The notes beneath the pieces were generated by a model, which did not search any database, was not told where the DNA came from, and saw nothing but the letters and a program-made list of their open reading frames with translations. A program made the translations under genes and the position numbers. 64,000 nt of DNA from the sequence record MW394390.1; one strand, written 5' to 3'. The DNA is from Klebsiella phage vB_KpM_FBKp34. Shown piece after piece: positions 1-64,000 of the stretch; the first letter of the stretch is position 1; every line of letters starts with the position of its first letter.

Positions 1-19
1 TTTATGTTAAAATACTCAA

Positions 20-238
20 GTGATCACTAAAAAGGAAATAGTCATGTATTTTGAAGTTTGTTATATCGATGCTGGCTCTAGTAGCAGACGTGGCGTAGGA
101 GTTTATGCAGCCACGGAGGAACAGGCCAAGCAAGTTGCAGCACTGCTCTTACAGAGGGCTTTTGGTACAACGATTGATCCTAGCACGTTGACTGTAGTAG
201 AGACCACGCTAGAGTCTGATACACCAACGACAACCTAA
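20..238 (+). CDS. hypothetical small protein
   Basis: 72-aa ORF, followed by clear terminator hairpin. Confidence 0.4.
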   Translation: MITKKEIVMYFEVCYIDAGSSSRRGVGVYAATEEQAKQVAALLLQRAFGTTIDPSTLTVVETTLESDTPTTT

Positions 239-248
239 AACTCTATAC

Positions 249-275
249 AAGCACCTTCGGGTGCTTTTTCATTTT
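249..275 (+). terminator. rho-independent terminator (GCACC-TTCG-GGTGC + TTTTT)
   Basis: perfect 5-bp stem, tetraloop, T-run seen at 251-269. Confidence 0.6.
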
Positions 276-343
276 TAGGCTTGACAAAAGTCTGAGACTA
301 GGCCAAACTACATAACAAGAACAGAGCAAATCGGAGTTTTAAA

Positions 344-1012
344 ATGTCAGAGAAATTTGTAGTTTACAAACGTCTTTCTAAAGAAAAAGTTGAAGGGAAT
401 CAGTACGGTTTTGGTTCACAGGATCATGACATTCAATGCTTCCTTAAACAGATTCCTGGGGCGGAGGTGATTGCAGAATTTTCAGAAACGTACTCTGGTA
501 AGTCTATCTGGACTGAACGTAAAGAATTAGTCAAAGCAGTGAAACTCTGTGAGGAAACTGGAGCCACTCTTCTTGTTTCTAAAGTTGACCGTCTTGGTCG
601 TCAGGTAGAATCTGTTAGCCACCTGTTAAACAGAATCAATGTTCGAATTGCGACCATGCCAAGTGCTACTAACATGGTTATTCAGATCATGTCTGTAATG
701 GCAGAGGAAGAAGCACGAGCTATCTCATCCCGAACCAAAGCGGCACTGAGTGTTGCTAAGTCAAAAGGTGTTCTTATTGGTGCTGCGGTACACAGAAACA
801 AAAGTAGTAAAGTGTTTGGTCAACGTCTTGCCAAATCTGCTACAAATTTTGCAGAACAATATAAAGAAAAGCTTGACACTATGCGTTCTATTGGTTTAAC
901 CTATGCACAGATTGCAGATAACTTTAACAAAAAAGGGATCAAAGCACGTAATGGTGGTGAATATTCACCTATTCAAGTTCAGCGTATGTGTAAACGTTTA
1001 AATATTCAATGA
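344..1012 (+). CDS. serine recombinase (resolvase/invertase family)
   Basis: N-terminal VYKRLS nucleophile region, LLVSKVDRLGRQ motif typical of resolvase catalytic domain, C-terminal HTH-like region. Confidence 0.7.
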   Translation: MSEKFVVYKRLSKEKVEGNQYGFGSQDHDIQCFLKQIPGAEVIAEFSETYSGKSIWTERKELVKAVKLCEETGATLLVSKVDRLGRQVESVSHLLNRINVRIATMPSATNMVIQIMSVMAEEEARAISSRTKAALSVAKSKGVLIGAAVHRNKSSKVFGQRLAKSATNFAEQYKEKLDTMRSIGLTYAQIADNFNKKGIKARNGGEYSPIQVQRMCKRLNIQ

Positions 1013-1019
1013 GGCAATA

Positions 1020-1232
1020 ATGGAAATTATTAATCAACGAGAAGTTGTAGGGAAATTCTTTGATACAAGAAGTAAAGCACTTTCCACAATGTCTGCGTTA
1101 CTGGAAAGTAACTTTGAGATCAATAAGATGCAGGATAAGTGGTTAGTCGCTTACGAAAAAGAGACCTGTATCATTATGGATGGAGAATGTACGAGAATTG
1201 AACCAGAAGAAACTGAAAAATTAACAAGTTAA
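1020..1232 (+). CDS. hypothetical protein, tandem paralog of 1309..1554
   Basis: shared TRxxAxxTMxALL...DKWLVxYEK pattern with next ORF. Confidence 0.5.
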   Translation: MEIINQREVVGKFFDTRSKALSTMSALLESNFEINKMQDKWLVAYEKETCIIMDGECTRIEPEETEKLTS

Positions 1233-1308
1233 TAACAATAGAGATGATTCTTAACCTCTTAAAGTAAATGCTACGGTAAAATAGTAGTATAACACTTTAG
1301 GAGGTTTT

Positions 1309-1554
1309 ATGTTAACATGCACTATTAAATCTGAGAAAGATACAGTTGTAAAAGAGTTCAGTACTAGAAGACTTGCAGTTGACACAATGACAGCTTTACT
1401 CGGTTACACACCAATATGTAAGCCGTCCTGTGTAGATGATAAATGGTTGGTTATCTATGAAAAAGATGTAGCAATCATAGAAGGTATCGAGTATACTTTA
1501 ATCTCAACAGATCCTGGAGGTGATACATGGACTGGGAGACAGTTAATATCGTAG
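1309..1554 (+). CDS. hypothetical protein, tandem paralog of 1020..1232
   Basis: paralogous motif; RBS aggagg upstream. Confidence 0.5.
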   Translation: MLTCTIKSEKDTVVKEFSTRRLAVDTMTALLGYTPICKPSCVDDKWLVIYEKDVAIIEGIEYTLISTDPGGDTWTGRQLIS

Positions 1555-1615
1555 CTAGTGTAATTATCTTTCTGTTAATTATTTGGGCAACAGACGTTAT
1601 CTTTAAGAGGAAGAA

Positions 1616-1948
1616 ATGAGAGTACTAAATTTCTACCACATAGGTAAGGTTATTCCTGAGAATGCTGAATACATGGGGCGAGCAATGCCCCATCTTGGTT
1701 TGAAACAATCTAAGTTTGCTAATAAATTTAGATTGAATAAAGATGGTTCAAACCGTGAGGATGTTATATTCCAATACCGTGTTTGGTTATGGCAGCAAAT
1801 TCGTTCAGGGAAAATTACTATTCAAGATTTGCTTGACTTGGATGGTAAAGACCTTGTATGCTTCTGTAAACAGCCGAACAAAGAGGTAGCATGTCACTGC
1901 GATGTGATACTTGCGGTAATCGAATGGGCTAAACAAAGGAGCCAATAA
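1616..1948 (+). CDS. DUF4326 domain protein
   Basis: VxNxxH..GK...x.Y.GR...WGNPF-like core, REDVIxxYRxWL, CxCKQP..CHCDVIL signature. Confidence 0.55.
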   Translation: MRVLNFYHIGKVIPENAEYMGRAMPHLGLKQSKFANKFRLNKDGSNREDVIFQYRVWLWQQIRSGKITIQDLLDLDGKDLVCFCKQPNKEVACHCDVILAVIEWAKQRSQ

Positions 1949-2232
1949 TGTATAAAGAACAGTGGGAATATAAACAATTTGGTGATGAACATCGTGTTAT
2001 TCGCAAAGGAAGTTTTGAGCGCCTTGGTCCTGGCTTTACTTCATACCAAGGTATTTGTGAGGCAGAGACGAAAGAACTTGCCAAGGCCGTTGCGCTTACT
2101 CCTGAACTTGCAGATGTTCTTGAGCAAGCATTGCCTTATCTTCGAGAAGCTGCCAAGACAGATGGACATGCAAATGGTACTTATCAGTTAGCAATAAAAC
2201 TCATGAAAAAATGGGGGCAATATAATGATTAA
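1948..2232 (+). CDS. hypothetical protein
   Basis: 94-aa ORF, start overlaps upstream stop (ATGA-type coupling). Confidence 0.45.
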   Translation: MYKEQWEYKQFGDEHRVIRKGSFERLGPGFTSYQGICEAETKELAKAVALTPELADVLEQALPYLREAAKTDGHANGTYQLAIKLMKKWGQYND

Positions 2233-2470
2233 ACATAATCTACTGCGAATTCAAGTCCTACCTCATGGTTTGGTGATAGGCCATATTTTTCCTGATGCTC
2301 TTGGGAATGGTATTGAACCAGGAGATGTATTACAGATTGATGCAAATGTTTTAGATACAAAAACTGTATTTAAAGTTGGAAAAGCTGATTTTCCTATGGA
2401 TGAAATGATGGGAATTGACAGATTTTTAGTTGAAGCCAGAGGTGAGCACCTCGCAGTAGAGGGTAAATAA
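2225..2470 (+). CDS. hypothetical protein
   Basis: 81-aa ORF in operon-like array. Confidence 0.4.
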   Translation: MIKHNLLRIQVLPHGLVIGHIFPDALGNGIEPGDVLQIDANVLDTKTVFKVGKADFPMDEMMGIDRFLVEARGEHLAVEGK

Positions 2471-2718
2471 TGGGATTTCGTTTTAGACAGCGTATTAAGA
2501 TTTTGCCGGGTGTTTATATTAATCTGGGTAAGAAAGGTATTAATTCAACTAGCATCCGTGCTGGATGGTTTACTTCAAATATCAACAAAGATGGAGTAAA
2601 GAATACAATCGGTGCCCACGGAACTGGTCTTAGCTATGAAACTAAACGATCTAAAGTTTCTGGTAAGATTATTTGGACTTGTATTATTGTAATTTTTATC
2701 CTTTATCTAATTTTGTGA
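2470..2718 (+). CDS. DUF4236-like protein with C-terminal TM anchor
   Basis: MGFRFRxxIKIxPGVxxNLxKxG N-terminus typical of DUF4236; hydrophobic C-terminus. Confidence 0.5.
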   Translation: MGFRFRQRIKILPGVYINLGKKGINSTSIRAGWFTSNINKDGVKNTIGAHGTGLSYETKRSKVSGKIIWTCIIVIFILYLIL

Positions 2719-2931
2719 GGTGACATATGAGCTACGGCCTTTTAACAGAAGAACAAGCTAGAATTTTACGTGAAAGAATGCAGAAACAAAAAGAAGAAAA
2801 AGATAAGGAGAAAGGATGAGGATTTTAAAGATGATCCCACAATCTGCTCGGGATTGATTAGAATAAGATATAAAATAGAGTATCATATAGACCACAAGTT
2901 AGAACTTACATCATTTTAATAAGGAGTAAAC

Positions 2932-3402
2932 ATGTATCAGAACCGTAAAGGCATCCAATTTAGCGTGCGAGACACTTGGAGCTTAGATAGTACCCTTAAT
3001 CTAATTATACTCTCTGCACTGAAAAAATTTAAAGAAGTTATCACACACCCTTCTCGTAAAGATTGGGTAGGTGTACCAAGTCTTGTTTTAGGTGATCTCT
3101 ATCCAGAACATCAAGGAAATTATTCAGATGAAGAACTAGAAGCAGGTTCTAAACTTTGGATTGAAATTATTGATAAGATGATCTATGCTTTCGATATTAA
3201 GAATGAGCCTAATTTAAAAGATTACGCATTTGAATTTAATCATCTGACCCAAGAAAGAGAAGATGGTAATGTTTCAGTTAATATAAAAGCAACAAACGAG
3301 AATGAGTACTCACGTTATAAGGTTGACGAAGCTTTATATAGAACTAAAGTTGAAGAAGGTTTAGTTTTATTTGGTAAATATTATCAGTGTTTATGGTGGT
3401 GA
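2932..3402 (+). CDS. hypothetical protein
   Basis: 156-aa ORF, RBS aaggag upstream. Confidence 0.5.
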   Translation: MYQNRKGIQFSVRDTWSLDSTLNLIILSALKKFKEVITHPSRKDWVGVPSLVLGDLYPEHQGNYSDEELEAGSKLWIEIIDKMIYAFDIKNEPNLKDYAFEFNHLTQEREDGNVSVNIKATNENEYSRYKVDEALYRTKVEEGLVLFGKYYQCLWW

Positions 3403-3405
3403 CTT

Positions 3406-3729
3406 ATGAAAGTAGAGGTTGGTATTGTACGTTGGGAAGAGGTTGATTTAATAGAAGCTTTAGAAAAACACCTAATTTGTTGGGATTATGATATTGTCGC
3501 ATCGTATAATGCTGAGAGGTATTATCCAGCAGAAAAAGACGACATATTTATTGAAATTTATCAAGAAACAACAAATACTTGGGATGGCAGTATTGATTCT
3601 CACCCAATTGCTTGGTTAGAGTGTTCTTCTTATACTGATGAACTAAGTGTGAAGAAAAAAGTATTGCAGTATATAAAAGAAAATATTGATCGTGTGATAG
3701 ATATAAGCAAAACAGGAGGTTACTGGTGA
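3406..3729 (+). CDS. hypothetical protein
   Basis: 107-aa ORF. Confidence 0.5.
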   Translation: MKVEVGIVRWEEVDLIEALEKHLICWDYDIVASYNAERYYPAEKDDIFIEIYQETTNTWDGSIDSHPIAWLECSSYTDELSVKKKVLQYIKENIDRVIDISKTGGYW

Positions 3730-4265
3730 GAGTAACAGATAAGTATGTATTCTTCTTCACAGATAAAGATGTATTTAGTAACTGGTATATTGCACCATTC
3801 TTTGATTCGAATGCTAATAAATATAATCCAGAAGTTAGTTCCTCAGTAAAGTTCGACTGTGTAGAACAATATATGATGTGGAGAAAAGCCTCCCTATTTA
3901 AAGATTATGAAACTGCTTCAGCTATTCTTAATGGAACTCATAAACGTAAAGGGGAGAAGGATCAGGCTTACTATAAACGTATGGGACGTGCAGTTAAAGG
4001 TTATGATGATACTCTTTGGAAAGCTAACAGGGAATACATAGTAAAGCGTGGCATCTTTTTAAAATATACTCAAAATGAAAATCTTAATAAAGAGCTGCTT
4101 AAACATAAAGGTAAAACATTTGTTGAAGCCAGTCCATATGATGCTATCTATGGCATTAAGATGGGAATGTGGGATGTTGGAGTAGAAGATCCTAGTAATT
4201 GGAAAGGTGAGAATCTTCTTGGTAAGTGGCACACCCAATTATTACAACTTCTTAGTATTGGATAA
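3726..4265 (+). CDS. NADAR (DUF1768, YbiA-like) domain protein
   Basis: FFxxxxxFSNW..APF....F.CVEQYMMWRKAxLFxD...A..IL...VEASPYDAIYGIKMG - characteristic NADAR motifs. Confidence 0.8.
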   Translation: MRVTDKYVFFFTDKDVFSNWYIAPFFDSNANKYNPEVSSSVKFDCVEQYMMWRKASLFKDYETASAILNGTHKRKGEKDQAYYKRMGRAVKGYDDTLWKANREYIVKRGIFLKYTQNENLNKELLKHKGKTFVEASPYDAIYGIKMGMWDVGVEDPSNWKGENLLGKWHTQLLQLLSIG

Positions 4266-4278
4266 CTGTGAGACAAAC

Positions 4279-4458
4279 ATGAGTGAAAAGATGATTACTA
4301 TTCCTACCTCTCTTATTACAGAGTTGATTCCCTATATTAAATTTGGCCTAGATAAATCAGCCGAGGATATGGGCAAGGCAGGTTACTCGCCATCTGAAGA
4401 AATGGCAGATGATTATAATCGTTTCAAAATCTTAAAAAGCTTGTTAGAATATGAGTGA
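4279..4458 (+). CDS. hypothetical small protein
   Basis: internal ATG of track ORF 4207..4458 avoids overlap with NADAR gene. Confidence 0.35.
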   Translation: MSEKMITIPTSLITELIPYIKFGLDKSAEDMGKAGYSPSEEMADDYNRFKILKSLLEYE

Positions 4459-4592
4459 ATGAGACATTTTCTCATCTACAGAAAATGCTAGACAATGGAA
4501 GAAAGAGTAAAAGAGAGTCTTGACATTGTACAAAATTACTGGGATACTTCAGATTACGAGGAAATTTGTGAACTATTAAAGAGGTATACATA

Positions 4593-4805
4593 ATGAAAGG
4601 TGTTGTTTTTGCTCTGAAAAGCTTAGTGTTGATGTTCTTTGCTTCCTTCTTTGCTTGGGGAGTTACTTACATCGGATTGAAGTATCTTGTTGGACTTGAC
4701 CTTGTTTGGGAATGGCAAGGAGTTTTAGTTATGTCTCTTGTAATGGGTTGGTCTATTTCGTGGGTGCCTTTTGTAGTACTTATGTGGTTTGAGGAGAAAG
4801 AATGA
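4593..4805 (+). CDS. small integral membrane protein
   Basis: two long hydrophobic segments. Confidence 0.45.
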   Translation: MKGVVFALKSLVLMFFASFFAWGVTYIGLKYLVGLDLVWEWQGVLVMSLVMGWSISWVPFVVLMWFEEKE

Positions 4806-5152
4806 AATTAGAATATCATCCAAAAGATAAAAGTTGCTTTAAAGTTCCACCTTACTCTGCACTTTGTGCAAGACATCCAGGTTGGAAAGATGTTCTGTCT
4901 TTTGCTGAAAAAGGTAAAGTAATTGCATATTGCAAAAATAACCGTGGAGAGTATCATCATGGTACAACTGGAGTAGTTCATTATGTTGATCCTAAAGGTG
5001 CTTATGTAATTGTTGTAGTAAATACACATATTGATAGTTGGTTTGAAATGCTTCAACCAATCTGGGATTGTATTGCTCCTGATGCACAGACACTTGTTGA
5101 TGAAATGGAAAACAACATGCAAACTATGAGAAAATGGAGACAACAAGTATGA
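4802..5152 (+). CDS. hypothetical protein
   Basis: 116-aa ORF, start overlaps upstream stop. Confidence 0.45.
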   Translation: MKLEYHPKDKSCFKVPPYSALCARHPGWKDVLSFAEKGKVIAYCKNNRGEYHHGTTGVVHYVDPKGAYVIVVVNTHIDSWFEMLQPIWDCIAPDAQTLVDEMENNMQTMRKWRQQV

Positions 5153-5370
5153 TTAAAGAGTTGAATTTTGAAGATACTGGAGATCGTAAGCAGGTTAAGC
5201 AAGCACGAATGACAAGTAAGAGTTATTTTGCTGTTTTTGGTAGTAAAAGATCAAAACACAAGACGCATTCAGATTGCTACGACAATATTTTAACCGTGTA
5301 CCCTGATATGGACTATTCTAGTGTTCATGGGGTAATTGATGCTTACCTTGAAAATAAAGGTGCTTGGTAA
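5134..5370 (+). CDS. hypothetical protein
   Basis: 78-aa ORF. Confidence 0.4.
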   Translation: METTSMIKELNFEDTGDRKQVKQARMTSKSYFAVFGSKRSKHKTHSDCYDNILTVYPDMDYSSVHGVIDAYLENKGAW

Positions 5371-5397
5371 TATCTAAAAATAAAACAGGAGAACATA

Positions 5398-5973
5398 ATG
5401 TCTAATTTTAAAATTTTTGCAATACAACCTCGTGATCGTGGCGGTGAACGTAACTGGTATTCAGTTCCATTTAATAGTGTATACCTACCTGTAGCTATTA
5501 AAAAATTACCACTACCAAAAACGTATGTTACAGACCTGAGTGAACAGTTTCATGAGGAATTTTTGGAACGTTTAAGTCCATACCTTATAAAAGGCGATAA
5601 AATTTCATATTCTGATAGTGTTACTTATCATGAATTTTATCCATTAGATACTACTTATAAAGGTACGGATTTTACCATGTTTCTGCAAAAAGATACCCTA
5701 TCATGTTTTAGTGAAATTTTATATGTTGCCAATGAAGGTGTAATCTTAGAGGATGGTTATATTTCTGCGATGGTAGATTGTCACTTAAAAACTTTAATCC
5801 TAGAAATGGCAAAATATCGCCCAGGTAATATTGAGATCTCTTTTGCCCCACCTGATTTAGTAGATGCAACTAAATATGGTCAGAAAAGTTTATATGCTTT
5901 CTTGATGTTTGAACCTCGTCATGCTTGTCTTGAGACAGAAATATCTTTCTATGTAGATAGTATTAATGTTTAA
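5398..5973 (+). CDS. hypothetical protein
   Basis: 191-aa ORF, RBS aggaga upstream. Confidence 0.5.
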   Translation: MSNFKIFAIQPRDRGGERNWYSVPFNSVYLPVAIKKLPLPKTYVTDLSEQFHEEFLERLSPYLIKGDKISYSDSVTYHEFYPLDTTYKGTDFTMFLQKDTLSCFSEILYVANEGVILEDGYISAMVDCHLKTLILEMAKYRPGNIEISFAPPDLVDATKYGQKSLYAFLMFEPRHACLETEISFYVDSINV

Positions 5974-6415
5974 ACTTCTTCAAATTGAGTATGAAGAACA
6001 TCCACTCTATCATAGAACAAAAGCTGTGATAGAGTCTTTGGATGAAAGATTTCTCCAGTATGAAACTGATTGGCATAACAACGGTGCTATTGGTCTGTGG
6101 TGTTCGACGTATCCAAGAATGTGCAGTGGTTTTGGTCCAAATTGTTATGAGATAAAACTTAAACCAGAGACTAAAAGATACGGTATGAGTTTGGAAGACT
6201 TGAAGAAACTTAGCTATGAAAGGTCTTCAAGAGAATCTTACTCAGATTTAAGGAAGTATTGCCTTGACAACAGATTTGATGTTCTGTACATTAAAGATCG
6301 TTGGAATTTAGTTGGGGAGGTTATCATCGTTAACTATGACCAAGTAGAATCCATCTTACTTGTAGAACCACCTGAAGATAAACAATATAAACTACTTGAG
6401 GTAGAGAATGAATAA
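5966..6415 (+). CDS. hypothetical protein
   Basis: 149-aa ORF. Confidence 0.5.
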   Translation: MFKLLQIEYEEHPLYHRTKAVIESLDERFLQYETDWHNNGAIGLWCSTYPRMCSGFGPNCYEIKLKPETKRYGMSLEDLKKLSYERSSRESYSDLRKYCLDNRFDVLYIKDRWNLVGEVIIVNYDQVESILLVEPPEDKQYKLLEVENE

Positions 6416-6695
6416 TATAGTTTTACCACCATGGTCTGTTGCATACAATCCAGATAAAAATCTCTTTCCTGGTGTTCAACTTGCAACACGAGATGGTAGA
6501 GTGATGGGTAATGCTCATATAATTGCTAAAGGTAATTTCGCTGGATATAATATTTTTATAGTCTTAACTGATGCAGGAAATAAAGTTAGCCTTTTTGAAG
6601 CAGAACTGCATGAGATCTTCTATGTTACAGATTGGGTAAGTGATGTAGAAGAAGTTAAAAGAAGATTCTTGCGGAGTGGAGAGTATGAAGACTGA
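6408..6695 (+). CDS. hypothetical protein
   Basis: 95-aa ORF. Confidence 0.45.
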   Translation: MNNIVLPPWSVAYNPDKNLFPGVQLATRDGRVMGNAHIIAKGNFAGYNIFIVLTDAGNKVSLFEAELHEIFYVTDWVSDVEEVKRRFLRSGEYED

Positions 6696-7011
6696 TATTA
6701 AATATCGTGGAAGAAAAGACCTTTTAATGGAAATCTCTAAGACCAGACATAGTGGATTAGGTATTAATCGTTATTTTACCTATCATGTCATGCCGTATGG
6801 TAAAGAACGTAGAGAAGCCATTATGGCTCATCTTCGTGCAATTAGAAATGAGCCACATAACTATATTGTCATTAATAAAAAATATTGTCTTATTCTTAAG
6901 AAAGATCCTGATTTGAAACGTCTACTCAAACTTGGTAAACTTAAAATGGATAAGATTGGTGGAAATAAAAACACATACTCCGTACTGAGGTTAAACAATG
7001 AGAACATTTGA
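6676..7011 (+). CDS. hypothetical basic protein
   Basis: 111-aa ORF. Confidence 0.45.
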   Translation: MESMKTDIKYRGRKDLLMEISKTRHSGLGINRYFTYHVMPYGKERREAIMAHLRAIRNEPHNYIVINKKYCLILKKDPDLKRLLKLGKLKMDKIGGNKNTYSVLRLNNENI

Positions 7012-7525
7012 AGAAGTTTGGTTTACACCTGGTAATCCAAATTCATTAGAGGCAAGAGAACAAGCACAAAAAGGTTGGAACGATTGTCTAGGGGATGGAC
7101 TAAGATCTAAACTTAGAGGAACAGATTGGTATTGCCGTGGTTGGAATGCCCATATTGATGAGAAACTTAGTATCAAAACTCAATGGGATTTTGTGTCCTA
7201 TGGTGGACTGGGGGTAAGTGGTCAATATTTGGGTAAAAACTTTTCTGCCGAAGGTTGTGAAATTTTGGCTGATATTAATTCTAAGTTTAAAACTTCTCAC
7301 CAAGAAAAGCTTCTACTGAAATATGCTCCAGAATTATATGAAACTTTAAAATGGGCTGTTCCTCTTGCACTTGTCGCTATCGAAGATCACAGACTTGAAC
7401 GTATTAAATGCGGAATTACTGATATTAAAGGTACTTATAGTAATGGCGTAACTGTGTTAGGTATCTCCCAAGATGAAGTAGATCAAATTGAATATGCTAA
7501 CAAACTTTTGGCGGTGTTTAAATGA
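6998..7525 (+). CDS. hypothetical protein
   Basis: 175-aa ORF. Confidence 0.5.
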   Translation: MRTFEEVWFTPGNPNSLEAREQAQKGWNDCLGDGLRSKLRGTDWYCRGWNAHIDEKLSIKTQWDFVSYGGLGVSGQYLGKNFSAEGCEILADINSKFKTSHQEKLLLKYAPELYETLKWAVPLALVAIEDHRLERIKCGITDIKGTYSNGVTVLGISQDEVDQIEYANKLLAVFK

Positions 7526-7764
7526 GAATCTTTGTTGATGAAAGAGAGGGTACTCCTATTTCTTACGAAGAAAGACTTTATATTGCGGATGAAATAGCTA
7601 AACTTGAGGAGTACAAGAAGGATGAACAATCAATTCAGAAAAGTGTTGCGTCTTGGATAGATATCTTGGGATATTGGGATCGAGAAACAGAACTTCTATG
7701 TATTGATCATGACATTTATATGATGAAGAGAACATTAGAAACTGGTCGAGTTATAATTAGCTAA
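7522..7764 (+). CDS. hypothetical protein
   Basis: 80-aa ORF. Confidence 0.45.
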   Translation: MRIFVDEREGTPISYEERLYIADEIAKLEEYKKDEQSIQKSVASWIDILGYWDRETELLCIDHDIYMMKRTLETGRVIIS

Positions 7765-7772
7765 GGGGTCTT

Positions 7773-8141
7773 ATGGAATCTTTCATCGAAGTTGATATTG
7801 AAACAATCATAAAAGCTGTAGAACATCAAAAAATCTGTCAACAAAAAGCTGAAGATATTATTGACAGGTTTAAGAAAAAGAAAATTAAAGTAACAAGTTG
7901 GATTTTCTTTAAAAAGGAAATTTCCCTATTTGATTACTACAGAAAGAATGCAGGATATTACGATTGGAATTACTATGCCTGTCTTGATGGAGAGATTACA
8001 AAGTTGGAGAGCCGTATTATTGATGTATGGTACATTTACTTTGATTTTAATCGTAGCATTGAACATGGCAAAAGAGTCTTTCTCAGGAAGTCAGATTTTG
8101 ATAAAATGACAACAATCCTTGAAACTAAGTTGGATAATTAA
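7773..8141 (+). CDS. hypothetical protein
   Basis: 122-aa ORF. Confidence 0.45.
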   Translation: MESFIEVDIETIIKAVEHQKICQQKAEDIIDRFKKKKIKVTSWIFFKKEISLFDYYRKNAGYYDWNYYACLDGEITKLESRIIDVWYIYFDFNRSIEHGKRVFLRKSDFDKMTTILETKLDN

Positions 8142-8142
8142 T

Positions 8143-8370
8143 ATGGAAAATGAAACTTTACCAGCAGCTTACCGTTGTAACGATAAAAGTATTTGGGATA
8201 GAGATAACGTCGCAGAATTTTATCCAGAAATAGTTCAATACTGGTCTGAAAGGGGTATTACCAATATTCGTATAATGCCATGTGGTCCTGTGGATGAAGA
8301 TTGCCTCTATCTTAATGATAAATGGTATAGTTATTGTAGGCACCCTTATGAGTGGATGGAGAGGAGTTAG
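8143..8370 (+). CDS. hypothetical protein
   Basis: ATG immediately after upstream stop (TAATATG). Confidence 0.4.
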   Translation: MENETLPAAYRCNDKSIWDRDNVAEFYPEIVQYWSERGITNIRIMPCGPVDEDCLYLNDKWYSYCRHPYEWMERS

Positions 8371-8375
8371 ATTTT

Positions 8376-8687
8376 ATGTACACTAAAAGTGAGATGTATG
8401 GTATTGCAAGAAAAGTGTGTGAAGATAAACTGAGTAATATCTATTCTATTATTCATTCAACAGCAAATGATGGATTATTCGAATGTAGTATTTCCACTGA
8501 AAAAGATCTTGATTTGTTTGTTAAAGAAATTGAGGATGTAGAAAAGACACTTTGTAAAATTAAAGCCATTAGAAATGTACTAGAAGGATTAGGATTTAAT
8601 GTTTATTTAAACTCTGAGAACCGGGCATTGAAAGGCTCCAGAGAATGCTTTTCTGTCGTTACATCTATTAATGTATCTTGGTATTGA
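8376..8687 (+). CDS. hypothetical protein
   Basis: ATG preceded by aggag RBS. Confidence 0.4.
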   Translation: MYTKSEMYGIARKVCEDKLSNIYSIIHSTANDGLFECSISTEKDLDLFVKEIEDVEKTLCKIKAIRNVLEGLGFNVYLNSENRALKGSRECFSVVTSINVSWY

Positions 8688-8943
8688 GGTGAGTATGGAA
8701 AAACAAAAACTAATTTTTGTTGAAAGTTTTCCTGATAAACAAGACTTTACTGCCGTTTGGTTTACTAACTTTATGGGTAAACCTACTATGTTTAGTGCAA
8801 CTTTGTATTATAATGAGAAGGAAGATCAGTATTACACTTATGATCCCGAAGAGGACATCTTCTGGCCTGAATGTGATCATGGGTATGATAAGCAATTCTT
8901 TAATAAAGTTAATGCGAGTTATTTGGTTGAGGATAAAACATGA
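8671..8943 (+). CDS. hypothetical protein
   Basis: 90-aa ORF. Confidence 0.4.
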   Translation: MYLGIEVSMEKQKLIFVESFPDKQDFTAVWFTNFMGKPTMFSATLYYNEKEDQYYTYDPEEDIFWPECDHGYDKQFFNKVNASYLVEDKT

Positions 8944-9362
8944 TAAAGCATTTAACACAACCAACAAAAGATAGTTGTATGTCTACTTGTCTGGCTATGG
9001 TGGTAGGTATTTCTGCAAAAGAGTCTTATGACAAGTATCACACTAAACTTCAAAAATACGAAATTTGGTTTGATACTATTCTAGATGAATACAAGATACC
9101 TTACTACTACGGATCACCACGTTCTAGTAGACTTAGTGGTACTGTTCTGTGTTTTGCTACAGTCCCTTCTTTAAATATACAAGGAGTGTTTCATCAGATC
9201 CTAATTCAATATGAGGAAGGTAAGTTTACAGTATTCGATCCTGCACAAGGTAGAGGAGGTGCCAAGTACTATATTCCAAGTAATCAAGAAATAGATAATG
9301 AATTACAAGTGCACTTGGAGTCTTGGTTGATTGATTTGGTGATCCCATTAGTATATAAGTGA
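8940..9362 (+). CDS. putative papain-fold (C39-like) cysteine peptidase
   Basis: N-terminal Q-x5-C-MSTCLAMV resembles the Gln/Cys motif of C39 peptidases; weak. Confidence 0.3.
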   Translation: MIKHLTQPTKDSCMSTCLAMVVGISAKESYDKYHTKLQKYEIWFDTILDEYKIPYYYGSPRSSRLSGTVLCFATVPSLNIQGVFHQILIQYEEGKFTVFDPAQGRGGAKYYIPSNQEIDNELQVHLESWLIDLVIPLVYK

Positions 9363-9557
9363 GGTATTATGTCTAAACCAGATAGTGATTATACACCACA
9401 TGCAATATGCCTTGGAGGACTTCTTATGGGAATTTGGATGACTAAACATGGTGCTGAGGAAGTCGCAGAATTAGTTTACAAACATCGTGGATATGTTATA
9501 GTTAAAGCAACTCGCGAACACTACAGCATTATGAAAGCAATGCACTAAGAGGTTTAT

Positions 9558-9797
9558 ATGAAGGATATTAATTTATTACCTTGTCCATTTTGTGGTGGTA
9601 AGGCTCAGGAAGATTCTAGTGGGGTTTCAGAATATTATGGACATGACCACCAAGATATCTGGATAGAGTGCACGATTTGTGGTGCAGAAGTTGGTTGTTA
9701 TAGTGGAAATTTTTTAGGTGCTGATGTATCTTGTAGTTGTCATCATGATATCCGTAAGATTGCTTATGAAAAGTGGAATAAAAGAAAGATTTCTTAA
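9558..9797 (+). CDS. lar: Lar-family restriction alleviation protein
   Basis: LLPCPFCGG zinc ribbon N-terminus and C-terminal AYEKWNKR motif. Confidence 0.75.
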   Translation: MKDINLLPCPFCGGKAQEDSSGVSEYYGHDHQDIWIECTICGAEVGCYSGNFLGADVSCSCHHDIRKIAYEKWNKRKIS

Positions 9798-9862
9798 GAT
9801 AAACTTGAACATTTTATGTTGTCTAGGGTATAGTATAGATAGACTAATAATAGGGGTGTATA

Positions 9863-10240
9863 GTGAAGATAAATGATCATGAAGTAGATGAAACTGTAGG
9901 CGATGGTGGTGTTGTAGATTATAACTACTTTGCTTGCACCTGTGATCCAGAAGATGAACAGTATTGGAAATCAGCGTTACAAAATTACCTGTTGACATCT
10001 AACACAGATCCTGTTTCAATGTTGATTATGGATTTGCATCACACATATCATACTACAGTAGAATCCATTGGCTGTGATCTGTGGTTTGGAATTTCACTGA
10101 ATGCTTGCTCTGGACATTGGGATATGTTTAAGAACAGATTTGAAATTGAAAAAGAGTGCAGACTATTTATACAGTGTGATCAGGTTTCGCATGGTCTATT
10201 GGCAGCTACTATGATCCTAAAAGAATTAGAATATAACTAA
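9863..10240 (+). CDS. hypothetical protein (GTG start)
   Basis: 125-aa ORF downstream of TTGAAC-N17-TATAGT promoter-like sequence at 9809-9842. Confidence 0.4.
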   Translation: MKINDHEVDETVGDGGVVDYNYFACTCDPEDEQYWKSALQNYLLTSNTDPVSMLIMDLHHTYHTTVESIGCDLWFGISLNACSGHWDMFKNRFEIEKECRLFIQCDQVSHGLLAATMILKELEYN

Positions 10241-10330
10241 GATGAGTAACACAATAAACTTATCAGAGATATTGCTTTCCATCTGGGTTTTTATTATACT
10301 ACTTTGGTTGTTTATCACAGGAGGTAAGTT

Positions 10331-10585
10331 TTGAATGCTTTTGAATTTATTCAAATTGACCACTATAATAGAGTGGTCAACAGTGCAAAAGATTGTATAA
10401 AGCAGCATGGTAAACTACGTTGGTGCAACAGTAAGATTTGTGCTTGTATGGGATGTGCTAACAGGTTTATGTCAGAGGTAGATTATCATGAAGCAATTTC
10501 AATCCCAGAAATTCAAGCTATTACTCCTTTTCCATTCCCTATTGAAGTTTCTATCCCTAATATACTAAAGGAGTTAGACAAGTGA
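10331..10585 (+). CDS. hypothetical Cys-rich protein (TTG start)
   Basis: aggagg 6 nt upstream of TTG. Confidence 0.35.
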   Translation: MNAFEFIQIDHYNRVVNSAKDCIKQHGKLRWCNSKICACMGCANRFMSEVDYHEAISIPEIQAITPFPFPIEVSIPNILKELDK

Positions 10586-10863
10586 ATAACAAGAAAGCCT
10601 CTAAGTTAAAATCACAAGGACGATATAAACATTATAAGAAGTTTGGTTGGTTAGCTAAAATAGCTTATCGTCTACGTGGAGATAAGACTATTCGTCATTA
10701 CCTTAAGACTGGAAAGTATATTCAAATAGAGTCTCCTGAAGCTTATGAACTTGTACCGGGAATGTGGTTTAAAGATCTCTTCATCACGAGTAAGGTTAGG
10801 AAATCTCGTATTAAGAATATTCCCGACGGTGCCAGATTTGTTTGTTCTACGAGGTCAACATGA
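10582..10863 (+). CDS. hypothetical basic protein (GTG start)
   Basis: aaggag RBS. Confidence 0.4.
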   Translation: MNNKKASKLKSQGRYKHYKKFGWLAKIAYRLRGDKTIRHYLKTGKYIQIESPEAYELVPGMWFKDLFITSKVRKSRIKNIPDGARFVCSTRST

Positions 10864-11045
10864 CTATAGAGATAATTGTAATAATTGTATTTATTGTTGC
10901 TGTAGCTTTTATAATGTGAGGTGATATGGATATCATTTCGCTACTCTGGATATTCGTTCTAGTTTGCATCATAGTGATGATCGTGTTTGGGTGGAAGGTG
11001 CTTATTAAAGTACTCGATGTTGTTTTTGATATATTAGATTAGGAG

Positions 11046-11312
11046 ATGATAATGGAAAAACTTAGTGATGAAGATAATTTTAACTTAGTTGCAGATCGAA
11101 TTGAAGCAGAGTATCATGGTGATATTCGTATTCTCATTGAGTCCAACTACAAAGGTGAACTTCACATTGAGGTTCAGGAAGTTGCGGAAGAGGGTGACGA
11201 GGAAGGTGACAACTGGGAAGATATTACCAGTGATGGATGGTTTACCATTAATGAGAAATATCACCTTAAAGGTTATAAAGAAGCAACAGAGTGGCTTGAG
11301 AGACACTACTAG
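11046..11312 (+). CDS. hypothetical acidic protein
   Basis: 88-aa ORF. Confidence 0.45.
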   Translation: MIMEKLSDEDNFNLVADRIEAEYHGDIRILIESNYKGELHIEVQEVAEEGDEEGDNWEDITSDGWFTINEKYHLKGYKEATEWLERHY

Positions 11313-11321
11313 GAGTCCTAA

Positions 11322-11543
11322 TTGAAAGATATCGTTGATACGAATACGCGATGCTGCCCTTACTGTGGTGGCATCTCTGCCCATACAGTTATCACAGAAC
11401 GTTATAGTCTTATTGTAGACTTCACGGGTTTACCATACAGTCAAGCGGATAATAAGATTGTATCTGGAGGAAAGAGGTTTATTTGTGATACTTGTGGAAG
11501 GGATGTATCTAAACTTATTCCAACACTGGAGGTAATGAAGTGA
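11322..11543 (+). CDS. zinc-ribbon protein
   Basis: CCPYCGG ... CDTCG two Cys pairs. Confidence 0.45.
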   Translation: MKDIVDTNTRCCPYCGGISAHTVITERYSLIVDFTGLPYSQADNKIVSGGKRFICDTCGRDVSKLIPTLEVMK

Positions 11544-11974
11544 TAGATTATATGGATTGGGATGAAAAACTTACTGTGATGGATATCCCTAGGCTATTAG
11601 TTGTATATAAAGAGGGTACAAAAACCAGACAAGAGTTAATATCATTACATAAACTTAAAAGCTTTGTTTTCTATAGTGATGAATCAGAGCTGCGTATGCG
11701 GATCTGTGGTTTCCAGTTAGGTGGCATCATAGTTGAAGAAGGAGCTAATCTGAATTATTATAATTTTAGATATGCTCTTACTAGATTAGCCTCTCCAAGT
11801 GAACATTTTATATTTTCAATGAACAATCAACATTTGTCTAGACTTAATGATATCTATGAAGAGTATATTGCAAGTGCAGTAGATTATGACAAGATAGAAA
11901 GAATGAAGGCAAGAATCATGTTATACCGAGATGGTGAATTTAGGTCTATTAAATCAAGTGAATGGTGGGGATAA
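11540..11974 (+). CDS. hypothetical protein
   Basis: 144-aa ORF. Confidence 0.45.
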   Translation: MIDYMDWDEKLTVMDIPRLLVVYKEGTKTRQELISLHKLKSFVFYSDESELRMRICGFQLGGIIVEEGANLNYYNFRYALTRLASPSEHFIFSMNNQHLSRLNDIYEEYIASAVDYDKIERMKARIMLYRDGEFRSIKSSEWWG

Positions 11975-12144
11975 TTATGTACAAGATTTTAGTCGTCATT
12001 ACTAAGAAAGACGGTTACGCAGTGTCAGATCACTTCGCTATCACCAGCCAGGTTATAGACTTCGATACTAAAGAAGAAGCTGATATAGCGCACTCTTCTA
12101 TAGCATATCAAGAAGGTTATGAAGTGAATAAACTTTACAAATAA
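11962..12144 (+). CDS. hypothetical protein
   Basis: 60-aa ORF. Confidence 0.35.
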   Translation: MVGIIMYKILVVITKKDGYAVSDHFAITSQVIDFDTKEEADIAHSSIAYQEGYEVNKLYK

Positions 12145-12159
12145 CAAAAGGATTATAAC

Positions 12160-12567
12160 ATGAAATATCAACATATTAAAATTGACATGGATTATTGCGC
12201 TGATCCACTTTGGGTTAGTGTAGATGGGATACACTTTGTAAATGATAGTCTATCTGAATATGAAGACAGACTTTCAAAAGAGTTACTGCACGGTTTATCA
12301 CTCTATCGAGATATTTGGGAGTTGTCTAAGTGGTCAAAGTTTAAATCACCTTCAGATGAGTTTAAAGATGTTGGTTATGAGGATTCACTGGAAGATTTGA
12401 TTAAAGAAATGGAAATCCATTTGGCAGTTAGACTTAAAACTGAAATGCCTGATTACCATATCTATTATTGTAAGTATTACCCTGAAAGAGAGTGTGGTCA
12501 TCAATATGAGAATGTTGAGATCACTTTTGAGAAACCGACTGGCATCTATAGAACTTTAGTAAACTAA
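12160..12567 (+). CDS. hypothetical protein
   Basis: 135-aa ORF, last gene of + block. Confidence 0.5.
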   Translation: MKYQHIKIDMDYCADPLWVSVDGIHFVNDSLSEYEDRLSKELLHGLSLYRDIWELSKWSKFKSPSDEFKDVGYEDSLEDLIKEMEIHLAVRLKTEMPDYHIYYCKYYPERECGHQYENVEITFEKPTGIYRTLVN

Positions 12568-12577
12568 TTAATAAGTA

Positions 12578-12603
12578 GGTTGATCTTTATGGTCAACCTT
12601 GTT
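12578..12603 (+). terminator. hairpin GGTTGA-N9-TCAACC + T-rich tail
   Basis: 6-bp stem directly after stop of 12160..12567. Confidence 0.45.
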
Positions 12604-12811
12604 ATAGTCATATTAAGCAATAGGTGCTGATGCTGCACGAAACAACCACCAGTCTTGCCCGTGATACGGGTGAACTAAAGTTCATCACATTTGTGACAAA
12701 CCTGTTCGTTATTTATATTATTAGATTTATTTAATCAGCGTAGCGTATATCTTATTTTACTAATGATTAATAGTCAAATTAACCACTAATTAATAGTCAA
12801 TTTCACTAACC

Positions 12812-13083
12812 CCTATTTTCCACGCGATTTCACACCCCTCCCCCAAATTTCAGAATTAAAAATGGGGGCGTACCATTTAAAATATCCTCCCAGAAAATAT
12901 CCTTATCCTTATGATTTTATTAATAAAAGACACAACCCTCCCAGAAATCTTATCTTTCCTAGCTCTATATCCGAGGTGCTTAGTGGCCCAAGTTGTGCCA
13001 GATTTTGGATCATAATAATTTCAAAATATCAAGTAAAATAAAAAATATATTTCCTCGCAGTTTCTTGACATTTTCCACGAGTT
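12812..13083. repeat. iteron-like direct repeats (ATTTTCCACGxGxTTC at 12812-12832 and 13063-13083; CCCTCCCAGAAA at 12885-12897 and 12938-12950)
   Basis: seen directly; non-coding. Confidence 0.5.
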
Positions 13084-13488
13084 CTGCTCTAAAACAATTA
13101 CTGAATGATAATGCTTCTCATTCAAGGTTTATAACAGGTCAACCGCCTGTTTGATAACTGTTACACGTAGGATCCTCGCGCTTTCTGTCGGCTCTGCGAC
13201 ATCGCGCAATCAATAACAAATACGAATTATTATCAGATTTAGAATGATTCTCATTCATGATCAAGTGAGAATAAATCTCATTTGCGTTTACGCATAAGAA
13301 AAATTTTTTGAAAAGGTGCTTTGTCAAGTGAAAAGAGAAAATCTTGTTTAGTATTTTAATGGATTTGCACACATAAATTTTATTAAAAGTAAAGATATTT
13401 ATAACATTATCCATTATATTCTTGACAAATCATTATCGAACATATTTTATTACGTAGCAATTGATTGCAAGTCCAATCATTCAGAAAA

Positions 13489-13666
13489 CGAACATATATA
13501 GAGTAAAGGGAGACTTAAAGCTTTCAGTTGAAAGCTTTTAGGATCACTCTCTATATTGTTCGATAATTTATAAGGTGAGATATTCTCTCATAATGTTCTC
13601 AAGCGAACAATATAGAGAGGAACTCACGACCAAAGGGAGAGTGTTACTTTACTCTATATATGTTCG
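13489..13666. promoter_or_regulatory. nested inverted repeats: 20-bp arms 13489-13508/13647-13666 and 16-bp arms 13547-13562/13604-13619 (shared CGAACAaTATAGAG core); internal AAAGCTTTC-N5-GAAAGCTTT hairpin and TGAGA-N5-TCTCA palindrome at 13576-13590
   Basis: perfect complementarity verified by eye. Confidence 0.7.
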
Positions 13667-14289
13667 CTCCTCGTTAAAACTTCGTCGCGAACATTTTTAT
13701 TTGAAAAGAGAAATTAAAGTTTTTATTCTATTATTTAAAGCAAATATATTTAAATCTTTAAATGAATATAAAAGCATTCTCTCTATAGAATATGCAATAG
13801 ATCTTGATTTAATATTTAATGTTTTAATAATGTGATCTGTTTTCAATAGTGCCATAAATACCTCCTATTAGTTTTAATTGTTTATAATAACATAATTTAA
13901 ATAAATATTGCAATCGGGAACCGTTATTTATTGCTTCGCAATTTATAAGTAATGAATGATTAGTTTTCTAATTGGTTTATAGTTTATTATATAGAATTGA
14001 ATAGAGTTAGACAGATTAGAGTTAATGAGAATTGATCTTACTTATGCAATAAAGTGAATAATTATACATACTTAGATGAGAATAGTTATTATTTAACTTA
14101 TTTCAATCAAAAGTTGTAAAATAAGCTCTGTTTTATATAGTCATATAGGCTTTAAAGCTCCTGTAATCCATTCTAAGAGGTGCAAGTCTTACCCCTGGCA
14201 CTTGGTCAACCTTGCTTAGAAAACCTCATAACGCGATTTATTCATTTTTCTGCTGTGAATGATTTCAATAGATAAAAGCTATCAAGGAT

Positions 14290-14322
14290 CAGGAGACAAA
14301 AGAAAGGGCGCTTTGTGCGCCC
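14290..14322 (-). terminator. rho-independent terminator (GGGCGC-ACAAA-GCGCCC then T-rich on minus strand)
   Basis: downstream of 14339..14707. Confidence 0.6.
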
Positions 14323-14338
14323 TATTTGAAATGGTGTT

Positions 14339-14707
14339 TTATTTGTATGCTGGATCGTTTGTAATGTCGATCCAATGAGATAAATCAATAATTCCTTTTT
14401 CTTTCATCTTCTCTAACAAGCGTTCTGCGCGGGTAGTGTTATTGATATAATAATCAAAGGTTTCTCCGGTTTCTTCGTCCTCTAACGTTTCGATTCGACC
14501 GATGATCACGCGATCCATGGCGTAAACTTTGCCAGTGTACCAGTTTGTAAGATGAATTTCACACTTATAATCATCTGACCCGCTGTCAATGGTTACAACG
14601 TCGATTAAATCACCTTTGAAAACAGAAAGTGACCACATCGGATCATGATCTACTACGCCGCCAAAATCTTTACCTTTGATAGTAGTATTCAGATTGATGA
14701 TAGCCAT
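14339..14707 (-). CDS. hypothetical protein
   Basis: 122-aa ORF, protein-like composition. Confidence 0.5.
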   Translation of the reverse strand: MAIINLNTTIKGKDFGGVVDHDPMWSLSVFKGDLIDVVTIDSGSDDYKCEIHLTNWYTGKVYAMDRVIIGRIETLEDEETGETFDYYINNTTRAERLLEKMKEKGIIDLSHWIDITNDPAYK

Positions 14708-14775
14708 TTTCGTTTATCCTATGTAAGTTTATTGTCGGGGCGCTTATCACGCCCTGGATTGTTAGTCTATTTTAA

Positions 14776-15144
14776 TTAGAATGTTGCACGTTTAATTTTT
14801 AATACTTCTACTGTATAACCTAAACTTAAATACAGTTCTTTAACTTCTTTATAACGTCCAGGAAAATTACCGCATTTCATTGCAAAATCTGCGTTATTAG
14901 TCAATCGCCATTCTTTTGATCCTGGTGCTGTGCGGATATCTGATACAAACAAACGTTTGTTGTTTTTAGTCACAATCACCAGATCTTCGCCTGTTGGTTC
15001 CTCTTCGATCTCTACTACAGAATAGAAATTAACACGGGCACTATTAAGAATACGGCAAGCCTCTTTTGCTTGCTCTTTTGTTGTAAAACGTGAATCTAAA
15101 ATTGTTTCTTTAAAAGTTAAAGTAGTGCATTTAATAGCAAACAT
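14776..15144 (-). CDS. hypothetical protein
   Basis: 122-aa ORF. Confidence 0.5.
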   Translation of the reverse strand: MFAIKCTTLTFKETILDSRFTTKEQAKEACRILNSARVNFYSVVEIEEEPTGEDLVIVTKNNKRLFVSDIRTAPGSKEWRLTNNADFAMKCGNFPGRYKEVKELYLSLGYTVEVLKIKRATF

Positions 15145-15508
15145 GTTAGTTACCTCGTTAAGTTAATTTCGTATTCCTGCCCTACGAGATAAATAATAGC
15201 ATAACTGATATTTCATGCAAGAGTAGATTTGTAAAGAACTGTAAAGAAAACAATCATATGTGAATAGCACACTATAAAATCTTTGTCAAATTTATTTTCA
15301 AGTCCTGTATAAACATACATACCTTTAAAACGCTCTAGAATCGATTTTAAGCGCTTTTGTGTCCGGGCAATACCCTAGCTCATAAACAAATAGATCTCAC
15401 TAATAAGAATTTTTCTCATTTAGAAATTAAAGTTGGCACGATGTTTGTTGCGAGTAATTCTCATTTGAAGGGAGGCGTCCAGGTTCGGTTAGCTTCGCTG
15501 AATGGCAG

Positions 15509-15528
15509 GCAGGTTCGGTGTTTGTCTC
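15509..15528. repeat. 20-bp element GAGACAAACACCGAACCTGC (minus orientation); inverted partner at 25162-25181
   Basis: exact 20/20 match in inverted orientation; adjacent AACCGAACCTG half-copy at 15481-15491. Confidence 0.7.
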
Positions 15529-15559
15529 CCCCTGCATCAGGTGCCATAGCCTATAAAGA

Positions 15560-15593
15560 TAATAGCAAAACCAGGGCAAAAAGCAAGCCCTGG
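15560..15593 (-). terminator. rho-independent terminator (CCAGGGC-loop-GCCCTGG + TTTTGC on minus)
   Basis: downstream of 15605..15892. Confidence 0.6.
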
Positions 15594-15604
15594 AATTGTA
15601 AAGA

Positions 15605-15892
15605 TTAAATCTCTTCTTTGGCATTATTGAACTTTGAATCACCATAACCATCGCGATAATGGATATTTTCCCTTTGAGATTCATCAAAAGGTTTACCGTT
15701 TACAAAATCATTCCATCCATCATCGTAATATTTCATATTTACGGGGTTTATTTCTTCAACCTTTTTGATCAGTGAGTCAACCTCTTTTAAGTGCTGTTGA
15801 AATTCTCCATTCGTTTCAAATGGTTCTCTCATATTACGGGGATAATCTTTTAACACTTTTAACAACAATGCTTTTTCTTTTACTGTAAACAT
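15605..15892 (-). CDS. hypothetical protein
   Basis: 95-aa ORF. Confidence 0.5.
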   Translation of the reverse strand: MFTVKEKALLLKVLKDYPRNMREPFETNGEFQQHLKEVDSLIKKVEEINPVNMKYYDDGWNDFVNGKPFDESQRENIHYRDGYGDSKFNNAKEEI

Positions 15893-15902
15893 AATATTTA
15901 CC

Positions 15903-16088
15903 TCAAAAATAATAAACGTCGTCAGTTACATGGATGATAACCTGATTAGATTTAAAGTCAACCGAAAATTCACTTGCATAATAGTTCGCTGTTTCCGTTG
16001 TAATAGTGTGCGCCCCTATCGGATTGATGGGGGATGTGATTTCCTCTAACGTGTTGCCCTTTGCACTTACGATCAGAATGTTGAACAT
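15903..16088 (-). CDS. hypothetical protein
   Basis: 61-aa ORF. Confidence 0.4.
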   Translation of the reverse strand: MFNILIVSAKGNTLEEITSPINPIGAHTITTETANYYASEFSVDFKSNQVIIHVTDDVYYF

Positions 16089-16133
16089 GTTATCACCTCA
16101 AAGGTGGGGAACCGTAGCGGCTCCCCTTATTGG

Positions 16134-16493
16134 TTAAATGGCTGTTTCCAGGAGTTTAGCCAAATCACTAATTAAAGCGTAAGGCTTGACAATTTCGAAT
16201 TTACCGGATTTAAAGATTTCCGCTTTCATTTCGTCATGTTCTGCCTTTGTCAAGGTGAAACGCCCCTCGCTATGGTGCGCCCAATATTTACCGCTTACGC
16301 GCTCAAAAGATACGCTTTCAATGGTAATAATATTCATCATTTCCGCCGCTACGCTCTCTACGCGAACCATCAGATCAGCTAACGAGGATACGCACACCGC
16401 GCCGCTTTCGTTGTATGTGCCATTGTTGGCATCAGTGAAAGTGATCAGGGATTTACCTTCTTTGATGGTTACTGGAAAAGTTACGTTTTTCAT
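16134..16493 (-). CDS. hypothetical protein
   Basis: 119-aa ORF preceded on minus strand by promoter and 5'-UTR hairpin GCGGGA-N5-TCCCGC. Confidence 0.5.
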   Translation of the reverse strand: MKNVTFPVTIKEGKSLITFTDANNGTYNESGAVCVSSLADLMVRVESVAAEMMNIITIESVSFERVSGKYWAHHSEGRFTLTKAEHDEMKAEIFKSGKFEIVKPYALISDLAKLLETAI

Positions 16494-16544
16494 GATGTTA
16501 CCCTTTGAGGATTGAGCGGGAGAAGTTCCCGCCCTTCAAAGTAA

Positions 16545-16572
16545 CTATAGCAAACGGCGATCAGCGTTGCAA
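16545..16572 (-). promoter_or_regulatory. sigma70-like promoter TTGCAA-N17-TATAGT
   Basis: reads on minus strand toward 16134..16493. Confidence 0.5.
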
Positions 16573-16578
16573 GCGTTT

Positions 16579-16962
16579 TTAAAAATAAATAAAACCATCG
16601 TCGCCAACATAAACAGATAATTCTTTATATTCAGTAGCGCGATCTGTTAATGCATCACCGATAACGCCATAACCACGATCCCAGAATCCAGCCCCGTGAC
16701 CGTTTCGGGTAAGCCAAAAGTCATGCCCAGCGCTAGAATAACCATCTAGATTTTTATAAACCTGAGATAACAAAGCTTTGTTATCTCGAATAAAAGAGAG
16801 ACAATCTTTTCTTACTTGATCCATAGTGCAATCAGCTAAAGGGTAATTTACTAGATTGCCTATTTCGTTTTCTTCTCCACCTTCAGAATAGCTACTCCAT
16901 AACATACATTCAATGTAACCATTGATAAAGGCGCTTTCATTCATACCATAAAATTCTAACAT
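16579..16962 (-). CDS. hypothetical protein
   Basis: 127-aa ORF. Confidence 0.5.
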   Translation of the reverse strand: MLEFYGMNESAFINGYIECMLWSSYSEGGEENEIGNLVNYPLADCTMDQVRKDCLSFIRDNKALLSQVYKNLDGYSSAGHDFWLTRNGHGAGFWDRGYGVIGDALTDRATEYKELSVYVGDDGFIYF

Positions 16963-17184
16963 GATAACTATTCCTGTTAACGGTTTTTGTGAGAGTAAAC
17001 ATAACCATTCTGACCAGATCCGGCGCGGCTCTTACGTTTGCCTTTCTTGCCTTTACCGCCAAATAGAGCGCTTAAAACAACAAAGATAATAAAAGCTGTT
17101 ACAAGTCCCATTTTCTTCCCTCCGGTTAATTTTCTTTCTATAAAGATAATAACACAGAGAGATATTCTGTTTTAGCAAAAAGTG

Positions 17185-17535
17185 CTATTCATCACCACAA
17201 AATTCTATTCCACTGGATGACCCACAACGGTTACAATAGTAATCATTGCAATCGTGATCACGCTTAACATTATCAGGGTTAAGGCTTGCAATTGCATCCT
17301 GTAAAGCGAAAATTGTTTCCAGGTCGGCGCGGTTTTCCAAGATGAAACTATGACTTTTCATTTTATCACGAATAAAATTTCCAGTATGATCACTATGCAA
17401 ACGGTCAACAAAAGCCCCTAGCAGGTTTTCGCCATGCTCTTTAAGTTTGGCATAACCTTTGCACTCAATCACGCCGTGAGCGCTTTTAATGGTGTAAATT
17501 GTTACCGCTTCAATGTTGAATTTTTCCGCTGCCAT
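17185..17535 (-). CDS. hypothetical protein with Cys-rich C-terminus
   Basis: CNDYYCNRCG...CGDE tail. Confidence 0.45.
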   Translation of the reverse strand: MAAEKFNIEAVTIYTIKSAHGVIECKGYAKLKEHGENLLGAFVDRLHSDHTGNFIRDKMKSHSFILENRADLETIFALQDAIASLNPDNVKRDHDCNDYYCNRCGSSSGIEFCGDE

Positions 17536-17538
17536 TGT

Positions 17539-17832
17539 TTAGCCCTCTAAGGTTGGCAAGTGTTCCGGTGTAGGCTCTAACATAACACGGGTTACATACG
17601 CAAGCAAGCTATTTATTGCCCCTTTTGTTGTATTATATTTCTCTGCAATCTCTGCTGGCAACATGCCGCCATATTTATGTAAGGCGCGGATCTCTAACAC
17701 CTGCTGATCTGTCCAAGTTGTTTTGCGCCCTCGCATATCTTGCTTAGGCTCTTTTCGTTTGTACGGTTCAACACTGATCGCCATATTAACGAGGGATTGA
17801 CGTAATTTTAAATTTTTGTTAGATTGTAACAT
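17539..17832 (-). CDS. putative HTH DNA-binding protein
   Basis: basic N-terminus plus helix-turn-helix-like LPAEIAEKYNTTKGAINSLL. Confidence 0.4.
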   Translation of the reverse strand: MLQSNKNLKLRQSLVNMAISVEPYKRKEPKQDMRGRKTTWTDQQVLEIRALHKYGGMLPAEIAEKYNTTKGAINSLLAYVTRVMLEPTPEHLPTLEG

Positions 17833-17877
17833 TTTTCACCCGTTTAACATTGGCGGCATTGCTGCCGCCTTTGTAGC

Positions 17878-18177
17878 TCATCGTTTCATAAAGTCAATAG
17901 CGCTTGATAATTTATTTACGCCTTGCTTTATTTGTTCTGAGATAAGATAATAATTCTTATCTTTCATTGGTGCAAGCATTATTTTCTTAATCTCCGCTTT
18001 ATATTTCGCGTTAACCTTTGCACCCATATTGTAACCGCTGATTGCCTTCTCAATGGTGGCTAACTGCTGGTTATGATTCTTATAAATGAATTCAGGTTTA
18101 AACTCCTGGCGCTGGCAAGCGATCAAAGTGTTGTTGGCAATAGCGCGTAAAGTTGAAAGGAGTTGTAAAGGTTGCAT
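17878..18177 (-). CDS. hypothetical protein
   Basis: 99-aa ORF. Confidence 0.45.
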   Translation of the reverse strand: MQPLQLLSTLRAIANNTLIACQRQEFKPEFIYKNHNQQLATIEKAISGYNMGAKVNAKYKAEIKKIMLAPMKDKNYYLISEQIKQGVNKLSSAIDFMKR

Positions 18178-18267
18178 GTTAAATCCCCGTTATGTGTCGG
18201 GAACCATTCCCGCCCACAAAACAAGGATAGCAAAACGCCCCAGGGAGATCAAGCCCCAGGGCGCAAA

Positions 18268-18516
18268 TTAATTTAATCCGGCATTGTCCCATTCGTAGCG
18301 GTCGCCATGTAATTTCGTACCGCAACAATCACATTTGGCAATAGAAAAACCTTTATTCTCGCCCACTGATCCATATTTATAATGGCTTGTCAAGCGCTGC
18401 GCATGATATTTTATATGCTCTTCCTGCTCTTCCAGTACATCAGGCGGTAACTCCCCATTAGACAGGTAAAGGGCGCAATCCTCGCAGATCAGGATGTTTT
18501 CGATTTTCTCGCTCAT
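18268..18516 (-). CDS. zinc-finger protein (CxxC...CxCC)
   Basis: ICEDC ... CDCCG. Confidence 0.45.
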   Translation of the reverse strand: MSEKIENILICEDCALYLSNGELPPDVLEEQEEHIKYHAQRLTSHYKYGSVGENKGFSIAKCDCCGTKLHGDRYEWDNAGLN

Positions 18517-18545
18517 GAGTTATTCTCTTTTGTTGGTGTAGCGCC

Positions 18546-18575
18546 ATTATGCGCCCTTATCGGGCGCGTTGTCAA
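18546..18575 (-). promoter_or_regulatory. conserved promoter unit C: TTGACA-N18-CATAAT with GCGCCC/GGGCGC hairpin in spacer
   Basis: about 45-bp unit also at 18840-18895 and 23540-23600. Confidence 0.55.
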
Positions 18576-18577
18576 AT

Positions 18578-18802
18578 TTATTTAGCTTTACGCTTCATAA
18601 CCTTGATCGCTTTAATGCCTTTTTGTTCGAAAAATTCCGGGCTTCGCAGTTGCGCAGCGCTGCTACGGCTTTTCACTTTATTAGACAATACACCGTAGTA
18701 AGTACCATCAGGATATTGACCGATAAAGTAATGATCTTGGATGCCATACTTTGCATCACCTGCTTTTTCAATCGCTGTTGCCAGTCTGTCTAAATCGAAC
18801 AT
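18578..18802 (-). CDS. hypothetical basic protein
   Basis: minus-frame is more protein-like than the antisense track ORF 18569..18793. Confidence 0.4.
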   Translation of the reverse strand: MFDLDRLATAIEKAGDAKYGIQDHYFIGQYPDGTYYGVLSNKVKSRSSAAQLRSPEFFEQKGIKAIKVMKRKAK

Positions 18803-18853
18803 AATGGAATCTCTCTCATTTAGCGGGGAACCGCTCCCCGCTCTATGTGATGA

Positions 18854-18882
18854 ATTATGCGCCCTTTCCTTGGGCGCGTCAA
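18854..18882 (-). promoter_or_regulatory. conserved promoter unit A: TTGACG-N17-CATAAT, spacer = CGCCC-AAGGAAA-GGGCG hairpin
   Basis: 38-bp identical to unit B. Confidence 0.55.
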
Positions 18883-18891
18883 CTATTATTT

Positions 18892-19365
18892 TTAGTAGTT
18901 TGTCACATTTTCAGGGTTAAGGAATGGGAAGTGATGATCCAACGTTAGGCCGTCCCATTGTGATAAATTGTGCTCCGCTGTACGCTTCACCGCTAAACCC
19001 TGTTCAATTTTAGCGGCGGCGTTGTCGATCAACTCCTGGCACATAGTACGCGCTTTCATCAGGAAAGCGGATTCACCAGGATAAGACTGTAAATGATCCA
19101 TTTCCTCAAGTGCTGACATATAATCACGAAATGCTTCGCTTGCTAATTGTTGACCATCGCCAAATTTTGAATGATGGTAAAAAAAGCTTGTTTTATCTAA
19201 ATAGCGCTCTTGACATTGAACCCGATCAGTATAGGTAATTACACCGTTTTCAAGTTCGATTTGACCAGATTCAAAAGTTTTAACAACCGTTAACAGCTTA
19301 CGATCATTGAAACAATCAATAACTTTTTGACCTACGCAGAATTTATTCATGATAGCCATTCTCAT
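18892..19365 (-). CDS. hypothetical protein
   Basis: 157-aa ORF; TTGACT-N16-TATGAT upstream (about 19405-19440). Confidence 0.5.
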   Translation of the reverse strand: MRMAIMNKFCVGQKVIDCFNDRKLLTVVKTFESGQIELENGVITYTDRVQCQERYLDKTSFFYHHSKFGDGQQLASEAFRDYMSALEEMDHLQSYPGESAFLMKARTMCQELIDNAAAKIEQGLAVKRTAEHNLSQWDGLTLDHHFPFLNPENVTNY

Positions 19366-19846
19366 CTGTTGACGTTACGTTATTGTCTCGCCCTATGTGA
19401 TAAATCATAACAGATTGGGCCTGGTAGTCAATAGGCAAAACATAATCTTTACATTATTCAGAAAAATGAATAGAAATGCACCTGTATGCAAATAATCACA
19501 CGATGAAACTAAATTTAAGACGCTTTTAGCGTTTCGGGAAAAGTCAATACCCCGTAAAACGCTCTAAAACGCATTCTAAGAGGCTCTAACCGTTTGCCAT
19601 ACCCTTAATTATCTTGCGCGAGAAGTCCTTAAATTCACTTTTTTGCATAACGCAAAAATGAAAAATAATTCTGTAACTAGTTGACGTTTTAAATTTTGTA
19701 TGTTTTTACTAATTTCATTGTATCTTTTAAAAATACACCTAACATCATACCAGGTGCACGACCTTTTGACACTTTGTCAAGTGGTAAAATATTTCCTTTA
19801 TTATCGATCTCTCTTACAATAATTTTTGGAACATCGTTTTTATTTA

Positions 19847-20164
19847 TCATGCTACACTCTCATGTTGACAAGAAAAAACATCGTTCACAATATCACTAAT
19901 GACATAGAATAGATCTTTCGGGGGAATATTTTTCCCGCCATCCTGGGCTAATAATTGATTGTCTTGTGAAAGTTCATAATTTAAATCAAAACCGCCTTTT
20001 TCTTTCTTTGTAGTAATAGTTAATAATAGACCTTTGTCAACTATTCTTTCGCTTGTGAATCTAAAATTCATAGTATTAGAAAATGACCGAATGTCAACTA
20101 AAACATGATCTTTACATTCTGAAAAGAAAAAAGAATCATTCGCTTTCATTAGATTTTGCCCCAA
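19847..20164 (-). CDS. hypothetical protein
   Basis: 105-aa ORF. Confidence 0.4.
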   Translation of the reverse strand: MGQNLMKANDSFFFSECKDHVLVDIRSFSNTMNFRFTSERIVDKGLLLTITTKKEKGGFDLNYELSQDNQLLAQDGGKNIPPKDLFYVISDIVNDVFSCQHESVA

Positions 20165-20409
20165 CGTTTAAAACCTGTATTGGTATTAGATTTTAATTCA
20201 GTTTTAAGACGTTTGCAACGGCTTTTCATTGCAAAATGAAACGGGGTAACAATTGTTGATCCGGTGTTGGTGTGGATCTTCATTACATTTTGTTTCATAG
20301 TCAGACCTTTAAAAGTTAGAATAGCATAAATAATAGTTACAGGTGAAATAATTAACAGACCTATTAAATCAAAACAGAATCTATCATTTAAAATATTTAA
20401 TGTTTCCAT
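20149..20409 (-). CDS. small membrane protein
   Basis: hydrophobic segment LIGLLIISPVTIIYAILTF. Confidence 0.4.
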   Translation of the reverse strand: METLNILNDRFCFDLIGLLIISPVTIIYAILTFKGLTMKQNVMKIHTNTGSTIVTPFHFAMKSRCKRLKTELKSNTNTGFKRWGKI

Positions 20410-20676
20410 TTTGTAAATCTCTCTTTGTTTGCCTGATTAAGAGAATAGATCAACAAAATAGAAAAAGCAAGAAAAATTTAAAACAAATTTAAAGCCCCTA
20501 GAATCCATTCTAAGAGGCTTTAATCTTTCTCAATAGGTTTCCTTATTCTTCCCAATTAAAACGCTTGCGTTGCGGCTTGTTGCGTTTATTGCTACGCTCC
20601 CGGCGGTCGTCTGTCTCATTCCATTCTAAACGCTGTTTACTGCTCTTAATCTTTTCAAAATTTTTGCTTTGCATCT

Positions 20677-20967
20677 TTAATCTTCCAATGTTTGTTTAAT
20701 ATAATTTTCTTCGTGATATTTTTCTTCTGTTACTTCGTCTTCACCGCCTTGCGCAATAATTTCAAATGAAATTATTTCGTTTAAAACTTTCTTTTGTCTT
20801 AAACCTATTTCAAAGATCATTGCTTGCTCGTGGCACATAACAGAAGAAATTAAATAATCACCTTTGTTATCAAGTATTTTGTAACAGTAATAAGTTTTAT
20901 AAACTGGATCATTTAATACCCGTTTAATAAACTTACTTAATACATAAGTTTTCGCCTGTTGTAACAT
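20677..20967 (-). CDS. hypothetical protein
   Basis: 96-aa ORF. Confidence 0.45.
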   Translation of the reverse strand: MLQQAKTYVLSKFIKRVLNDPVYKTYYCYKILDNKGDYLISSVMCHEQAMIFEIGLRQKKVLNEIISFEIIAQGGEDEVTEEKYHEENYIKQTLED

Positions 20968-20984
20968 AAAGCTACCTTTAAGTT

Positions 20985-21377
20985 TTAAGCATTTGTTTCA
21001 ATTACAGAATATACCTCTAAACCTAAATATTTTGCAAGTTCTTCTAATAATGTTTGTTGATCGCACCAGCTAGGGACATCAATATTAAATTTTCTTGCTG
21101 CCTGAGAAATAGCTGCTTCAGATCTATCATAACCATAACCGCCAGCCTTTGCACCTACTTGGCCATATAAGCCTAAAATAGGGGAATGAATCCAGAAACA
21201 AACATAATTAGTTGCTTTTGTTGCATAGTGGCGGATCTCCGCAAATGATTTAATTTGATTATCATGTAACCCAACAAGTGACAACGATTTATAATAGCCG
21301 TTTTCTTTTCTAAATCCTTTCAAGGATTCAGTAGATTCAACAACCATTTTTGAAAAGTCAAAAGTAGATTTAGTCAT
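20985..21377 (-). CDS. hypothetical protein
   Basis: 130-aa ORF. Confidence 0.5.
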   Translation of the reverse strand: MTKSTFDFSKMVVESTESLKGFRKENGYYKSLSLVGLHDNQIKSFAEIRHYATKATNYVCFWIHSPILGLYGQVGAKAGGYGYDRSEAAISQAARKFNIDVPSWCDQQTLLEELAKYLGLEVYSVIETNA

Positions 21378-21455
21378 TTTAAATATTCCTAGTTAGGGTT
21401 ATTTCTTTTCTCTATGCCCTATATCTTAACAGGGCATAACGAAAAGTCAAATAAA

Positions 21456-21800
21456 TTATAAATCTTTTTTACGGTCTACATCAGAGCAATGATTATAAAC
21501 TACAATACCAGATTCTCTAAGAGCACGTGATAAATAGCAGTAGTCCTCTAATTTTTCATCTAATATAACAACTTCTTTAAATTCTTTTAAAGCTACAGAA
21601 TCATAATGATCCCCATAGCCATATTCAAAAGGCACATTAACAATATTAATAATCTGTCCGTTAACTTCTACGTCAACTTTTAAAGAAAAGTATGTATTAC
21701 CATATGAGCGTTGAAACCATCGGCGTGCATTAATATGTACGCATTCAACATCCGACAATTTAACAAGACTTTTTTCTGCTTTATTAATATTTTTAGCCAT
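21456..21800 (-). CDS. hypothetical protein
   Basis: 114-aa ORF. Confidence 0.5.
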   Translation of the reverse strand: MAKNINKAEKSLVKLSDVECVHINARRWFQRSYGNTYFSLKVDVEVNGQIINIVNVPFEYGYGDHYDSVALKEFKEVVILDEKLEDYCYLSRALRESGIVVYNHCSDVDRKKDL

Positions 21801-21802
21801 TT

Positions 21803-21952
21803 TTTAATTTCCTGCTTCAATGTTTGTGTAAGTAATAATAACACAAACTAAACCAATTGCAAGCGTTGTAAGACATAAAACAAAACATTTTCTTTTTTCT
21901 GTTTTATTGATGAAACGGCTTGCTTCCATCATCATTTTGTGTTTATGATTCA
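21803..21952 (-). CDS. small membrane peptide (49 aa, not in ORF track)
   Basis: MNHKHKMMMEASRF...LAIGLVCVIITYTN hydrophobic core. Confidence 0.3.
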
Positions 21953-22008
21953 TCTTGTTACTCTTTTGTGGTTATATAATGACAGGTTATCTGTTAACAA
22001 CAATAGTA

Positions 22009-22359
22009 CTAAATGATAGTTAGTGAACTTTCAGGATATCCGTTCAAAATTGCGCCACTAAAGCGATGATAAAATGATACATTAACCGAATGTTCAAATG
22101 TACCGGGAGTACTGGATAATAGATCGCGCTCCATTTTGTTACGTTCAACCACCGAATTTTTGTCAAACGACAAAGAATATAATGGAGTACCATCACAATC
22201 GCGGGTATGTTCTACAACAAAAAGGCGTAAAAATTTTCCACGATCATCGCTTTCCACTTCAACTATAGTGTAAAGTGGGATATTATGTTTCAATGCTTCG
22301 TTGTTTTCACGAACCGTCTTGCCATTTTCTTCAACCATATCAGCCAGATTCATAAACAT
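22009..22359 (-). CDS. hypothetical protein
   Basis: 116-aa ORF. Confidence 0.5.
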   Translation of the reverse strand: MFMNLADMVEENGKTVRENNEALKHNIPLYTIVEVESDDRGKFLRLFVVEHTRDCDGTPLYSLSFDKNSVVERNKMERDLLSSTPGTFEHSVNVSFYHRFSGAILNGYPESSLTII

Positions 22360-22448
22360 GATAGTATTCCTTAAAAGTGGGAGAGGCTATCTCTCCCTAT
22401 GAAAAACATTATACAATACTCAGCTTACTTTGCAAGTACTTTTAATAA

Positions 22449-22706
22449 TTACAATGCAATGATATGATCGATTGCATCCTGAACAGTGTAAAAATCGATC
22501 TCTTCTTTAGTAGAAAGATTGGTAACAAGTACAGGAGTTGGGCCAGCGGTGTTCATACCTTTTGCAGAATGAATCGCACCTGTACTGGCGGAAATTTCAA
22601 AACCTTTGTAATTGAACACAACGCATCCATGAATTTCGTCGCCGTAGTTGCTGGAAAAATCCATACCCAAAATTTTCATACCTGTATAATTATGTAAAAC
22701 TTTCAT
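22449..22706 (-). CDS. hypothetical protein
   Basis: 85-aa ORF. Confidence 0.45.
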   Translation of the reverse strand: MKVLHNYTGMKILGMDFSSNYGDEIHGCVVFNYKGFEISASTGAIHSAKGMNTAGPTPVLVTNLSTKEEIDFYTVQDAIDHIIAL

Positions 22707-22751
22707 GTGTGACCTCTATTTTGCTTAAGTAAGCATCATATCAGATGAAAT

Positions 22752-22973
22752 TTATTTTTCAACTACCAATTGATACCATTTTTCAACATTAGTAAATACA
22801 ATTGTTTTATCATCTCGCACACTCATCAGCATACAAGGTGATAACATACGTTCGGCGGCTTTACAATCTGCATAAACTGTGCTGATCTCGCCTGGCTTGC
22901 TATCATCCGCCGGGAAAGTATCATTGATAAACACGTTGCCAGCCACCAGGGAAATAATTGCAAATGTAACCAT
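22752..22973 (-). CDS. hypothetical protein
   Basis: 73-aa ORF. Confidence 0.4.
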   Translation of the reverse strand: MVTFAIISLVAGNVFINDTFPADDSKPGEISTVYADCKAAERMLSPCMLMSVRDDKTIVFTNVEKWYQLVVEK

Positions 22974-23048
22974 TTTATCACCTCGTTAGATTGTTTGGTT
23001 TCTCTCTTCAATGCCTCTTATTATAAAGAGGCATCACAGAAAGTCAAC

Positions 23049-23213
23049 TTATTTTTTCAGGCTCAAAGTACCTTTACCGTCAACATGAGACAAGCCAGGG
23101 AAGATCCAGCCGTTTTCGCCTTTCACTGGCGCTTTCAGCTTCGCGCCTGTATTGGCGCTATTCACTTTACGGGCTACGTTGCGAGCGGCTTCGCGAGTAT
23201 TCATTGTGATCAT
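23049..23213 (-). CDS. small basic protein (about 55 aa, not in ORF track)
   Basis: MITMNTREAARNVARKV...; aaagagagaaaatt RBS like neighbouring genes; the antisense track ORF 22995..23261 is less plausible. Confidence 0.35.
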   Translation of the reverse strand: MITMNTREAARNVARKVNSANTGAKLKAPVKGENGWIFPGLSHVDGKGTLSLKK

Positions 23214-23290
23214 AATTTTCTCTCTTTGTTTAGTAGCGATAACTATTACCGCTTTGATTAACAGTTTACTATCTTTTAGATGTTTGTCAA

Positions 23291-23533
23291 CTATCGAACC
23301 GTAATTTTTTCACCTTTTACAATAATGTAATAACTCCCCGCATTGCTGTATACATCGCAATATACACGGCGCAACCGCCCTTTATAGTTGACTTTATGGC
23401 TTGTTTCAATCTTTTTGCCGTAGCCGCTAGCGGTTTTTGATAAGCCTTTTCCGTGCCACCATAACGGGGCATGGATCAAAGTTGCTTCAACGTCAGTGTG
23501 ATCGTAGCCGTTGCCAATTAATACAGTTGCCAT
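23291..23533 (-). CDS. hypothetical protein (start at internal MATVLIGNG)
   Basis: the track ORF's N-terminal extension overlaps promoter unit B, so I shortened it. Confidence 0.45.
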   Translation of the reverse strand: MATVLIGNGYDHTDVEATLIHAPLWWHGKGLSKTASGYGKKIETSHKVNYKGRLRRVYCDVYSNAGSYYIIVKGEKITVR

Positions 23534-23564
23534 AATTTTTACTCTCTTCTGTTGGTGTAGGGGA

Positions 23565-23593
23565 ATTATGCGCCCTTTCCTTGGGCGCGTCAA
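23565..23593 (-). promoter_or_regulatory. conserved promoter unit B: TTGACG-N17-CATAAT with hairpin spacer
   Basis: identical core to unit A. Confidence 0.55.
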
Positions 23594-23596
23594 GTA

Positions 23597-24133
23597 TTAT
23601 TGCGCGTTTTCAACAATACTTTTCAACACATCCACACCTTCCAGGAGGTCACGCGCCGCCTTTGTTGCCTCTTCCAGGGCTTCGGCTTCTCCCTCGTGCT
23701 CTTTCCACACTTCCTGGGCGACGTCTAACAATTGCCCCTCATCATCATATGAATAATCGAAACCGCAACCGATCACCGCACCATCTAACAGGGTATGAGA
23801 TCCGGCGGTAGCGTCAACCGTGAAATAATAATCACTTGCGTTAATATCGCGTGACAATTGCCGCTGTAAACTTTCATAGGCTTCCCGGCTAGGATTTTCT
23901 CGACCCTGTGCAGCATAGTAGCTTGCCAGTTCCGCGAGGGTAGTTTGTTGGGGAATGGCATATTTATAACTATTCCACCCGGCGTCGGCATTTTTGATAG
24001 TCACGCCGCCCTCGTGCTTATCGGTCATTTTCCATTGATCATCGAATCCATCATAACATTGTGCGCATACAACATTAACAGTAAAGTCGATGTTATTACG
24101 GGAGAAGTTGAAAGTTTCAATGATGTCAGACAT
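23597..24133 (-). CDS. hypothetical acidic protein
   Basis: 178-aa ORF, acidic C-terminus. Confidence 0.5.
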   Translation of the reverse strand: MSDIIETFNFSRNNIDFTVNVVCAQCYDGFDDQWKMTDKHEGGVTIKNADAGWNSYKYAIPQQTTLAELASYYAAQGRENPSREAYESLQRQLSRDINASDYYFTVDATAGSHTLLDGAVIGCGFDYSYDDEGQLLDVAQEVWKEHEGEAEALEEATKAARDLLEGVDVLKSIVENAQ

Positions 24134-24187
24134 AATTTTAATCTCTTTGTATCGGCGCGGGAACCATTCCCGCTGCCTATGAAGTGA

Positions 24188-24215
24188 ATTATACGTTACT
24201 GTGCGAATCTGTCAA
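24188..24215 (-). promoter_or_regulatory. sigma70-like promoter TTGACA-N16-TATAAT followed by 5'-UTR hairpin GCGGGAA-CCA-TTCCCGC (24157-24173)
   Basis: near-consensus hexamers. Confidence 0.55.
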
Positions 24216-24222
24216 GCGGTTT

Positions 24223-24444
24223 TTATTCGATATCTAAAAGTTTTTTCAGGCGGTTGATCTTCGCTTCGCGCTGCTCATGAGTGATCACGCTCATTTCAAC
24301 CAGGGAGTCAAGGAAAGCACAAACAATACAATAACCGTTAAAATCGGCTTCTCTTTCCATCTCACAAAAGCCATTAACAAGCACTTGGATCATATCATCG
24401 CCCGTTACCGCATGTTTATAAACTACGACGTGTAATGTTGCCAT
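24223..24444 (-). CDS. hypothetical protein (start MATLHVVVYKH)
   Basis: internal Met chosen; upstream part of the track ORF is GC-rich non-coding. Confidence 0.4.
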   Translation of the reverse strand: MATLHVVVYKHAVTGDDMIQVLVNGFCEMEREADFNGYCIVCAFLDSLVEMSVITHEQREAKINRLKKLLDIE

Positions 24445-24636
24445 TTTCTTTTCTTCCTGGTGTGCGGTGCGCCTGTCGCCCCGCTCTCGCTCTATGTGAT
24501 ACACTTTAAACCCTGCCGATCCTGGCGTCAATACCCTGGCGCAAATAAATCAGAAAAAAGTTTTCTTGCGTTATTCCTTGGATGGTGTATCTTTATACGT
24601 AAGCCGCCACGGTGGAGGCATAAAGAGGAAAGCAAC

Positions 24637-24939
24637 ATGATCACAAATACCCTACATTTAATGCACGTTTTAAGCTGGCAAGGTGGAACCGTTCACCAGG
24701 TAGCCAGGGCAACGGGTTTAACAGTGAGCGAGATCCTCGACCTGGACACGATAACGGCGCAACATGCCGATCCCTATAAAACGGGCTATCTTGCCGTAAA
24801 ACACGGCTTGCCAAGTGTGGCGGCGCTGGGCTTACAGAAGTATGATCCGGCGGCGTATGGTGATCAGTCTCACCTTTTCCGCGCACGCCTGGTGTCGTAC
24901 TGGCGCGGGGCGCTGGATGCACAAAAAGCCAAAAAATAA
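24637..24939 (+). CDS. hypothetical protein (only + strand gene in island)
   Basis: MITNTLHLMHVLSWQGG...; GC-rich. Confidence 0.4.
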   Translation: MITNTLHLMHVLSWQGGTVHQVARATGLTVSEILDLDTITAQHADPYKTGYLAVKHGLPSVAALGLQKYDPAAYGDQSHLFRARLVSYWRGALDAQKAKK

Positions 24940-25161
24940 ATTTGACAGCCTGGCAAAAGCTGGGCTATACTTCCCCTATACAGAAAAGTGACAGCCACCC
25001 CACGGCGTAAAGGCGGGGCTAACGTACCAGGTGCGGGGCCAGGTCGGAAGGTGAATCGCCGGTAGCTCGCCTTAAGTAGTTTTGTAAAGAAGTGTAAAGA
25101 TGCTTGATCCTGGTGTTGGTTGTGTTATTATTTCTACATGGCGAGGGGTAACGGGAATCGC

Positions 25162-25181
25162 GAGACAAACACCGAACCTGC
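25162..25181. repeat. 20-bp element GAGACAAACACCGAACCTGC, inverted partner of 15509-15528
   Basis: exact match. Confidence 0.7.
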
Positions 25182-25203
25182 GCGTCATTCTGCAAATGAG
25201 AAT

Positions 25204-25275
25204 GAGTCTCATTTTGGTTTGTAGATGAGAATAATTATCATTCAACATATCAAACGAGAACCATTCTCATTTGAG
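25204..25275. promoter_or_regulatory. three tandem TGAGA-N5-TCTCA-type palindromes (operator-like array)
   Basis: AAATGAGAATGAGTCTCATTT, GATGAGAATAATTATCATTC, GAGAACCATTCTC; same motif at 13268-13282 and 13576-13590. Confidence 0.5.
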
Positions 25276-25327
25276 GATCTTCCCAAGAAACTGCCTGGAT
25301 AAAAACATGGGTATGACGTGAACCAGA

Positions 25328-25560
25328 AAATTATGGATTTTGAAAATAGGGATGTCCAAAATGCTACAAATTTTTCCCGATTTGCCACAAAAATTTTCAT
25401 AAAATTTAAAATAGTTTGAATATTAAATCTTTTGAATAAAAATCTGTATCTTGCTATACTACATTGCGTTGTAAATATCACTTTTAAAAACATGGAATTG
25501 ACTTTTCACTAAAAAATTATGGATTTTAAAATTAGAAGTGTCAAAAATGCTAGATCGAAC
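25328..25560. repeat. two copies of about 40-bp direct repeat AAAATTATGGATTTTgAAAATAGgGATGTCcAAAATGCTA (25328-25370, 25516-25558)
   Basis: 37/40 identity; each begins a tiny ORF MDF... Confidence 0.6.
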
Positions 25561-25704
25561 ATGGTTTTAACATAAAACTTTATTTAAATTGTGTGTGCAT
25601 CTGTTATAAAGAAAGCTCAACTATAATTTCTTAAAGATGTTAAGTCAAGCCTTCTCTTGTGCAGATTTTTAAGTCAAAATATAAAAGGTCTGATCAATAA
25701 AATA

Positions 25705-25800
25705 TCACAGTTCTGAGTTGCTTTCAAAAACAGCCTTCGCCCACCCACGTGGAGTTAGAGAACGTAATATTTTAGTTTTCTTACCCTTTCCACCAGTTAA
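25705..25800 (-). pseudogene. duplicated 3' end of the C5-MTase-like gene (orphan C-terminal fragment)
   Basis: translates LTGGKGKKTKILRSLTPRGWAKAVFESNSEL versus intact gene C-term KLGGKSEKTKIIRSLTPRGFSRAVYESNKG. Confidence 0.65.
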
Positions 25801-25811
25801 CAATAAATAGA

Positions 25812-26318
25812 TTACCAAATCTCCCTTTGTATTACTGCTTCTTCAAACGTCTCAAAATTTTTACAAAGCATCTTATTTTCAACTCTCATTCTTGCCCTCC
25901 ACGGCTTCTTTTTATATTTAGTATCTATAGAAACACCGCGCCGATTTGAAGATTTGTTGGTTTTATTGGGAATTGAGCCACTACCTTTCCTTATGTTCTT
26001 GCTCATATCTATCGCTTGTAGATTTTCAATTCTATCATCAGAGATACCGCCTGTTTCTTTTATAGATTTAATATGGTCTATGATACAACCTTCAGGTACT
26101 TCTTTATTAAATAACAACCAAACTACAACATGTCTTAAGTAGTGCCTATTTTTATAACTAAAGTGCCAATAACCTCCATTCTTACGAGCACCTACCTCTC
26201 TACCTTTTACAGCGGCTGGGAGATTATAACAACGCCCAGAAAATGTATCTATCTTCCAATATAATCTACCTTCTTTATACTCAACTATTTCTTCCCAATT
26301 AATCTTAGTGTCTTCCAT
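25812..26318 (-). CDS. HNH homing endonuclease with C-terminal AP2 domain
   Basis: IDHIKSIKETGGISDDRIENLQ HNH motif; GVSIDTKYKKKPWRARMRV...FETFEEA AP2-like. Confidence 0.75.
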   Translation of the reverse strand: MEDTKINWEEIVEYKEGRLYWKIDTFSGRCYNLPAAVKGREVGARKNGGYWHFSYKNRHYLRHVVVWLLFNKEVPEGCIIDHIKSIKETGGISDDRIENLQAIDMSKNIRKGSGSIPNKTNKSSNRRGVSIDTKYKKKPWRARMRVENKMLCKNFETFEEAVIQREIW

Positions 26319-26323
26319 TCCTT

Positions 26324-27016
26324 TTATCCTTTATTACTTTCATATACTGCACGTGAAAACCCTCGCGGGGTAAGTGAACGTATTATTTTTGTCTTTTCAC
26401 TCTTTCCACCTAACTTACTGTATTGGCTAGAATACCCGATGGGCATTGCAACCGGATGCTTGGTAGGTAATATAAAACCATTTCCAACCCATAAACATGT
26501 TTTCTTCGGGTATGCGTCTTGTGCTGGAATATAATCTGGATAGGCGGGGTGAATATCACTATCTTTCAAATAACCTCCATATTCATAAGGGTGAAAAATA
26601 AAATCCGGTTTTCGCCAAAATGTAGACAAGACACTTACAGGGTTTTCTATCATATATGGTACATCATATTTATTAGCTAATGTCTCAGCAGCGCGGGCGA
26701 TTTCTACTGCTTCTTCCTGGAATTGAGGGTTTTCGAGTCTTTTTTGTGCAAAATGGGCTGCTCCTGAAACTGCCAAGTCTGTGCATGGTGGAAAAGCAAA
26801 TATGATCTCTGGTGTTGGTAGATCTGGTACATACCCATTAAAGATCCAAGCATTGATAAACTTAATATTTTTGTGCGAAACTCTTGCTCCATATCTTTCA
26901 TATGTTCCATGGTCTGCTGCGTCGGCATTAATACAAAATACTTTGTTACCGTTTTCTGCCCATGGTATACCCATATATCCAGATCCATCAAACAGGCAGT
27001 AGATGACTTTATTCAT
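26324..27016 (-). CDS. short DNA cytosine-5 methyltransferase-like protein (PCT variant of PCQ motif)
   Basis: motif I FDGSGYMG, motif IV FPPCTDLAVSG, motif VI MIENPVSVL in canonical order; only 230 aa. Confidence 0.5.
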   Translation of the reverse strand: MNKVIYCLFDGSGYMGIPWAENGNKVFCINADAADHGTYERYGARVSHKNIKFINAWIFNGYVPDLPTPEIIFAFPPCTDLAVSGAAHFAQKRLENPQFQEEAVEIARAAETLANKYDVPYMIENPVSVLSTFWRKPDFIFHPYEYGGYLKDSDIHPAYPDYIPAQDAYPKKTCLWVGNGFILPTKHPVAMPIGYSSQYSKLGGKSEKTKIIRSLTPRGFSRAVYESNKG

Positions 27017-27360
27017 TTATAGTTAATATCTCCAGACATTGATTTAGCTTTACCATGAATTGTCTTAGCATTGATATCCCCTGACATAGTGCTTGCATCT
27101 CCTTTAACTGTTTCACAAAAAAGATCTCCGCTCATGGTCGAAGCACTCTCAACATTTCCGTAAATAGTAGCATCTCCTGAACCCGTCTCAAGCTTATCGA
27201 CGTCTCCATGAATAGTGATATTTAGGTCTCCAACAAGACTATCCATGATAACTTTTCCATCTATCACAACTTTATCACCATTAATATACATATTACCACC
27301 AATATAATCCTGTCCATTGATAGTAATCTTACCAGTACCTGACTTAAAATTAAAATTCAT
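27013..27360 (-). CDS. beta-helix repeat protein (bactofilin-like?)
   Basis: repeating I-x-G-D/N-V and MSGD motifs. Confidence 0.3.
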   Translation of the reverse strand: MNFNFKSGTGKITINGQDYIGGNMYINGDKVVIDGKVIMDSLVGDLNITIHGDVDKLETGSGDATIYGNVESASTMSGDLFCETVKGDASTMSGDINAKTIHGKAKSMSGDINYK

Positions 27361-27751
27361 TTGTCAGACCCTCACGCAGATGTTTTGCAAAATTAATCGC
27401 ATGATGTTTAGCACCGCTATTATAGAGTGAGATGTACTTTGCAAACTCCTCTACCCCATCAGCCTTAATCCCGGCTAGGATCCGATCGGTGGCGGGGGTT
27501 TCGATGTCGCACATGAACTCAATAGCTTCGTAGCCATCACAGTTATTAAACTCCCACGATGATGAGTAGAATTCGATGCCGGGCCAGATAGCTAATTTAT
27601 CTATCTTCTCCTTCAGCGCCATATTCTCCGCAGCCAACTGTCGCAGATGGTCCTGCAAATCTATACCCTTCGGACAGTTGACAATTTCACGACACTTATC
27701 GATAGTTGCTACTAACTCATTATTCACTTCAATTAATATTTCATTACTCAT
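27350..27751 (-). CDS. hypothetical protein
   Basis: 133-aa ORF. Confidence 0.45.
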   Translation of the reverse strand: MSNEILIEVNNELVATIDKCREIVNCPKGIDLQDHLRQLAAENMALKEKIDKLAIWPGIEFYSSSWEFNNCDGYEAIEFMCDIETPATDRILAGIKADGVEEFAKYISLYNSGAKHHAINFAKHLREGLTNEF

Positions 27752-27997
27752 TTAATTCACCTTAAGATTTATCATTGACCCAACAGAAATTTCAATATTA
27801 TTAGATTTTCCTGCTATAGAAAATTGAACCTTTCCTGTCTGTCTATAAACGACTACACTTTCAACAATCCCTCCATAGCGGAGGGTATCCCCAATTGCCA
27901 AATCTTCTGCATAAACCATAATACAATCTTTATACACAGATTCATAGTAGGCTCTACCTAGCTTTTGTGGCCTTGGGTATGGGGGAATTAATCGCAT
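27752..27997 (-). CDS. hypothetical protein
   Basis: 81-aa ORF. Confidence 0.4.
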   Translation of the reverse strand: MRLIPPYPRPQKLGRAYYESVYKDCIMVYAEDLAIGDTLRYGGIVESVVVYRQTGKVQFSIAGKSNNIEISVGSMINLKVN

Positions 27998-28000
27998 TTT

Positions 28001-29545
28001 TTATTGCTCCTCAGTAACAAAAAATTGGTCAATACTTTCGCTATCTCCTACACCAAAATGTGCAATTTTATAAGGGATAGGAATTCCTTTTAACAGGAAC
28101 TTTTCTTCAACAACACTGTTTGGTTTCAGGACTTTACGTGCACGAGTACAAGCTACATAAAGTAGGTTATCTTCTTCTTGGTCAACTTTCTGAAGTTTAC
28201 CTTTACTGTCATAACAAGACTTAAAATCATCTGCAAGGACAACCTGATCCCATTCAAGACCCTTCGCTTTATGGCTAGTTGTCAAAATAACATCAGCAGT
28301 CGCTTCACTCTTTTCACTAAAGTTTAAATTGTTAATAACTTCTTGAGCACGACCTTCCTGGACAATTTTAACGAGCTTACCCATACTTGGATCAGATTGT
28401 GCTTCATTGACTAAATCTCCCCATGTGGCATACGGTACAATAAGCTCATGTTTAACCTTCTTAATTTGTTTATTGTGAAGATGTAGAGCAGATTCGAGCA
28501 TAGAGACAAAGTCCCTTACATCAATATTCAGGAAGATTTTCTCACCTCTTGCAATCATCTCAAGTGCTTCAAAAATTAAGGTCACATTCTTACGATAAAG
28601 GACAGTATAAGGCTTATTAGGATCAATCTCACCAACAATTGACTTAATAGATTCCAGTCCTGTTACCTCTTCATCAATAATCAATTTTGCTACATCTGCA
28701 ATATCTTTACCAAATCGGAATGATTGAGTTAATTTAACTTCTGGTGCACTGATTTTCTCCATAGCGTTAACTGATCCACGCCAACCGTAAATTGCCTGGT
28801 GTTTATCACCAACATAGACTATTTTAGGTTTAATATTAGAGAAAAGTGAAATCATTACATCACTAGTATCCTGTGCTTCGTCAATCAGAACACAGTCATA
28901 AGTTTCAAACTTAGGTTTACTCATCTGATACAGTTTTAGATAAGTATCGTGTGTGCAAAGGATTCGTTCCTCTTTGTCACAACGATCTTCCCAAAGTTTT
29001 TTAGCAACACTCAAAATTTCCTTTTTAACTTTAGATTCTTTAAGAGCAAATCGACGCTTAATATCATCCATATGAAATTTAGGTATATGGGATTCTGCAA
29101 TTTTATCTTTGTCTGACCTTTCAAACGTGTTAACTGTATCTTTTACAATTAAGCCAAGATAATTTTTAGTCAAGACCGCCCCATTATGGTCTTTCATATC
29201 AAAAATACCGTAATGTTGTGCAATCTCAGATCCTGTCCCAGCCATATTAATATAACGACCAGTTGGGCGAGTCAATTTATGAGCATAGTGCTTACCAATG
29301 TTACGATATGCCAGTGAATGAATGGTCATAACATGCACGTTATCTGGGAACTTCTTGGCTGCATCGTTTGCCATACTCTTATTAAAAGCTACATATAAGA
29401 AAGTCAACTCAGGATGAGATTCAGCAATAAATTTAAGTGTTGAGGTCTTACCTGTACCTGCCTTTGCTGAAATCTTTAGAATCTGTTCAATTTCAAAAAC
29501 ATTTAAAGATTCTTTTTGCTCTTTTGTAGGTGAAAATTTGGTCAC
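28001..29545 (-). CDS. UvrD/Rep-like superfamily 1 DNA helicase
   Basis: Walker A AKAGTGKTSTL, TIHSLAYR, VLIDEAQD, GDKHQAIYGWRG, TSHKAKGLEWD. Confidence 0.8.
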   Translation of the reverse strand: MTKFSPTKEQKESLNVFEIEQILKISAKAGTGKTSTLKFIAESHPELTFLYVAFNKSMANDAAKKFPDNVHVMTIHSLAYRNIGKHYAHKLTRPTGRYINMAGTGSEIAQHYGIFDMKDHNGAVLTKNYLGLIVKDTVNTFERSDKDKIAESHIPKFHMDDIKRRFALKESKVKKEILSVAKKLWEDRCDKEERILCTHDTYLKLYQMSKPKFETYDCVLIDEAQDTSDVMISLFSNIKPKIVYVGDKHQAIYGWRGSVNAMEKISAPEVKLTQSFRFGKDIADVAKLIIDEEVTGLESIKSIVGEIDPNKPYTVLYRKNVTLIFEALEMIARGEKIFLNIDVRDFVSMLESALHLHNKQIKKVKHELIVPYATWGDLVNEAQSDPSMGKLVKIVQEGRAQEVINNLNFSEKSEATADVILTTSHKAKGLEWDQVVLADDFKSCYDSKGKLQKVDQEEDNLLYVACTRARKVLKPNSVVEEKFLLKGIPIPYKIAHFGVGDSESIDQFFVTEEQ

Positions 29546-29949
29546 AGATACTCCTTAGTCATATTGTATACTTCTGTTTCCAAGTCAGAATATTTAAGCT
29601 TCCAACCTACATAATATTTTTGAAGTAATTGATCTTTTTTGAAGAGGTTGTCTAATGCTTTAATAGCATACTTGGCATCTTCAAGAAATTTATCTTTAAC
29701 CTTTTGAAGATATTCTTTCTTCATTCCCTCAAAACCAAGAATATAAGCTACTTCAAGTTCTCGATATGATTGAGAAAGATCTGATAATGGATTCTTCTCT
29801 CCTTCAGGGAAGCAAAACCGATAAACTTCTTCACAAAGATCCTGGATTCTTTTCTCTGATTTGGCCTCTTTTCCATACTTTTCAAAGAAGATCTCAGCAG
29901 GAGGGTATGTTTTTACATTTTTAATCCAAGTTTCAATGATTTTATTCAT
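29542..29949 (-). CDS. hypothetical protein
   Basis: 135-aa ORF. Confidence 0.45.
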   Translation of the reverse strand: MNKIIETWIKNVKTYPPAEIFFEKYGKEAKSEKRIQDLCEEVYRFCFPEGEKNPLSDLSQSYRELEVAYILGFEGMKKEYLQKVKDKFLEDAKYAIKALDNLFKKDQLLQKYYVGWKLKYSDLETEVYNMTKEYL

Positions 29950-30263
29950 TTATTTGTTACCTTTTTCCAAGCTTCATGGGCTGCACAGGCTAAAACTTCA
30001 CTATCTGGTAGGTTAAAATTACCTTCATCTCGCCTAGCGATCATATCATTAAATTCATAATCAGTATTAAGTACCATATCTAACACAGTAAAATTCATCA
30101 TTGTCATAAGATAATCTTTAAACTGAATTGGATCAACACCATTTTCATATGCATCAAGGATCATGTCAGCTAAGATGTTATTAAAATTTTTACATTTAAT
30201 GATATTATCAGCATAAGAAACGAATTCTTGTGTATTATGACCAGTGAAAGTTTTAGTTATCAT
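29946..30263 (-). CDS. hypothetical protein
   Basis: 105-aa ORF. Confidence 0.45.
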   Translation of the reverse strand: MITKTFTGHNTQEFVSYADNIIKCKNFNNILADMILDAYENGVDPIQFKDYLMTMMNFTVLDMVLNTDYEFNDMIARRDEGNFNLPDSEVLACAAHEAWKKVTNK

Positions 30264-30378
30264 TTTAAAGCTCCTATGAGAGATTATGAGACGTTTTATT
30301 TTTAAGCTATAGGGTAACTCATTTTTAGATATTAAACACCTCAGATTTGATTCTAGACGTGTTATTTTGCATTCTAAT

Positions 30379-30888
30379 TTATAACCCTGGGATAGCTTTC
30401 TTGATTTTCTCTGCTACAGCCTGATCGATGATTGAAGCAAAGCTCTGGTTAACACGATCAACAATGATTTTCTCAATACGTTGAGTAGCAGCTTCGATTT
30501 TGTATTCAATATCTTTCATTGCTCTATCAGTAGCGGTTTTAATTACATCACTGATAACAGCGTCAATAGTTGCACGTGCTTCACGATCTGCTGCTTCTTG
30601 CATACGTCCTTTAAAAACATTTGACACATTATAATAAACAGAGCCATAACCACGGGATTCGAACCAAGTATCGACTTCTTTCTTGACAATGTCTGATACA
30701 TCAGGAACAACTAGCCCATAAGCATTGATTTCCTCTTGAATCAGTTTACGAACTTTGTTGCCAGTATCCTTAATGATAAGGTCTTTAGCAATATTTGAAA
30801 TAACTGATTGTTGCAAATCTACATAAGCTTGAGTCCCTTCTGGGAACAATTGACGAACTGCATATGTATCTAATTTAATACTCACCAT
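30379..30888 (-). CDS. hypothetical protein
   Basis: internal Met start avoids 52-nt overlap. Confidence 0.45.
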   Translation of the reverse strand: MVSIKLDTYAVRQLFPEGTQAYVDLQQSVISNIAKDLIIKDTGNKVRKLIQEEINAYGLVVPDVSDIVKKEVDTWFESRGYGSVYYNVSNVFKGRMQEAADREARATIDAVISDVIKTATDRAMKDIEYKIEAATQRIEKIIVDRVNQSFASIIDQAVAEKIKKAIPGL

Positions 30889-30898
30889 AGTAAATACC

Positions 30899-32182
30899 TC
30901 ACTTAATCTTAGTTGTACAATGAACATGCCACTTTTCAAAGAAACTGTCAAGCATGATTTGATTGACTTCTCTTACATGTTCTTCCATGCAGACAACACT
31001 ATCATGAATTGGTAGAACAGGCAACTCGTTTTCTACACATTTTCTTAAAATCTCTGCCATAACCTCGGATTCTTGTTTCATCAACGTCATAGAGAAGCCA
31101 GGGACATAGAATAAATCAGAGATCTCATGGTGGATCATTTCCAGAGCAAGGAGGATATTGCTATAGAAGGTATGACCTTTCCCATACTTATAACTCAAAG
31201 ATTCCTCGTTTGCAAGTGCTTTGATAGCAGAAGTATGAGATTTACAATTGATCATCATCATCATGACAAAGGTTTTAAGATCTTTTCTGGTGAGACTACA
31301 ACCATTGAAGTCCACTTCATCCAAGTTAATATTTGCCATAACCTTTTGAGGATCATAAGGATCTGAATCAGTGATCTGAAGACCTTTCATAGCATACATA
31401 ATGGTGATGTGGCTAGCCTGAAAGTCAATCTCTTTAGTAGGATTTAAATCAAACGTTATATCCTGCCGTTGTTCAGAAGGAATAATCTGGAATTCACCAT
31501 GCCATCTTGCATAGTAATCCATAGAGTCCAGAAAGAGACGATAAATGTCACTGTTGATAGGGACACCATTGAGTTCAACATTCCATTGTTCCATCATCTG
31601 GTTATACTCACGAGTCAATTTTATCATTTCAATGACTTCATCTGTTTCCTTAAAGATCATATATTCTCCTGTTTTTCTGTTTCTCATCCTAACTAAATTC
31701 TTTTCTAGAAGGATCTCTACAAGGTCATATTCTCCAACTTCTCTTTTGAACTTATCAGTGAAAAGTACATAACCAGGTTTGTATCCATGTACACCTAAAC
31801 TCCCACCTGGGGCTGAAGTTAGGTATCCTAGGTTTTTCATCTTGTCCAAGAATCTTCTGGATCCATCATAATAAATTTTAGTTTTATGTTTAGTTCCATT
31901 CAGTACATAATAACTCTTAAAATTATTTTTATTAGAAGAAAAAACTATACCTTCATAACCTTTGTAACAATAAGAATAAACTAGATTATAAAGTAAAGTT
32001 CTGTAACACTCAATCTCTTTCTGCTTAGTAGTATGATCTGTAATTAACTCTAAGATATTTTCTACAATATCATGACACCCATCTTTTCTTCCTCTGAAGA
32101 TTATAGGGTACATCTGACCAATTCTTTTATTATCTAATCTTAGGATCCTTTCATAAGATGTTTCATATTTTATCTTACTCAT
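30899..32182 (-). CDS. large hypothetical protein (427 aa)
   Basis: long ORF; PVLPIHDSVV acidic motif, function unclear. Confidence 0.5.
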   Translation of the reverse strand: MSKIKYETSYERILRLDNKRIGQMYPIIFRGRKDGCHDIVENILELITDHTTKQKEIECYRTLLYNLVYSYCYKGYEGIVFSSNKNNFKSYYVLNGTKHKTKIYYDGSRRFLDKMKNLGYLTSAPGGSLGVHGYKPGYVLFTDKFKREVGEYDLVEILLEKNLVRMRNRKTGEYMIFKETDEVIEMIKLTREYNQMMEQWNVELNGVPINSDIYRLFLDSMDYYARWHGEFQIIPSEQRQDITFDLNPTKEIDFQASHITIMYAMKGLQITDSDPYDPQKVMANINLDEVDFNGCSLTRKDLKTFVMMMMINCKSHTSAIKALANEESLSYKYGKGHTFYSNILLALEMIHHEISDLFYVPGFSMTLMKQESEVMAEILRKCVENELPVLPIHDSVVCMEEHVREVNQIMLDSFFEKWHVHCTTKIK

Positions 32183-32377
32183 CTAACTCCTTACTTAATA
32201 TTAATATGATTAATTATAATTATTATAATTTCTGGGAGGGTACTATACTCCATCCTAATACTGTTTTGCTTCCAGGCCAGATATACCAAGGCTTGCAGCC
32301 AGATCAGAGTTCATGACTTTTATAGTGTCTGTAAAAGACAAAACACACAACATATAGGTATAGTGGTTACTAACTTT

Positions 32378-32614
32378 TTAATCAAGATTTTTACCTTCAA
32401 CAGTCACACTACGATCATTTTTAGAAACATAGTAATCCGCAGTTCTATAATTCCATAACTCTAAAGCAGATTGAGGTTTGTAATCACCCTCAACTTCAGC
32501 ACAGCAACCTAAACAGCTTACCCGATCAGTTATCTTAGTTTCTTTGTTACCTTTTGTCCAGTGTGCTCTTTCACCACAAAACGGGCAACCTTTTAAGATT
32601 AATATTTTTGCCAT
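32378..32614 (-). CDS. lar: Lar-family restriction alleviation protein (second copy)
   Basis: LKGCPFCGE ... ELWNYR. Confidence 0.7.
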   Translation of the reverse strand: MAKILILKGCPFCGERAHWTKGNKETKITDRVSCLGCCAEVEGDYKPQSALELWNYRTADYYVSKNDRSVTVEGKNLD

Positions 32615-32751
32615 AATATACCCTAAAATCGTGAATCAAATTTAAGACACCTAGAAACGATTCTGAGAGGTTTTAGTTTAAAGTAACCCATACGGATATC
32701 TTCTCTCTAAAAACCTCTCATATTGCTTTCTAGACCGCTAATTTTTGATTA

Positions 32752-34104
32752 TCAAAACATTGGTCCGGTTACACTGACGGGTTCAACAGCACTCCCTTCA
32801 TTTTCTTCAGGCAAATCTTCCAAATCCAGTTCTTCATTTCGACAATGATTCTCTGAGACTTTGATATTAAATTTACTACTAATATCTACAGTAGACAGGT
32901 CAGGAGATTTGACATAAGGCTCATTAACAACACTCAGAACTTTAACCTTAGTGAAACGAAGTTCATTAGATCTGTGAGCCGTGCGATCTTTAATTTCTGC
33001 AAGACACATCAACATAACAACGCCTTCACGATTTGCAAAGTAGTGGTCTTTAATATCTGTATCCTTGCAGAAGAATAAGCCAGATTGCTCATCTACGGCA
33101 TCTTTACCAAGTTCGTATAAGAAAGAATCTCGGTGAATAGATTTAAAGATATTTGGATTCTCTGTTTTATGCACCCATTTATAAAACATTCCACTAGTAG
33201 GCTCTTCTGGGTTTACATTTTCAAAGACTTCATTTTGAGGTGCAAACAGCAAAGCAATATTTAGTGGAACGGATTGACGAGCATATTCAGACCTGTAATG
33301 AGCTACATCTCCATCTCGATACCAACCACCATCTAATGGATTATCAGAGTGAATAAGACGAGCAAGCTGATGAACAGCAAGTGTAGGTTCATTTGGCTTT
33401 GAAATAACTTTGTTAATTTCTGGTTTACTTCCTTCAGAAGATTCATTTAAGACCTTCAGACCTTTTTCAAGATCAAAATCTTTATCATCCAGCTTGGAAA
33501 GCGCTGCCAAAGCACTGTTACCATAGAAACCACCAACCTGCTCAATAAACTGACGAGGTGTTTTAATTTCAAGCTGTGAAACAGTTAAAAGAAGTTTAAT
33601 CATTTCACTACGAGAAATTTGATAACCACGCTCTTTAAATTTATTTACTCGCAAAGCACTAACCAAAGGATATGCTGTATTTTTATTAAAACTCAGACGG
33701 CGCTGTGATAAATCACTAAAGAAGTCAGGATGATATTCTAGCTTTTCAGTTTTGAAATCATATCCACACATAGAGATTGTGAAGTCAAAAGTGTTGAAAA
33801 CATCCTGAAGATCTTCAAAATACTTAAAATAGATTAATTGAATTGGTACACTTCCACCAATCAACGTCACAGATTTATCAGTAATAGAGATACAAAAACG
33901 CTTGTCGCCGTACTCCGAAATATAATTCAGAAAGCGAACAAGATCAGCTTTAGATCGAAAATAGCAATCAACATCATTTACTTCTTTCTTGGTAAAAAGG
34001 GAAGTAAAAACTCCGCCTGCAATCATCATATTACACTCTTTGAAAAGAGCTTTTTCATATTTAAATGTATTAAGTACAGTCTCAATAACAAATTCTTTAC
34101 TCAT
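32752..34104 (-). CDS. pol-beta superfamily nucleotidyltransferase (CCA-adding/poly(A) polymerase head-like)
   Basis: IAGGVFTSLFTKKEVNDVDCYF (GG-x-DxD) and later FDFTISMCGYD resembling the RDFTINA motif. Confidence 0.45.
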   Translation of the reverse strand: MSKEFVIETVLNTFKYEKALFKECNMMIAGGVFTSLFTKKEVNDVDCYFRSKADLVRFLNYISEYGDKRFCISITDKSVTLIGGSVPIQLIYFKYFEDLQDVFNTFDFTISMCGYDFKTEKLEYHPDFFSDLSQRRLSFNKNTAYPLVSALRVNKFKERGYQISRSEMIKLLLTVSQLEIKTPRQFIEQVGGFYGNSALAALSKLDDKDFDLEKGLKVLNESSEGSKPEINKVISKPNEPTLAVHQLARLIHSDNPLDGGWYRDGDVAHYRSEYARQSVPLNIALLFAPQNEVFENVNPEEPTSGMFYKWVHKTENPNIFKSIHRDSFLYELGKDAVDEQSGLFFCKDTDIKDHYFANREGVVMLMCLAEIKDRTAHRSNELRFTKVKVLSVVNEPYVKSPDLSTVDISSKFNIKVSENHCRNEELDLEDLPEENEGSAVEPVSVTGPMF

Positions 34105-34116
34105 TTAATTCTCCTG

Positions 34117-34437
34117 TTAAGATAAAACACACATTGATTTTTTAAAAAGGTATTGCGAATGACGGTCTCCACAACCATTATCACCATCTACAACTAAGTA
34201 TTTCTCAGATTCATATACAATCCAATTAACTTCCACACTATAAGTATTCCCTTCTCGCCATTCAAGATCCTCTATACTGGCATCTTCATTCCAAGCAATA
34301 GAGTACTGATCTTGTTCATAAGGATATTTAGTTAAATCTATTAATCCAATATGTAAATCAGGGTACTGACCTTGACTAAATTCCTCAAGTACCCCATTTA
34401 ACTCAATAATTTTCTCAATAACTTTATCTGCTTCCAT
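34117..34437 (-). CDS. hypothetical protein
   Basis: 106-aa ORF. Confidence 0.45.
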   Translation of the reverse strand: MEADKVIEKIIELNGVLEEFSQGQYPDLHIGLIDLTKYPYEQDQYSIAWNEDASIEDLEWREGNTYSVEVNWIVYESEKYLVVDGDNGCGDRHSQYLFKKSMCVLS

Positions 34438-34443
34438 AATTCC

Positions 34444-34692
34444 TCACTTATTGTTTTTGAATAAAACATCTACAGCATGTTGAATTTTATTCCATGTTTC
34501 AAGATCAAAAGAGATCTCACCATTACTTACATAGTCTTTTAAGTTTTCATTAAATTCTTCATATGAAAGGACGACAACATCAGGAAAATCTGGAGAAGTT
34601 TTAACTGAATAACGCCAGGCATCAAAATGTGGACTATCATAGATGTGTGCAGAGAAGTCAATGGTATTCTCTTGAATATTTTCTTTAGTCAA
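34444..34692 (-). CDS. hypothetical protein
   Basis: 82-aa ORF. Confidence 0.45.
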   Translation of the reverse strand: MTKENIQENTIDFSAHIYDSPHFDAWRYSVKTSPDFPDVVVLSYEEFNENLKDYVSNGEISFDLETWNKIQHAVDVLFKNNK

Positions 34693-34700
34693 ATTTCCTC

Positions 34701-34895
34701 CTAATCCTTGCTCAATGTAATTTTAGTCTCAATAGACAAACCTTGTGTAGTATGCTCAATTTGCTCTAAGATAGCAATTGCTGAATCTAAACCACGCATT
34801 GCATTATGATATTTGTTTTCATAATAGGTTCCAGCTAAAGCATCTGAACGTTTTTTCTTAATATAATCAAGTGTCTCTTTGCTAACAATACTCAT
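34701..34895 (-). CDS. hypothetical protein
   Basis: 64-aa ORF. Confidence 0.4.
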   Translation of the reverse strand: MSIVSKETLDYIKKKRSDALAGTYYENKYHNAMRGLDSAIAILEQIEHTTQGLSIETKITLSKD

Positions 34896-35089
34896 TTTAT
34901 CTCCTTAACTTCTAATTTGACGGGCTTACCTTCAATATAAAAACAATCATATGAAGCTTTATCTCCTTGAGTAGTAGGCCAATGCAAAGCTACATAACAT
35001 TCTGCAGGAGTTTTATAAATTTGTGCTTGGTCTATTTCTTGCTTACCATTCAAAGTAGCAACTACAACCCAACCAGATAAAGTTATCAT
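34892..35089 (-). CDS. hypothetical protein
   Basis: 65-aa ORF. Confidence 0.4.
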   Translation of the reverse strand: MITLSGWVVVATLNGKQEIDQAQIYKTPAECYVALHWPTTQGDKASYDCFYIEGKPVKLEVKEIK

Positions 35090-35328
35090 ACTTTAGCCAC
35101 CCAGCCTTTTTCAATTAAGATTTCAAAGATTGGCATATGTTCATTGTATTCTAAAATATCACCAACAGAATATGCACCTAAGCAGGATAAAGCAGCACCG
35201 TAATTTTCAAATGCACGGATATCAGTAATACGTAATTTCATTATTTCCCCTCATTCATAAGCTTTTGTTTAGCAAGGATTAAATCCATTGCTGTGTAAGG
35301 TTTATTCGTCCCATGATACTCTAAAGGT

Positions 35329-35550
35329 TTAATCATCCCATTTTTCCTTATAACTATAGCCAATTAATTCACCGTGTTGCCTAAGTGAAGAAATGTCAAT
35401 AGGGAAAATATTTCGTGTTTTAAGATTTTCCATATCAACTGTATATCTAAAAACTTGAATAACTACACAGTGAGCATACACTACGGAATCACCTAGCTTA
35501 TATGGTAGTTTTACAATCATTCCCGGACAAACAAAAGTATTTTGATTCAT
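35329..35550 (-). CDS. hypothetical protein
   Basis: 73-aa ORF. Confidence 0.4.
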   Translation of the reverse strand: MNQNTFVCPGMIVKLPYKLGDSVVYAHCVVIQVFRYTVDMENLKTRNIFPIDISSLRQHGELIGYSYKEKWDD

Positions 35551-35918
35551 TATTTTCTACTCTTCAACTTATGAACGATGTCTAAATCCCCTTTAGAAAG
35601 ATAATACACACCAAAACGAGTGTCAATATAAAATTGACGTTTAGTGTGGTCCATGCAAAGTTTTGCTTCTTGTTTGCATAAGACTTCTTTGTAAGGTGTA
35701 CCTTGACCACCATCCCTGAAGAAAGAAACAGTAAGGATTTGTTCATCATCTTCATTCATAAAGAAACTATCAATTTTGACAAATTTCCCAGAAGTAACAC
35801 CAGGGAATAATTCATTTAAACTATAACGCCCATCTGGGTTAATGGAATCAAACTCTTGTTTAATCAGATCTTTATCTTGTACAATCTGAACTTTAATTGG
35901 TACATAGTAACCATTCAT
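35550..35918 (-). CDS. hypothetical protein
   Basis: 122-aa ORF. Confidence 0.45.
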   Translation of the reverse strand: MNGYYVPIKVQIVQDKDLIKQEFDSINPDGRYSLNELFPGVTSGKFVKIDSFFMNEDDEQILTVSFFRDGGQGTPYKEVLCKQEAKLCMDHTKRQFYIDTRFGVYYLSKGDLDIVHKLKSRK

Positions 35919-35945
35919 AATAAACTCCTGAAATTTAAATAAAAA

Positions 35946-36413
35946 TCAATCTTCGTGAATAGATTTTAATTTATCTAAGATTGTGTTGACGTCATCTAAA
36001 GTTTCAGCTTCTTGGAGACGACGAGTCAGAGTATTAATTAAACCCTTAATCACAGCAGGATTTGTTTTAGGTTTACGTTCTAAAAGTAGTTCCATTTCTT
36101 TTTGATGATTGCTTATCAATGTAGCTTGTTCTTGTTGCCAAGCTTCTTCATCCATAGCACCTTTACATACACAAGTATAACCGTAAACCTGATAATCACC
36201 TTCTTCAATATAAGGTTGTAAAGGTAAACCTTCATGACCACAATATGCACAAATTGGAGCACCTGAGCTAAAGACCATCTTAGTTGGTTGTGCGTTACAT
36301 TCAGGACTCCAATACATCCTATAACTACTGCCATTTTCACCATGAAAACTACCTACAAAACTTTTACGAAAACGATTGTAGGAACGTTCATCTGCATAAC
36401 TTGGGATAGCCAT
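35946..36413 (-). CDS. putative zinc-binding protein
   Basis: CAYCGH ... CVCKG; start at MAIPSY. Confidence 0.45.
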   Translation of the reverse strand: MAIPSYADERSYNRFRKSFVGSFHGENGSSYRMYWSPECNAQPTKMVFSSGAPICAYCGHEGLPLQPYIEEGDYQVYGYTCVCKGAMDEEAWQQEQATLISNHQKEMELLLERKPKTNPAVIKGLINTLTRRLQEAETLDDVNTILDKLKSIHED

Positions 36414-36570
36414 TTTAGTTTCCTTATAGACTATAAACAACAGATTTAATATCTTGAACGTTTAACTCAGTCAAAGAGATAAAACGTTCAATAGCTAAAC
36501 AGATATTTGATGCTGAAATTCTCAATGAAGTGCCATTGAAAGCAGTAATGTTATACATAATCTTTTCTCC

Positions 36571-36858
36571 TCAGAATGCAAGTACACGTTTGATGTCTTT
36601 TGGTGCATTTTCGAACAACTCAATTACAAAGTCAAGCATTTTTATTAGATCATTCGTCACACTATACTCTTTGTAAGACCTCAAGCATGTTTTCTGTTCA
36701 CCAACTTGATGCAAAACCTTGATTGGTGCATCCAGGCGGATGTTACGGTCTTCGTCCTCCTCAAAAGAAGCTAACCACTTTTCATTGTCACCATGGACAG
36801 CAATTATGATCCCATAACCGTCAACAGTTTCTGAAATGTTTTTAGTTGCCTTTATCAT
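36571..36858 (-). CDS. hypothetical protein
   Basis: 95-aa ORF. Confidence 0.45.
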   Translation of the reverse strand: MIKATKNISETVDGYGIIIAVHGDNEKWLASFEEDEDRNIRLDAPIKVLHQVGEQKTCLRSYKEYSVTNDLIKMLDFVIELFENAPKDIKRVLAF

Positions 36859-37396
36859 TCAAGAGTTCCTCAATGTGACTAACACGATGTTCATAATAAT
36901 CCCCAAGAGAAAAGTAAGCTGCTGGGCTATGCAAAACATCCCATTCAAGCATCATCTCAATAGTTTTGTACATCTTAAGATACTTTTGCATTCTTGCAAA
37001 GTCTTTTTCTCGCAAACCTTTTAAACGACGAATATCTGTGTTGTGACGAAGATCAGCCAGCTTCACACGACACGTATCAGAAGAATACAAAATGCCTGAA
37101 AGGTACTCATTATGAGATTGACCTGCTTTCTTGGTTAAACGATTGATGCCATCCACTACCCGCTCTGAAAAACCGTAGGCAGCAAGTTCGATAAAAGTCA
37201 CATCACAATCTTCAACCAAATCATGACCGACAGCAATGCAGTTAAGTTCATCATCATCCGATTTGAGATAGTGCATAACCTTTAGTACATGCAAAATGTA
37301 AGGTCTTCCACCTTTATCAAATTGATCTTTATGGCCTTCTGCTGCTAACTTAATCATAAGGGAGAGTTGTTGTGCTGGAGTAAGTTCAAATTTCAT
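36842..37396 (-). CDS. HD-domain small alarmone hydrolase (RelA/SpoT-type (p)ppGpp hydrolase domain)
   Basis: HKDQ...RPYILHVLKV...AVGHDLVED...YGFSERVVDGINRLTK...VKLADLRHNT closely tracks SpoT/Mesh1 HD motifs. Confidence 0.7.
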   Translation of the reverse strand: MKFELTPAQQLSLMIKLAAEGHKDQFDKGGRPYILHVLKVMHYLKSDDDELNCIAVGHDLVEDCDVTFIELAAYGFSERVVDGINRLTKKAGQSHNEYLSGILYSSDTCRVKLADLRHNTDIRRLKGLREKDFARMQKYLKMYKTIEMMLEWDVLHSPAAYFSLGDYYEHRVSHIEELLNDKGN

Positions 37397-37515
37397 TTGT
37401 ATGTCCTTCTTGGTTAAGATAACTCCATCTTACTCTAAAAATATTTCATGTCAAGGGTTGACTTTCTTTTTCGGTTTGATAAGATTGTTGCATACCAAAC
37501 GAGAGGAGAAAAAAG

Positions 37516-37878
37516 ATGCCTATTTACCATGTAACTACTGAAGGTGATGATGAAGGTCGTAGCACTCGCGACCTGGGATATGTTGAAGCAAATAGCCCTG
37601 AACATGCTGTCAAATACTTGAAAAGTATTGGTATCCATGAATATTATGATTACTATGTGGACGTAGCACTGAATGTTGTTCGTAAAGCCGCCCCAGAAGA
37701 AACTCTGAATATGTGGGTAGCCGAACTATCCCTGCGGCCTTACAGCAAAGATTCTTACAAAGGTAAGGTAGTTGAAAACACAGAAGTACGTAAGCGTTGT
37801 CAACAAACTGTTCGAGAAGCAATGAAACGTGCAGGGCTTTCTTATGAAGACGTAGTTAACTTTGGTAAAGGAGAATAA
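37516..37878 (+). CDS. hypothetical protein
   Basis: 120-aa ORF; first gene of + block after TTGAC-containing divergent region. Confidence 0.45.
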   Translation: MPIYHVTTEGDDEGRSTRDLGYVEANSPEHAVKYLKSIGIHEYYDYYVDVALNVVRKAAPEETLNMWVAELSLRPYSKDSYKGKVVENTEVRKRCQQTVREAMKRAGLSYEDVVNFGKGE

Positions 37879-37880
37879 CA

Positions 37881-38252
37881 ATGTATAACCTCACCTGGAC
37901 GCAAGCCCAAGAAGCAATGCGTGAAGGTAAACGTGTAAAAAACTGTCACTTTACTGATGATGAGTGGTTTACAATGCAGGGTTGCTCTATTATAGATGAA
38001 GCTGGATATTCAATGGAAGGTTGGTATCGTGGTGAGCCTTGGCAAGATGTTGGTTGGACAGTTATTGCTGATGAAATAGCAGAACTTACAAAAGATGTAG
38101 AGTTTGTTCTGGACTTTACTAATCTTGAAAAGTATACTCTTAAAAGTATGATAGCTACAACAACTAAAGATAGATCTGATAGTGACTATGCCACTACAAA
38201 AATCTATAAAGGTAAAGGTCATAACAAGCTCCAGAAGAGGAAGAAGAAATGA
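37881..38252 (+). CDS. DUF2829-like phage protein
   Basis: N-terminal W-x-QAQEAMREGKRVKN pattern resembling DUF2829; weak. Confidence 0.35.
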   Translation: MYNLTWTQAQEAMREGKRVKNCHFTDDEWFTMQGCSIIDEAGYSMEGWYRGEPWQDVGWTVIADEIAELTKDVEFVLDFTNLEKYTLKSMIATTTKDRSDSDYATTKIYKGKGHNKLQKRKKK

Positions 38253-38477
38253 AAATATTATATATTGAAGATGTTATGTGCGAGAAATGTTATGGTAGTA
38301 TTTTCTCTGGTGGGTGTATTTGTAAATGACTATCTATCAAAACATGTTTCGTGCTATCATGCGTAAGTATATCGGAAGTAAGGGGTATGCATCCCTTGAT
38401 GGTGGAAACACTTGGTCAGAAAGTGGAACACCAGAGGAGTTGATCAAACGTCTACCTTACTATGTGGAGATTAAATA

Positions 38478-38801
38478 ATGTTTTTATATTTTATTGGAGT
38501 TTTGGTTAGTGGTCTGCTATGGTTTGGTTTAATTAAGCTTCGACAGAAAGGTTTTGGTATAAAGATGCCAAAGTCTTTTGGTGAAGATTCCTTTTTCTTA
38601 GAACCTCTGGATAATAGAAGTGTGAACTATTCTTTAGTTATGATAGGGTTACTGCTATTCTCAATTCTATGGCCTATTGCTTGGGTCTTTCTTTTTTGGT
38701 TATATCTAATGGCATATATAATCGAGTTTGTTCAGTGGTTGTGGAAGAACTCAGTAGGAAATGAGAAATTTGTCAAGAAATTTTTTGGAGTAAGCAAGTG
38801 A
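38478..38801 (+). CDS. integral membrane protein
   Basis: three hydrophobic helices. Confidence 0.45.
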   Translation: MFLYFIGVLVSGLLWFGLIKLRQKGFGIKMPKSFGEDSFFLEPLDNRSVNYSLVMIGLLLFSILWPIAWVFLFWLYLMAYIIEFVQWLWKNSVGNEKFVKKFFGVSK

Positions 38802-39007
38802 CTGACTGGGTTAAAATTAAAGCTACTAAAGAAATTCCTGTAGGAAAGTGGTTAGTCTACATGGAAGATGGAGAATATGGCTATTGTGAAGTAAACAAAA
38901 CTAAAAGTGGTACAATCGCTGTTATAAACGGTCGTTTTTACTTTGACATAGCTAGTGTAGTAGCATACACTTCATTTAACCACTATGAAGGAGGTAAAAA
39001 TGTTTAG
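38798..39007 (+). CDS. hypothetical protein
   Basis: 69-aa ORF. Confidence 0.4.
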   Translation: MTDWVKIKATKEIPVGKWLVYMEDGEYGYCEVNKTKSGTIAVINGRFYFDIASVVAYTSFNHYEGGKNV

Positions 39008-39341
39008 TAACACAGTTCTGGATTCATTGGGAATCTTGCTTAATGCTGGGATCGAGGTCTCAATGCATTATGATCGTGAGAAAAAATTGTGGTATGCTGA
39101 CCTTAACACTGGGGCAAAAAGTCACATGCATTTGTATGATGATGGAAAAATCATCACATTAGAAAAACGTTATAATGAAAAAGATCAATTAAATTATGAG
39201 TTTGATAATTCGATGGAAGATATCTTGAACTTTTATTGTTGTAATTTTGTATCATGTATCAAAGGACGATCTTTTGCTAATGAAAATTGGGTTGCTTTTG
39301 CAAAAGAACGAGGTTATACTGCTGTCTTCGGAATTAATTAA
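38985..39341 (+). CDS. hypothetical protein
   Basis: 118-aa ORF. Confidence 0.45.
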   Translation: MKEVKMFSNTVLDSLGILLNAGIEVSMHYDREKKLWYADLNTGAKSHMHLYDDGKIITLEKRYNEKDQLNYEFDNSMEDILNFYCCNFVSCIKGRSFANENWVAFAKERGYTAVFGIN

Positions 39342-39350
39342 GGAGACCAA

Positions 39351-39587
39351 ATGTTAAATTCATTATATGTAAAAGACTATAATGACAATGTTTATACAAA
39401 AGTTGTAGCTGTCCTTCTGATCAATAATGTACCAACCTATATCGACGCCTACGGTGAAGGATATGAAGTGGGTGTTGCACATGTTATTGATATTGATCAC
39501 ATAGTTGATCCATATTTAGGTATTGAATGGCATGATAATGGGTTAACTTTTAAAACTTATGAACGGAAATATCCAAGGGAGCTTTAA
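39351..39587 (+). CDS. hypothetical protein
   Basis: 78-aa ORF. Confidence 0.4.
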   Translation: MLNSLYVKDYNDNVYTKVVAVLLINNVPTYIDAYGEGYEVGVAHVIDIDHIVDPYLGIEWHDNGLTFKTYERKYPREL

Positions 39588-39589
39588 TA

Positions 39590-40288
39590 ATGCAAGTTAA
39601 AAATTTAAAACCTTTAATCACAGAAAGTTCACATGCAGGGGATGTTTCACAAAAGATTAGTCATCCTGCATATGGACTAATTTCTGTTACACGTCCGATG
39701 GGTGGCAGAAAAGAAATGTTTGGTTCTGATTTACGTCATGACAACACTGTGACAATCCGAATATCTAATGCTATTGAAGAACGTTCATTAGGACGTTCCT
39801 GGTACTATGAGAAAGGTCAAATCATTGAATTGGATATGACTGAAGCACAGTGGGCTAAGTTTGTCTCCTCACATGGTATGTCGGGAACACCGGTTACTTT
39901 ACGATATATCCGCGAAGAAGGTCAAATTCCTTGGATTGAATCTCAGAATAGCAAAGCAGATTACTCAGAAAAAGAATTTGAACGTGTTATTAAGAACAAT
40001 ATGCAGTACGCTCAAGATGCTTTAAATGAAGTTAAAGAACTCATTGCCAAGGGTAAAGCAGGTAAAAAGGATTTAGAGAATCTTGAAAAGGTTCTTTGGC
40101 GTATTGTTGAACGTTTCCCAGATAGTGCAGCGTTTGCAGTAAGAGCTTTCAAAGAAGAAACTGAAGAAATGGTAGAAGGTGCTAAAATTGAGATTGAAGC
40201 CTCTTTATCAGCTTTGGTGCAAAATACAGGTATTGAAGCTTTAGGTATTAAAAACTGGAATAAACTTGAGGATAAATCTGATGAGTAA
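39590..40288 (+). CDS. hypothetical protein
   Basis: 232-aa ORF. Confidence 0.5.
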   Translation: MQVKNLKPLITESSHAGDVSQKISHPAYGLISVTRPMGGRKEMFGSDLRHDNTVTIRISNAIEERSLGRSWYYEKGQIIELDMTEAQWAKFVSSHGMSGTPVTLRYIREEGQIPWIESQNSKADYSEKEFERVIKNNMQYAQDALNEVKELIAKGKAGKKDLENLEKVLWRIVERFPDSAAFAVRAFKEETEEMVEGAKIEIEASLSALVQNTGIEALGIKNWNKLEDKSDE

Positions 40289-41237
40289 GATTGTAATGGA
40301 AACCATCTTTGGTTCACATTTATATGGTCTGAATACCCCTAACAGTGATACAGATTACAAAGGAATTTTTATTCCTGATGCAAAAGATATTCTCTTAGGA
40401 AAAGCTCCTAAAACAATTCAATCATCTACAGGTGATAAACACTCAAAGAATACAAAAGATGACATTGATCGCTAAATGTTTAGTTTGAGTAAATTCATCA
40501 GTCTTGCTTGTGAAGGTGATACAGTAGCTATCGACATGATTCATGCTGATGATAGTAAGCTCGTAACCAATTCTGAAACGTGGCAATATATTCGTGACAA
40601 TCGTCACCGTTTTTATACTAAAAAGCTGACAGGACTTTTTGGTTATGTAAGGAAACAAGCATCTAAGTATGGAATTAAAGGCTCCAGGCTTGCAGCATTA
40701 CGTGAAGTTGTAGAATATATTAAGACAATAGATGATTCTAAAAAGGTTGGTGATTTCAAAGAATATTTTCCACTCAATGAGTTTGCATATTGGATCTTTG
40801 CTACGGATAAAAATGGTGTAAATCAAATCTTTTATGAAGTTCTTGGAAGAAAGTTTCAACAAACAGTCTCAGTAAAAGAAATGAAAACATCTTTATTTAA
40901 ACTGTGGGAAGAATATGGTGATAGAGCACGTTTGGCTGAGGCTAATCAAGGTGTGGATTGGAAAGCTCTGAGCCACGCTCTTCGTGGTGGATATCAACTT
41001 ATTAACATTTATAAGCATGGTGATCTTGTTTATCCTATGGAACAAAATCCCTTGATTTTATCTGTTAAGACTGGTAACATGCCTTTCAATGAGGTTCAGG
41101 AAGAACTTGAGAAGGTTGTACAGGAAGTTGAAATTTTAGCAGAAAACTCTCATTATCCTTCTTCAGTAGATAAGGAATTTTGGGAAGATTTTCTAGAAGA
41201 GGTTTATTCAGAACATATTCTTGGAGCATATTTGTGA
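40281..41237 (+). CDS. nucleotidyltransferase-like protein interrupted by an in-frame TAA (40473-40475)
   Basis: N-terminal ETIFGSHLYGLNTPNSDTDYKGIF (GS-x9-DxD minimal NTase motif) continues in the same frame after TAA into a 253-aa C-terminal part. Confidence 0.5.
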
Positions 41238-41251
41238 CTAATGAATACCAG

Positions 41252-41515
41252 ATGCCTTACAGAATTCATGAGATTGTCTTAGTAGATGGGATAGAAGCTA
41301 CTATCCGGGATATCTATAATAAGACTGTTAGAATCAAAGGAGAAGGCACTGAAGAAGACTCTTTCATGACAGTCTGGAGTTATCGTATTCATGAAAAGCC
41401 TTGGTGGGGCCAGGATGTTCTCCCACATAGAATTGAAAAACTTAACGGCGAACTGAGATTTGAGGAAAAGACCTATGCTAAACCCACAACAAAAGCATTT
41501 CTTCCTTACGAATGA
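41252..41515 (+). CDS. hypothetical protein
   Basis: internal ATG of track ORF 41180..41515. Confidence 0.4.
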   Translation: MPYRIHEIVLVDGIEATIRDIYNKTVRIKGEGTEEDSFMTVWSYRIHEKPWWGQDVLPHRIEKLNGELRFEEKTYAKPTTKAFLPYE

Positions 41516-41699
41516 GGATTATAGTGATACTAAAACTTTTAACCTTGAGCAGTTACTATTAGAGCAATCTAATAATAACGTAGGTGAGATGTTTGTTTTG
41601 CTGGTTACAAATTTGTTTGAAAGAAAATTGTTGACAAAAGACGATCTGGCAGATATGATGGGCATCTCCCATTCCCAATTAGAAGAGGCACCTTGGTAA
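41460..41699 (+). CDS. hypothetical protein
   Basis: 79-aa ORF. Confidence 0.35.
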   Translation: MRKRPMLNPQQKHFFLTNEDYSDTKTFNLEQLLLEQSNNNVGEMFVLLVTNLFERKLLTKDDLADMMGISHSQLEEAPW

Positions 41700-42076
41700 T
41701 GAATAAAAATAAAAAACTAATTAAAGCTTTGAACACTTTTAGAAATGAACTTATTAGAGATTTGCATTCCTTTCGAAAATGTTCGGTGAACAGGAAAAAG
41801 ATGGATCAAAGTTATTTCAGTAAAACTTGTAATAAGATTAAACTTGAAATTAAAGAAGTTGATAAGTTAATCGAAGAAGCAAAGTTACAGAAAGAAAAGA
41901 ATTTCTTCGACTTGCGCCCGCAATGTTCAAGTATTGAAAGTGGACCAGAGCCAAGCATCACGATGCTTCTTGAAGACTACTATCGGGAATACTTTCCTGA
42001 AGATTATAAGAAGATGGCAAAAGATTATTTAGATAAACTTATGGAGATGAAGGATGCAGAACAAGTTAGTCTATAA
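41693..42076 (+). CDS. hypothetical protein
   Basis: 127-aa ORF. Confidence 0.45.
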   Translation: MVMNKNKKLIKALNTFRNELIRDLHSFRKCSVNRKKMDQSYFSKTCNKIKLEIKEVDKLIEEAKLQKEKNFFDLRPQCSSIESGPEPSITMLLEDYYREYFPEDYKKMAKDYLDKLMEMKDAEQVSL

Positions 42077-42090
42077 AGTTGGAGATTTGA

Positions 42091-42753
42091 TTGAAACAAA
42101 AACTTGTACATAACTATGGCATTAATGATAGTGTAGACCCTGTCTCTATAAATAGATTTGAAGATGGTAAATGGAAGCAAATTTGGCTCTGTCCGATATA
42201 TAGCCGATGGAAAGACATTCTTAGAAGATGTTATAATTTAAAACAAAAAGATCCATATTATTTTGTCTATGAAGGTTGTACTGTAAGTGAAGAGTGGAAA
42301 TACTTTTCAAATTTTAAAGCTTGGGCCATATCTAAGGATTTTGATAATTTATGCATTGATAAGGATATATTAATTAAAGGTAATAAGCTTTATAGTAAAG
42401 AGACTTGCGTTATGGTTCCGAACTATATTAACTGCCTATTAACAGATAGTAGATCTGCAAGAGGACACCTCCCACTAGGGGTAAGTCTTAAAAAGAAGAA
42501 AAAGCCTCATCATAGGGATAGGTTCCAAGCTTATTGTCATGTATCTGGTAAGATTGTTTATCTAGGTTATCATAACTCACCAGACCTTGCTCATAAACAG
42601 TGGCAAGATTATAAAATTATTGCAATCAAGGAAAGCTTACAAAAATATAAAGAATCTGCACACTTTAATAAGGTTGTTGAAACTGCCTTACTTGATAGGA
42701 TCCAAGATATAAAAGAAGATATAAGTTTAAATAGAGAGACATTAAAATTATAG
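42091..42753 (+). CDS. putative homing endonuclease with AP2 DNA-binding domain
   Basis: GVSLKKKKKPHHRDRFQAYCHVSGKIVYLGYHNSPDLAHKQW = AP2-type domain. Confidence 0.5.
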   Translation: MKQKLVHNYGINDSVDPVSINRFEDGKWKQIWLCPIYSRWKDILRRCYNLKQKDPYYFVYEGCTVSEEWKYFSNFKAWAISKDFDNLCIDKDILIKGNKLYSKETCVMVPNYINCLLTDSRSARGHLPLGVSLKKKKKPHHRDRFQAYCHVSGKIVYLGYHNSPDLAHKQWQDYKIIAIKESLQKYKESAHFNKVVETALLDRIQDIKEDISLNRETLKL

Positions 42754-42761
42754 GGGGTAAT

Positions 42762-43277
42762 ATGTTGAAATATAAAGTGATGGATTTGTTATTGGCTGCA
42801 AAAAGTGGAGAAGTAAATGTTATTGCACAACAATGTAACTGTTTTAATGCACGTAAACGTGGGATTGCCCCACTTTTAGATAAAGCTTTCCCGGAAGTCG
42901 CTATTGCAGATGATTCAACTATTAAAGGAGACCCTAAAAAATTTGGAGATTTCTCATATGCCCATTCTCCATTGTATAATTTAAGTATTTATAATTTATA
43001 CGGACAGTGGGGTTGGTGGAAACGTGAGGATGGAAAACCAAATACAGATTTAGATAAGCTTGAATCTTCTTTCAAAGCTATGTCTAAACAGCTAATGCTT
43101 TTTGAAAATCAGGATCTTAAAATTGGACTTCCCAAACTTGGTGCAGGTCTTGGAGGAGCAGAGTGGTCTTCTGTTGAAGATATTATCAAAAAGACATTGT
43201 GTGAAGCCGGGTACAATGTTACCATCTATGTACTTGATGAAGCTGAAATCCCTGAAAATGCCACTGTGATCAAATAA
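42762..43277 (+). CDS. macro domain protein (ADP-ribose binding/hydrolase)
   Basis: VIAQQCNCFNARKRGIAPLL and GLPKLGAGLGGAEW motifs. Confidence 0.65.
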   Translation: MLKYKVMDLLLAAKSGEVNVIAQQCNCFNARKRGIAPLLDKAFPEVAIADDSTIKGDPKKFGDFSYAHSPLYNLSIYNLYGQWGWWKREDGKPNTDLDKLESSFKAMSKQLMLFENQDLKIGLPKLGAGLGGAEWSSVEDIIKKTLCEAGYNVTIYVLDEAEIPENATVIK

Positions 43278-43286
43278 GAGGTCTAT

Positions 43287-44216
43287 ATGAAGTTAGACGA
43301 ACAAGAACTCAAAAAACGTTTTGAATCTAAGAAAAAAGATGCCAGGAAGCGTGGTATTGATTTCAAATTAACCATTGAAGATATGAAAGCACTTTTCTTA
43401 CGTAATGAGGGTAAGTGTGATTATACTGGTGTTACCTTTGATGAGGATAAACATAAGATATCCATTGAACGTTTAGATGATAAACTCGGTTATGAACGAG
43501 GAAATGTTTGTTTAACTTCAGTAGCAGTAAATAGAATAAAAGATTATGCTCTTGACAAAACCGAAGTACAAGTAGTAAGGATCAATGAAACTTCTGAAGC
43601 AATTTTACGAGTAGTTCAAGAGAAAGTTACACCAGAGTATAAAAGGTTTTTATCTTATAAATACAACCATTTAATTAAATTTGAATCTAATGTTTATAAA
43701 AATTATTTTAAAGGTATTGACTATACAAATTTTTATGATAACTTGAATGGTGTCTTAACACAAAAAATTGAACTATCACGTAATGATCAAGGAGTCCTGA
43801 AGATGTCAGATAAACAGATTGCCCCAGATGTACGCATTGCCTCTTACTATTCTGATATGGCTAAACATGCCTCTGCGGAAAAGAAAGAGTTTACAGTTAG
43901 TTTTGCAGAGTTTAAAGCTAAGTTTTCAGGAACTAAGTGCAAATTAACAGGAGAGACAATTGAACTGTCTCAAAAAGTCTTTATCCTGTTAGACCAAACC
44001 CAGGGTTATACTAAAGATAACATAGTGCTTGTAGGTAAAGAGGTGGGTTCAAAGATGGTAGAAGCTAGTAAGCTCTTAGGAATGTCTATTCCAGAGATGG
44101 CTAAGAATCTTAATCCTTTTGTCAAGAACTATGTACCAAAAAAGAAACCTGTACCCAAAACCCCGCTTGTATCTTTAAGCTCTATTATGAAAAGTAAAAG
44201 TGGAGATAAGAAGTGA
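43287..44216 (+). CDS. protein with two tandem degenerate HNH-like (His-Me finger) repeats
   Basis: CDYTGVTF...IERLDDKLGYERGNVCLTSVAVNRIK and CKLTGETI...LDQTQGYTKDNIVLV. Confidence 0.45.
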   Translation: MKLDEQELKKRFESKKKDARKRGIDFKLTIEDMKALFLRNEGKCDYTGVTFDEDKHKISIERLDDKLGYERGNVCLTSVAVNRIKDYALDKTEVQVVRINETSEAILRVVQEKVTPEYKRFLSYKYNHLIKFESNVYKNYFKGIDYTNFYDNLNGVLTQKIELSRNDQGVLKMSDKQIAPDVRIASYYSDMAKHASAEKKEFTVSFAEFKAKFSGTKCKLTGETIELSQKVFILLDQTQGYTKDNIVLVGKEVGSKMVEASKLLGMSIPEMAKNLNPFVKNYVPKKKPVPKTPLVSLSSIMKSKSGDKK

Positions 44217-44392
44217 TTACAGTAATTAGTTATATTGTCTTAAGACACTTATTTCAAGAAGATTATCCTGGATGGTTGTTATTCCTTCCGGTGGTATTGG
44301 ACTTAACTTTAATTGATCGTATAGGTAAATAGCATATGTATAGAGGTTATGTTTTAAAAAATGAATTTGTTAATAAAATTTTAGGAGAAGAA

Positions 44393-44746
44393 ATGAATAA
44401 AGAAATTAAAGTAGCAAAACCACGTTTTCACAAGAAGCGTAAACCAGTCCCAGTTCGTAAGAAAACTGACATTACCGTTTACTATTCCACAGGGGAAAAA
44501 TATACCATTAAAAATGTAAAAGCTTTATGTGTTAAAGGTGATACTATCTGCATTGGTTTGACTCCAGAGGTTAAAAATGGATATTTTGAGGGAAATTCTT
44601 TTGGTTTCACTACTGGAAATGTGGATTCTTTCCTTGTAAAAACACCAAAAGGAAGTTATACTCTTGATTCTGTTGGAGACAATGAGTTTATTCTGACTCA
44701 AGAAGGTTCTGTTATGACTCTGACGGAGCTAAATCAGACCTTTTAA
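44393..44746 (+). CDS. hypothetical protein
   Basis: ATG with aggaga RBS (track ORF starts earlier at 44336). Confidence 0.45.
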   Translation: MNKEIKVAKPRFHKKRKPVPVRKKTDITVYYSTGEKYTIKNVKALCVKGDTICIGLTPEVKNGYFEGNSFGFTTGNVDSFLVKTPKGSYTLDSVGDNEFILTQEGSVMTLTELNQTF

Positions 44747-44758
44747 GGGAGGTATATT

Positions 44759-45196
44759 GTGAGTGTTGATCATAAAGTGTTTGTTTGTTGTTCAAAAGAT
44801 AAAGCCCTTGAAGTATATGGGGCTGTATTAACAGCACTGAGAGAATTTTATCGAAATAGGATTGCAAAGTTACGTTCTCAGTATAATTGCAATACTGTAC
44901 ATGAACTTCCAGAAGAAATTAAGTCAAAACTAAATAATGTTGACATAACCTCTTCTGATTTTAAGCACTTTTGGATCTATTTTAGTACAGAGGAAGAATC
45001 TAGGAACATCTTTATGTCACACTCGTGTTCTTCAGATTATAAAGAGATTTATGATGGGGAGAAGATTATCTTTAGTATAGGTCACTGGGGAGACCACCAA
45101 ATCTATATGGATATTATTAAAGATGCAATTAAAGACTTTGGTGACGTTTATGAAGATGTCAACGATTGCGATGATATTGATTTTGAAAAGGTATAA
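44759..45196 (+). CDS. hypothetical protein (GTG start)
   Basis: aagggagg RBS. Confidence 0.45.
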   Translation: MSVDHKVFVCCSKDKALEVYGAVLTALREFYRNRIAKLRSQYNCNTVHELPEEIKSKLNNVDITSSDFKHFWIYFSTEEESRNIFMSHSCSSDYKEIYDGEKIIFSIGHWGDHQIYMDIIKDAIKDFGDVYEDVNDCDDIDFEKV

Positions 45197-45223
45197 TTGT
45201 AGTACTAATTAGAGGAGTAATTT

Positions 45224-45661
45224 ATGAATCCACTGTTTGATAAAATTAATGATTGGTTTGAAGATCTTAAGGAATATGCTGAAAACTCTCCCAAAGAGTT
45301 TCTTAAAGATATGGAATATATTTTAGATTCTAGCTTCTTTGAAGAAGTTTATGAGAAACTTGATACTGTTCGAAGCTCTTTGGATGACCTCCGTGAAGAA
45401 GTTGAAGCTAAAGTAGCACCTGAGTTTCGTGTTGAAAAACTTCATAAGTTGATTAAGCTTGTTGAAATTACAGATTTGAAAGGGAAATATGTTCGAGATG
45501 GATTTGAAGAAGATCTTTTTCTGAACCACAAAGATAAGATCCGTCCTCCAGTCAATACCCACCAAGTTGGAGACGTATTCCAAATTGAAGAGGTCGAAGC
45601 ACTCCTCGGTTCAACTGTTCTTAATAAAGAAGCTGTGTTGAAACTTCTGGAAAAACTTTAA
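45224..45661 (+). CDS. hypothetical acidic protein
   Basis: 145-aa ORF. Confidence 0.45.
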   Translation: MNPLFDKINDWFEDLKEYAENSPKEFLKDMEYILDSSFFEEVYEKLDTVRSSLDDLREEVEAKVAPEFRVEKLHKLIKLVEITDLKGKYVRDGFEEDLFLNHKDKIRPPVNTHQVGDVFQIEEVEALLGSTVLNKEAVLKLLEKL

Positions 45662-45680
45662 GGGCGAAAGCCCTTTTATT
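45661..45680 (+). terminator. rho-independent terminator AGGGC-GAAA-GCCCT + TTTTATT
   Basis: seen. Confidence 0.6.
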
Positions 45681-45698
45681 CACTTAACAGGGGGTGAA

Positions 45699-46985
45699 AT
45701 GTCTGAGAGTAAAATGCTAATCATGTTTGATTCAAAGAATAATAACAATAAATTCTATGAAGCAACCTTAGATGACGTTGGAAATATTGCAGTTCGTTTT
45801 GGTCGGGTAGGTGGCGGGGTTCAAACTACCTCCTACTCTGGTGGTAAAAAGAAGTTTGACAGTCTTGTTGCATCTAAAATCAAGAAAGGTTATAAAGAAG
45901 CACAACTAGAAGCTGTCTCTGGTGAAACTGGGTTGACTCAAAAAGTTAACGTAGTAGACATTGCACTTAAGCAAATTGATTGTAAAGACGACACAAGTCG
46001 TAATCTTATTCAAGCAATTGCTAAAGCAAACATTCATAATATCACCAGTTCTACCAACATTAAATATGATGAAAAAGATGGTCTGTTTAAGTCTCCTTTA
46101 GGAGTTGTAAAGAAAGCTGCTGTGGAAGAAGCAATGATCCATCTTGGTAATATTGAATCCCTTTTGGATGAATATGAAAAGAGTGGTAAAGGTGAAGATG
46201 AGATCTTAACTTTAAATGATTCTTATTTTGTTCTTATTCCTAATAAAGTTGCAACTACACGTGATAAACGTCACTTGTTGTTTAGTCAGAAAAAGATTGA
46301 TGAACAACGTGAAATTTGTAAAGCACTTCTGGAAACCTTAGACCTTATTGAAGAACTTAAGAAGAATCAGGAAGATAAACCTAAAGAAGAAGTTGAAGTA
46401 GAAAAAATCTTTAATTTTGGTATCTCTCATGTTGAAGATTCTGCTACAATTGATCGTATTGTTAAGTACTACAATGAAAGTAAAAATGCCCAACACGGCG
46501 GTCGCATCATGGGTTCTAAGGTTAAAAATATCTATAAAATTAATCTTGGAAATCAACAAGCACCATTTGATAAAGCCATTACTAAGTATGGAAATGTTCA
46601 TGAACTGTGGCATGGAACACGTGTAGCTAATTTGTTATCTATTTTCTGTAAAGGTTTGATGATGCCTAAGCAATCACCAGGGCAGAAAGCTGGTGCAATG
46701 TTTGCAGACGGTATATATTTCGCTAACCAAAGTTCTAAGAGCATCAACTATTGTGACGGCGGGTACTGGACAGGCGGTTCTGGTAGTGGTAAGGTATACA
46801 TGTTCCTAGCTTCAGTGGCTGTCGGAAATGCTTATACACCTAGAGGTCCAACGAGTCAATTGCCTCCGAAAGGTTATCATTCATATTGGGCGAAGGCTGG
46901 TTACTCTGGAGTCAGAAATGATGAAATCATTGTTTTTGATCTGAGTCAGATTCGTTTAGATTACTTACTTGAAATTGAATATTAA
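45699..46985 (+). CDS. WGR domain + poly(ADP-ribose) polymerase catalytic domain protein
   Basis: N-terminal KFYEATLDD...FGRVGGGVQ...KIKKGY (WGR); C-terminal ELWHGTR, GIYFANQ, NDEIIVFDLSQIRLDYLLEI = PARP H-Y-E triad. Confidence 0.85.
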   Translation: MSESKMLIMFDSKNNNNKFYEATLDDVGNIAVRFGRVGGGVQTTSYSGGKKKFDSLVASKIKKGYKEAQLEAVSGETGLTQKVNVVDIALKQIDCKDDTSRNLIQAIAKANIHNITSSTNIKYDEKDGLFKSPLGVVKKAAVEEAMIHLGNIESLLDEYEKSGKGEDEILTLNDSYFVLIPNKVATTRDKRHLLFSQKKIDEQREICKALLETLDLIEELKKNQEDKPKEEVEVEKIFNFGISHVEDSATIDRIVKYYNESKNAQHGGRIMGSKVKNIYKINLGNQQAPFDKAITKYGNVHELWHGTRVANLLSIFCKGLMMPKQSPGQKAGAMFADGIYFANQSSKSINYCDGGYWTGGSGSGKVYMFLASVAVGNAYTPRGPTSQLPPKGYHSYWAKAGYSGVRNDEIIVFDLSQIRLDYLLEIEY

Positions 46986-47002
46986 AATATAAGGAGTGAT
47001 AG

Positions 47003-47470
47003 ATGGGTAAAGCCATTAAAAGTATAGAGTTTGTTTTTGAAAACTGTGAATCCTTGGTGTTTAATTACCCAGATGTCTTTATGTTTAATATTTGGGGTGA
47101 AAAAGAATCTTACCACTCTTACTCTAATTGTATACTGCTTGAGAAAAGTATCTCAGGTTTTTATGCAGGCATTAATAAAGATGCAAAACCCACACATGAA
47201 AGTTGCTACTGGGGAAATGAAGGGCAAGAACCAAATTTATATCACTTATTACAATATAAGGATGTTACTCAGGTTCTTATTAATTTCGAAAATTCTGGCT
47301 CATGTTGTTACTTTGTTGAATGGCCCGAGGGGGATTCAACAAGCCATAGTGGGCAATCTTGGCAAAAAACAGAAGAAGGTCATATCTTCTATTTGAGTAC
47401 TATGAAAGATAGTCCTCAAGAGATTCCATCTATAGAAGACGTTGATAGTTTTGCATATATGGCACTTTAA
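47003..47470 (+). CDS. hypothetical protein
   Basis: 155-aa ORF. Confidence 0.45.
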   Translation: MGKAIKSIEFVFENCESLVFNYPDVFMFNIWGEKESYHSYSNCILLEKSISGFYAGINKDAKPTHESCYWGNEGQEPNLYHLLQYKDVTQVLINFENSGSCCYFVEWPEGDSTSHSGQSWQKTEEGHIFYLSTMKDSPQEIPSIEDVDSFAYMAL

Positions 47471-47482
47471 AAGGAAACTAAA

Positions 47483-47890
47483 ATGATTATTGAAAAAATG
47501 AAACAAGACCAACTTGCTTTTCGTAAATCCGGTGATAAAGAAAAGGCTGCTACTCTAACCTTTCTTTTAGGAAAATTGTCACAAGATAAAAATTCAACTG
47601 ACGAAGATGCTATTGCCTTAATTAAGTCTACTGTAAAATCTACTCGTGCAAGTCTTGAAGGTCATGAAGCACAACTGAAACAGTATGAAGAAGAAATTGC
47701 TTTTATGGAAAGTTATCTTCCTGCACAGTTGAGTGAAGAAGAGATTCGTGATTTCTTGGATACTGCGGTACAGAATGGTGATAAAATCACTATGAGTTTC
47801 ATGGGTAAAATTAACATGGTTGCTAAAGCTGCTGGTAAAACAGTAGACAACCAATTAGCAAAAACTATTCTTCAAGCTTATCTGATTTAA
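47483..47890 (+). CDS. GatB/YqeY domain protein
   Basis: ESYLPAQLSEEEIRDFL ... KAAGKTVDNQLAKTIL pattern. Confidence 0.7.
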   Translation: MIIEKMKQDQLAFRKSGDKEKAATLTFLLGKLSQDKNSTDEDAIALIKSTVKSTRASLEGHEAQLKQYEEEIAFMESYLPAQLSEEEIRDFLDTAVQNGDKITMSFMGKINMVAKAAGKTVDNQLAKTILQAYLI

Positions 47891-47937
47891 ATCAAGATCT
47901 GAAATCAGAATAAAAGCTAAAATAAGGATCTACTTTT

Positions 47938-47965
47938 AAGCCAGTTAACGCTGGCTTCTTATTTT
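47938..47965 (+). terminator. rho-independent terminator AAGCCAG-TTAAC-GCTGGCTT + CTTATTTT
   Basis: immediately upstream of nrdD RBS. Confidence 0.55.
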
Positions 47966-47974
47966 GGAGGAATA

Positions 47975-50900
47975 ATGCACCACCCATACAAAATTATAAA
48001 ACGTGATGGACGCACTGAACAATTTGATGAACGTAAAGTTTACAATGCAGTATATCAAGCAGCACTAGCTAACTCTTCATTATCAATCACAGCAGAACAT
48101 GTTGCTGATCAAATCACAGAACACGTTATTAAAAATCTCAAAGAGAATAAGTCAGTCTCAAATGTTCAAAAAATGATTGAAGATTTCCTTATGTCTAATC
48201 CAAAGACATATGATATAGCCAGAACCTATATTGAGTACAGACATGATAGAGATAAAATTCGTGAAGGAAATGGGAAACTTTATAATGACATCTCTGGCTT
48301 CTTAGAACAAACAGCAGAAGAATTTACTCGTGAGAACGCTAATAAACCCAGCAATGTTGTAAACACGCACAGAGACCTCTTAGCAGGGATTTTAAGTAAG
48401 CATGTAGCATTAACTCAAATACTACCTAAAAACCTCTCAGAATGGCATACAAGCGGTTTTGGGCATATTCATGACCTAGATTATCTAATCAGTCCTCTTA
48501 CAAATTGTCTAGGAAGAGAAACAGCTTTTATCACAAAAGAAGGAACAAAAACGTTTTTCGATTTTAATAGTGGAGATGATGTCCTAGCCTTAACCCATAC
48601 AGGTACTTTTAAGAAGGCAAAAGTTTACAATTATGGGTACGGACTTTTAAATGAAATTACATTAAAACGTGGACGTCTAAGAAAAACAATACGTGCAACA
48701 GCTAATCACAGGTGGTTATTAGAGGATGGCACAGTCACTACTAACCTTAAGGTAGGTGATAAACTACTGAAAACTCCTACAACATATAATAGAGATTGGG
48801 CCACATTGAGCAACTCTGAAAAAAGAGCTTGGTGTTTTGGTTTTGGATATGCAGATGGTGTGAGTAGGATTACACAATGGGGTAATTTTTTTACTATACC
48901 CCTTATTGGTAAAAAACAGGATTATCAAGAATTATTTGAAGATGCTGGATTTAGAGTTACTAAAACAAAGTTGTACTCTGTAGTACATTTAGGTAAATTA
49001 GAAAAATTTTTACCTACAACATTAACCCATACAGAAAATGAGATTTTTTGTTTTGTTGATGGGCTTATAGCAGCAGACGGACATAAAAAATATAGACCTA
49101 AGCTAAATAAAAATATTCCAGCGTCGATTCAGATGACTGGAGAAGAAATAAATGACTTTATACAAACTTGGTTTGAACCTGCTGGGTATTATTTGGGGGC
49201 AACGTTAGATCTTTCCTGTCAAGAAACAAATTATGGTAAAAGAAACGGAAAAACTATAGAATATAAATTAAACCCAGAACAGAACCATATGGCATGGACT
49301 GTCACTGAAATTATCAACACAGGCAAAGAAGAGGAGGTGTGGTGTTTGGAGGTGGAAGAAGATGCAAGTTTTATTCTTTCTAATGGAGTAGTCACAGGTA
49401 ACTGTTGTCTTGTTAACTATCAAGATATGTTAGAAAATGGTTTCCATATTGGAAATGCTTTCATTGAAAAACCTAAATCAATTGGTGTTGCTACTACAGT
49501 GTTGACACAAATTATTCAGGCGGTGGCCTCTAGTCAATATGGTGGACAAACTTGCGCACATATTGATACAGGATTAAAACAGTATGTAGAGTCAACATAC
49601 TATAGGAATGAAGGTTTATTTAATCAATATAATATCTCAGAATATAAAGTAGATGCTTTTAGGAAAACAGAACAAGATGTCTATGATGCAATGCAAACCC
49701 TTATTTATCAGGTTAATACATTAATGAGTGTAAATGGTCAGTCTCCATTCATCACTATTAGTCTTGGTTTAGATACTTCAGAATTTGGTAGAATGATCAC
49801 TCGTAACTATCTAAAAATTCATAAAGAAGGTCTGGGTAAAGATAAAGTAACACCTGTGTTCCCGAAAGTGATTTTCTTTCTTGAAGAAGGTGTAAACATG
49901 CACCCTGATGATCCTAATTATGACCTGAAACAACTAGCAATGGAGTGTTGTGCAGAAAGAATTTATCCAGATTTTATTTCAGTTCCTAGAAATAAACTAG
50001 TTACAAAATCTTCAAAAGGTCATGTTACTAGCATGGGCTGTCGTAGCTTCCTTTCTTATTTTGCTACAGAACAAGGTGAGAAATATGATGGCAGATTTAA
50101 TCTTGGGGTAGTGTCTTTAAACCTACCGATGATTGCCAAGGATTGTACCACCAACGGAAAACTTTTTCTTGAAGAACTTTATAAGCATATGCAAACAGCA
50201 TATGAAGCACATATGCTGAGGATTAATCGCCTTAAGGGAACTAAAGCAAAACAAAATCCTGTGATGTTCGTTGAAGGAGCATTAGCTAGACTCGATCCTG
50301 AAGAAACTATTGACAAACTTTTTTACAAAGGTTATGCTTCAGCAAGTTTTGGTTATGTAGGGCTTTACGAATGTGTAAAAATCCTTTATCCAGAGGTAAC
50401 TTTAGACGAGTACAAGGATTTTGGACAAAAAATTCTTAAATTTATGTCTAATATGGCAGAAGATTATAAAAAGAAAACAGGTGTAGGTTTTGGTCTTTAT
50501 GGAACCCCAGCAGAATCACTTTGCTATAAGTTTGCTAATAAAATTAATGAGAAATTCCCAGGAACTATCGAGAAAGATTACTTGACCAACTCTTTCCATG
50601 TTCCAGTAGACCAAGAAGTAGACCCTTTTACTAAATGGAATGTTGAATCAGGGTTTGACTTTATCAGTTCAGGTGGTAATATAGGTTATGTTGAGACACC
50701 AAATCTGAAACACAACATGCAAGGACTGGAAGCATTAATCAACTATGGATATGAAAATATTCATTACTTTGGGATTAATCAACCTGTTGATAAATGTCTG
50801 AAGTGTGGCTTTCATGGAGAGTTTAAAGCAACAGCAGAAGGCTTTGAATGTCCTGATTGTGGCAATACTGAGGAAGGAACGATCAACGTGATTCGGAGAG

Positions 50901-50992
50901 TCTCAGGTTACTTATCTGCACCTAACAGCAGACCTTTTAATAAGGGTAAGATGCAGGAAGTTGTTCAACGTGTAAAACATACAAATTTATGA
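47975..50992 (+). CDS. nrdD: anaerobic ribonucleoside-triphosphate reductase, intein-containing
   Basis: ATP-cone-like N-term, HIHDLD, C-terminal CLKCG...CPDCG zinc ribbon and glycyl-radical RVSGYL; 1005 aa because of 299-aa insertion. Confidence 0.9.
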   Translation: MHHPYKIIKRDGRTEQFDERKVYNAVYQAALANSSLSITAEHVADQITEHVIKNLKENKSVSNVQKMIEDFLMSNPKTYDIARTYIEYRHDRDKIREGNGKLYNDISGFLEQTAEEFTRENANKPSNVVNTHRDLLAGILSKHVALTQILPKNLSEWHTSGFGHIHDLDYLISPLTNCLGRETAFITKEGTKTFFDFNSGDDVLALTHTGTFKKAKVYNYGYGLLNEITLKRGRLRKTIRATANHRWLLEDGTVTTNLKVGDKLLKTPTTYNRDWATLSNSEKRAWCFGFGYADGVSRITQWGNFFTIPLIGKKQDYQELFEDAGFRVTKTKLYSVVHLGKLEKFLPTTLTHTENEIFCFVDGLIAADGHKKYRPKLNKNIPASIQMTGEEINDFIQTWFEPAGYYLGATLDLSCQETNYGKRNGKTIEYKLNPEQNHMAWTVTEIINTGKEEEVWCLEVEEDASFILSNGVVTGNCCLVNYQDMLENGFHIGNAFIEKPKSIGVATTVLTQIIQAVASSQYGGQTCAHIDTGLKQYVESTYYRNEGLFNQYNISEYKVDAFRKTEQDVYDAMQTLIYQVNTLMSVNGQSPFITISLGLDTSEFGRMITRNYLKIHKEGLGKDKVTPVFPKVIFFLEEGVNMHPDDPNYDLKQLAMECCAERIYPDFISVPRNKLVTKSSKGHVTSMGCRSFLSYFATEQGEKYDGRFNLGVVSLNLPMIAKDCTTNGKLFLEELYKHMQTAYEAHMLRINRLKGTKAKQNPVMFVEGALARLDPEETIDKLFYKGYASASFGYVGLYECVKILYPEVTLDEYKDFGQKILKFMSNMAEDYKKKTGVGFGLYGTPAESLCYKFANKINEKFPGTIEKDYLTNSFHVPVDQEVDPFTKWNVESGFDFISSGGNIGYVETPNLKHNMQGLEALINYGYENIHYFGINQPVDKCLKCGFHGEFKATAEGFECPDCGNTEEGTINVIRRVSGYLSAPNSRPFNKGKMQEVVQRVKHTNL
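48506..49402 (+). mobile_element. intein with LAGLIDADG homing endonuclease domain inside nrdD
   Basis: starts CLGRETAFITKEG after extein ...PLTN, ends ...VVTGN followed by +1 Cys (NCCLVNY); internal GFGYADG and VDGLIAADG motifs. Confidence 0.75.
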
Positions 50993-51001
50993 GGATAAAT
51001 T

Positions 51002-51253
51002 ATGACAACAGTAAGTAAATTGCCAGAAGTTGGTACTAAGGAGTGGGGTAACTTAGTGGAGAATGAGTTTGCTATAGTTGAAACCTCTAAAAGACCTGTA
51101 TCATCTTATGAAGAAATTATGACAGCGCTTGCTTGGTACTTTGGGGACGATGGGTATTATGCAAGTGCAGAAAGTATCTATGAGATTATTAATCAAGAAC
51201 ATGATCCTATTGAGACTATTGCAAAGGCATTGGATGACTATCGGGAGCAGTAA
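51002..51253 (+). CDS. hypothetical protein
   Basis: 83-aa ORF between nrdD and nrdG. Confidence 0.45.
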   Translation: MTTVSKLPEVGTKEWGNLVENEFAIVETSKRPVSSYEEIMTALAWYFGDDGYYASAESIYEIINQEHDPIETIAKALDDYREQ

Positions 51254-51732
51254 TGAACTATTCAGGTTACATTTTTGGTGACTTGGTTAATGGAGAGGGA
51301 GCCAGGTGCTCCCTTTTTGTTTCTGGGTGTTCACAAGGTTGTGAAGGATGCTTTAACAAAGAGACATGGAACTATAACCATGGTCAACCTTTTACTAAAG
51401 ATTTTCAAGACAAACTGTTGAAAGATTTGAAGAAAACTTTCATTAATGGGTTAAGCATCTTGGGAGGAAACCCTTTAGAAAGAAAAAATTTTGACACAGT
51501 ATTAAAGCTTTGCTATTCTGTTAAACAAGAGATGCCAGAGAAGACAATCTGGTTATGGTGTGGGCAGACAATGCAAGAGATAAAAAATAACTTGCTTTAT
51601 GCTCAAATACTGGATATAGTGGATGTCATCATAGATGGGAAGTTTGTGAAAGACCTTCCTACAAAGAAACCTTTTAGGGGATCTGATAACCAAGTTTTAT
51701 GGAGAAAAGTTAATGGTAAGTGGGAAAGCTGA
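51253..51732 (+). CDS. nrdG: anaerobic RNR activating protein (radical SAM)
   Basis: GxGxRCSLFVSGCSQGCEGC cluster. Confidence 0.85.
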   Translation: MNYSGYIFGDLVNGEGARCSLFVSGCSQGCEGCFNKETWNYNHGQPFTKDFQDKLLKDLKKTFINGLSILGGNPLERKNFDTVLKLCYSVKQEMPEKTIWLWCGQTMQEIKNNLLYAQILDIVDVIIDGKFVKDLPTKKPFRGSDNQVLWRKVNGKWES

Positions 51733-52096
51733 TTTAGAAATCCATGTACTGAACAATATTTACAATTTTAACATTGTTCTTGGTGGTTATGAAGATTTGA
51801 AGAGAGGGAATACATATTTTCTTATCCAACATGTAAATGGAAATAATGGTGCACATTCATTTTATGAACCGTTGCAAAAGATGAGTGAAGTGGAATGGTT
51901 ATCTTGCCACTATGAAATGTTAAACCATTTCCATGATACCACCAATCTTTTTGGAGTTTACAAGGTTATTAAGAAAGTCAAAAATGAGATTTTATCTTTT
52001 AACCCTTGGAATAAGAAATATTTGCTTCAGAGATATGAAAATGGTTGGTGCATACATGCAGAAGTAATAAAATCACAATCAAATTCAATAAATTAA
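51713..52096 (+). CDS. hypothetical protein
   Basis: 127-aa ORF. Confidence 0.4.
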   Translation: MVSGKADLEIHVLNNIYNFNIVLGGYEDLKRGNTYFLIQHVNGNNGAHSFYEPLQKMSEVEWLSCHYEMLNHFHDTTNLFGVYKVIKKVKNEILSFNPWNKKYLLQRYENGWCIHAEVIKSQSNSIN

Positions 52097-52105
52097 GGTG
52101 ATATA

Positions 52106-52288
52106 ATGAAAGAGGCATGGCAAGAGGTCTGTTACTACTATGGTGCCTGTGTTGCGATTAAATTGTGGTTGCCGGAATATGTTGATACACTTTTTCGTTG
52201 TAAGAGATTGGTAATAAAAGCTAAAACAAAAACCCTAATCGTACAAGATAGGGTCTTAACTTACAGAGAAGATGAAGCTTATGAATAA
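52106..52288 (+). CDS. hypothetical protein
   Basis: 60-aa ORF. Confidence 0.35.
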   Translation: MKEAWQEVCYYYGACVAIKLWLPEYVDTLFRCKRLVIKAKTKTLIVQDRVLTYREDEAYE

Positions 52289-52703
52289 TACTGATTATAG
52301 TAAGATGAGTGATCTGGAAATAAACATCAATGTGGCTGAATTACTGCATCCTGGTAAAAAATTTACCGCAGCGTATTCATTCTTCCAGCCAGAAGGTCCG
52401 GCTGTTCAGTGGATTTGTGGTTACGCTGAGTATATTAAGGCAGATTACTGCAATAACCCAGAAGATGCATGGCCTGTAATTACAAAATATAAAATAAATA
52501 TAGAATTTCACCAGTGGAAAAATGACATAACAAAACCATATTCATTAAGCAATAAGACTGGGTTATCTGCTTATAGTGATAATCCGCTTCGTGCAGCAAT
52601 GATTGTCTTTCTGAAAATGCAGGATAGTAAAAATGTTTCTGAAAGAATGTTAAACAATTTAGAAAACACTTTAAAGACAGAAAATTTTGATACTTATGAA
52701 TGA
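52272..52703 (+). CDS. hypothetical protein
   Basis: 143-aa ORF. Confidence 0.45.
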   Translation: MKLMNNTDYSKMSDLEININVAELLHPGKKFTAAYSFFQPEGPAVQWICGYAEYIKADYCNNPEDAWPVITKYKINIEFHQWKNDITKPYSLSNKTGLSAYSDNPLRAAMIVFLKMQDSKNVSERMLNNLENTLKTENFDTYE

Positions 52704-52929
52704 GGTAAATATGATCCATTATACAAATCAAAAACGTGTTATTAAACTTCCACGATTGGCTTATCACCTTCTCTTGGAAAAAGTTTGTGAGAATGTCACA
52801 ACTTGGGTTGTTACTCAAAAAGAGCCAGCATACAAAGGCGATACCCGGTCATTTGAGTTCATGGGTGTTATCTACGTTGAGGAAGATGAGAGTTCCATGA
52901 ATGGTAACTCAGGGTGGCTTAACCCATGA
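52687..52929 (+). CDS. hypothetical protein
   Basis: 80-aa ORF. Confidence 0.4.
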   Translation: MILMNEVNMIHYTNQKRVIKLPRLAYHLLLEKVCENVTTWVVTQKEPAYKGDTRSFEFMGVIYVEEDESSMNGNSGWLNP

Positions 52930-53258
52930 ATAAGGTAAGCTTTTGTTATACTTTGTTAGATAAAATACATAAGATAGTGGAATCTCATTACGAGAACGAT
53001 TGGGATTTAGATGTCTTAAAAATTTGTCTATCCATAGAGGATTGGTATGAACTGATCCGCGATGAGAACTCACTGATATATCTGAATAAATTTACTGGTT
53101 ATAATAACTTAAAGTTTTCAAACTTTAAATTGGAAATTTATTCAACTATTAAGAAGTCATATATTCTTGTAGACAGATATCGGGTATGTGAGTTTCTTAA
53201 TGTGGAAATGACCAGCGATGAATTTAATCTGTGGGGTGAACATAAGATTGAACTATAG
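52926..53258 (+). CDS. hypothetical protein
   Basis: 110-aa ORF. Confidence 0.45.
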   Translation: MNKVSFCYTLLDKIHKIVESHYENDWDLDVLKICLSIEDWYELIRDENSLIYLNKFTGYNNLKFSNFKLEIYSTIKKSYILVDRYRVCEFLNVEMTSDEFNLWGEHKIEL

Positions 53259-53266
53259 GTGACAAC

Positions 53267-53458
53267 ATGTTTATATGTCTTTGTAATAAAATTAATGACA
53301 AAATGCTACAAAAAGTTATAAAAGATTTTTCTTGTAAGTCATTGGAAGATGTGCAAAGATATATACCAGTCGCCACTTGTTGTGGTAAATGTAAACAAAC
53401 GATAGTTGAGGTGTTAAATGAAAATAATGATAGCTCTTTGTCTGATCCTGTTTTGTAG
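53267..53458 (+). CDS. Bfd-like [2Fe-2S]-binding domain protein
   Basis: MFICLCNKINDKMLQKVI ... ATCCGKCKQTIVEVL (CxC ... CxxC). Confidence 0.55.
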   Translation: MFICLCNKINDKMLQKVIKDFSCKSLEDVQRYIPVATCCGKCKQTIVEVLNENNDSSLSDPVL

Positions 53459-53624
53459 TTTGACAATGGCTGAAGATAGCGTTACAGTTAAACGAGTGTA
53501 CAACGGCTACACTGCTGTTAACAAGATTTACATCATGAAGGACGATATTAATGGAAAATTCTGTTATATTGTGTATAATGATGCAGGTAGTAACGCAATG
53601 TACTGTTTTGATAAGCAAAAATAA
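53418..53624 (+). CDS. small secreted protein (signal peptide)
   Basis: MKIMIALCLILFCSLTMA then hydrophilic domain. Confidence 0.4.
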   Translation: MKIMIALCLILFCSLTMAEDSVTVKRVYNGYTAVNKIYIMKDDINGKFCYIVYNDAGSNAMYCFDKQK

Positions 53625-53652
53625 TTTATTTTAAACTGAGGAGAGTAAAATA

Positions 53653-54630
53653 GTGACACATCATTTTGGGTTCCCCCTTCTGGATATTGCAGTTCTTGTT
53701 GGAGTTCTTGCACTATCAATCCTTGTAGATTTCTTTGGACACAAGGAAAATAAAGAGATCGGTATTAAGTCTGCATTGGCTTGGTCTGCATTTTGGATCG
53801 CATTAGCATTTGCATACTATGGTTTTATTTGGGTAGAGTATGGCAAAGAATTTGCCTCTTTGTTTCTGAGTGGGTATGTGCTAGAAAAATCATTGTCTGT
53901 GGATAACTTGATGGTGTTCATGGCAATCTTCGCTAGCTTCGGGATCAAATCGACACACTTACAGCATAAGATTCTTCTTTGGGGTATTGCTGGTGCCATT
54001 GTATTTCGAGGTATCTTTGTGGCAGCAGGTACGGCAATCTTTAATTTACACTGGTTTTTCCAAGTGCTGTTCGGTCTGATTGTAGCATGGTCTGCACTGG
54101 CTATTATCAAAGGCGGCGATGATGAGGAAGATGAAGTTGATTACTCTAAACACTGGGCGACTCGTCTGGTTGGTAAGATTCTTCCTGTTCATCCGGCTCT
54201 AGATGGCGAGAAATTTATCACCATTAAGAATGGGATCAAGTATGCAACTCCGGCTTTGTTGTGTGTCTTTGTAGTGGAGTTTACTGATGTAATTTTCTCC
54301 TTTGACTCTGTCCCGGCTGTAATTGGTGTGACGCAAGAACCTCTGCTGGTTTACTCTGCAATGTTATTTGCAATTCTTGGTCTCCGTGCACTGTTCTTTG
54401 TACTGAGTGTAGCAGTTAAATACTTGGTTCATCTGGAAAAAGCCGTTGCTGTAGTTCTAGTGTTTGTAGGTGCTAAACTGATTTACCATCCTTTTGGTGA
54501 GACACTAAATGCAAAATGGTCTTTCCTGCCACATGATATCTCAGCAAACGTAAGTCTTTGTATTGTACTTGGAACGCTGGCCTTGGGTATTATTGCAAGT
54601 CTGGTTTTTCCTGAGAAAAAAGAAGCTTGA
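53653..54630 (+). CDS. TerC family integral membrane protein (GTG start)
   Basis: multi-TM, YVLEKSLSVDNLMVF signature, second repeat VVEFTDVIFSFDSVPAV. Confidence 0.75.
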   Translation: MTHHFGFPLLDIAVLVGVLALSILVDFFGHKENKEIGIKSALAWSAFWIALAFAYYGFIWVEYGKEFASLFLSGYVLEKSLSVDNLMVFMAIFASFGIKSTHLQHKILLWGIAGAIVFRGIFVAAGTAIFNLHWFFQVLFGLIVAWSALAIIKGGDDEEDEVDYSKHWATRLVGKILPVHPALDGEKFITIKNGIKYATPALLCVFVVEFTDVIFSFDSVPAVIGVTQEPLLVYSAMLFAILGLRALFFVLSVAVKYLVHLEKAVAVVLVFVGAKLIYHPFGETLNAKWSFLPHDISANVSLCIVLGTLALGIIASLVFPEKKEA

Positions 54631-54634
54631 GAAT

Positions 54635-54657
54635 AGCCCCGAAAGGGGCTTTAGTTT
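54635..54657 (+). terminator. rho-independent terminator AGCCCC-GAAA-GGGGCT + TTAGTTT
   Basis: seen. Confidence 0.6.
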
Positions 54658-54674
54658 AAAGAGGAAACTTTAAC

Positions 54675-55037
54675 ATGAATGATATTTTTGATGAAATGGA
54701 AGAATATGCTTGGGCTTTGGGTGATAATGTAAATGCAATGGCTTTACTCCAAGAAAGATACCCACAAACAAACATTCAGATCTTAGAAGTTTCCGATCTA
54801 ATTCTTCCTAAAGGTGTTGTAGCTTGTTGTGGTACGGGCGCAGGGGAAGTAACACCTGTAAAACGTTTAGAAATGGCTTTTGGCTCCAGTTTAAATGGTG
54901 AAATGGAAAATGCTACCTTTGTCCAATTCTGGACTTCACCAAATGCTAAATTATTTGACAACACAACTTGGGAACTTTTCTTCTGGGATCAGGTGAAGGA
55001 TCGAGAGGTACAGTTTGAAGTTCCTGTTGTAGAATAA
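54675..55037 (+). CDS. hypothetical protein
   Basis: 120-aa ORF. Confidence 0.45.
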   Translation: MNDIFDEMEEYAWALGDNVNAMALLQERYPQTNIQILEVSDLILPKGVVACCGTGAGEVTPVKRLEMAFGSSLNGEMENATFVQFWTSPNAKLFDNTTWELFFWDQVKDREVQFEVPVVE

Positions 55038-55146
55038 TGTTGACTTTTGCTAAGACAAGCTTTATAGTTTGTCTTGTTGAAAGAAACAAACCAGTAAGGA
55101 GTAAAAATGTTTGCTGAAGAAGATATTCATTCAGAGATAGAATGGC

Positions 55147-55353
55147 TTGAATTTATTACAGAAAATTGGGAAGGTTAAAATGTTTGATTTGACTTATCAG
55201 TTTGACCCTGAGAGAGTATGTCTATGCCCAATTTGTGATCAACCAATGTTTACTTACGAAGCAGTAACAACTATCGTAGTCGATGATTGTCAATGTATGG
55301 CACACAATTTTTGTGCAATCAATTTCGACGAGGAAGAAGACGATGAAGATTGA
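55147..55353 (+). CDS. Cys-rich small protein with acidic tail
   Basis: CLCPICDQ ... CQCMAHNFC ... EEEDDED. Confidence 0.4.
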   Translation: MNLLQKIGKVKMFDLTYQFDPERVCLCPICDQPMFTYEAVTTIVVDDCQCMAHNFCAINFDEEEDDED

Positions 55354-55528
55354 GATCATTCACTCAGCAGGAACACCTTTTGAGGAAGGTAAACAATATG
55401 ACTTGGTCTACGATAGATATCTTCGTACCTATATGATCCAAGAGTGGGAACATGGTGAGTTATTGGAAACGTGGCTCAATGATTTGATTCATGATGCAGT
55501 TGAGTTTAAAATTATTAAGGAGAGTTAA
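55343..55528 (+). CDS. hypothetical protein
   Basis: ATGA overlap with upstream stop. Confidence 0.4.
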   Translation: MKIEIIHSAGTPFEEGKQYDLVYDRYLRTYMIQEWEHGELLETWLNDLIHDAVEFKIIKES

Positions 55529-55732
55529 ATGCCCAACATGAGCTATTGCCAATTTAGAAATACAGAAGGTGATTTTCGTCAATGTCTTGATGCAATTGGC
55601 AACGCAGAGTCAATTGAAGATTTTTCACAAAGTGAGCAAAACTCTGCGGAAAATTTATATGAAATGGCGAAAGATTATGTCAATTGGTATGAACAATTAT
55701 TAGATCAAGAGGTTGAAGATGAAGATTGTTGA
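55529..55732 (+). CDS. hypothetical acidic protein
   Basis: 67-aa ORF. Confidence 0.45.
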   Translation: MPNMSYCQFRNTEGDFRQCLDAIGNAESIEDFSQSEQNSAENLYEMAKDYVNWYEQLLDQEVEDEDC

Positions 55733-55976
55733 ACAATATGTTTTTGAAGTTGGGGATGTCTTTACAGGTAAAGGTGATGGTTGTTGGTTAGTGCCAAATC
55801 AACGAAGACTCCTTTCAGCACCAGATCACTATCTTTTTGTAAAAGAAGTTGGGATCAATGCAGTTTATCTTTGTGGTGTAGGGTATGCTTATAATTTTTC
55901 ACCAGAAGAGTTGACAGACCATATTAAAAAAGATAATCTCATTTATCTTGGTAATGTTTACAAAGGTAAAAACTAA
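55713..55976 (+). CDS. hypothetical protein
   Basis: 87-aa ORF. Confidence 0.45.
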   Translation: MKMKIVEQYVFEVGDVFTGKGDGCWLVPNQRRLLSAPDHYLFVKEVGINAVYLCGVGYAYNFSPEELTDHIKKDNLIYLGNVYKGKN

Positions 55977-56308
55977 TGAAAATTTTAATTATCTATGAAA
56001 ATATTCCAGAAACAACAGATCTTTTTGTTCTTGAAACTTCTGATTCTGAAGAGATCAAAAATCTGAGCGTCATTCATGGACACTATATTAATGCAGAAGA
56101 GAATGAAAAAATTCTTGACAATTGTACACGGTGGTACTATAAGCTATACGGTGAGACTACTTGGGCTGACAAGGAAGAGTATAGTAAATATGGTGTGCAG
56201 GATAGTGAAGTAGGAAAATATCTTAAAAATAAGATTGACTATCAAGATATCTTAGATGTAAAATCTTTAGATATTGATTATGTAGTTGTAACAGGATTTA
56301 TTTGTTAA
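55976..56308 (+). CDS. hypothetical protein
   Basis: 110-aa ORF. Confidence 0.45.
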   Translation: MKILIIYENIPETTDLFVLETSDSEEIKNLSVIHGHYINAEENEKILDNCTRWYYKLYGETTWADKEEYSKYGVQDSEVGKYLKNKIDYQDILDVKSLDIDYVVVTGFIC

Positions 56309-56328
56309 TTTAGAGGAGAAACACTAAT

Positions 56329-57042
56329 ATGAGTAATAAACTATCACTTGAGAAACGTACTGAGACTGTAAAACTGTCCCTGGAAAAAGCTGGTGTTCAA
56401 CGCAAGGATATTTGTCTCCGTGTAGCGCTTGCACTGGATAAAAGTGGATCAGCAGAAGATTTCTATCGTAATGGTCAATTTGAAGAGTTGGTTGATCGAC
56501 TCCTACCAGTCTCTGCAAATATGGATGATGACGGTACTATTGACACTTGGCTATTCCATACTCGCTCAATGGAGGTTGAACCTGCAACACCTAAAAACTA
56601 TGGCGGATACATCTCTAACGTCATCATGAAGGGTAAATATAAAAACGAGTGGGGTGGTACTAATTATGCTCCAGTGATGAAAGACATTCATCATCATTAC
56701 TTTGGAAAAGAAGAGAAGAAAGGTCTGTTTGGTTTTGGTAAAGCCAAAACTGTCCCTGTAACAGATTCAGATATTCCCGCACTTGTTTTCTTTATTACCG
56801 ATGGTTCTAATAGTGATCGGGTTGAGACTTTGCGACTACTTGACAGTATCAAAGATGAGCCTGTATATTGGATGACAGTAGGTGTTGGTCCAGATAGCTA
56901 CTTCACTTTCCTTCGTGAGATTGCTGAACGTTATGATAATGTAGGATTTGTTAATTTTAACAATCTAAATATTAGTGATGAGCAAATGTATAATGCAATC
57001 ATTGATGGTGAACTTGCAGCATGGATTAATAAGGTCTCCTAA
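56329..57042 (+). CDS. vWA domain protein (TerY-like)
   Basis: MIDAS-like LALDKSGS; FFITDGSNSD; agaggag RBS. Confidence 0.6.
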   Translation: MSNKLSLEKRTETVKLSLEKAGVQRKDICLRVALALDKSGSAEDFYRNGQFEELVDRLLPVSANMDDDGTIDTWLFHTRSMEVEPATPKNYGGYISNVIMKGKYKNEWGGTNYAPVMKDIHHHYFGKEEKKGLFGFGKAKTVPVTDSDIPALVFFITDGSNSDRVETLRLLDSIKDEPVYWMTVGVGPDSYFTFLREIAERYDNVGFVNFNNLNISDEQMYNAIIDGELAAWINKVS

Positions 57043-57109
57043 AAGAGTTGACTTTAAATTTTACTTTGAATATAATATTTAAACTGAATAACTAAGAGAG
57101 GAAATAAAT

Positions 57110-57691
57110 ATGTCACTTAATCTGGAAAAAGGTTCTTCATTGCCAATGGTTAAAGAAGATGGCAAAACTCCACTAAAACGAGTTCGTGTAGAGTTATCCT
57201 GGAATCCTAATACCAATTCATCTTCACATGATTTTGATCTGGATGTTCTTGGCGCAGTCTGTAAGAATGAAAATCTGCAAGCTGTATCAGTTAGTGAAGT
57301 TGCATACTGGGGGCAAAAACAGACTAAAGCAATTAACGTCTCCCCTGATAATCAAACTGGTATTGGTGATGGTGTTGATGAGTTCCTGGATATTAATCTT
57401 GAAAATGTGTCTTCAGACGGAGATCGTATTCCAGTTTTGGTTTATATCTACAATGCACGACCACGAAATCAGAGTTTTGCTCAGGTAGATGGTGCTAGTG
57501 TTGTTCTTCGTGACCTTGACTCAGGTAAAACTATTGGTTCTTGTAATATCTCTGAGAAAGGTTCTTCTATAGATGAGTCGCTTCTTGTTGGTGTATTTGA
57601 GAAACAAGCAGATGGAACTTTTATTTACAACCAAGTGAATGAGTTTTATGATAAGAGTTTTCAAGAATGGGTAGGTGTTTTTACTAACTAA
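57110..57691 (+). CDS. TerD domain protein
   Basis: LEKGSSL...VRVELSWNP...HDFDLDVLG...PDNQTGIGDGVDE...QSFAQVDGASVVLRD matches TerD core. Confidence 0.85.
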   Translation: MSLNLEKGSSLPMVKEDGKTPLKRVRVELSWNPNTNSSSHDFDLDVLGAVCKNENLQAVSVSEVAYWGQKQTKAINVSPDNQTGIGDGVDEFLDINLENVSSDGDRIPVLVYIYNARPRNQSFAQVDGASVVLRDLDSGKTIGSCNISEKGSSIDESLLVGVFEKQADGTFIYNQVNEFYDKSFQEWVGVFTN

Positions 57692-57752
57692 TTAGTTAAA
57701 GGCACTATTGGAGATAGTGCCACTTTTAATCTCGAAAACAGGAGAAAATATT

Positions 57753-58334
57753 ATGGTTTTAAGTCTGGATAAAGGTTCTAAGCTGTCACTAGATAAATTT
57801 CAAGCATCTGATCTGAAAGTATTGCGTGTTGAAATGACTTGGGACGCACCAGAGAAAACGAGTTCTTTCTTTAAGAGCTATGATTATGATCTTGATGTAA
57901 TTGCAGTTATTGTAGACAAAGATAATAAGGCTGTGGATGGCTCTAAACACTTTTGTTTCTTCAACCAACAGGAAACTCCAGCAATCAAAAGTTCTGGAGA
58001 TGATTTAAATGGGGAGGATGGCGGTGAATCTCTCCTGATTACCCTGGATAAAGTTCCTGAAAAAGGTAAACATATTCCAATTATTGTTGACCTTCATAAG
58101 GCTAAGGAACGTAAACAGAACCTTTCTCAAATGAAAGATGGTACGGTTCGTATTCTTAATCATGAAACAGACGAACTTCTTGCAGAAATTAAGATGAATA
58201 CTTTCTCAAGTAATGATACATCTATCTTGTTTGTGGTTGTTAATCGCACGGATACGGGTTTTGAAGTAGAGAACGTTAGTACAGCATACCCTAAGAGTAT
58301 TGTTGACTGGATTGAACTTTACCAAGTACAATAA
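57753..58334 (+). CDS. TerD domain protein (second paralog)
   Basis: MVLSLDKGSKLSL...VEMTWDA...YDYDLDVIA...; aggag RBS; track ORF starts 45 nt earlier. Confidence 0.8.
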   Translation: MVLSLDKGSKLSLDKFQASDLKVLRVEMTWDAPEKTSSFFKSYDYDLDVIAVIVDKDNKAVDGSKHFCFFNQQETPAIKSSGDDLNGEDGGESLLITLDKVPEKGKHIPIIVDLHKAKERKQNLSQMKDGTVRILNHETDELLAEIKMNTFSSNDTSILFVVVNRTDTGFEVENVSTAYPKSIVDWIELYQVQ

Positions 58335-58351
58335 GATCATTTTAAACTGTT

Positions 58352-58377
58352 AGGTGGGCCGATGCCCACCTTTTATT
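58352..58377 (+). terminator. rho-independent terminator GGTGGGC-CGAT-GCCCACC + TTTTATT
   Basis: seen; track ORF 58354 begins inside this hairpin. Confidence 0.6.
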
Positions 58378-58392
58378 AGGAAGGAGATTAAA

Positions 58393-59271
58393 ATGAGTGC
58401 AGACTATAAAAACCTTTTCAATAAACAAAAAGATTATTCTAATCTGTTCTCTGACAGTCAAAAACAAACTAAACAGGAATCAAACATGTCATATAAAAAT
58501 ATATTTGGCAATTCGGTATCTGTTCCCGAAGTTACTAAAATAAAATCAGTTTTCCCTGAAAAACAAATTGATGCACGAGTAAAAGATATTCAAACTATAG
58601 ATGCTAAAATTAGTACCCATGCTGTGATAAGCTGGATAGATAATTTTGATAATAACTTCAAGAAACTCACTACCATCAACCAGGAAGTTTCTCAATGTGA
58701 GTTAGATTTAGCAATGGAATTTACTAGTGGCAGACTTCAAGTACAAACCCTCTTCAATGATATAAAACAGGCTGTTTCCAAGTTAAAGGGACCGCAAAAG
58801 AAGCCTGGGCTACTATCACGTATTTTAGGTTCTAATGAGGAGTTTAAGTTAACTCAGGAAATTATTACCGAAGTTATCCAAGAGATTAAATTAAACTTGG
58901 AACAATTTAAGAACAAGGCCAAATATAACACTAGCATGTTTTTAAAATCAGAAATGAGGGCTATAGAAGCTAAAATTTTGGATTTAAAAAGTGACCTGGA
59001 GTGTGCTATTGTTGCTGCAACTTACATGATAAATAGTGATGATTTTAAGGGAACTGTTAGATTAGAGAAATTAAAACAAGTAAGTGGTTTAACAAATATT
59101 TCAGAATTGCAATTAAAAAATACTTACCAACTTCTTGAGAAAGATCTTGAAGCATACGAGAACTTAAAAAACATGACAATTCCATTTTTGTATGCTAAGA
59201 TCCAAACCTTAATGAGTAGCACTTTAGATTCTGAAGCGCTTAACGTGATTAATGATATTGATAAACTTTGA
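58393..59271 (+). CDS. TelA/KlaA-like toxic-anion-resistance family protein (paralog 1)
   Basis: MSADYKNLFNKQ N-terminus paralogous to next gene; long helical/coiled-coil body; assignment inferred. Confidence 0.4.
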   Translation: MSADYKNLFNKQKDYSNLFSDSQKQTKQESNMSYKNIFGNSVSVPEVTKIKSVFPEKQIDARVKDIQTIDAKISTHAVISWIDNFDNNFKKLTTINQEVSQCELDLAMEFTSGRLQVQTLFNDIKQAVSKLKGPQKKPGLLSRILGSNEEFKLTQEIITEVIQEIKLNLEQFKNKAKYNTSMFLKSEMRAIEAKILDLKSDLECAIVAATYMINSDDFKGTVRLEKLKQVSGLTNISELQLKNTYQLLEKDLEAYENLKNMTIPFLYAKIQTLMSSTLDSEALNVINDIDKL

Positions 59272-59281
59272 GGATTAAATT

Positions 59282-60358
59282 ATGTCATATGGTAATCTAT
59301 TCAATAAAACACAAGCTGCTGAAAATGTTGCAAACAAAAACTCTACAACATTTACTCAACCTGTAAAATCTTTACCTATTTTAAAAGATGCAGAAGGCAA
59401 TACTTATGCAATGGAATTGAGTGAAATTCAAAATTTTGGTATTGTTAAAAATTCAAAACAATCTGAAATTAATAATCAAATCTTATCTAAAACTCTTGTT
59501 GCAGATAGTGGTGTAATGGCACAAGGCTTTACTCAAATTATGGCTCTATCTGAAAAAGTAGATATTGGTTCTTTAACTGATGGCAAAGTTGGTTTCTTAA
59601 AAAGTTTACGTAATAAGTTTATTGATCGTAAAGCTGAAGTGAAAGCTCAATTTACTACTGTGCGTAAACAAATTACAGATGTCGCAGCTAACCTTAAGAC
59701 GAAACTTATTGAAATGGAAGAAGAAGGTAAGTGGTTAGAATCTATGTATAAGGCAAACCTTGAAGAAGTTCGTATGTGGGAGCAAAATAAAATTCTTGTT
59801 AATGATGCACTTGAACAAGCTGAGAGTTACCTACAAAACTTAATTAATACAGATGCCTCCGTAGATCAAATCGAAGAAACTCGAATGAAAGTTAATGCAC
59901 TAAGTAAACAAGCAGATAAAGTAAATAAAATGCACCAACTGAGTGCTATTGCTGCACCAGAGATACGTATGATGCAAGTTACCAACTTCAATAATGTGAA
60001 TAAGTTCAATGATATTCTTGAGTTAACAATCCCATACTGGGAAAAGAAAATGTCCCTGGCATTAAACGCAGAAAATCAGCGACAACAAATTGCTCAAGCA
60101 AAAGTTATGGATGATTTTACTAACAACTTAATTCAAGAAACCGCTAAACAGGTAGGACAAAATATGGTAGATTCGGCTAAAGCAAATCAAAGAGGGATTG
60201 CTGATGTAGATATTATGGTAGAAGCTACTAATGTCATTATCAATTCTATAAAAGAAGTTGTAGAGATTGATAAGAATGGTAATAATGTACGTAAAGAAAA
60301 TGCCAAAAAGATTGAAAAATCTTTGGTAGATATGCAGGATGCATTACGTAGTGTATAA
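59282..60358 (+). CDS. TelA/KlaA-like toxic-anion-resistance family protein (paralog 2)
   Basis: MSYGNLFNK...; helical 358-aa protein with the size and composition typical of TelA; inferred. Confidence 0.45.
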   Translation: MSYGNLFNKTQAAENVANKNSTTFTQPVKSLPILKDAEGNTYAMELSEIQNFGIVKNSKQSEINNQILSKTLVADSGVMAQGFTQIMALSEKVDIGSLTDGKVGFLKSLRNKFIDRKAEVKAQFTTVRKQITDVAANLKTKLIEMEEEGKWLESMYKANLEEVRMWEQNKILVNDALEQAESYLQNLINTDASVDQIEETRMKVNALSKQADKVNKMHQLSAIAAPEIRMMQVTNFNNVNKFNDILELTIPYWEKKMSLALNAENQRQQIAQAKVMDDFTNNLIQETAKQVGQNMVDSAKANQRGIADVDIMVEATNVIINSIKEVVEIDKNGNNVRKENAKKIEKSLVDMQDALRSV

Positions 60359-60374
60359 AATTTTATGTTGACTA

Positions 60375-60406
60375 AAAGGGGCTAATTGCCCCTTTACTAT
60401 TTTTAA
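60375..60406 (+). terminator. rho-independent terminator AAAGGGGC-TAAT-GCCCCTTT + T-run
   Basis: seen. Confidence 0.6.
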
Positions 60407-60422
60407 AATATAAGGAGGACTT

Positions 60423-60932
60423 TTGCTAAAGAAACTGCCAATGATTTTGTTGACAGCGATACTAGCGCTTCAGAACGCTGCTGCGAGCACTTCAAGTAAA
60501 GATAAGCCATTACATACCTGTACTAAGAAAGATTCAACCACGCTCGTTTTGGCGTGCTCTATGTATGCTGAGGCACGTGGAGACGGTGAAAAAGGTATGT
60601 TGATGGTAGGTAATGTAATTTTAAACAGGAAAAATCATGAAGATTACCCCTCTAAAATCAAAAAAGTAGTTTATCAGAAGAATCAATTTTCATACTTAAC
60701 AGGAAGTCCTGTAAGAATTTATGAAAAAGACACCTGGAATAAAGCTAAAAACTTAGCTAAATTTTTGATTTTATTAGAGAATGAAGATCCTTCTCTGAGG
60801 GTATTGCACGACCGAACTAAAGGTGCTATCTTTTATGTCAAGAGAGGTACAAGAGTAGCTTGGTTAAAATCAATGAAAAAGGTTGCAAGCTATAAAGACC
60901 ATGATTTCTATGTTCCAAAATCAGATACATAA
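60423..60932 (+). CDS. SleB-family cell wall hydrolase with signal peptide (TTG start)
   Basis: signal peptide; ACSMYAEARGDG...VGNVILNR...PSKIKKVVYQKNQFS. Confidence 0.65.
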   Translation: MLKKLPMILLTAILALQNAAASTSSKDKPLHTCTKKDSTTLVLACSMYAEARGDGEKGMLMVGNVILNRKNHEDYPSKIKKVVYQKNQFSYLTGSPVRIYEKDTWNKAKNLAKFLILLENEDPSLRVLHDRTKGAIFYVKRGTRVAWLKSMKKVASYKDHDFYVPKSDT

Positions 60933-60944
60933 TGGAGATTAAAA

Positions 60945-61196
60945 ATGGCTGGTTATCACATTAAAGAAATTGAAAAACGTCGTTATGGATCATTAGGTAA
61001 GATTCAGGAGGAAGTAGAAGAACTTCTAGATGCACATCAACAAGGTAGCTACATTATGATGTTGGTAGAACTCTCTGATTTATACGGTGCTATTGAAGGT
61101 TTCATGGAAGAAAACTTTCCTGACATGAAGATTGCAGATCTTAAAAAGTTCTCAGATATCACAAAACGTGCGTTTAAAGAAGGTCATCGATCATGA
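60945..61196 (+). CDS. MazG/HisE-like all-alpha nucleotide pyrophosphohydrolase
   Basis: EEVEELLDA...LVELSDLYGAIEGF two-helix EExxE / E..D pattern; weak. Confidence 0.35.
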   Translation: MAGYHIKEIEKRRYGSLGKIQEEVEELLDAHQQGSYIMMLVELSDLYGAIEGFMEENFPDMKIADLKKFSDITKRAFKEGHRS

Positions 61197-61783
61197 ACAT
61201 AAATCTTGACTTGATCCAAAAAGCTATTGATTGGTATAGCACAGATTGTGTTTTATCAAGCGTACCATACTTAGTGGACCAAGATATTATGAAGTGGACT
61301 TGTCCACCTGGTGTTGTAGATCGTAGAATGACACACTACAATGATAAACAATACGTTGCCAGTGCAGAACAATCTTTCCTTCAGCTAGAGAAAGATGGAG
61401 AGATAACAGATGGGATTAAACCGCTTATTGCATTGACGCCTTGTTATAGAGACGAACCAATTCTTGATGAGACTCATTTTAACATCTTTTTAAAATTAGA
61501 AATTTTTGATTATAACCCTAAAGGTCCAGTAGATTATTCAGTTTTCTGGGCTAAAAGAATGTCTCTATTTTTCCTAGAGTTTGATCTAAAAACAGACATC
61601 ATTCAAACAGATATTGGTTATGATGTGATGTACGGAGACTTAGAGTTAGGAAGTTTTGGAGAAAGAATCTCACCAAAAGGTATCCCTTACGTGTATGGTA
61701 CAGGTCTTGCAGAACCCAGGGCATCTTTAGCATTACAAAGAAATTCTAAAAAGTTGTTGCTTTCTGACTCAAGTGTGTCATAA
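61193..61783 (+). CDS. class II aminoacyl-tRNA synthetase-like catalytic core fragment
   Basis: LTPCYRDEP...ETHFNIFLKLEIF (motif-2-like) and GTGLAEPRASLAL (motif-3-like); inferred. Confidence 0.35.
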   Translation: MNINLDLIQKAIDWYSTDCVLSSVPYLVDQDIMKWTCPPGVVDRRMTHYNDKQYVASAEQSFLQLEKDGEITDGIKPLIALTPCYRDEPILDETHFNIFLKLEIFDYNPKGPVDYSVFWAKRMSLFFLEFDLKTDIIQTDIGYDVMYGDLELGSFGERISPKGIPYVYGTGLAEPRASLALQRNSKKLLLSDSSVS

Positions 61784-61814
61784 TTAGCTCATCAAAACAT
61801 GAGAGGGCTTATTA

Positions 61815-62117
61815 ATGAAACGTACATTAGGTTTTCAAGCAGAAGATTTGATTTTCAAAAGTGAAGAATTCAATATCTTTAATGAGTTCACTACTGAAAT
61901 CTCTGCTACAAAGATATTTGAATACGCCAATGAGATTAAGAATAACTGTTCAGAAGATCAGTATGCGATAGCTTGGGCTTGTGCACTTAAAGGTGCTAGG
62001 GCTGGTCTTGATAATTGGGAAGAGGATGGTGCTCTAGGTGGTATTGAGGATTATATGGATGATGGAATCATAGCCGAACTCTATGACTTTTTCTTTACCT
62101 GTAATGGAGCAGCTTAA
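61815..62117 (+). CDS. hypothetical protein
   Basis: 100-aa ORF. Confidence 0.4.
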   Translation: MKRTLGFQAEDLIFKSEEFNIFNEFTTEISATKIFEYANEIKNNCSEDQYAIAWACALKGARAGLDNWEEDGALGGIEDYMDDGIIAELYDFFFTCNGAA

Positions 62118-62119
62118 TA

Positions 62120-62395
62120 ATGAAATTATCAGATGCACAAATCTACACTTTACGTAGAATGAATTCTGGTACAAGATACTTCATGAGAGGTGATGGTCTC
62201 AAAGGTGAAGAAGATCGAAGTGTAAGATACTCCGTAGACAGGGTAAACTGTAAATCAATCCCTGTGCTCTATGAAAAAGGTCTAGTAGAATTTTGTAGTG
62301 ATTGTTTGAAACTTAAATCTAGTTGGTATAGTATAAGACTTTCATTACTAGGCAAAGAAATCTTACAAGATCTTAAAACATCTGGAGAAAAATAA
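62120..62395 (+). CDS. hypothetical protein
   Basis: 91-aa ORF. Confidence 0.4.
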   Translation: MKLSDAQIYTLRRMNSGTRYFMRGDGLKGEEDRSVRYSVDRVNCKSIPVLYEKGLVEFCSDCLKLKSSWYSIRLSLLGKEILQDLKTSGEK

Positions 62396-63045
62396 TGATT
62401 AAGCATATCTCTTTTGACGTATGGAATACTTTGATCACTGCAAATCCTTTATATAGTGAAATTCGTACTAAAATAATTGCAAAGTATGCAAATGTAACTG
62501 ATCGTGAAGCAGGTACAATGTATCGGAAAGTAAAGAAATATTTAGACCAAAACGCAGAAAAAGGTATTTGTAGTTTTACCTCGACTGCTTGGTATGTTTT
62601 AGGTAAAAATTTAAACATGGAACCAAAAGCAATTACTCAAATGCAACGCGAATGTGAAGAAGCTTTTCTTGCATTCTCACCACGTTTAAATGAAGATTTA
62701 GTTGACCAATTAATAAGCCTTGATGACAAGTATGAACTGAGTATTAAAAGCAATACTAACTTTATTTCAGGAAGGATCTTGTCTGAAGCTGTAGGCTTTG
62801 ATAGAATGCCATGGTGTAGTTTTATGCATTTCTCGGATGAACATCTGCTTTGTAAACCAGACATTTTATTCTTTGCTAAAACTCTGCTTTCTAGTAAGCT
62901 GTCTAACCTAGCAAACTACGAAATTTTGCACATTGGGGATAGTGAAGTTTTTGATGGAAAATGTGTTGACTTAGGATTTAAGTTCTGCCATATTAAAAAC
63001 CCTGAAGACCTTTTAAACAAACTCATTAATGGAGAAGTAATCTAA
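62395..63045 (+). CDS. HAD superfamily hydrolase (dehalogenase-like subfamily)
   Basis: motif I ISFDVWNTLI, motif II LSIKSNTN, motif IV HIGDSEVFDG. Confidence 0.55.
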   Translation: MIKHISFDVWNTLITANPLYSEIRTKIIAKYANVTDREAGTMYRKVKKYLDQNAEKGICSFTSTAWYVLGKNLNMEPKAITQMQRECEEAFLAFSPRLNEDLVDQLISLDDKYELSIKSNTNFISGRILSEAVGFDRMPWCSFMHFSDEHLLCKPDILFFAKTLLSSKLSNLANYEILHIGDSEVFDGKCVDLGFKFCHIKNPEDLLNKLINGEVI

Positions 63046-63869
63046 TGCGTAATGAAACTCAATTCTTTACTCACGCTTTTTCTGAACTGAAATCTGCACC
63101 ATTTTCACCTGAGAAATATTCTCGTTTGAAGTTTGGTAGTGATAAAGTAGCTAAAGAATTTGGTTATGATCTTGCAGACTCATTCTTCAAGCATTATGGT
63201 GATGATTTTATTGAACACAAAGGTGTAGTTATTCCATCACCTTATAATCAAGTTAAGAATGCTGCAACAATCATGTCTGAACATTTCATGGATCGTATGA
63301 ATGACCTGTTGGTTTCTCATGGTGGTTCAAATCTCGAATGGTCCGTCATTAATCGTAAAGTTTCTTATATTAACGACTATGGTTTCCTCGATAAAGAGAA
63401 GCGTAAAGCTTTGATTGATGGAGATGTGTTCCATTTGAACAAAGGTTTTCTTGAAGGTAAGAAACTCATTTTTATCGACGACGTCAATATCACTGGGACG
63501 CATGAAGACAAACTGATTGAAATCTTGGATCATAATGAAATTAAAAATGATGCATATTTCCTGTACTATGCTAAGTACACAAAAGGTGCAGTAGATGCTA
63601 ATATTGAAGCAGCATTGAACTTTGCCGGGATCCGTGATGCACGAGATTATGTTGCATTGACAGCAGAAAAGAACCACCATCTGATTGTGCGTCCTATTAA
63701 GTTTCTGATGAGCCGGGATCCTGCGGAATTTGAAAAAGTTATTAAAGACCTTGACATTGAGTTCATCCAGAAATTATACTATGGTTGCTTAAGTGAAGGT
63801 TATCATAAGATTAAAGAATATCAGATTAACTTTAAATTTCTGATGTGGTATCTTGGTAAAAATAAATAA
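63045..63869 (+). CDS. phosphoribosyltransferase (PRTase) domain protein
   Basis: PRPP-binding loop KLIFIDDVNITGTHED. Confidence 0.7.
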   Translation: MRNETQFFTHAFSELKSAPFSPEKYSRLKFGSDKVAKEFGYDLADSFFKHYGDDFIEHKGVVIPSPYNQVKNAATIMSEHFMDRMNDLLVSHGGSNLEWSVINRKVSYINDYGFLDKEKRKALIDGDVFHLNKGFLEGKKLIFIDDVNITGTHEDKLIEILDHNEIKNDAYFLYYAKYTKGAVDANIEAALNFAGIRDARDYVALTAEKNHHLIVRPIKFLMSRDPAEFEKVIKDLDIEFIQKLYYGCLSEGYHKIKEYQINFKFLMWYLGKNK

Positions 63870-63878
63870 GGAGTCATT

Positions 63879-64000
63879 GTGAAATCATTAATTATCTCTC
63901 TGAAACAAATCCTGTCAGAATCAAAAGAAGAATTATCTACGGTAGGATTGCAACTGGCAAGTCTGGGAATGTTCATGGATTCTCTAAACTATGTTTACAA
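63879..64000 (+). CDS. hypothetical protein, 3'-partial (GTG start)
   Basis: aaggag RBS; runs off window. Confidence 0.3.
   Translation, partial: MKSLIISLKQILSESKEELSTVGLQLASLGMFMDSLNYVY

Follow-up and report, generated by a model that had tools for sequence, protein, structure and literature searches.

The gene-free gap

The window (the whole stretch of DNA that was analysed, 64,000 nucleotides) comes from an rV5/phi92-like Klebsiella myovirus whose closest relative is KP13-16. It contains a gap, 12568–14338, bounded by two stop codons, that of a + strand gene (12567) and that of a − strand gene (14339). The genes on either side of the gap have matches to families of unknown function only. 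The first-pass annotation described this region as a "gene-free leader", which is wrong twice: "leader" is a misnomer because the flanking genes converge, and the region does contain a small gene, now decayed.

That annotation also suggested checking whether the region is conserved in related phages. A gene-free gap of 1.5–2.6 kb is indeed kept at the same position in every relative examined, in two subfamilies, the Stephanstirmvirinae and the Vequintavirinae (Paula, KP13-26, KKP_3264, ukendt, ZCKP1, rV5, PVP-SE1, KB57, Mydo and pEp_SNUABM_01); the gap of the window holds one decayed small ORF. In every relative examined with a locus that spans the gap, a converging − strand block adjoins it, which in Stephanstirmvirinae terminates in a Phage_30_8 / Phi92_gp248 homologue. 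The window and KP13-16 are seven indels apart. Compared with the closest Phage_30_8 relatives, the gap has been replaced in its left part, in mosaic fashion. The cumulative GC skew has its turning point at the gap, where the direction of transcription switches; the authors of the rV5 study likewise noted a skew turn with a switch in transcription direction (PMC3606486). No homologue was found in complete E. coli genomes, and the search for tRNA and tmRNA returned none.

The C-rich left flank

The left end of the gap is non-coding DNA with a strong excess of C over G (skew of −0.48 to −0.54) and conserved C-rich, pac-like motifs. Its features, the last four from repeat analysis, are the following (no strand assigned).

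12568–12981: non-coding stretch that precedes the predicted terminal repeat; it would be the unique, right-end side of the putative concatemer junction
12756–12801: 23-nt tandem pair
12822–12830: ACGCGATTT, with a second copy at 14231–14239
12835–12868: CCCCTCCCCC...GGGGG
12886 and 12937: CCTCCCAGAAA, an 11-mer

Homologous C-rich motifs occupy the same relative place in KB57 (GTTTTCTCCAC..CACCCCCGCCCCC..GGGG..TGCCGAAAATATC, twice) and in Paula/BME3, and ACGCGATTT has two copies in 64 kb against 0.12 expected. The C5/G5 inverted repeat that was noticed in the first pass is real (12840–12844 and 12864–12868). So is the direct repeat reported at 12885 and 12938, but the shared unit has to be corrected to the 11-mer CCTCCCAGAAA at 12886 and 12937; KP13-16 keeps both copies, and KB57 has an analogous pair, TGCCGAAAATATC, at the matching place. 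The C-rich repeats left of the terminal repeat probably mark the side that is recognised by the terminase (pac-like).

The other direct repeat, ATTTTCCACG, does have two copies, at 12815 and 13070 rather than at 12812 and 13063. As a 10-mer with two copies, it belongs to a class that the repeat tool flags as often due to chance; its second copy is lost in KP13-16, and we judge the pair to be at chance level. ATTTTCCACG was also considered as a DnaA box and rejected, since TTWTNCACA is absent from 12000–15000 and the second copy is the spacer of a promoter-like motif (13065–13095), a spacer that is not conserved in KP13-16.

A predicted terminal repeat inside the gap

Three relatives have published terminal repeats: 342 bp in BME3, 317 bp in FKP3 and 514 bp in KPP-1 (116316–116829, based on 2x coverage plus PhageTerm, "T7 type"); in the words of one paper, Stephanstirmvirinae "terminate with direct terminal repeats". 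The first and last 342 nt of the BME3 record, and the first and last 317 nt of the FKP3 record, are indeed the repeat, and all three repeats map within the gap, so that the packaging site, which the first-pass annotation had mentioned as an alternative to an origin, is supported by homology. We infer the coordinates of the repeat of the window by homology alone.

12982–13348, no strand assigned: direct terminal repeat (predicted) of about 367 bp; the boundaries are accurate to roughly 20 nt
13065–13095, + strand: promoter-like motif TTGACA-N14-TGCTCTAAAAC, inside the predicted repeat, conserved
13106–13280, no strand assigned: operator-like palindromes related to TGAGAATnATTCTCA, with copies at 13106, 13221, 13239 and 13266

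The left boundary comes directly after GAGGTGCTT (12973–12981), and its context, ..GAGGTGCTT/AGTGG..CAAAATATCAAG (the slash marks the boundary), matches KPP-1/KB57 and BME3/Paula. The BME3 repeat also begins after GAGGTGCTT and the KPP-1 repeat after GCGGTGCTA, the sequence common to both being GGTGCT(T/A). The right boundary (13348), directly after AATCTTGTT, is KPP-1-like: its context ..AAAATCTTGTT/TAGTAT matches the end of the KPP-1 repeat, GAATTGTGTT/TAGCAAT. TG(C/T)TTAGT is read at both boundaries of the window repeat. The left boundary of BME3 and both boundaries of KPP-1 can be recognised in homologous sequences of the window, where order and position are the same. The left boundary of FKP3 has a different context, not after GGTGCT, and lies about 14 nt inward of that of BME3 in our own alignment. 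The records of BME3 and FKP3 contain odd internal duplications of the repeat. Two observations count against genome ends at this place: the KP13-16 record is deposited as circular, and older restriction data call rV5, PVP-SE1 and phiTE circularly permuted.

The promoter-like motif inside the predicted repeat has counterparts upstream of the folded element described below in KB57, 4MG and L021 (TTGACA-N15/16-ATGCTCAAAA) and in BME3 (TTGACA-N15-TGTTCACATAG), but it does not contain a canonical sigma-70 −10 element. TTGACA-N15-TGCTCAAAA was rejected as a sigma-70 promoter for the folded element, key −10 bases being missing, and no canonical sigma-70 promoter or terminator was found to bracket the element consistently.

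Palindromes related to TGAGAATnATTCTCA (up to 3 mismatches) match 22 times in the window, against 7.5 ± 3.1 expected, and of the exact core TGAGA-N5-TCTCA there are 4 copies where 0.16 would be expected. Related motifs are present inside the BME3 and FKP3 repeats and in the gap of KB57. TGAGAATnATTCTCA partially resembles the 7-1-7 form of the Fur box (13/15), but the classic 19-bp consensus GATAATGATAATCATTATC has no match with up to 3 mismatches in 64 kb; the idea of Fur boxes was rejected, and we treat the palindrome as a phage operator-like motif.

Nested inverted repeats predicted to form a folded element

To the right of the predicted terminal repeat lies an array of four units whose orientation alternates (+, −, +, −) and which pair as stems. 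All the features below are on the + strand.

13489–13666: nested inverted-repeat element, a 178-nt four-helix junction (predicted fold)
13489–13508 with 13647–13666: P1, perfect 20 bp (units A/D; exact inverted repeat)
13517–13538: P2 hairpin (predicted fold)
13547–13562 with 13604–13619: P3, perfect 16 bp (units B/C; exact inverted repeat)
13575–13591: apical hairpin on P3 (predicted fold)
about 13622–13642: P4, weak (predicted fold)

The nested perfect inverted repeats of 20 and 16 bp are exactly as the first-pass annotation described them, with the TGAGA-N5-TCTCA palindrome at 13576–13590. They are far above chance: the best of 300 dinucleotide shuffles of the region contained a perfect inverted repeat of 15 bp, so that no shuffle had one of 16. 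The minimum free energy calculated for RNA is −76.1 kcal/mol on the + strand and −68.8 on the − strand, so that the strand asymmetry of the window element itself is small; the z-score of the fold is −11. The arm motif has additional direct copies, at 13437 and 13688, which do not exceed the range of the shuffles.

We defined the element as a perfect closing repeat of 14–21 bp, enclosing two or three hairpins, at 140–310 nt to the right of the terminal repeat. In the window, a P1 of 20 bp encloses P2, P3 and the weak P4, and the distance from the terminal repeat is 140 nt (282 nt in BME3, 308 nt in KPP-1). The elements of the window and KP13-16 differ at three or four positions, while parts of their flanks are more diverged. 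One difference is in the loop of P2, CAGTTG in the window and CAACTG in KP13-16; the loop is reverse-complemented, which is a hairpin flip at the DNA level.

Covariation and strand asymmetry in relatives

The window-type element is represented by two near-identical sequences only (window and KP13-16), and the evidence from covariation comes from relatives instead. Phage records that match the region around the element number 133 and 63 in the two subfamilies, with about 200 natural sequence variants of the element, whose length varies from 127 to 259 nt.

In an alignment of 16 sequences (A2), 99.9% of the cells are paired and 11 of the 45 pairs show compensatory double changes; none of 500 shuffles matched these values, and the helices of slid controls were paired to 24–57%. 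In an alignment of eight Vequintavirinae sequences (A4), double changes affect 23 of the 64 pairs. Wobble pairs follow the same strand: A2 contains 69 G·U pairs (10 positions) against no A·C, and A4 contains 15 G·U against 2 A·C. The + strand fold is the more stable one in all 18 GCTAATAAT-type loci examined and, for every repeat pair that spans the full element, in five Vequintavirinae loci, in both cases with a difference of about 9–23 kcal/mol. The compensatory changes, and the wobble pairs that are almost only on the + strand, point to a folded single strand, RNA or DNA, and not to iterons.

P1 behaves differently. It is a perfect Watson–Crick repeat of 14–21 bp, the exceptions in A4 being one G·U and two odd outermost cells, and its arms share a motif with those of P3. 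A pure RNA model predicts neither observation; both would fit a role as duplex DNA or in protein binding.

The element of Vequintavirinae has the same position and helix order as that of the window. MAFFT could not align the two, so that the claim of homology rests on the position, the helix order and the right flank that they share (GCGAACATTTTTATTTGAAAAG in the window against GCGAACGATTTTTATTTGACAAG); in comparisons between genera, all that still aligns is the 3' part of the element with at most about 60 nt beyond it. A covariance model of the E. coli / Klebsiella GCTAATAAT type (R1) did not recognise the window element either: it gives arall 131.5 bits, and the window 11.5 bits (E = 0.05). 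Judging from sequence comparison, the repeats of the window are most likely the local copy of a folded element that is kept in related genera by compensating changes.

Scans for further elements of the window type, based on patterns, found none in viral contigs or metagenome contigs. A scan for the flank motif returned mostly chance matches, plus three further Vequintavirinae copies, and the metagenome loci anchored on proteins were all of the GCTAATAAT type. Rfam has no match at E <= 1 in this region of the window and in four relatives, and none at the gathering score in the whole window. We found no published description of the folded element, which appears to be undescribed.

The right part of the gap

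The remainder of the gap, and the gene that follows it, have the following features.

13697–13855, − strand: 52-aa ORF, remnant gene with in-frame deletions relative to KP13-16
13700–14150, no strand assigned: AT-rich spacer, GC 0.18–0.25 (composition)
13952, 14026 and 14077, no strand assigned: operator-like sites in the AT-rich spacer (palindrome search)
14150–14304, no strand assigned: sequence-conserved non-coding block, common to other Stephanstirmvirinae
14305–14323, no strand assigned: GC-rich terminator hairpin GGGCGCTTTGTGCGCCC (terminator scan)
14339–14707, − strand: Phage_30_8-family gene, the last of the − strand operon (Pfam PF06019, E = 3e-30)

The earlier statement that the region contains no convincing ORF is not quite right. 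The ORF at 13697–13855 is preceded by an AGGAGG ribosome-binding site and by a promoter-like site (TTGCAA-18-TGnTATTAT, 13913–13884). KP13-16 has an intact CDS of 160 aa at this place, from which the window lacks 264 and 60 nt, both in frame; the 160-aa gene weakly resembles Pfam T5orf172 (E = 0.011, below the curated cut-off).

The AT-rich stretches were correctly noted (GC of 0.18–0.25 over 13700–14150, against about 0.35 elsewhere). The spacer contains the repeat families D1 and D5, and a TTAGAnAGATTAnAGTTA-like motif which, by eye, is common to Paula. The conserved block is 85–89% identical to Klebsiella relatives from 14151 onwards, and 75–78% identical over 14228–14333 in about 100 phage records; one-nucleotide indels between clades speak against a coding function. 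A small RNA in this 3' block was considered and rejected, as no consensus structure emerged except the terminator. The latter, a hairpin that recurs as a terminator in the family, belongs to the converging − strand operon and has a weak T-run on the + strand.

Genome ends and a folded strand as the preferred explanation

The explanation that we consider reasonably probable is that the gap is the region of the genome ends (a concatemer junction) of a phage that packages unit-length genomes with a short terminal repeat, and that the nested repeats are a conserved folded element. Along the + strand, the order would be: C-rich repeats, terminal repeat, nested-repeat element, decayed gene, AT-rich spacer, conserved block and terminator. 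The terminase would recognise the C-rich side and nick at the TG(C/T)TTAGT that bounds the terminal repeat. The nested repeats, 140 bp inside the left end, would supply the stems of a four-helix junction, whose working form would be a folded + single strand; it would act in cis near the left end, perhaps in end processing, packaging or the priming of replication.

As to the nature of the folded strand, we lean slightly towards an RNA transcript; that the element acts as an unwound + DNA strand is a tentative second choice. A bolder version, which is speculative and on balance unlikely, is that a large family of myoviruses which use a terminase needs the four-helix junction at the genome end, in cis or in trans, as a structured nucleic acid; an RNA would be the most interesting case. 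The RNA might then be a pRNA-like cofactor for end cutting or packaging, or a primer or R-loop RNA that initiates replication by the terminal repeat.

Other explanations

The element may be a free-standing non-coding RNA gene unrelated to the ends, an early structured RNA that titrates or mimics a host factor, as an anti-defence decoy or a regulator, and only happens to be located in the gap. The covariation and the conserved G·U pairs are what functional RNAs usually show, the element is in a region that could enter the cell early, and in the window and in Vequintavirinae it is followed by a T-rich stretch (GCGAAC(G)ATTTTTATTTG). The rV5-like phage phiTE does express an anti-ToxN RNA, from another intergenic site; we rejected this pseudo-ToxI RNA as a precedent for transcription of the gap, its locus being elsewhere, near tRNAs and the terminase gene. 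We nevertheless consider this explanation unlikely: the element matches no Rfam family, no consistent promoter was found, the phages of the E. coli type lack the T-run, an RNA does not need a perfect P1 repeat, and the fixed spacing to the terminal repeat in two subfamilies suggests a role in cis.

The first-pass annotation called the four units "iteron-like" and saw in them the grammar of a replication origin. An initiator would bind the four CGAACA(T)ATATAGAG units as duplex DNA and melt the adjacent AT-rich tract. It is true that one motif occurs four times beside 450 bp of DNA with 18–25% GC (13700–14150, a candidate unwinding region), that the arm motif changes in concert between clades, as do iterons that co-evolve with their initiator, and that some Klebsiella relatives have one to three extra direct copies upstream. 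However, the copies alternate in orientation and pair perfectly, as the arms of a folded element with compensating changes, rather than forming a regular array of at least three direct repeats, which was not found. The inner helices of the relatives covary with G·U pairs on one strand only, unlike binding sites in duplex DNA. The extra direct copies are confined to some lineages, being absent in Vequintavirinae and nearly absent in E. coli phages, and the site has neither a DnaA box (12000–15000) nor an initiator gene. The turn of the GC skew, which could be seen as the mark of an origin, coincides with the switch in transcription direction. We regard an iteron-type origin as quite improbable.

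We give a similarly low probability to a signal in duplex or cruciform DNA, in which the palindromes would bind the small terminase subunit, a resolvase or another phage protein, the structure of the inner arms being a by-product. It is the nearly complete lack of G·U pairs in P1, in any clade, that speaks for such a signal, together with the motif shared by the arms of P1 and P3 (in the window and, by eye, in Vequintavirinae, GCGACACAATAACAC vs GCCACGATAACGC), the flip of the P2 loop and the proximity of the terminal repeat. On the contrary, the 69 G·U against no A·C in A2 make the hairpins of the − strand much weaker, when a cruciform needs both strands, and the inner helices covary without any repeated motif.

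Last, it is very improbable that the element is non-functional debris (a recombination scar or a decaying mobile endonuclease cassette whose palindromes are kept perfect by template switching), as the adjoining decayed gene with its weak T5orf172 resemblance, the seven indels between the window and KP13-16 and the mosaic left part of the gap might suggest, since the element keeps its place and its compensatory changes in two subfamilies, with 133 and 63 records that match around it, and is nearly identical in the window and KP13-16 while parts of the flanks are visibly more diverged.

Significance

The rV5-like and phi92-like phages are widely isolated, and are therapeutic candidates against E. 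coli, Klebsiella and Salmonella, and annotations have had nothing to show in their gene-free gap since 2013. With the ends, the probable terminase signals and the element placed there, annotators would know where to open these genomes and engineers would have a region to leave undisturbed. The element is also a testable object for asking by what mechanism the ends are cut and duplicated in this family, and at which place and in what way its replication begins. If it proves to be an RNA, it is one that is absent from Rfam 15; an end-cutting cofactor or a primer RNA would, if true, be a class of phage RNA for which a counterpart has been described in the phi29 group only.

Comparison with known systems

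The closest known case is rV5 itself, whose gap was annotated as "non-coding" (104013–106618) and noted only as lacking ORFs (Kropinski et al. 2013, PMC3606486). That paper reports rV5 as circularly permuted and does not describe termini, repeats or structure there (PMC3606486). The rV5 box has the same position as the gap of the window, at the convergent junction of small early genes, and the same size class (2.6 kb). It contains a homologous element with an 18-bp perfect closing repeat (L026 2440–2624), and it is again on this strand that the element folds more stably.

Iteron origins (lambda ori, plasmid oriV) resemble the locus in that repeated units are found beside an AT-rich tract. They differ from it in that the units here alternate and pair with one another, with no regular direct array, DnaA box or overlapping initiator gene. 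The ICP1 origin paper was considered as a parallel and has no direct counterpart here.

Single-strand origins (the sso of rolling-circle plasmids, and the minus-strand origins of M13/G4) are non-coding sequences of about 150–300 nt that work in one orientation, one DNA strand folding into several hairpins. The element is likewise strand-specific, and its 127–259 nt are of this order, but it adjoins a terminal repeat and belongs to large double-stranded DNA phages that have their own primase-helicase (rV5 gp230).

The processing of T7 concatemers involves a hairpin-forming palindrome near the junction. The terminal repeats of the relatives are, as in a T7-type junction, short (317–514 bp), flanked by short conserved repeats and bounded by defined motifs. 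The differences are that these are myoviruses of 140–150 kb whose junction would lie in a gene-free gap of 1.5–2.6 kb, and that the element is not a simple palindrome but a conserved multi-helix junction with wobble pairs on one strand.

The pRNA of phi29 is a multi-helix-junction RNA that is closed by a long helix in which its two ends pair; its gene is a few hundred nt away from an end of the genome. These phages use a conventional terminase (the large subunit is annotated in phiTE), and the element has no match in Rfam at E <= 1, where the pRNA is RF00044. By analogy, the element may nonetheless be likened to the pRNA, whose overall shape it shares, at 140–310 nt from the terminal repeat.

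A gene-poor gap between converging genes

The gap (12568-14338) is bounded by two stop codons, that of a + strand gene (12160-12567) and that of a - strand gene (14339-14707) whose product belongs to the Pfam family Phage_30_8 (E = 3e-30). Every long ORF to its left is on the + strand; every one to its right, as far as ~37 kb, is on the - strand. Since the flanking genes face each other, the gap is a convergent junction, not the leader that the first-pass annotation took it for. The turn in cumulative GC skew tracks the switch in transcription direction. The AT-rich tracts noticed at first reading are there, with GC down to 0.18-0.25 in 13700-14150, and the description of the region as gene-free does not hold for the whole of it, because it contains one small ORF:

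13697-13855, - strand, 52-aa ORF with an AGGAGG ribosome-binding site and a promoter-like TTGCAA-18-TGnTATTAT

According to the alignment, this ORF is the remainder of a 160-aa gene of Klebsiella phage KP13-16 (locus L001, 7104-7586, - strand) from which two stretches, of 264 and 60 nt, have been lost in frame. The deletions took out the core, which resembles T5orf172 weakly (E = 0.011 for the 160-aa gene, below the cut-off), and left the promoter-like site and the ribosome-binding site intact.

The direct repeats reported earlier fare unequally. The 10-mer ATTTTCCACG, placed at 12812 and 13063, actually lies at 12815 and 13070; its second copy is not kept in KP13-16, and we judge the pair to be at chance level. 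The second repeat is a conserved pair of different extent and position, the 11-mer CCTCCCAGAAA at 12886 and 12937. In 64 kb the motif ACGCGATTT has exactly two copies where 0.12 are expected, at 12822-12830 and 14231-14239, and between them lies the region that holds the predicted terminal repeat and the folded element described below. This motif is also found at the BME3 repeat boundary, and most of 15 aligned Stephanstirmvirinae have it in near-identical form (CCGCGATCT, AACGCGATT) in their conserved 3' block. The segment 14150-14304 is conserved in primary sequence and has no consensus fold. Genomes of the family carry several copies each of one terminator hairpin, AAGGGCGCTTnGTGCGCCC (window 14305-14323; L002 6232; L013 2291; L015-L018).

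Palindromes related to TGAGAATnATTCTCA lie in the AT-rich spacer and in the predicted repeat. The window has 22 matches (7.5 expected) and four copies of the exact core (0.16 expected), and the palindrome is often extended to AAATGAGA..TCTCATTTG. The same palindromes cluster in two other non-coding spots, 15404-15463 and 25197-25269; three of them, at 25197, 25226 and 25255, are exactly 29 nt apart. The resemblance to a Fur box is only partial. Judging from the sequence, the palindrome looks like an operator for some phage or host regulator. The three-site array belongs to another gene-poor stretch, ~870 nt long (24940-25810) and matched by no Rfam family, in which a GC-rich segment (24990-25170) comes first, then the array and an AT-rich tract.

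Conservation and mosaicism

Conservation in related phages had been proposed as a check, and the gap is kept in both subfamilies: a gene-free stretch of 1.5-2.6 kb adjoins a converging - strand block in every fetched relative whose locus spans it (Stephanstirmvirinae Paula, KP13-26, KKP_3264, ukendt and ZCKP1; Vequintavirinae rV5, PVP-SE1, KB57, Mydo and pEp_SNUABM_01). In Stephanstirmvirinae, this block ends with the homologue of Phage_30_8 (Phi92_gp248). The closest record is KP13-16, an unclassified member of Stephanstirmvirinae (84% query coverage, 93.8% identity); other Klebsiella relatives match only the final ~190 nt of the query, and about 100 E. coli and other phages match only 14228-14333.

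The window to the left of ~14150 looks like a mosaic replacement with a Vequintavirinae-like architecture. The phages of L061 and L062, whose Phage_30_8 proteins come closest (88-89% amino acid identity), carry a GCTAATAATAACGCA-type (GCTAATAAT-type) element, and their DNA similarity to the window begins only at 14215. Moreover, leftward of the gap the annotated Stephanstirmvirinae loci carry - strand genes, whereas the window and KP13-16 have a + strand block there, a convergent layout like that of Vequintavirinae.

Probable genome ends

We consider it quite likely that the genome ends are located in this gap. Stephanstirmvirinae are said in one paper to "terminate with direct terminal repeats", and the repeats of relatives map to the gap. 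Reads give BME3 a 342-bp direct terminal repeat, which is the first and last 342 nt of the record and whose sequence comes after GAGGTGCTT in Paula. FKP3 is linear according to reads, with a 317-bp repeat (first and last 317 nt of the record); its left boundary context differs and lies ~14 nt inward of that of BME3 in our own alignment. In KPP-1, classified as T7-type by PhageTerm, coverage is doubled over 116316-116829, a 514-bp repeat which begins directly after GCGGTGCTA and ends with GAATTGTGTT, followed by TAGCAAT. The window has the same contexts (a slash marks the boundary): ..CCGAGGTGCTT / AGTGGCCC..TCAAAATATCAAG at 12981/12982 on the left and ..AAAATCTTGTT / TAGTATTT at 13348/13349 on the right, which predicts a terminal repeat of ~367 bp, with TG(C/T)TTAGT at both boundaries. 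The packaging-site reading is thus supported, by homology.

At 35-170 nt leftward of the predicted left boundary are the C-rich features noticed at first reading and the CCTCCCAGAAA pair, and these may be the terminase-recognition side of the junction. Counterparts in the same relative place exist in two clades: GTTTTCTCCAC..CACCCCCGCCCCC..GGGG..TGCCGAAAATATC, the last of these twice, in KB57, and TTGCCGCAAAATAC and CGCCCCCC..CCCCCTCAAATATC in Paula and BME3. From the right boundary of the BME3 repeat (L013 343-410) run four direct copies of CAACAAATA(G/A); Paula has one copy there.

On the contrary, restriction digests had rV5, PVP-SE1 and phiTE as circularly permuted, the KP13-16 record is deposited as circular, and the BME3 and FKP3 records have odd extra repeat copies. 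In BME3 (PP239276; L013/L014), the first 788 nt turn up again close to the end of the record, and there are Ns in the annotated "DTR-L"; in FKP3 (PP895363; L003/L032) the 317-bp repeat is present a third time, at 501-817. These extra copies are probably editing artefacts.

A predicted folded element, covarying in relatives

The nested perfect inverted repeats of 20 and 16 bp described in the first-pass annotation are exact:

13489-13508 (arm A) and 13647-13666 (arm D), 20-bp perfect inverted repeat, helix P1
13547-13562 (arm B) and 13604-13619 (arm C), 16-bp perfect inverted repeat, helix P3
13576-13590, palindrome TGAGA-N5-TCTCA

Across 300 dinucleotide-preserving shuffles of the region, perfect inverted repeats reach 15 bp at most, and the 178-nt element has a fold z of -11.

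Every member of Stephanstirmvirinae examined has a perfect inverted repeat of 15-16 bp, GCTAATAATA[AC][CGA][GCA]CA, around 98-117 nt; its arms vary between phages and complementarity stays perfect. The unit folds as a three-way junction, with -58 to -69 kcal/mol on the strand equivalent to the window's + strand vs -44 to -56 on the other. In the alignment of 16 sequences, 99.9% of the cells are paired and 11 of the 45 pairs have changes on both sides, values reached in none of 500 shuffles; with slid partners, pairing is only 24-57%. G·U fills 69 cells, spread over 10 pair positions, and A·C none; arall has one further compensatory change, in P1.

The Vequintavirinae version is larger, a four-helix junction of 185-259 nt, with a nearly invariant inner stem GTGTTATCGTGGC/GCCACGATAACGC and a perfect closing repeat of 18-21 bp whose sequence is clade-specific. 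In the alignment of eight sequences, 23 of the 64 pairs have double changes, and G·U vs A·C is 15 vs 2. P1 is Watson-Crick perfect in all sequences, except for one G·U and two odd outermost-pair cells in this latter alignment.

Closing repeat of the element in Vequintavirinae
rV5: GACATAATATAAAAGCAG
PVP-SE1: GACACTATAACACGAGAG
KB57 and Mydo: AGCGACACAATAACACGGGAG
Erwinia phage: GCCACCTATAAAAGCAAGTAG

The window element has the helix order of Vequintavirinae (P1 of 20 bp, P2 hairpin, long P3 with an apical hairpin, weak P4) and shares their right flank (GCGAACATTTTTATTTGAAAAG vs GCGAACGATTTTTATTTGACAAG). It lies 140 nt from the predicted terminal repeat; the distance is 282 nt in BME3 and 308 nt in KPP-1. 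Its lineage consists of two near-identical sequences, the window and KP13-16: scans for further window-type elements gave no more members, and the covariance model built from the E. coli/Klebsiella-type element does not recognise it. In all three clades the element is preceded by TTGACA-N14-16-TG(C/T)TCA.A (window 13065-13095), which has not the key -10 bases, and no canonical promoter or terminator brackets it consistently.

How the element may act

The covariation, the one-strand G·U bias, the helix order, the flank and the position favour a one-strand structure over duplex binding sites. We argue that the element probably acts as a folded single strand, either RNA or the unwound + strand of the DNA, RNA being somewhat more likely. 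A role in end processing or packaging, or in priming of replication, is a guess that we make tentatively.

Three observations would fit a duplex or cruciform function, or a long perfect helix that is recognised in the manner of RNase III. The first is the near-universal Watson-Crick perfection of P1. The second is that the arms of P1 have a motif in common with those of P3 (in the window and, on visual comparison, in Vequintavirinae), which implies that all four copies changed in concert. The third is the P2 loop, CAGTTG in the window (13526-13529) vs CAACTG in KP13-16 (L001 ~6933-6936): these are reverse complements, which points to a hairpin flip at the DNA level by template switching.

The proposal of an iteron origin is not supported: the repeats are the arms of the conserved folded element, and additional copies of the arm motif in direct orientation are confined to some Klebsiella phages, so that iterons are not the conserved feature. 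A replication origin may lie in the AT-rich part. Altogether, what had been observed at first reading largely stands; of the interpretation given to it, the packaging half is upheld by homology and the iteron-origin half is not supported.

Regarding known systems, the covarying folded element has no match in Rfam 15 and no description in the literature searched. What is already known is the gap itself, which the rV5 genome paper draws as a "non-coding" box (104013-106618) between the convergent genes 163 and 164, with no function assigned (PMC3606486), and the terminal repeats of the relatives.

Follow-up and report, generated by a model that had tools for sequence, protein, structure and literature searches.

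Candidate promoter and stem-loop cassettes between small accessory genes in a variable, presumably early region of a Klebsiella myovirus

The block at 14290-24950 of the window, the whole 64,000-nucleotide stretch of Klebsiella phage vB_KpM_FBKp34 (MW394390.1) that was analysed, is probably a hyperplastic, fast-turnover early-gene region in which PeSL-type (promoter-early stem-loop) cassettes of promoter plus stem-loop lie between small accessory genes. The source is a phi92/phAPEC8-like Klebsiella myovirus (Stephanstirmvirinae) of low GC content (35.6%), and this taxonomy and the backbone count in favour of that reading. The block holds 28 small genes on the minus strand (g1 to g28), close to the original prediction of about 25, and a single plus-strand gene (24637..24939; 100 aa, GC 53%, GC3 0.56) with a conserved HTH-like N-terminus. 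These results support the view that the block is a variable accessory region made up of small genes and rich in promoters of the sigma70 type, which are presumably early. No protein of known function was matched among the island genes in phrog and Pfam profile searches, in keeping with the earlier view that they are unrecognisable, and the only Pfam matches were to two uncharacterised families, T7 gp1.1 (Phage_1_1; g12) and T4 gp30.8 (Phage_30_8; g28). An AF2 model of g2 (pLDDT 93.6) gave no informative fold match. The gene products are plausibly early accessory proteins with an anti-defence or host-takeover role.

Promoter-like sites numbered 94 in 12000-27000, compared to 51.9 ± 8.6 in shuffled sequences, and minus-strand sites matching at least 10 of 12 positions were densest at 16-28 kb (17 in 12 kb). 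The promoters sit upstream of gene starts, and the 20 nt 5′ of the −35 average 74% A+T. A promoter scan recovered all five promoters named previously, namely TTGACA-N16-TATAAT at 24215..24188 (a 12/12 match), TTGACG-N17-CATAAT at both 23593..23565 and 18882..18854, TTGACT-N16-TATGAT at 19431..19404 and TTGCAA-N17-TATAGT at 16572..16545. The accompanying claim of one promoter per gene did not hold, as only 12 genes have a site of at least 9/12 in their upstream intergenic region, with a further site for g23 (16980..16953) falling within g22. Strong sigma70-like promoters are thus limited to 12-13 genes and the remainder lie in operons of two to three genes; eight genes (g9, g11, g12, g14, g15, g21, g23 and g26) overlap the upstream gene or lie at most 17 nt from it. 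The AAGAGA-type ribosome-binding site said to follow each promoter was found for 8 of the 28 island genes compared to 12 of 63 backbone genes, and is not confirmed as stated.

In the intergenic DNA of the island the density of strict GC-rich hairpins is 5.10/kb, compared to 0.25/kb within the island genes and 0.28/kb elsewhere in the window, an enrichment of about 18-fold that includes the GCGCCC/GGGCGC and GCGGGAA/TTCCCGC hairpins noticed earlier. A leader stem-loop had been expected after each promoter; this is the arrangement at about seven promoters, while the hairpin lies in the −35/−10 spacer in three and spans the −10 in two. Only four hairpins have the T-rich tail of true terminators, and a terminator scan returned 16 candidates, not above the 10.6 ± 3.8 expected by chance, so that an independent terminator for each gene is not borne out. 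The terminator activity of most hairpins is uncertain, since they have no U-tract. Both terminators that had been proposed were found as hairpins with T-rich tails. One of these (15593..15571, 3′ of g26) is CCAGGGC-N9-GCCCTGG, with the −35 of TTGCTT-N16-TATTAT in its loop, and the other is the final terminator (14323..14305, 3′ of g28), AGGGCGCACAAAGCGCCCT followed by TTCTTTTG. The same architecture as in the former is seen upstream of g19, where a T-tailed terminator hairpin (18264..18236) encloses a weak −35 (TTGATC-N17-TATCCT), and a terminator-like hairpin with a 30-nt motif, CCTCTTAGAATGGATTCTAGGGGCTTTAAA, lies 3′ of g12 (20488..20517). These canonical terminators, and the presence of GC-rich hairpins within an AT-rich genome, would suit a reading of the hairpins as ordinary intrinsic terminators or relics of REP/MITE-like mobile repeats that lie near promoters by chance. 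We consider this very unlikely, because about 14 other hairpins examined are without T-tails and interlock with promoter hexamers in fixed registers, for example with the −10 in the hairpin loop or with the spacer filled exactly by the hairpin, while terminal inverted repeats and target duplications are absent and E. coli genomes and plasmids give no match.

The cassettes recur along the minus strand. The g1 cassette (24445..24531) has TTGACG-N17-TAAAGT at 24531..24503, the start motif CACATAGAG and a leader hairpin at 24484..24464, and precedes g1 (24223..24444; 73 aa, phrog_23268, GC3 0.43). The g2 cassette (24134..24215) joins the perfect TTGACA-N16-TATAAT to a CATAGG start motif and the leader hairpin GGCAGCGGGAATGGTTCCCGCGCC (24177..24154), ahead of the acidic g2 (23597..24133; 178 aa, pI 4.2, phrog_4190). 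In the g3 cassette (23534..23601), TTGACG-N17-CATAAT holds the spacer hairpin GCGCCC-N7-GGGCGC (23588..23570); it has 97% identity to the g17 cassette over 39 nt and a leader and ribosome-binding site like those of g18, and these matches mark it as a chimera of the two cassettes. It is followed by g3 (23291..23533; 80 aa, phrog_3436) and by the g4 cassette (23214..23290), with TTGACA-N16-TAAACT and the leader hairpin AGCGGTAATAGTTATCGCT (23253..23235), a compensated variant of the GCGGGAA/TTCCCGC hairpin, before the basic g4 (23049..23213; 54 aa, phrog_13689, GC3 0.53). The g5 cassette (22974..23047) carries the −10 of TTGACT-N16-TATAAT in the loop of a hairpin (23035..23010) that is retained in relatives with wholly different stems, and precedes g5 (22752..22973; 73 aa, phrog_25390). 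The g6-g7 module (22009..22762) comprises g6 (22706..22449; 85 aa), g7 (22359..22009; 116 aa), promoters at 22762..22735 and 22435..22408 and a leader hairpin at 22397..22379. Within the AT-rich core, the membrane-like g8 (49 aa) and g9 (114 aa, phrog_6246) are separated by 3 nt (21456..21953). The g10 cassette (21378..21450; TTGACT-N16-TAAGAT), with its −10 in the loop of a hairpin at 21438..21413, leads a three-gene operon (20543..21377) of g10 (130 aa, phrog_7028), g11 (96 aa) and g12 (43 aa).

Further along the same strand, the overlapping genes g13 (86 aa; C-terminal half phrog_8393), g14 (100 aa) and g15 (53 aa) also belong to the AT-rich core (19689..20409). The g16 promoter (19351..19431) pairs TTGACT-N16-TATGAT with the start motif CACATAGGGCGAG ahead of g16 (18892..19350; 152 aa, phrog_25921). 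The g17 cassette (18803..18890; TTGACG-N17-CATAAT) has both a spacer hairpin (18877..18859) and a leader hairpin, AGCGGGGAGCGGTTCCCCGCT (18842..18822), and is followed by g17 (18578..18802; 74 aa, phrog_21798), and the g18 cassette (18517..18582; TTGACA-N18-CATAAT, spacer hairpin 18567..18551) by g18 (18268..18516; 82 aa, CxxC...CxCC zinc-ribbon-like, GC3 0.47). Upstream of g19 (18178..18264) the terminator is succeeded by the leader hairpin GGGCGGGAATGGTTCCCGAC (18215..18196). The genes g19 (99 aa), g20 (97 aa, with a weak HTH-like match), g21 (116 aa) and g22 (44 aa, membrane-like) occupy 16977..18177, with a hairpin at 17869..17852 between g19 and g20, and precede the acidic g23 (16579..16962; 127 aa, phrog_1915). 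The g24 cassette (16494..16572) combines TTGCAA-N17-TATAGT with the leader hairpin GGGCGGGAACTTCTCCCGCTC (16534..16514), and g24 (119 aa), a hairpin at 16126..16106, g25 (61 aa) and g26 (95 aa) follow at 15605..16493. A conserved non-coding module (15145..15570) splits the island and contains an invariant block (15547..15508), a palindrome (15402-15420), a 30-nt motif (15351..15326) and promoter-like sites at 15289..15261 and 15220..15193. The last genes, g27 (122 aa) and g28 (122 aa), lie at 14339..15144 with a hairpin at 14757..14736.

The leader hairpin alignment has 95% of its cells paired and compensatory changes in four of eight pairs, and its covariation score was reached by none of 500 shuffles; the set was gathered with a pattern demanding partial complementarity, and the unbiased test is that of the outer pairs only. 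Where the −10 lies in the hairpin loop, the stems of the window, KP13-16 and KP13-26 are unrelated to one another. We count apparent selection on both of these structures as support for the PeSL-type reading. The sequence of the leader element may also be viewed as a promoter specific to the phage or a signal for protein binding, (R)TAGGGCGG(S)AATGGT(K)CC, read either by a phage factor or by the host polymerase in modified form. The motif also occurs in phAPEC8, 3′ of sigma70 promoters, where the record annotates it as a "putative promoter determined with PHIRE", and the Klebsiella members of the subfamily as well as those of E. coli conserve the sequence of the stem, the loop and the CATAG before them. 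A superficial likeness to T7-class start regions (CACTATAGGGAGA) counts on the same side. However, every copy lies where transcription is expected to start, 6-8 nt 3′ of a good sigma70 −10, so the element is most simply the initially transcribed region, and the compensatory substitutions in the stems indicate structure rather than a duplex recognition sequence. A phage RNA polymerase gene was not seen within the window, a limited test, and we hold such a signal to be quite improbable. The hairpin could instead be a cis-regulatory RNA, either a nut/boxB-like antitermination site or an operator at which a translational repressor or an endoribonuclease would set the timing of early expression. 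This reading, which we judge unlikely, draws on the conserved loop (A)ATGGT, the position of the hairpin at the 5′ end of many early units and the read-through that most downstream hairpins would require. Against it, boxA/boxB consensus sequences are absent, no N, Q, RegA or RegB homologue was recognisable among the scanned proteins, and recombinational homogenisation can account for sequence conservation among the copies.

Comparison with five relatives identified the PeSL-type cassettes as the points at which related phages have exchanged genes, presumably by recombination. An identical promoter plus hairpin is found with different genes from phage to phage; one fronts g2-type, MKQRVM-type or MKISE-type genes depending on the phage, and the MKQRVM gene is found behind two different promoters. 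The g2 cassette precedes other genes in FKP3 and KP13-16, and the g24 cassette three different genes in KP13-26, KP2025 and phi1_175008, four when g24 is counted. Homology is confined to the cassette at 21402-21450, 18838-18891 and 23210-23290, and the g10 cassette alone (49-54 nt) is kept in four relatives beside unrelated genes. In KP13-16, g6-g7 is missing exactly between cassettes, the module edges being the g5 stop and the g8 ribosome-binding site, and two copies of the g5 cassette flank an extra gene. Breakpoint clusters in homology lay within 15 nt of intergenic DNA in 28 of 40 cases, compared to 12.0 ± 2.9 at random; any phage mosaic should show breaks at gene boundaries, as selection removes those inside genes, and the clustering alone is therefore no proof of cassette-mediated recombination. 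In KP13-16, the closest relative, the homologous region is shorter and, set against the remainder of that genome, not rich in hairpins, which counts against the PeSL-type reading.

The original prediction took the block for a compositionally distinct, higher-GC island. The mean GC is indeed higher (38.6% compared to 35% in the flanks), but the composition is patchy, with an AT-rich block (19.5-22.0 kb, just 27-37%) between two GC-rich ones (16.0-19.4 kb, mostly 40-46%; 22.7-25.25 kb, 38-54% and above 40% from about 23.0 kb). For 12-13 of the 28 genes, GC3 exceeds that of all 30 backbone ORFs (0.269 ± 0.043, maximum 0.369), and the others are backbone-like. Composition follows origin: the GC-rich genes are those common to a 42%-GC sister lineage (KP13-26, KP2025, phi1_175008 and FKP3), with which the GC-rich modules share 84-92% identity and from which they were probably imported. 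This lineage matches only 2-4% of the flanking 24 kb, and the AT-rich core (19869-21962) matches the backbone relative KP13-16 solely, at 95% identity. By sequence comparison, the block draws on at least three origins and is a mosaic, not one acquisition. Much of it has been exchanged, as the prediction held, but a single acquired island of moron-like genes, each with its own promoter, leader hairpin and terminator, regulated as a unit and encoding anti-defence or host-takeover factors, has a low probability. Its many sigma70-like promoters and hairpins, the foreign composition of about half of the genes, and small, uncharacterised proteins with homologues scattered over phage groups agree with that reading, and small Stephanstirmvirinae proteins can meet host defences, as Ksap2 does in activating KpAvs2 (PMC11564622). 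It is opposed by the several origins, including a backbone-like core, by strong promoters of their own in fewer than half of the genes and by the count of four terminators. No shared operator was found at the island promoters, and nothing shows regulation as a unit. Nucleotide comparison with plasmids and with E. coli genomes and their prophages gave no similarity to the block, and no protein matched a known anti-defence family in profile searches.

In the working that we infer for the PeSL-type cassettes, which covers promoter activity, start sites, attenuation and mRNA stabilisation, host sigma70 RNA polymerase would fire right after infection at about a dozen near-consensus minus-strand promoters, driving single genes or operons of two to three genes. 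The leader element CA-TAGGGCGGGAATGGTTCCCGCC, beginning about 3-4 nt after the predicted start site, would fold into a 5′-terminal stem-loop on the mRNA of its own unit and most likely protect it against 5′-end-dependent decay. Hairpins in the spacer or over the −10 or −35 would be transcribed only by polymerases coming from upstream and, by analogy with tested PeSLs, would attenuate or terminate read-through and so insulate each unit. The four T-tailed hairpins would act as full terminators that delimit the blocks g1-g12, g13-g18, g19-g26 and g27-g28. Since the cassettes are repeated and conserved and the genes between them are not, they may act as portable homology patches, at which recombination of co-infecting relatives would swap, insert or delete genes with expression left intact.

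PeSL cassettes were defined in T4-like phages, to which this Klebsiella phage does not belong. The match rests on where the hairpins sit, whether within the promoter spacer, across the −10 or the −35, or where the leader begins, as in the PeSL subclasses described previously (PMC2839356, section 14). This layout is known in T4-like phages and is, as such, undescribed in the group of the Klebsiella phage.

The block at 14290-24950 is best described as a hyperplastic early region assembled from cassettes, each an intergenic sigma70-like promoter with a GC-rich hairpin, that resemble the promoter-early stem-loops (PeSLs) of T4-like phages. The original prediction, an acquired island in which every small gene has a promoter, a leader hairpin and a terminator of its own, was largely real as an observation but over-regularised.

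Genes in the window run on the plus strand to ~12.57 kb, on the minus strand from ~37.4 kb down to 14.34 kb, and then on the plus strand again, with a GC skew consistent with strand and a GC content of 35.6%. An HNH endonuclease and a UvrD-like helicase are among the upstream neighbours of the block, placing it in the early or replication arm. The best-matching records for the block came from the Stephanstirmvirinae Klebsiella myoviruses KP13-26, KP2025, phi1_175008, KP13-16, and FKP3, with no single record covering more than 47% of it. The flanking 24 kb matched KP13-16 at 96.6% identity over 73% of their length and KP13-26 and FKP3 over just 2-4%, indicating that the backbone is KP13-16-like and low in GC. 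The whole-genome GC of KP13-16 is 36.1%, and that of the other four relatives is ~42%, as measured on 15-21.5-kb loci around the island region rather than on whole genomes. The HNH endonuclease gene (Pfam HNH_3; 25812-26318, minus strand) lies directly upstream of the right-hand non-coding module of the block, and KP13-16 has a shorter unrelated replacement for the segment 25795-26906; homing endonucleases could contribute to such local mosaicism.

The mean GC of the block is 38.6%, but the elevation is patchy, with two GC-rich blocks (40-46% over most of 16.0-19.4 kb, and 38-54% at 22.7-25.25 kb, above 40% from ~23.0 kb) around an AT-rich core at 19.5-22.0 kb (27-37%). GC3 in 30 backbone ORFs was 0.269 ± 0.043 with a maximum of 0.369, which 12-13 genes of the block exceed, while a backbone-like GC3 was found for g7-g11, g13-g15, g23, g26, and g27 (the minus-strand genes are numbered g1-g28 from high to low coordinates). 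The GC-rich modules are those common to the 42%-GC lineage (KP13-26, KP2025, phi1_175008, and FKP3), at 84-92% identity, and the core at 19869-21962 is 95% identical to KP13-16 and matches that phage only, indicating a mosaic rather than a single acquisition. The notion of an acquired island regulated as a unit is right only in part. A source in plasmid leading regions or prophages found no support, as there was no nucleotide match to the block in PLSDB or in complete E. coli genomes (5,426 searched). A tRNA or known RNA as the cause of the GC-rich patches was also rejected: ARAGORN detected no tRNA, and Rfam gave no match at gathering thresholds and chance-level matches only at relaxed E-values.

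Curation of the block yielded 28 minus-strand genes encoding proteins of 43-178 aa and one plus-strand gene (24637-24939). PHROGs assigned 19 of the 29 genes to phage families, all of unknown function, with just a weak match to a transcription-regulator family for g20. Pfam matches were obtained for g12 (Phage_1_1, the T7 gp1.1 family) and g28 (Phage_30_8, the T4 gp30.8 family) only, both families being uncharacterised early-gene products. Nothing meaningful was returned by an NCBIfam search of the block's proteins, and PDB sequence searches with g2, g23, g16, and g10 gave no significant match. The acidic 178-aa product of g2 (23597-24133), which stands behind the sole perfect-consensus promoter, has ~80 homologues, many on phage contigs of 140-157 kb; its AlphaFold model is confident (pLDDT 93.6), and comparison of this fold with the PDB gave no informative structural neighbour. 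The plus-strand gene, the only one in the 25-kb minus-strand arm, encodes 100 aa and is the GC-richest gene of the window (GC 53%, GC3 0.56). The N-terminus of its product, TNTLHLMHxLGWQGGTVHQVAxxTGLTVSEILDL, is HTH-like in appearance and is shared, in conserved form, by rV5- and phi92-like phages; AF2 modelled the protein as helical throughout (pLDDT 87). Because the PDB gave no match at E < 2, a proven HTH regulator was not accepted, and the HTH reading is kept as a hint. In g13 (20149-20409), the C-terminal 49 aa start at an internal ATG at 20298 and match a stand-alone gene that sits behind a cassette in the relatives (MKQRVMKIHTNTGST...), and the first 37 aa resemble a membrane peptide; g13 is either an in-frame fusion or has a mis-called start.

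All five promoters named in the original prediction were found at the coordinates predicted for them. Promoter-like sites at 12-27 kb numbered 94, compared to 51.9 ± 8.6 in shuffles, and the high-scoring minus-strand sites reach their peak density at 16-28 kb. Twelve intergenic promoters, predicted by consensus matching only, scored at least 9/12, and the 20 nt 5′ of the −35 average 74% A+T. The GC-rich hairpins were likewise confirmed, with perfect hairpins occurring at 5.10/kb in the intergenic DNA of the block compared to 0.25/kb within its coding sequences and 0.28/kb outside the block. The layout of one promoter and one terminator per gene did not hold: a promoter of at least 9/12 lies in the upstream spacer of 12 genes, eight genes are coupled to or overlap the upstream gene, three have a hairpin with no promoter upstream, and a T-rich tail follows just four hairpins (20516..20495, 18264..18236, 15593..15571, and 14323..14305), which mark off four blocks. 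An AAGAGA-type RBS, also proposed as typical, is present in 8 of the 28 genes but is not clearly above the backbone (12 of 63). Further upstream, a tandem promoter unit bearing TGGACA/TTGACA-N17-CATAAT is duplicated on the minus strand at 25322-25366 and 25508-25552, the copies sharing 82% identity at a distance of 186 nt. This unit and a third promoter, at 25648, point towards a palindrome array and towards the plus-strand gene, which they meet at its 3′ end.

Hairpin and promoter interlock in one of several fixed registers. The stem occupies the promoter spacer (TTGAC-GCGCCC-N5-7-GGGCGC-ATAAT) ahead of g3, g17, and g18, at g5 and g10 the −10 hexamer lies in the loop, and in the T-tailed terminators at 18264..18236 and 15593..15571 the loop holds a −35. 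Leader hairpins are found at g1, g2, g4, g7, g17, g19, and g24, preceded by a conserved start motif, C-A-TAG(G/A)G, 6-8 nt past the −10. The window and five relatives together supplied 18 distinct leader hairpins, in which 95% of cells were paired and both sides had changed at four of eight pairs. None of 500 shuffles reached their covariation score, and in slid registers pairing fell to 42-63%. The hairpin core was pre-selected by the search pattern, and the two outer pairs, which are free of that selection, covary (C-G/G-C 13:5 and G-C/C-G 13:4). The −10-in-loop hairpins have wholly different stems between phages (ATGCCTCTT/AAGAGGCAT, ATAGCGCC/GGCGCTAT, ATGGCTGT/ACAGCCAT, and ATGCCGT/ACGGCAT), with TATAAT kept in the loop. 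Collection scans by hairpin pattern were dropped as a means of mapping the distribution of the element, being too unspecific. An antitermination signal of the nut type was also set aside, as no lambda-type boxA (CGCTCTTA) or boxB pattern occurs in 14000-25700. The other alternatives weighed for the hairpin elements, namely a phage-specific promoter, a different protein-binding signal, and ordinary terminators or mobile repeats, were judged unlikely.

The same cassettes were found in front of different genes in different phages. The promoter 'CTTGACAGATTCGCACAGTAACGTATAATTCACTTCATAGGCAG' with hairpin CGGGAATGGTTCCCG precedes g2 in the window, KP13-26, KP2025, and phi1_175008, an MKQRVM gene in FKP3 and an MKISE gene in KP13-16, and in KP13-26 and KP2025 the MKQRVM gene has another promoter with the same hairpin. 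The g24 cassette stands upstream of four different genes, and at 21402-21450, 18838-18891, and 23210-23290 the cassette alone is homologous between unrelated genes. Clusters of homology endpoints lie within 15 nt of intergenic DNA in 28 of 40 cases, compared to 12.0 ± 2.9 expected (maximum 23 in 5000 trials). Relative to KP13-16, g6-g7 are an insertion with edges at the g5 stop and the g8 RBS, and a replacement that takes in g3-g2 runs from the g4 promoter to the g2 leader hairpin; an extra gene of KP13-16 has two copies of a −10-in-loop cassette on its flanks. Mutually similar cassette copies within the block form repeat families (D1-D3). The g3 cassette is chimeric, its promoter and spacer hairpin being 97% identical to those of g17 and its leader and RBS 87% identical to those of g18, and the 39-nt repeats at 18852-18890 and 23563-23601 (97% identical) are potential substrates for inter-cassette recombination of the kind that yields mini-circles.

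Conserved non-coding modules bracket and split the block. The module at 15145-15604 (minus strand), of roughly 440 nt with three promoter-like sites, is 94-97% identical in its three 42%-GC carriers, KP13-26, KP2025, and FKP3, and ~77% identical in the Vequintavirinae Salmonella phage GEC_vB_MG; it had no Rfam match. It contains an invariant 40-nt block, ATGGCACCTGATGCAGGGGGAGACAAACACCGRACCTGCC, at 15547..15508. A structured RNA at the conserved block 15395-15552 was rejected, as its fold z-score of −0.24 was no better than shuffles. A paralogue of the invariant block, GAGACAAACACCGAACCTGC, occurs on the opposite (plus) strand at 25162-25181, within 25104-25215. It follows a TTGATC-N16-TATTAT site of its own, continues into the palindrome array, and may represent either a small RNA or a region that binds protein. 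The 19-bp palindrome AATGAGAATnATTCTCATT, which is one base per half-site off the Fur-box 7-1-7 consensus, has seven copies compared to 0.17 expected, all in non-coding gaps (13104-13282, 15402-15420, and 25195-25271) and syntenic in FKP3 and KP2025; three copies 29 nt apart make up an inverted repeat of ~90 nt (25187-25278; fold z = −3.5). The AGAAT-N1-3-ATTCT core common to two palindromic motifs was not enriched (30 compared to 21.5 ± 4.6). A 30-nt motif, CCTCTTAGAATGGATTCTAGGGGCTTTAAA, has four diverged minus-strand copies (14151-14180, 15326-15351, 19555-19580, and 20488-20517), each past an operon end or within a long gap; it forms a hairpin that includes G-U pairs, followed by TTTAAA, and is also conserved in GEC_vB_MG. 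Direct repeats TCTTTACAnTTCTTTACAAAnCTACT at 15222-15247 and 25075-25100, in which CTTTACA recurs every 11 nt, share 92% identity from one non-coding module to the other. The two transcription arms converge on a 1.7-kb AT-rich (22-34% GC), gene-poor zone at 12570-14300. Inverted repeats are nested within it (13489-13515/13640-13666 and 13547-13562/13604-13619), and it has a single small ORF of 52 aa with a strong SD (13855..13697). The linear FKP3 record begins within its counterpart of this zone, for which termination, an origin of replication or packaging are possible functions.

The key repeat of the subfamily has until now been labelled a putative promoter only. In the GenBank record of Escherichia phage phAPEC8 (JX561091), 'ATAGGGCGGCAATGGTGCCG' and variants of it carry the label 'putative promoter determined with PHIRE'. 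This element, ATAGGGCGG(C/G)AATGGT(G/T)CCG, is the same as the leader hairpin of the window, and it likewise lies just downstream of sigma70-like promoters, preceding small genes by ~20-40 nt to the start codon, in the corresponding region; as in phAPEC8, the motif (R)TAGGGCGG(S)AATGGT(K)CC was found 20-40 nt ahead of small genes in that arm of the genome. The leader element is thus conserved across genera, and the phAPEC8 copies add one compensatory pair (GGGAA/TTCCC compared to GGCA/TGCC). Whereas the promoter label in phAPEC8 derives from repeat detection alone, we read the element as a transcription start followed by a 5′-terminal hairpin, with support from its compensatory changes and from the part it plays at recombination junctions. 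Reading 'CACATAGGG' as a T7-class promoter was set aside: the motif is invariably preceded by a sigma70 −10, and a non-exhaustive scan of ORFs showed no phage RNA polymerase. The start-proximal hairpin CA-TAGGGCGGGAATGGTTCCCGCC, whose stem register and loop are conserved across Klebsiella and E. coli Stephanstirmvirinae, might be a dedicated signal for a phage or host factor and not a passive stabiliser, which we consider improbable. In that case it could tag early mRNAs for regulation or serve as a favoured site of recombination, making early genes 'plug-and-play' subfamily-wide, and it may act jointly with the non-coding modules bracketing the block (the 40-nt block, the palindrome arrays, and the opposite-strand HTH-like protein).

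The sequence itself shows how the cassettes are built, that they are enriched, that their structure covaries, that chimeric junctions occur, and that composition goes with origin. Under the PeSL-like reading, early transcription would proceed from about a dozen starts driven by sigma70, and the spacer, −10 and −35 hairpins would attenuate read-through, by analogy with reporter-tested PeSL stem-loops. Each unit's own mRNA would carry a 5′-terminal stem-loop 3-4 nt from the predicted +1 as a stabiliser, and the units would be shuffled by homologous recombination at cassettes during co-infection. If this reading is right, PeSL-type cassette shuffling is not peculiar to T4-like phages and would be a general route by which large virulent phages trade early accessory genes, which are those likeliest to meet host defences and set host range. 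For the Stephanstirmvirinae, which are in use for Klebsiella and E. coli phage therapy, the practical yield is a map of exchangeable units, a reinterpretation of the 'PHIRE promoter' repeat, and a set of compact candidate promoter-insulator-leader parts. A literature search found no transcriptome study of Stephanstirmvirinae, and the rV5 paper describes many sigma70 promoters, the cassette concept being absent from it.

Morons are extra genes of lambdoid phages, a concept of Hendrix and Juhala, and belong to temperate phages in which they are expressed from the prophage. In this block, too, there are extra genes of deviant composition with their own promoter, placed between genes that lie side by side in a relative (g6-g7 compared to KP13-16 being an example). 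The block differs in that this phage group is virulent and the relatives are lytic myoviruses, that most units are without a terminator of their own, and that the whole region is built in this way instead of by a single insertion; no integrase or repressor was identified among ten flanking ORFs scanned at 25.8-37.4 kb. The 5′-terminal stem-loops of the ompA 5′ UTR type are mRNA stabilisers, and the leader hairpins resemble them in being stable and within a few nt of the predicted 5′ end of the transcript.

The closest parallel is with the PeSLs described in the T4-like phages RB49/phi1, PST/T4, and nt-1/KVP40 (PMC2839356, Arbiol et al. 2010; PMC4122927, Comeau et al. 2014), and in the literature searched PeSLs were reported in T4-like phages only. 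The carrier here is a member of the Stephanstirmvirinae, a difference of context rather than a mechanistic criterion. In addition, the commonest hairpin lies after the predicted start, in the leader, with a sequence strongly conserved across genera, and promoter activity, terminator activity and mini-circles were shown experimentally for PeSLs, whereas the present elements are predicted from sequence. The likeness extends to the parts of the cassette, namely an upstream stop codon, an AT-rich stretch, a sigma70-like −35/−10, a GC-rich stem-loop, an SD, and an ATG (PMC4122927). PeSL subclasses differ in whether the stem-loop occupies the spacer, covers the −10 or the −35, or lies upstream of the −35 or downstream of the −10 (PMC2839356), and the positions observed here (spacer, over the −10, over the −35, and after the −10) correspond to these. 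As with PeSLs, the cassettes cluster in a hyperplastic region made up of small ORFans, are linked to insertions, deletions and replacements between close relatives, and may flank a gene with two copies. The features by which PeSLs are recognised in sequence, an AT-preceded sigma70-like promoter, an interlocked stem-loop, repeated copies, and a location at junctions, are all found in this block.

Follow-up and report, generated by a model that had tools for sequence, protein, structure and literature searches.

A predicted minimal WGR-PARP of a Klebsiella phage, its fungal kin and a linked orphan gene

Introduction

Poly(ADP-ribose) polymerases (PARPs) play a central part in eukaryotic DNA repair and serve as drug targets, and their roles in bacteria and phages are essentially unknown. 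Phage and bacterial PARPs were catalogued in 2005, 2014, 2021 and 2022, so a phage PARP as such is not new. The 2014 survey lists phage PARTs from Aeromonas phage Aeh1 and Cellulophaga phage phi4:1; other catalogued cases with the WGR-PARP layout, annotated as poly(ADP-ribose) polymerase, are those of Xanthomonas phage XacN1 (BBA65562.1), Xoo-sp13 and Stenotrophomonas CM1/RAS14, and PHROG 23333 is also among the catalogued phage PARPs. Our literature search found no biochemical study or enzymatic data for any phage PARP.

Among prokaryotic enzymes, Herpetosiphon aurantiacus HaPARP and Clostridioides difficile CdPARP are active in vitro, the former in a DNA-dependent manner. Both have at most three domains (WGR, helical and PARP) and an H-Y-E triad. 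In fungi, Pyl1 of Yarrowia lipolytica combines an N-terminal WGR with a PARP catalytic domain bearing H-Y-E. It is a proven poly-ADP-ribose polymerase that modifies itself and Ku70/80 and is active in vitro without added DNA, and its authors detected no regulatory domain. By analogy of role, the T4 enzymes Alt, ModA and ModB may also be compared, as they spend host NAD+ on the modification of macromolecules during infection. They are, however, mono-transferases of the R-S-E, cholera-toxin-like ART clade and have neither a WGR nor a helical domain.

Here we analyse a PARP gene in 64,000 nucleotides of Klebsiella phage vB_KpM_FBKp34 (MW394390.1; this whole stretch is called the window below). 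What is new here is the kinship of its product with Pyl1, its linkage with an upstream orphan gene (U) and the finding that the macrodomain gene of the phage is not PARP-specific.

Domain organisation of the phage PARP

The gene occupies 45699..46985 on the + strand (428 aa plus stop), begins with ATG and is preceded by a strong Shine-Dalgarno sequence, GGGGGTGA, at 45690-45697. Its DNA is 92% identical to that of Klebsiella phage KP13-16, which agrees with the phage context given in the preliminary description; the source is a Stephanstirmvirinae Klebsiella phage. As a myovirus of ~140 kb with culturable close relatives (KP13-16 and 05F01), it is more tractable than the jumbo phages and metagenomic sequences from which other PARPs come.

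Three Pfam domains score above their curated cut-offs, far beyond chance. These are WGR (aa 6-69, 45714..45905, +; 30.9 bits, with the cut-off at 22), PARP_reg, the PARP regulatory helical domain (aa 102-227, 46002..46379, +; 34.4 against 26.8), and PARP, the ADP-ribosyltransferase catalytic domain (46443..46982, +; aa 249-399 in Pfam; 87.7 against 26.7, E = 9.7e-25). Alignment with PARP1 carries the catalytic domain past the Pfam match to the C-terminus, including the strand of the catalytic Glu (residues 407-427). The protein had first been read as a WGR plus PARP catalytic protein; both domains hold, but the helical domain between them had been overlooked. Also the WGR had been called textbook. 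The domain is real, but its eponymous Trp is a Phe (F34-G35-R36), and the family consensus at this position is Tyr (YGRVG). At ~70 aa it is minimal and lacks the insertion found in PARP2; the family invariants are N17, K18, G35, R36 and Y65, and in the profile alignment the stretches NNNK[FY]Y and [YWF]GRVG are in register with the PARP2 WGR.

The helical region aligns to the helical domain of PARP1/2 and, as there, lies directly N-terminal to the ART domain. In the AlphaFold (AF2) model (pLDDT 86.7) its helices span residues 85-92, 98-117, 139-162, 166-179 and 197-225, forming a bundle over ~85-235. An autoinhibitory-type helical domain is thus predicted in the phage protein. The best Foldseek matches of the model are DNA-break-bound WGR-HD-CAT chains of PARP1 (E = 2e-26, TM up to 0.69), followed by PARP2, and the match to DNA-bound PARP1/PARP2 extends across all three domains.

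It may be noted that single-sequence phmmer searches of PDB with the N-terminal half (residues 1-145 and 1-268) gave no match, although the family profile did align this half. The protein matches PHROG 23333 at 1.6e-57. NCBIfam and PADLOC returned nothing useful for PARP or its five neighbours; in PADLOC neither DarT (of DarTG) nor any other ART model was hit, and the one match, a marginal one of 13.7 bits, was to a model that contains WGR.

Catalytic residues and the loop before the catalytic Glu

The motifs quoted in the preliminary description are all present: ELWHGT (residues 302-307), GIYFA (338-342) and NDEIIVFDLSQIRLDYLLEI (407-426). The H-Y-E triad is likewise intact, with H305, Y340 and E409 aligning to H862, Y896 and E988 of PARP1. 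The codons of H305-G306-T307 (46611..46619, +) correspond to PARP1 H862-G863-S864, of which the His binds NAD; throughout the family H305 and G306 never vary, and T307 reaches at least 90% conservation. Y340 is encoded at 46716..46718 (+), and K347, S348 and Y351 (46737-46751, +) are the counterparts of K903, S904 and Y907. The catalytic Glu, E409 (46923..46925, +), lies in the motif N407-D408-E409 and is found in 119 of the 121 aligned family members, the remaining two being gapped there. Over these 121 homologues the catalytic residues are at least 95% conserved, and within the clade all of them are kept down to 50% identity. The signature block of PARP1-3-type enzymes, LWHG...G.YFA...SKS.NYC, is present. 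A displaced catalytic Glu or His had been named beforehand as the finding that would overturn the assignment. Both are placed as in PARPs, since the triad aligns to PARP1, the profile aligns PARP1/2 and the predicted fold matches; the placement rests on aligned residues and on matches of the global fold.

In the loop that leads to the catalytic Glu, the phage enzyme departs from PARP1. This loop has 11 residues as against 37 (~26 fewer), and this 11-residue length recurs in 113 of the 121 family members.

Relationship to known PARPs

With the family profile, human PARP2 (E = 5e-45) and PARP1 (1e-43) match over nearly the full length and share the WGR-HD-CAT order, yet identity is only ~20-24%. 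The zinc fingers, BRCT domain and N-terminal region of these proteins are lacking in the phage protein, and HPF1, PARG and the other partners in the pathway were not seen in the phage window. At 428 aa, such a minimal WGR-HD-ART enzyme, free of the accessory domains that PARP1 has, is a possible model for allosteric activation.

By sequence comparison, the nearest characterised relatives are the Pyl1 family of Yarrowia. Identity to two Yarrowia Pyl1 orthologues is 63-65% in the catalytic domain, 48-49% in the WGR and 52-54% in the helical region, and Pyl1 and the phage PARP have in common the 11-residue loop and the motif GV(M/R)NDEIIVFD. Pyl1 differs in a low-complexity coiled-coil insertion of ~170-200 aa in the middle of the protein. 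The Yarrowia proteins are also nuclear and eukaryotic and target Ku70/80, for which no equivalent is known in Klebsiella. Other fungal relatives were found in Smittium, Coemansia, Dipsacomyces, Hesseltinella and Trichomonascus. The fungal and phage sequences form one clade (bootstrap 98), and the fungal clade is nested within a phage/bacterial radiation (bootstraps 98/96/100). This kinship suggests a phage or bacterial origin for the only known PARP of ascomycetous yeasts which, if true, would change how Pyl1 biology is read.

Identity to the phage protein is at most 41% in the sampled bacterial genomes, and only 33-35% for the catalogued phage PARPs, which are mostly from jumbo phages. HaPARP and CdPARP resemble the phage enzyme in domains and triad, a comparison made by description only.

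Predicted activity and role

The reading we prefer, with a probability of about 0.7, is that of a catalytically competent PARP1-3-type ADP-ribosyltransferase of minimal WGR-HD-ART form, acting as follows. During infection it would use host NAD+ to place ADP-ribose, most likely as chains, onto itself and onto proteins near DNA. Its activity would be gated by the helical domain and by binding of the WGR to ends or nicks in DNA, much as PARP1/2 and the Herpetosiphon enzyme are gated. Gene U would be its likeliest functional partner, a conserved hairpin would probably set the U:PARP expression ratio, and the common macrodomain protein of the phage could strip the modification. As to purpose, we think it most likely that the enzyme controls how DNA ends or nicks are processed, or serves host takeover. 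Dependence on DNA is uncertain because Pyl1 needs no added DNA whereas HaPARP does. The Phe at the site of the WGR Trp also counts against the preferred reading.

A takeover of the host as by T4 Alt, ModA and ModB, in which host RNA polymerase or translation factors would be modified independently of breaks, has been put forward as the role of phage PARTs in comparative surveys. The activity of Pyl1 without added DNA and the position of the PARP gene among non-structural genes are in line with it. Yet the WGR and autoinhibitory helical domains are kept under strong constraint, which is unexpected for a constitutive modifier, and there is no similarity to the R-S-E ARTs: we found no R-S-E motif or Alt/VIP2-type ART in the phage protein, for which Pfam and PHROGs give the PARP family only. 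We therefore regard this break-independent role as rather improbable, although it fares best among the alternatives.

The choice between chains and single ADP-ribose units is harder to read from the triad. An H-Y-E triad had been taken to predict poly- rather than mono-ADP-ribosylation, which is an unsafe rule. PARP3 has H-Y-E and yet is a mono-transferase. PARP4, named "Protein mono-ADP-ribosyltransferase" by its PDB depositors, aligns to query residues 160-425 and so through the C-terminal Glu region, which may be counted in favour of a PARP3/PARP4-like mono-ADP-ribosyltransferase, as may the shortened pre-Glu loop with its fixed length across the family. Such an enzyme might act on nucleic-acid ends, modifying terminal phosphates at breaks and thereby capping DNA ends of the phage or the host, which would shield them from ligation or exonucleases. 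PARP1-3 can ADP-ribosylate terminal phosphates at DNA breaks in vitro, and the WGR together with the ligase genes that recur in the loci of relatives points to DNA or RNA ends. Against mono-transfer, Pyl1, whose pre-Glu loop is just as short and which shares the motif GV(M/R)NDEIIVFD, is reported to make poly(ADP-ribose). This closest characterised relative, with its shared catalytic layout, is by analogy a better argument for chains than the triad, and we consider the mono-transferase unlikely.

The orphan gene U and the intergenic hairpin

Directly upstream of PARP lies gene U (145 aa; 45224..45661, +), for which Pfam, PHROGs, NCBIfam and PADLOC gave no match. It has a conserved C-terminal domain of ~90 aa with an invariant G...IRPP motif (G87 and R107-P108-P109) for which no sequence or fold relatives were detected; its model is confident (pLDDT 91.3) and gave no fold match. 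U precedes PARP in 10 of the 12 clade loci fetched via PARP, the other two being without it, and on both contigs fetched via U. Of 50,697 phage records, just the two with this PARP contain U, and a search of 5.8e9 proteins gave 23 clusters. We did not find U away from PARP in the phage records, the clade loci or the contigs fetched via U. Many of the contigs with both genes come from related phages, and therefore shared ancestry adds to the linkage. On this linkage, U is a candidate dedicated partner of the PARP clade and the likeliest functional partner of the enzyme (as a regulator, inhibitor or specificity factor). Should U indeed regulate or retarget PARP, this would make it a PARP co-factor of a new type. 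In many distant PARP loci, a different conserved gene (the c2/c5 family) stands downstream of PARP in place of the upstream U.

Between U and PARP is a GC-rich hairpin with a tetraloop, AAGGGC-GAAA-GCCCTT (45660..45677, +), after which comes a T-rich tract; it was found in the sequence and by a terminator scan. Eight of nine U-PARP spacers hold an equivalent hairpin with another stem sequence. The hairpin is a possible attenuator or terminator. A sigma-70 promoter scan gave 15 sites as against 24.6 in shuffled sequence, hence no enrichment, and is uninformative since it returned fewer sites than the shuffled sequence.

Taken further, U and PARP may form an undescribed two-gene ADP-ribosylation cassette, with U as the accessory and the hairpin setting the ratio, and the phage clade or its prokaryotic kin may be the source of fungal Pyl1. 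We put this combined proposal forward tentatively, as well short of an even chance. In such a cassette U might act as a brake, be it an inhibitor or antitoxin-like, or might confer specificity in the manner of HPF1.

Gene neighbourhood and the macrodomain protein

The PARP gene lies in a nucleotide-metabolism block (nucleotidyltransferase, YqeY, NrdD/NrdG), and we found no virion genes near it among the window ORFs. Therefore, as far as the neighbourhood tells, the enzyme is probably produced inside the cell and not injected. A tRNA scan found none.

A macrodomain protein of 171 aa (PHROG 335) is encoded 2.4 kb upstream on the same strand (42762..43277, +). Its PDB matches are BT1257 (2.9e-7), SCO6735 (8.4e-5) and, weakly, TARG1. 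The Pfam Macro score is 15.1 bits, below the cut-off, while the 05F01 orthologue passes it with 22.7 bits. The protein is predicted from these matches and could either erase or read ADP-ribose. As an eraser dedicated to PARP it was rejected, its homologues occurring in 827 phage records as against 8 for PARP. No PARG (DUF2263-type) was found among the ~35 window ORFs scanned or in the sparsely annotated first 50 kb of 05F01, whereas the hosts of HaPARP and CdPARP also encode PARG. The 05F01 annotation, too sparse for the purpose, showed no NAD genes either. A dedicated writer-eraser pair is thus unsupported, because the macrodomain is common in phages that lack PARP and no PARG was seen.

Downstream of PARP, the 155-aa ORF 47003-47470 was considered as a partner and set aside, as Aeromonas and RaK2-like phages that lack PARP have it too; its position holds other genes in KP13-16 and 05F01. 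The c2/c5 downstream family, ligases and nicotinamidase are absent from the 64-kb window. In the PARP loci of relatives, ligases (for DNA or RNA) and subunits of topoisomerase II recur, and in 10 of these loci a nicotinamidase lies 3-7 kb from PARP. One has, directly upstream of PARP, a set of NUDIX, AAA_28 (which we read as NadR-like) and NMN_transporter-family genes, the last of which we take to be PnuC. Such neighbours are consistent with a setting at nucleic-acid ends and with genuine NAD turnover.

Activated PARPs consume NAD+ fast, and the NAD-salvage genes in some of the relatives' loci suggest that the NAD cost is meaningful. We nevertheless consider it very unlikely that draining NAD+ is the main effect, disabling LigA or NAD-based defence signalling. 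Loss of NAD+ normally harms phage replication, as in abortive-infection systems, the window holds no NAD-salvage gene that we could find, and the conservation of the regulatory domains points to an activity under control and not to bulk hydrolysis.

Mobile genes abound in the surrounding region, which has two genes for HNH endonucleases and an NrdD intein, and PARP, an accessory gene, is found in few sequenced relatives. Its GC content equals that of the genome. Against two orthologues, dN/dS is 0.07-0.14 (with dS up to ~2.4), so the gene is under purifying selection. That PARP is a non-functional or selfish passenger riding with these mobile elements, as the region and the few carriers might suggest, is hardly credible given this selection, the conserved catalytic residues and an intact ORF with a strong ribosome-binding site.

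ORF 42091-42753 was also considered as a PARP partner and rejected. Because its matches are to PHROGs of HNH endonucleases (1.3e-72) and hhalign shows no relation to c2/c5 (probability 0.1), we take it as a mobile gene. Paralogue-like copies of this ORF lie directly downstream of PARP in KP13-16 and L163.

PARP gene, domains and catalytic site

The ORF at 45699-46985 (+) starts with ATG, encodes 428 aa and is preceded by a strong Shine-Dalgarno sequence, GGGGGTGA, at 45690-45697 (+). The ORF listing returned exactly the coordinates of the preliminary description, and the three motifs quoted there were located at residues 302-307, 338-342 and 407-426. On running the profile check, both of the claimed domains scored above the Pfam curated cut-offs (WGR, residues 6-69, 30.9 bits against 22; PARP catalytic domain, residues 249-399, 87.7 bits against 26.7, E = 9.7e-25), but a helical regulatory domain (HD; PARP_reg, residues 102-227, 34.4 bits against 26.8) had been overlooked. 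PHROG 23333 ('polymerase') also gives a full-length match at 1.6e-57. A profile of 98 family members matched full-length PARP2 at 4.9e-45 and the WGR, helical and catalytic domains (WGR-HD-CAT) of PARP1 at 1.1e-43, with the WGR signature NNNK[FY]Y...[YWF]GRVG in register; the eponymous Trp is replaced by Phe in the window PARP (F34-G35-R36).

Human PARP1 (helical and catalytic domains) matches at 2e-20 in a phmmer search against PDB, and in this alignment ELWHGT falls on LLWHGS (PARP1 H862), GIYFA on GIYFA (Y896), SKSINYC on SKSANYC (K903, S904, Y907) and NDEIIVFD on YNEYIVYD (E988). In window PARP numbering these catalytic-site residues are H305, G306, T307, Y340, K347, S348, Y351 and E409, each kept in at least 95% of 121 homologues (T307 in at least 90%). 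The AlphaFold2 model (pLDDT 86.7, pTM 0.78) has as top Foldseek matches the WGR-HD-CAT chains of PARP1 on a DNA double-strand break (E = 2e-26, TM up to 0.69), with PARP2 likewise among the best. The H-Y-E triad was described as intact, and H305/Y340/E409 do align with PARP1 H862/Y896/E988; since the fold also matches PARP1/PARP2, the proposed refutation, namely that Glu and His are placed unlike those of PARPs, is not upheld. Taken together with the dN/dS values given below, this shows a WGR-HD-ART enzyme that is intact and under constraint, PARP1/2-like in its catalytic residues as well as in its fold. One outstanding structural difference from PARP1 is the loop from the PKGYHS strand to the catalytic Glu, which has 11 residues as opposed to 37 and is kept at this length in 113 of the 121 family members.

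Fungal kinship and expected activity

The closest named proteins in the 5.8-billion-protein collection are fungal. Yarrowia shows 59% identity over 61% of the query, i.e. the part without interruption by insertions, Smittium 50%, and Coemansia, Dipsacomyces, Hesseltinella and Trichomonascus 43-47% (fungal proteins of the Pyl1 type, after the Yarrowia lipolytica PARP: P0031, P0032, P0038, P0041, P0042, P0044-P0048, P0050, P0052). The best bacterial or archaeal match among 185,579 species genomes is 41%, most being at or below 36%, and the best IMG/VR match is 46%; further relatives of 50-98% identity sit on phage-type contigs. A neighbour-joining tree of 87 sequences (100 bootstraps), which is a distance tree rooted on the single outgroup of human PARP1 HD+CAT and leaves out canonical fungal PARPs, places the fungal sequences in one clade (bootstrap 99) that joins the clade of Klebsiella phages together with allied uncultured sequences (98), and this group is nested in widening clades with bacterial and IMG/VR sequences (96, then 100). 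Measured as Kimura distance, the fungal proteins are 0.65-0.8 from the phage clade and 1.7-2.0 from human PARP1. The nesting of the fungal clade inside a phage/bacterial radiation suggests horizontal transfer of a Pyl1-type PARP into fungi.

PARP3 is a mono-transferase. PARP4 too is named as such by its PDB depositors, and therefore the H-Y-E triad alone, from which polymer formation had been predicted, is insufficient for this conclusion. The observation made in the preliminary description is confirmed, its interpretation supported only in part. The best available argument that the window PARP can make polymer is by analogy: the catalytic domains of two Yarrowia orthologues are 63-65% identical to it and have the same short pre-Glu loop and GV(M/R)NDEIIVFD motif, and according to a 2025 paper Y. 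lipolytica Pyl1 auto-PARylates, PARylates Ku70/80 and makes genuine poly(ADP-ribose). By sequence, the closest characterised relative is a proven poly-ADP-ribose polymerase. The words 'horizontal' and 'phage' are absent from that paper and transfer is not discussed there.

It may be noted that Pyl1 activity does not require added DNA (2025 paper); HaPARP of Herpetosiphon aurantiacus is DNA-dependent. That the window PARP modifies host proteins during takeover independently of DNA is the foremost of the alternatives, at about one chance in four by our estimate, and a role as mono-transferase or DNA-end modifier, which it would have despite its H-Y-E triad and against which the Pyl1 kinship speaks, is slightly less probable still. 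We expect an enzyme that would spend NAD+ on modifying itself and proteins close to it, probably gated by its helical domain and by WGR-DNA contacts and probably expressed intracellularly together with the nucleotide-metabolism genes. That it acts as an NAD+ sink we consider very improbable. These explanations are not mutually exclusive and can hold together with the main one.

Distribution and constraint

At the DNA level the PARP gene shares 91.7% identity with its counterpart in Klebsiella phage KP13-16, and its protein shares 80% with that of Klebsiella phage 05F01; both phages are Stephanstirmvirinae. Only 8 of 50,697 phage records have a homologue detectable by tblastn, at a threshold that misses more distant phage PARPs, e.g. 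those of Aeh1 and phi4:1; the remaining records are Xanthomonas and Stenotrophomonas jumbo phages in which the gene is annotated poly(ADP-ribose) polymerase. Comparison with these two orthologues gives dN/dS values of 0.14 and 0.07, dS reaching 2.4, and the GC content of the gene (0.361) is taken as equal to that of the window (0.356). Therefore a decaying recent insertion is ruled out, and on these measures we regard the PARP as a maintained, functional accessory gene; that it is a mere passenger is scarcely credible.

Phage PARPs are of a known kind. Homologues of phages (Aeh1, phi4:1) and other viruses were listed in 2014, PARPs of jumbo phages, among them XacN1 BBA65562.1, were reported in 2021, and PARTs were ranked among the commonest viral H-Y-[EDQ] ARTs in 2022. 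The combination of WGR, helical and PARP domains is also known from bacteria, where HaPARP and CdPARP (Clostridioides difficile) are active in vitro. The window PARP thus adds to a known group, for whose phage members no biochemical or genetic study was found in the literature searched. The interest lies in the fungal Pyl1 kinship, a tractable host and a tight cassette with the upstream gene U, this linkage being the most novel element here.

Linkage with the orphan gene U

U (45224-45661, +; 145 aa) lies directly upstream of the PARP gene and has no match in Pfam, PHROGs, NCBIfam or PADLOC. By profile, a U homologue was found 0-2 genes upstream of PARP in 10 of the 12 phage-clade loci fetched via PARP, some of the U-bearing loci having otherwise unrelated flanking genes, and PARP follows U in 2 of 2 contigs fetched via U. 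The homologues lie at L001 4864-5490, L002 5526-5963, L163 7369-7929, L164 6926-7471, L165 5684-5962, L168 4341-4961, L169 4672-4959, L170 4222-4812, L171 4576-4986, L172 5001-5534 and L173 3869-4156. Only 2 of the 50,697 phage records have U (KP13-16 and 05F01, the two in which this PARP occurs), and the family amounts to only 23 clusters in the 5.8-billion-protein collection, many of them on contigs equal in size to PARP-bearing ones. U is absent from 160 more distant PARP loci. The linkage argues for a functional partnership in which U, as candidate partner, may modulate the PARP, though part of it may be due to shared ancestry of related phages.

The conserved core of U is a C-terminal domain of about 90 aa with invariant G87 and R107-P108-P109 (G...IRPP); the N-terminal helical part varies and is missing from versions of 92-95 aa. 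The confident AlphaFold model (pLDDT 91.3), for which no fold match was found, has a helical hairpin at the N-terminus plus a small alpha/beta domain. In 8 of 9 loci the U-PARP spacer has a GC-rich hairpin with a tetraloop, next to it a downstream T-rich tract (window 45660-45677; also L002, L163, L165, L168, L169, L170, L173), whose stems differ in sequence between loci while the structure is conserved. It is possibly an attenuator or terminator that would set the relative expression of U and PARP.

A viral protein in BFVD/UniProt, A0A7U0GB15, is 100% identical to U, so UniProt already covers a phage all but identical to the one from which the window comes; in the phage genome collection the closest record reaches only ~95% identity. 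Also, the proteins P0009 and P0130 come from a 7,869-bp contig labelled 'MAG: Actinobacteria bacterium', whose PARP fragment has 98% identity to the window PARP and whose U protein has 90% identity to the window U; this is almost certainly a phage contig that was mis-binned.

Gene neighbourhood

The PARP lies within a + strand block of non-structural genes comprising a nucleotidyltransferase (40476-41237), two HNH-endonuclease-type genes (42091-42753 and 43287-44216; PHROGs 953/3118) and between them a macrodomain protein (42762-43277), then three small ORFs, PARP, a 155-aa ORF, YqeY with a terminator-like hairpin after it (47938-47957), and NrdD (47975-50992); NrdG is also in the block. No virion genes, PARG or NAD-salvage genes were seen among the window ORFs scanned. 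The macrodomain protein has BT1257 and SCO6735 as matches and TARG1 as a weak one; it could therefore strip ADP-ribose and may reverse the modification made by the PARP. Its homologues occur in 827 phage records, usually annotated 'phosphatase', so that it is not a partner specific to PARP.

All ORFs of the 160 bacterial and viral PARP loci were clustered to survey the neighbours. In 52 of these (e.g. L093 3587-4279, L094 9296-9922, L160, L065, L067) the gene directly downstream of PARP, and on its strand, belongs to a family of about 210-230 aa (clusters c2 and c5, related at hhalign probability 96.7%), which has no Pfam match and only a non-significant AbrB-like hint. The family has an N-terminal motif F[ST]A[YH]D[VI]T..LR and a possibly AbrB-like C-terminal half, and is found in bacterial (Armatimonadota, Kofleriaceae, others) and viral loci. 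Macrodomains occur in 15 of the 160, and NAD-dependent ligase, ATP-dependent ligase, Rnl1-type RNA ligase and topoisomerase II subunits are recurrent. In 10 loci (L005, L027, L030, L044, L094, L124, L131, L138, L142, L146) a nicotinamidase, identified by profile against yeast Pnc1 (E = 2.5e-12; cluster c13), is 3-7 kb from PARP. When these recurrent neighbours were checked in the window, only the macrodomain was present and c2/c5 was absent. One phage-clade locus (L166 3077-7305) has NUDIX, AAA_28 and NMN_transporter-family genes directly upstream of PARP; by our own reading the AAA_28 protein is NadR-like, and the NMN_transporter family is that of PnuC. This set and the nicotinamidase are NAD-economy genes adjoining the PARPs of relatives.

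KP13-16 carries another, diverged version of the first HNH gene (33% identical) immediately after its PARP, at the place where the window has the unrelated 155-aa ORF; this indicates mobile-gene turnover around PARP. The window NrdD has a length of 1005 aa, those of 05F01 and KP13-16 one of 704-715 aa, and the additional ~290 aa (residues ~216-475) yield a sub-threshold match to Pfam Intein_splicing; this putative intein-like insertion, absent from both phages, probably contains a homing endonuclease. Further downstream (53653-63869) is a Ter-type stress-response cluster with a 325-aa ORF (53653-54630), probably the counterpart of the gene that KP13-16 and 05F01 have annotated as an Alx/DUF475 membrane protein, a vWA-TerF-like gene (56329-57042), two TerD genes (57110-58334), TelA (59282-60358) and a ComF-like PRTase (63045-63869).
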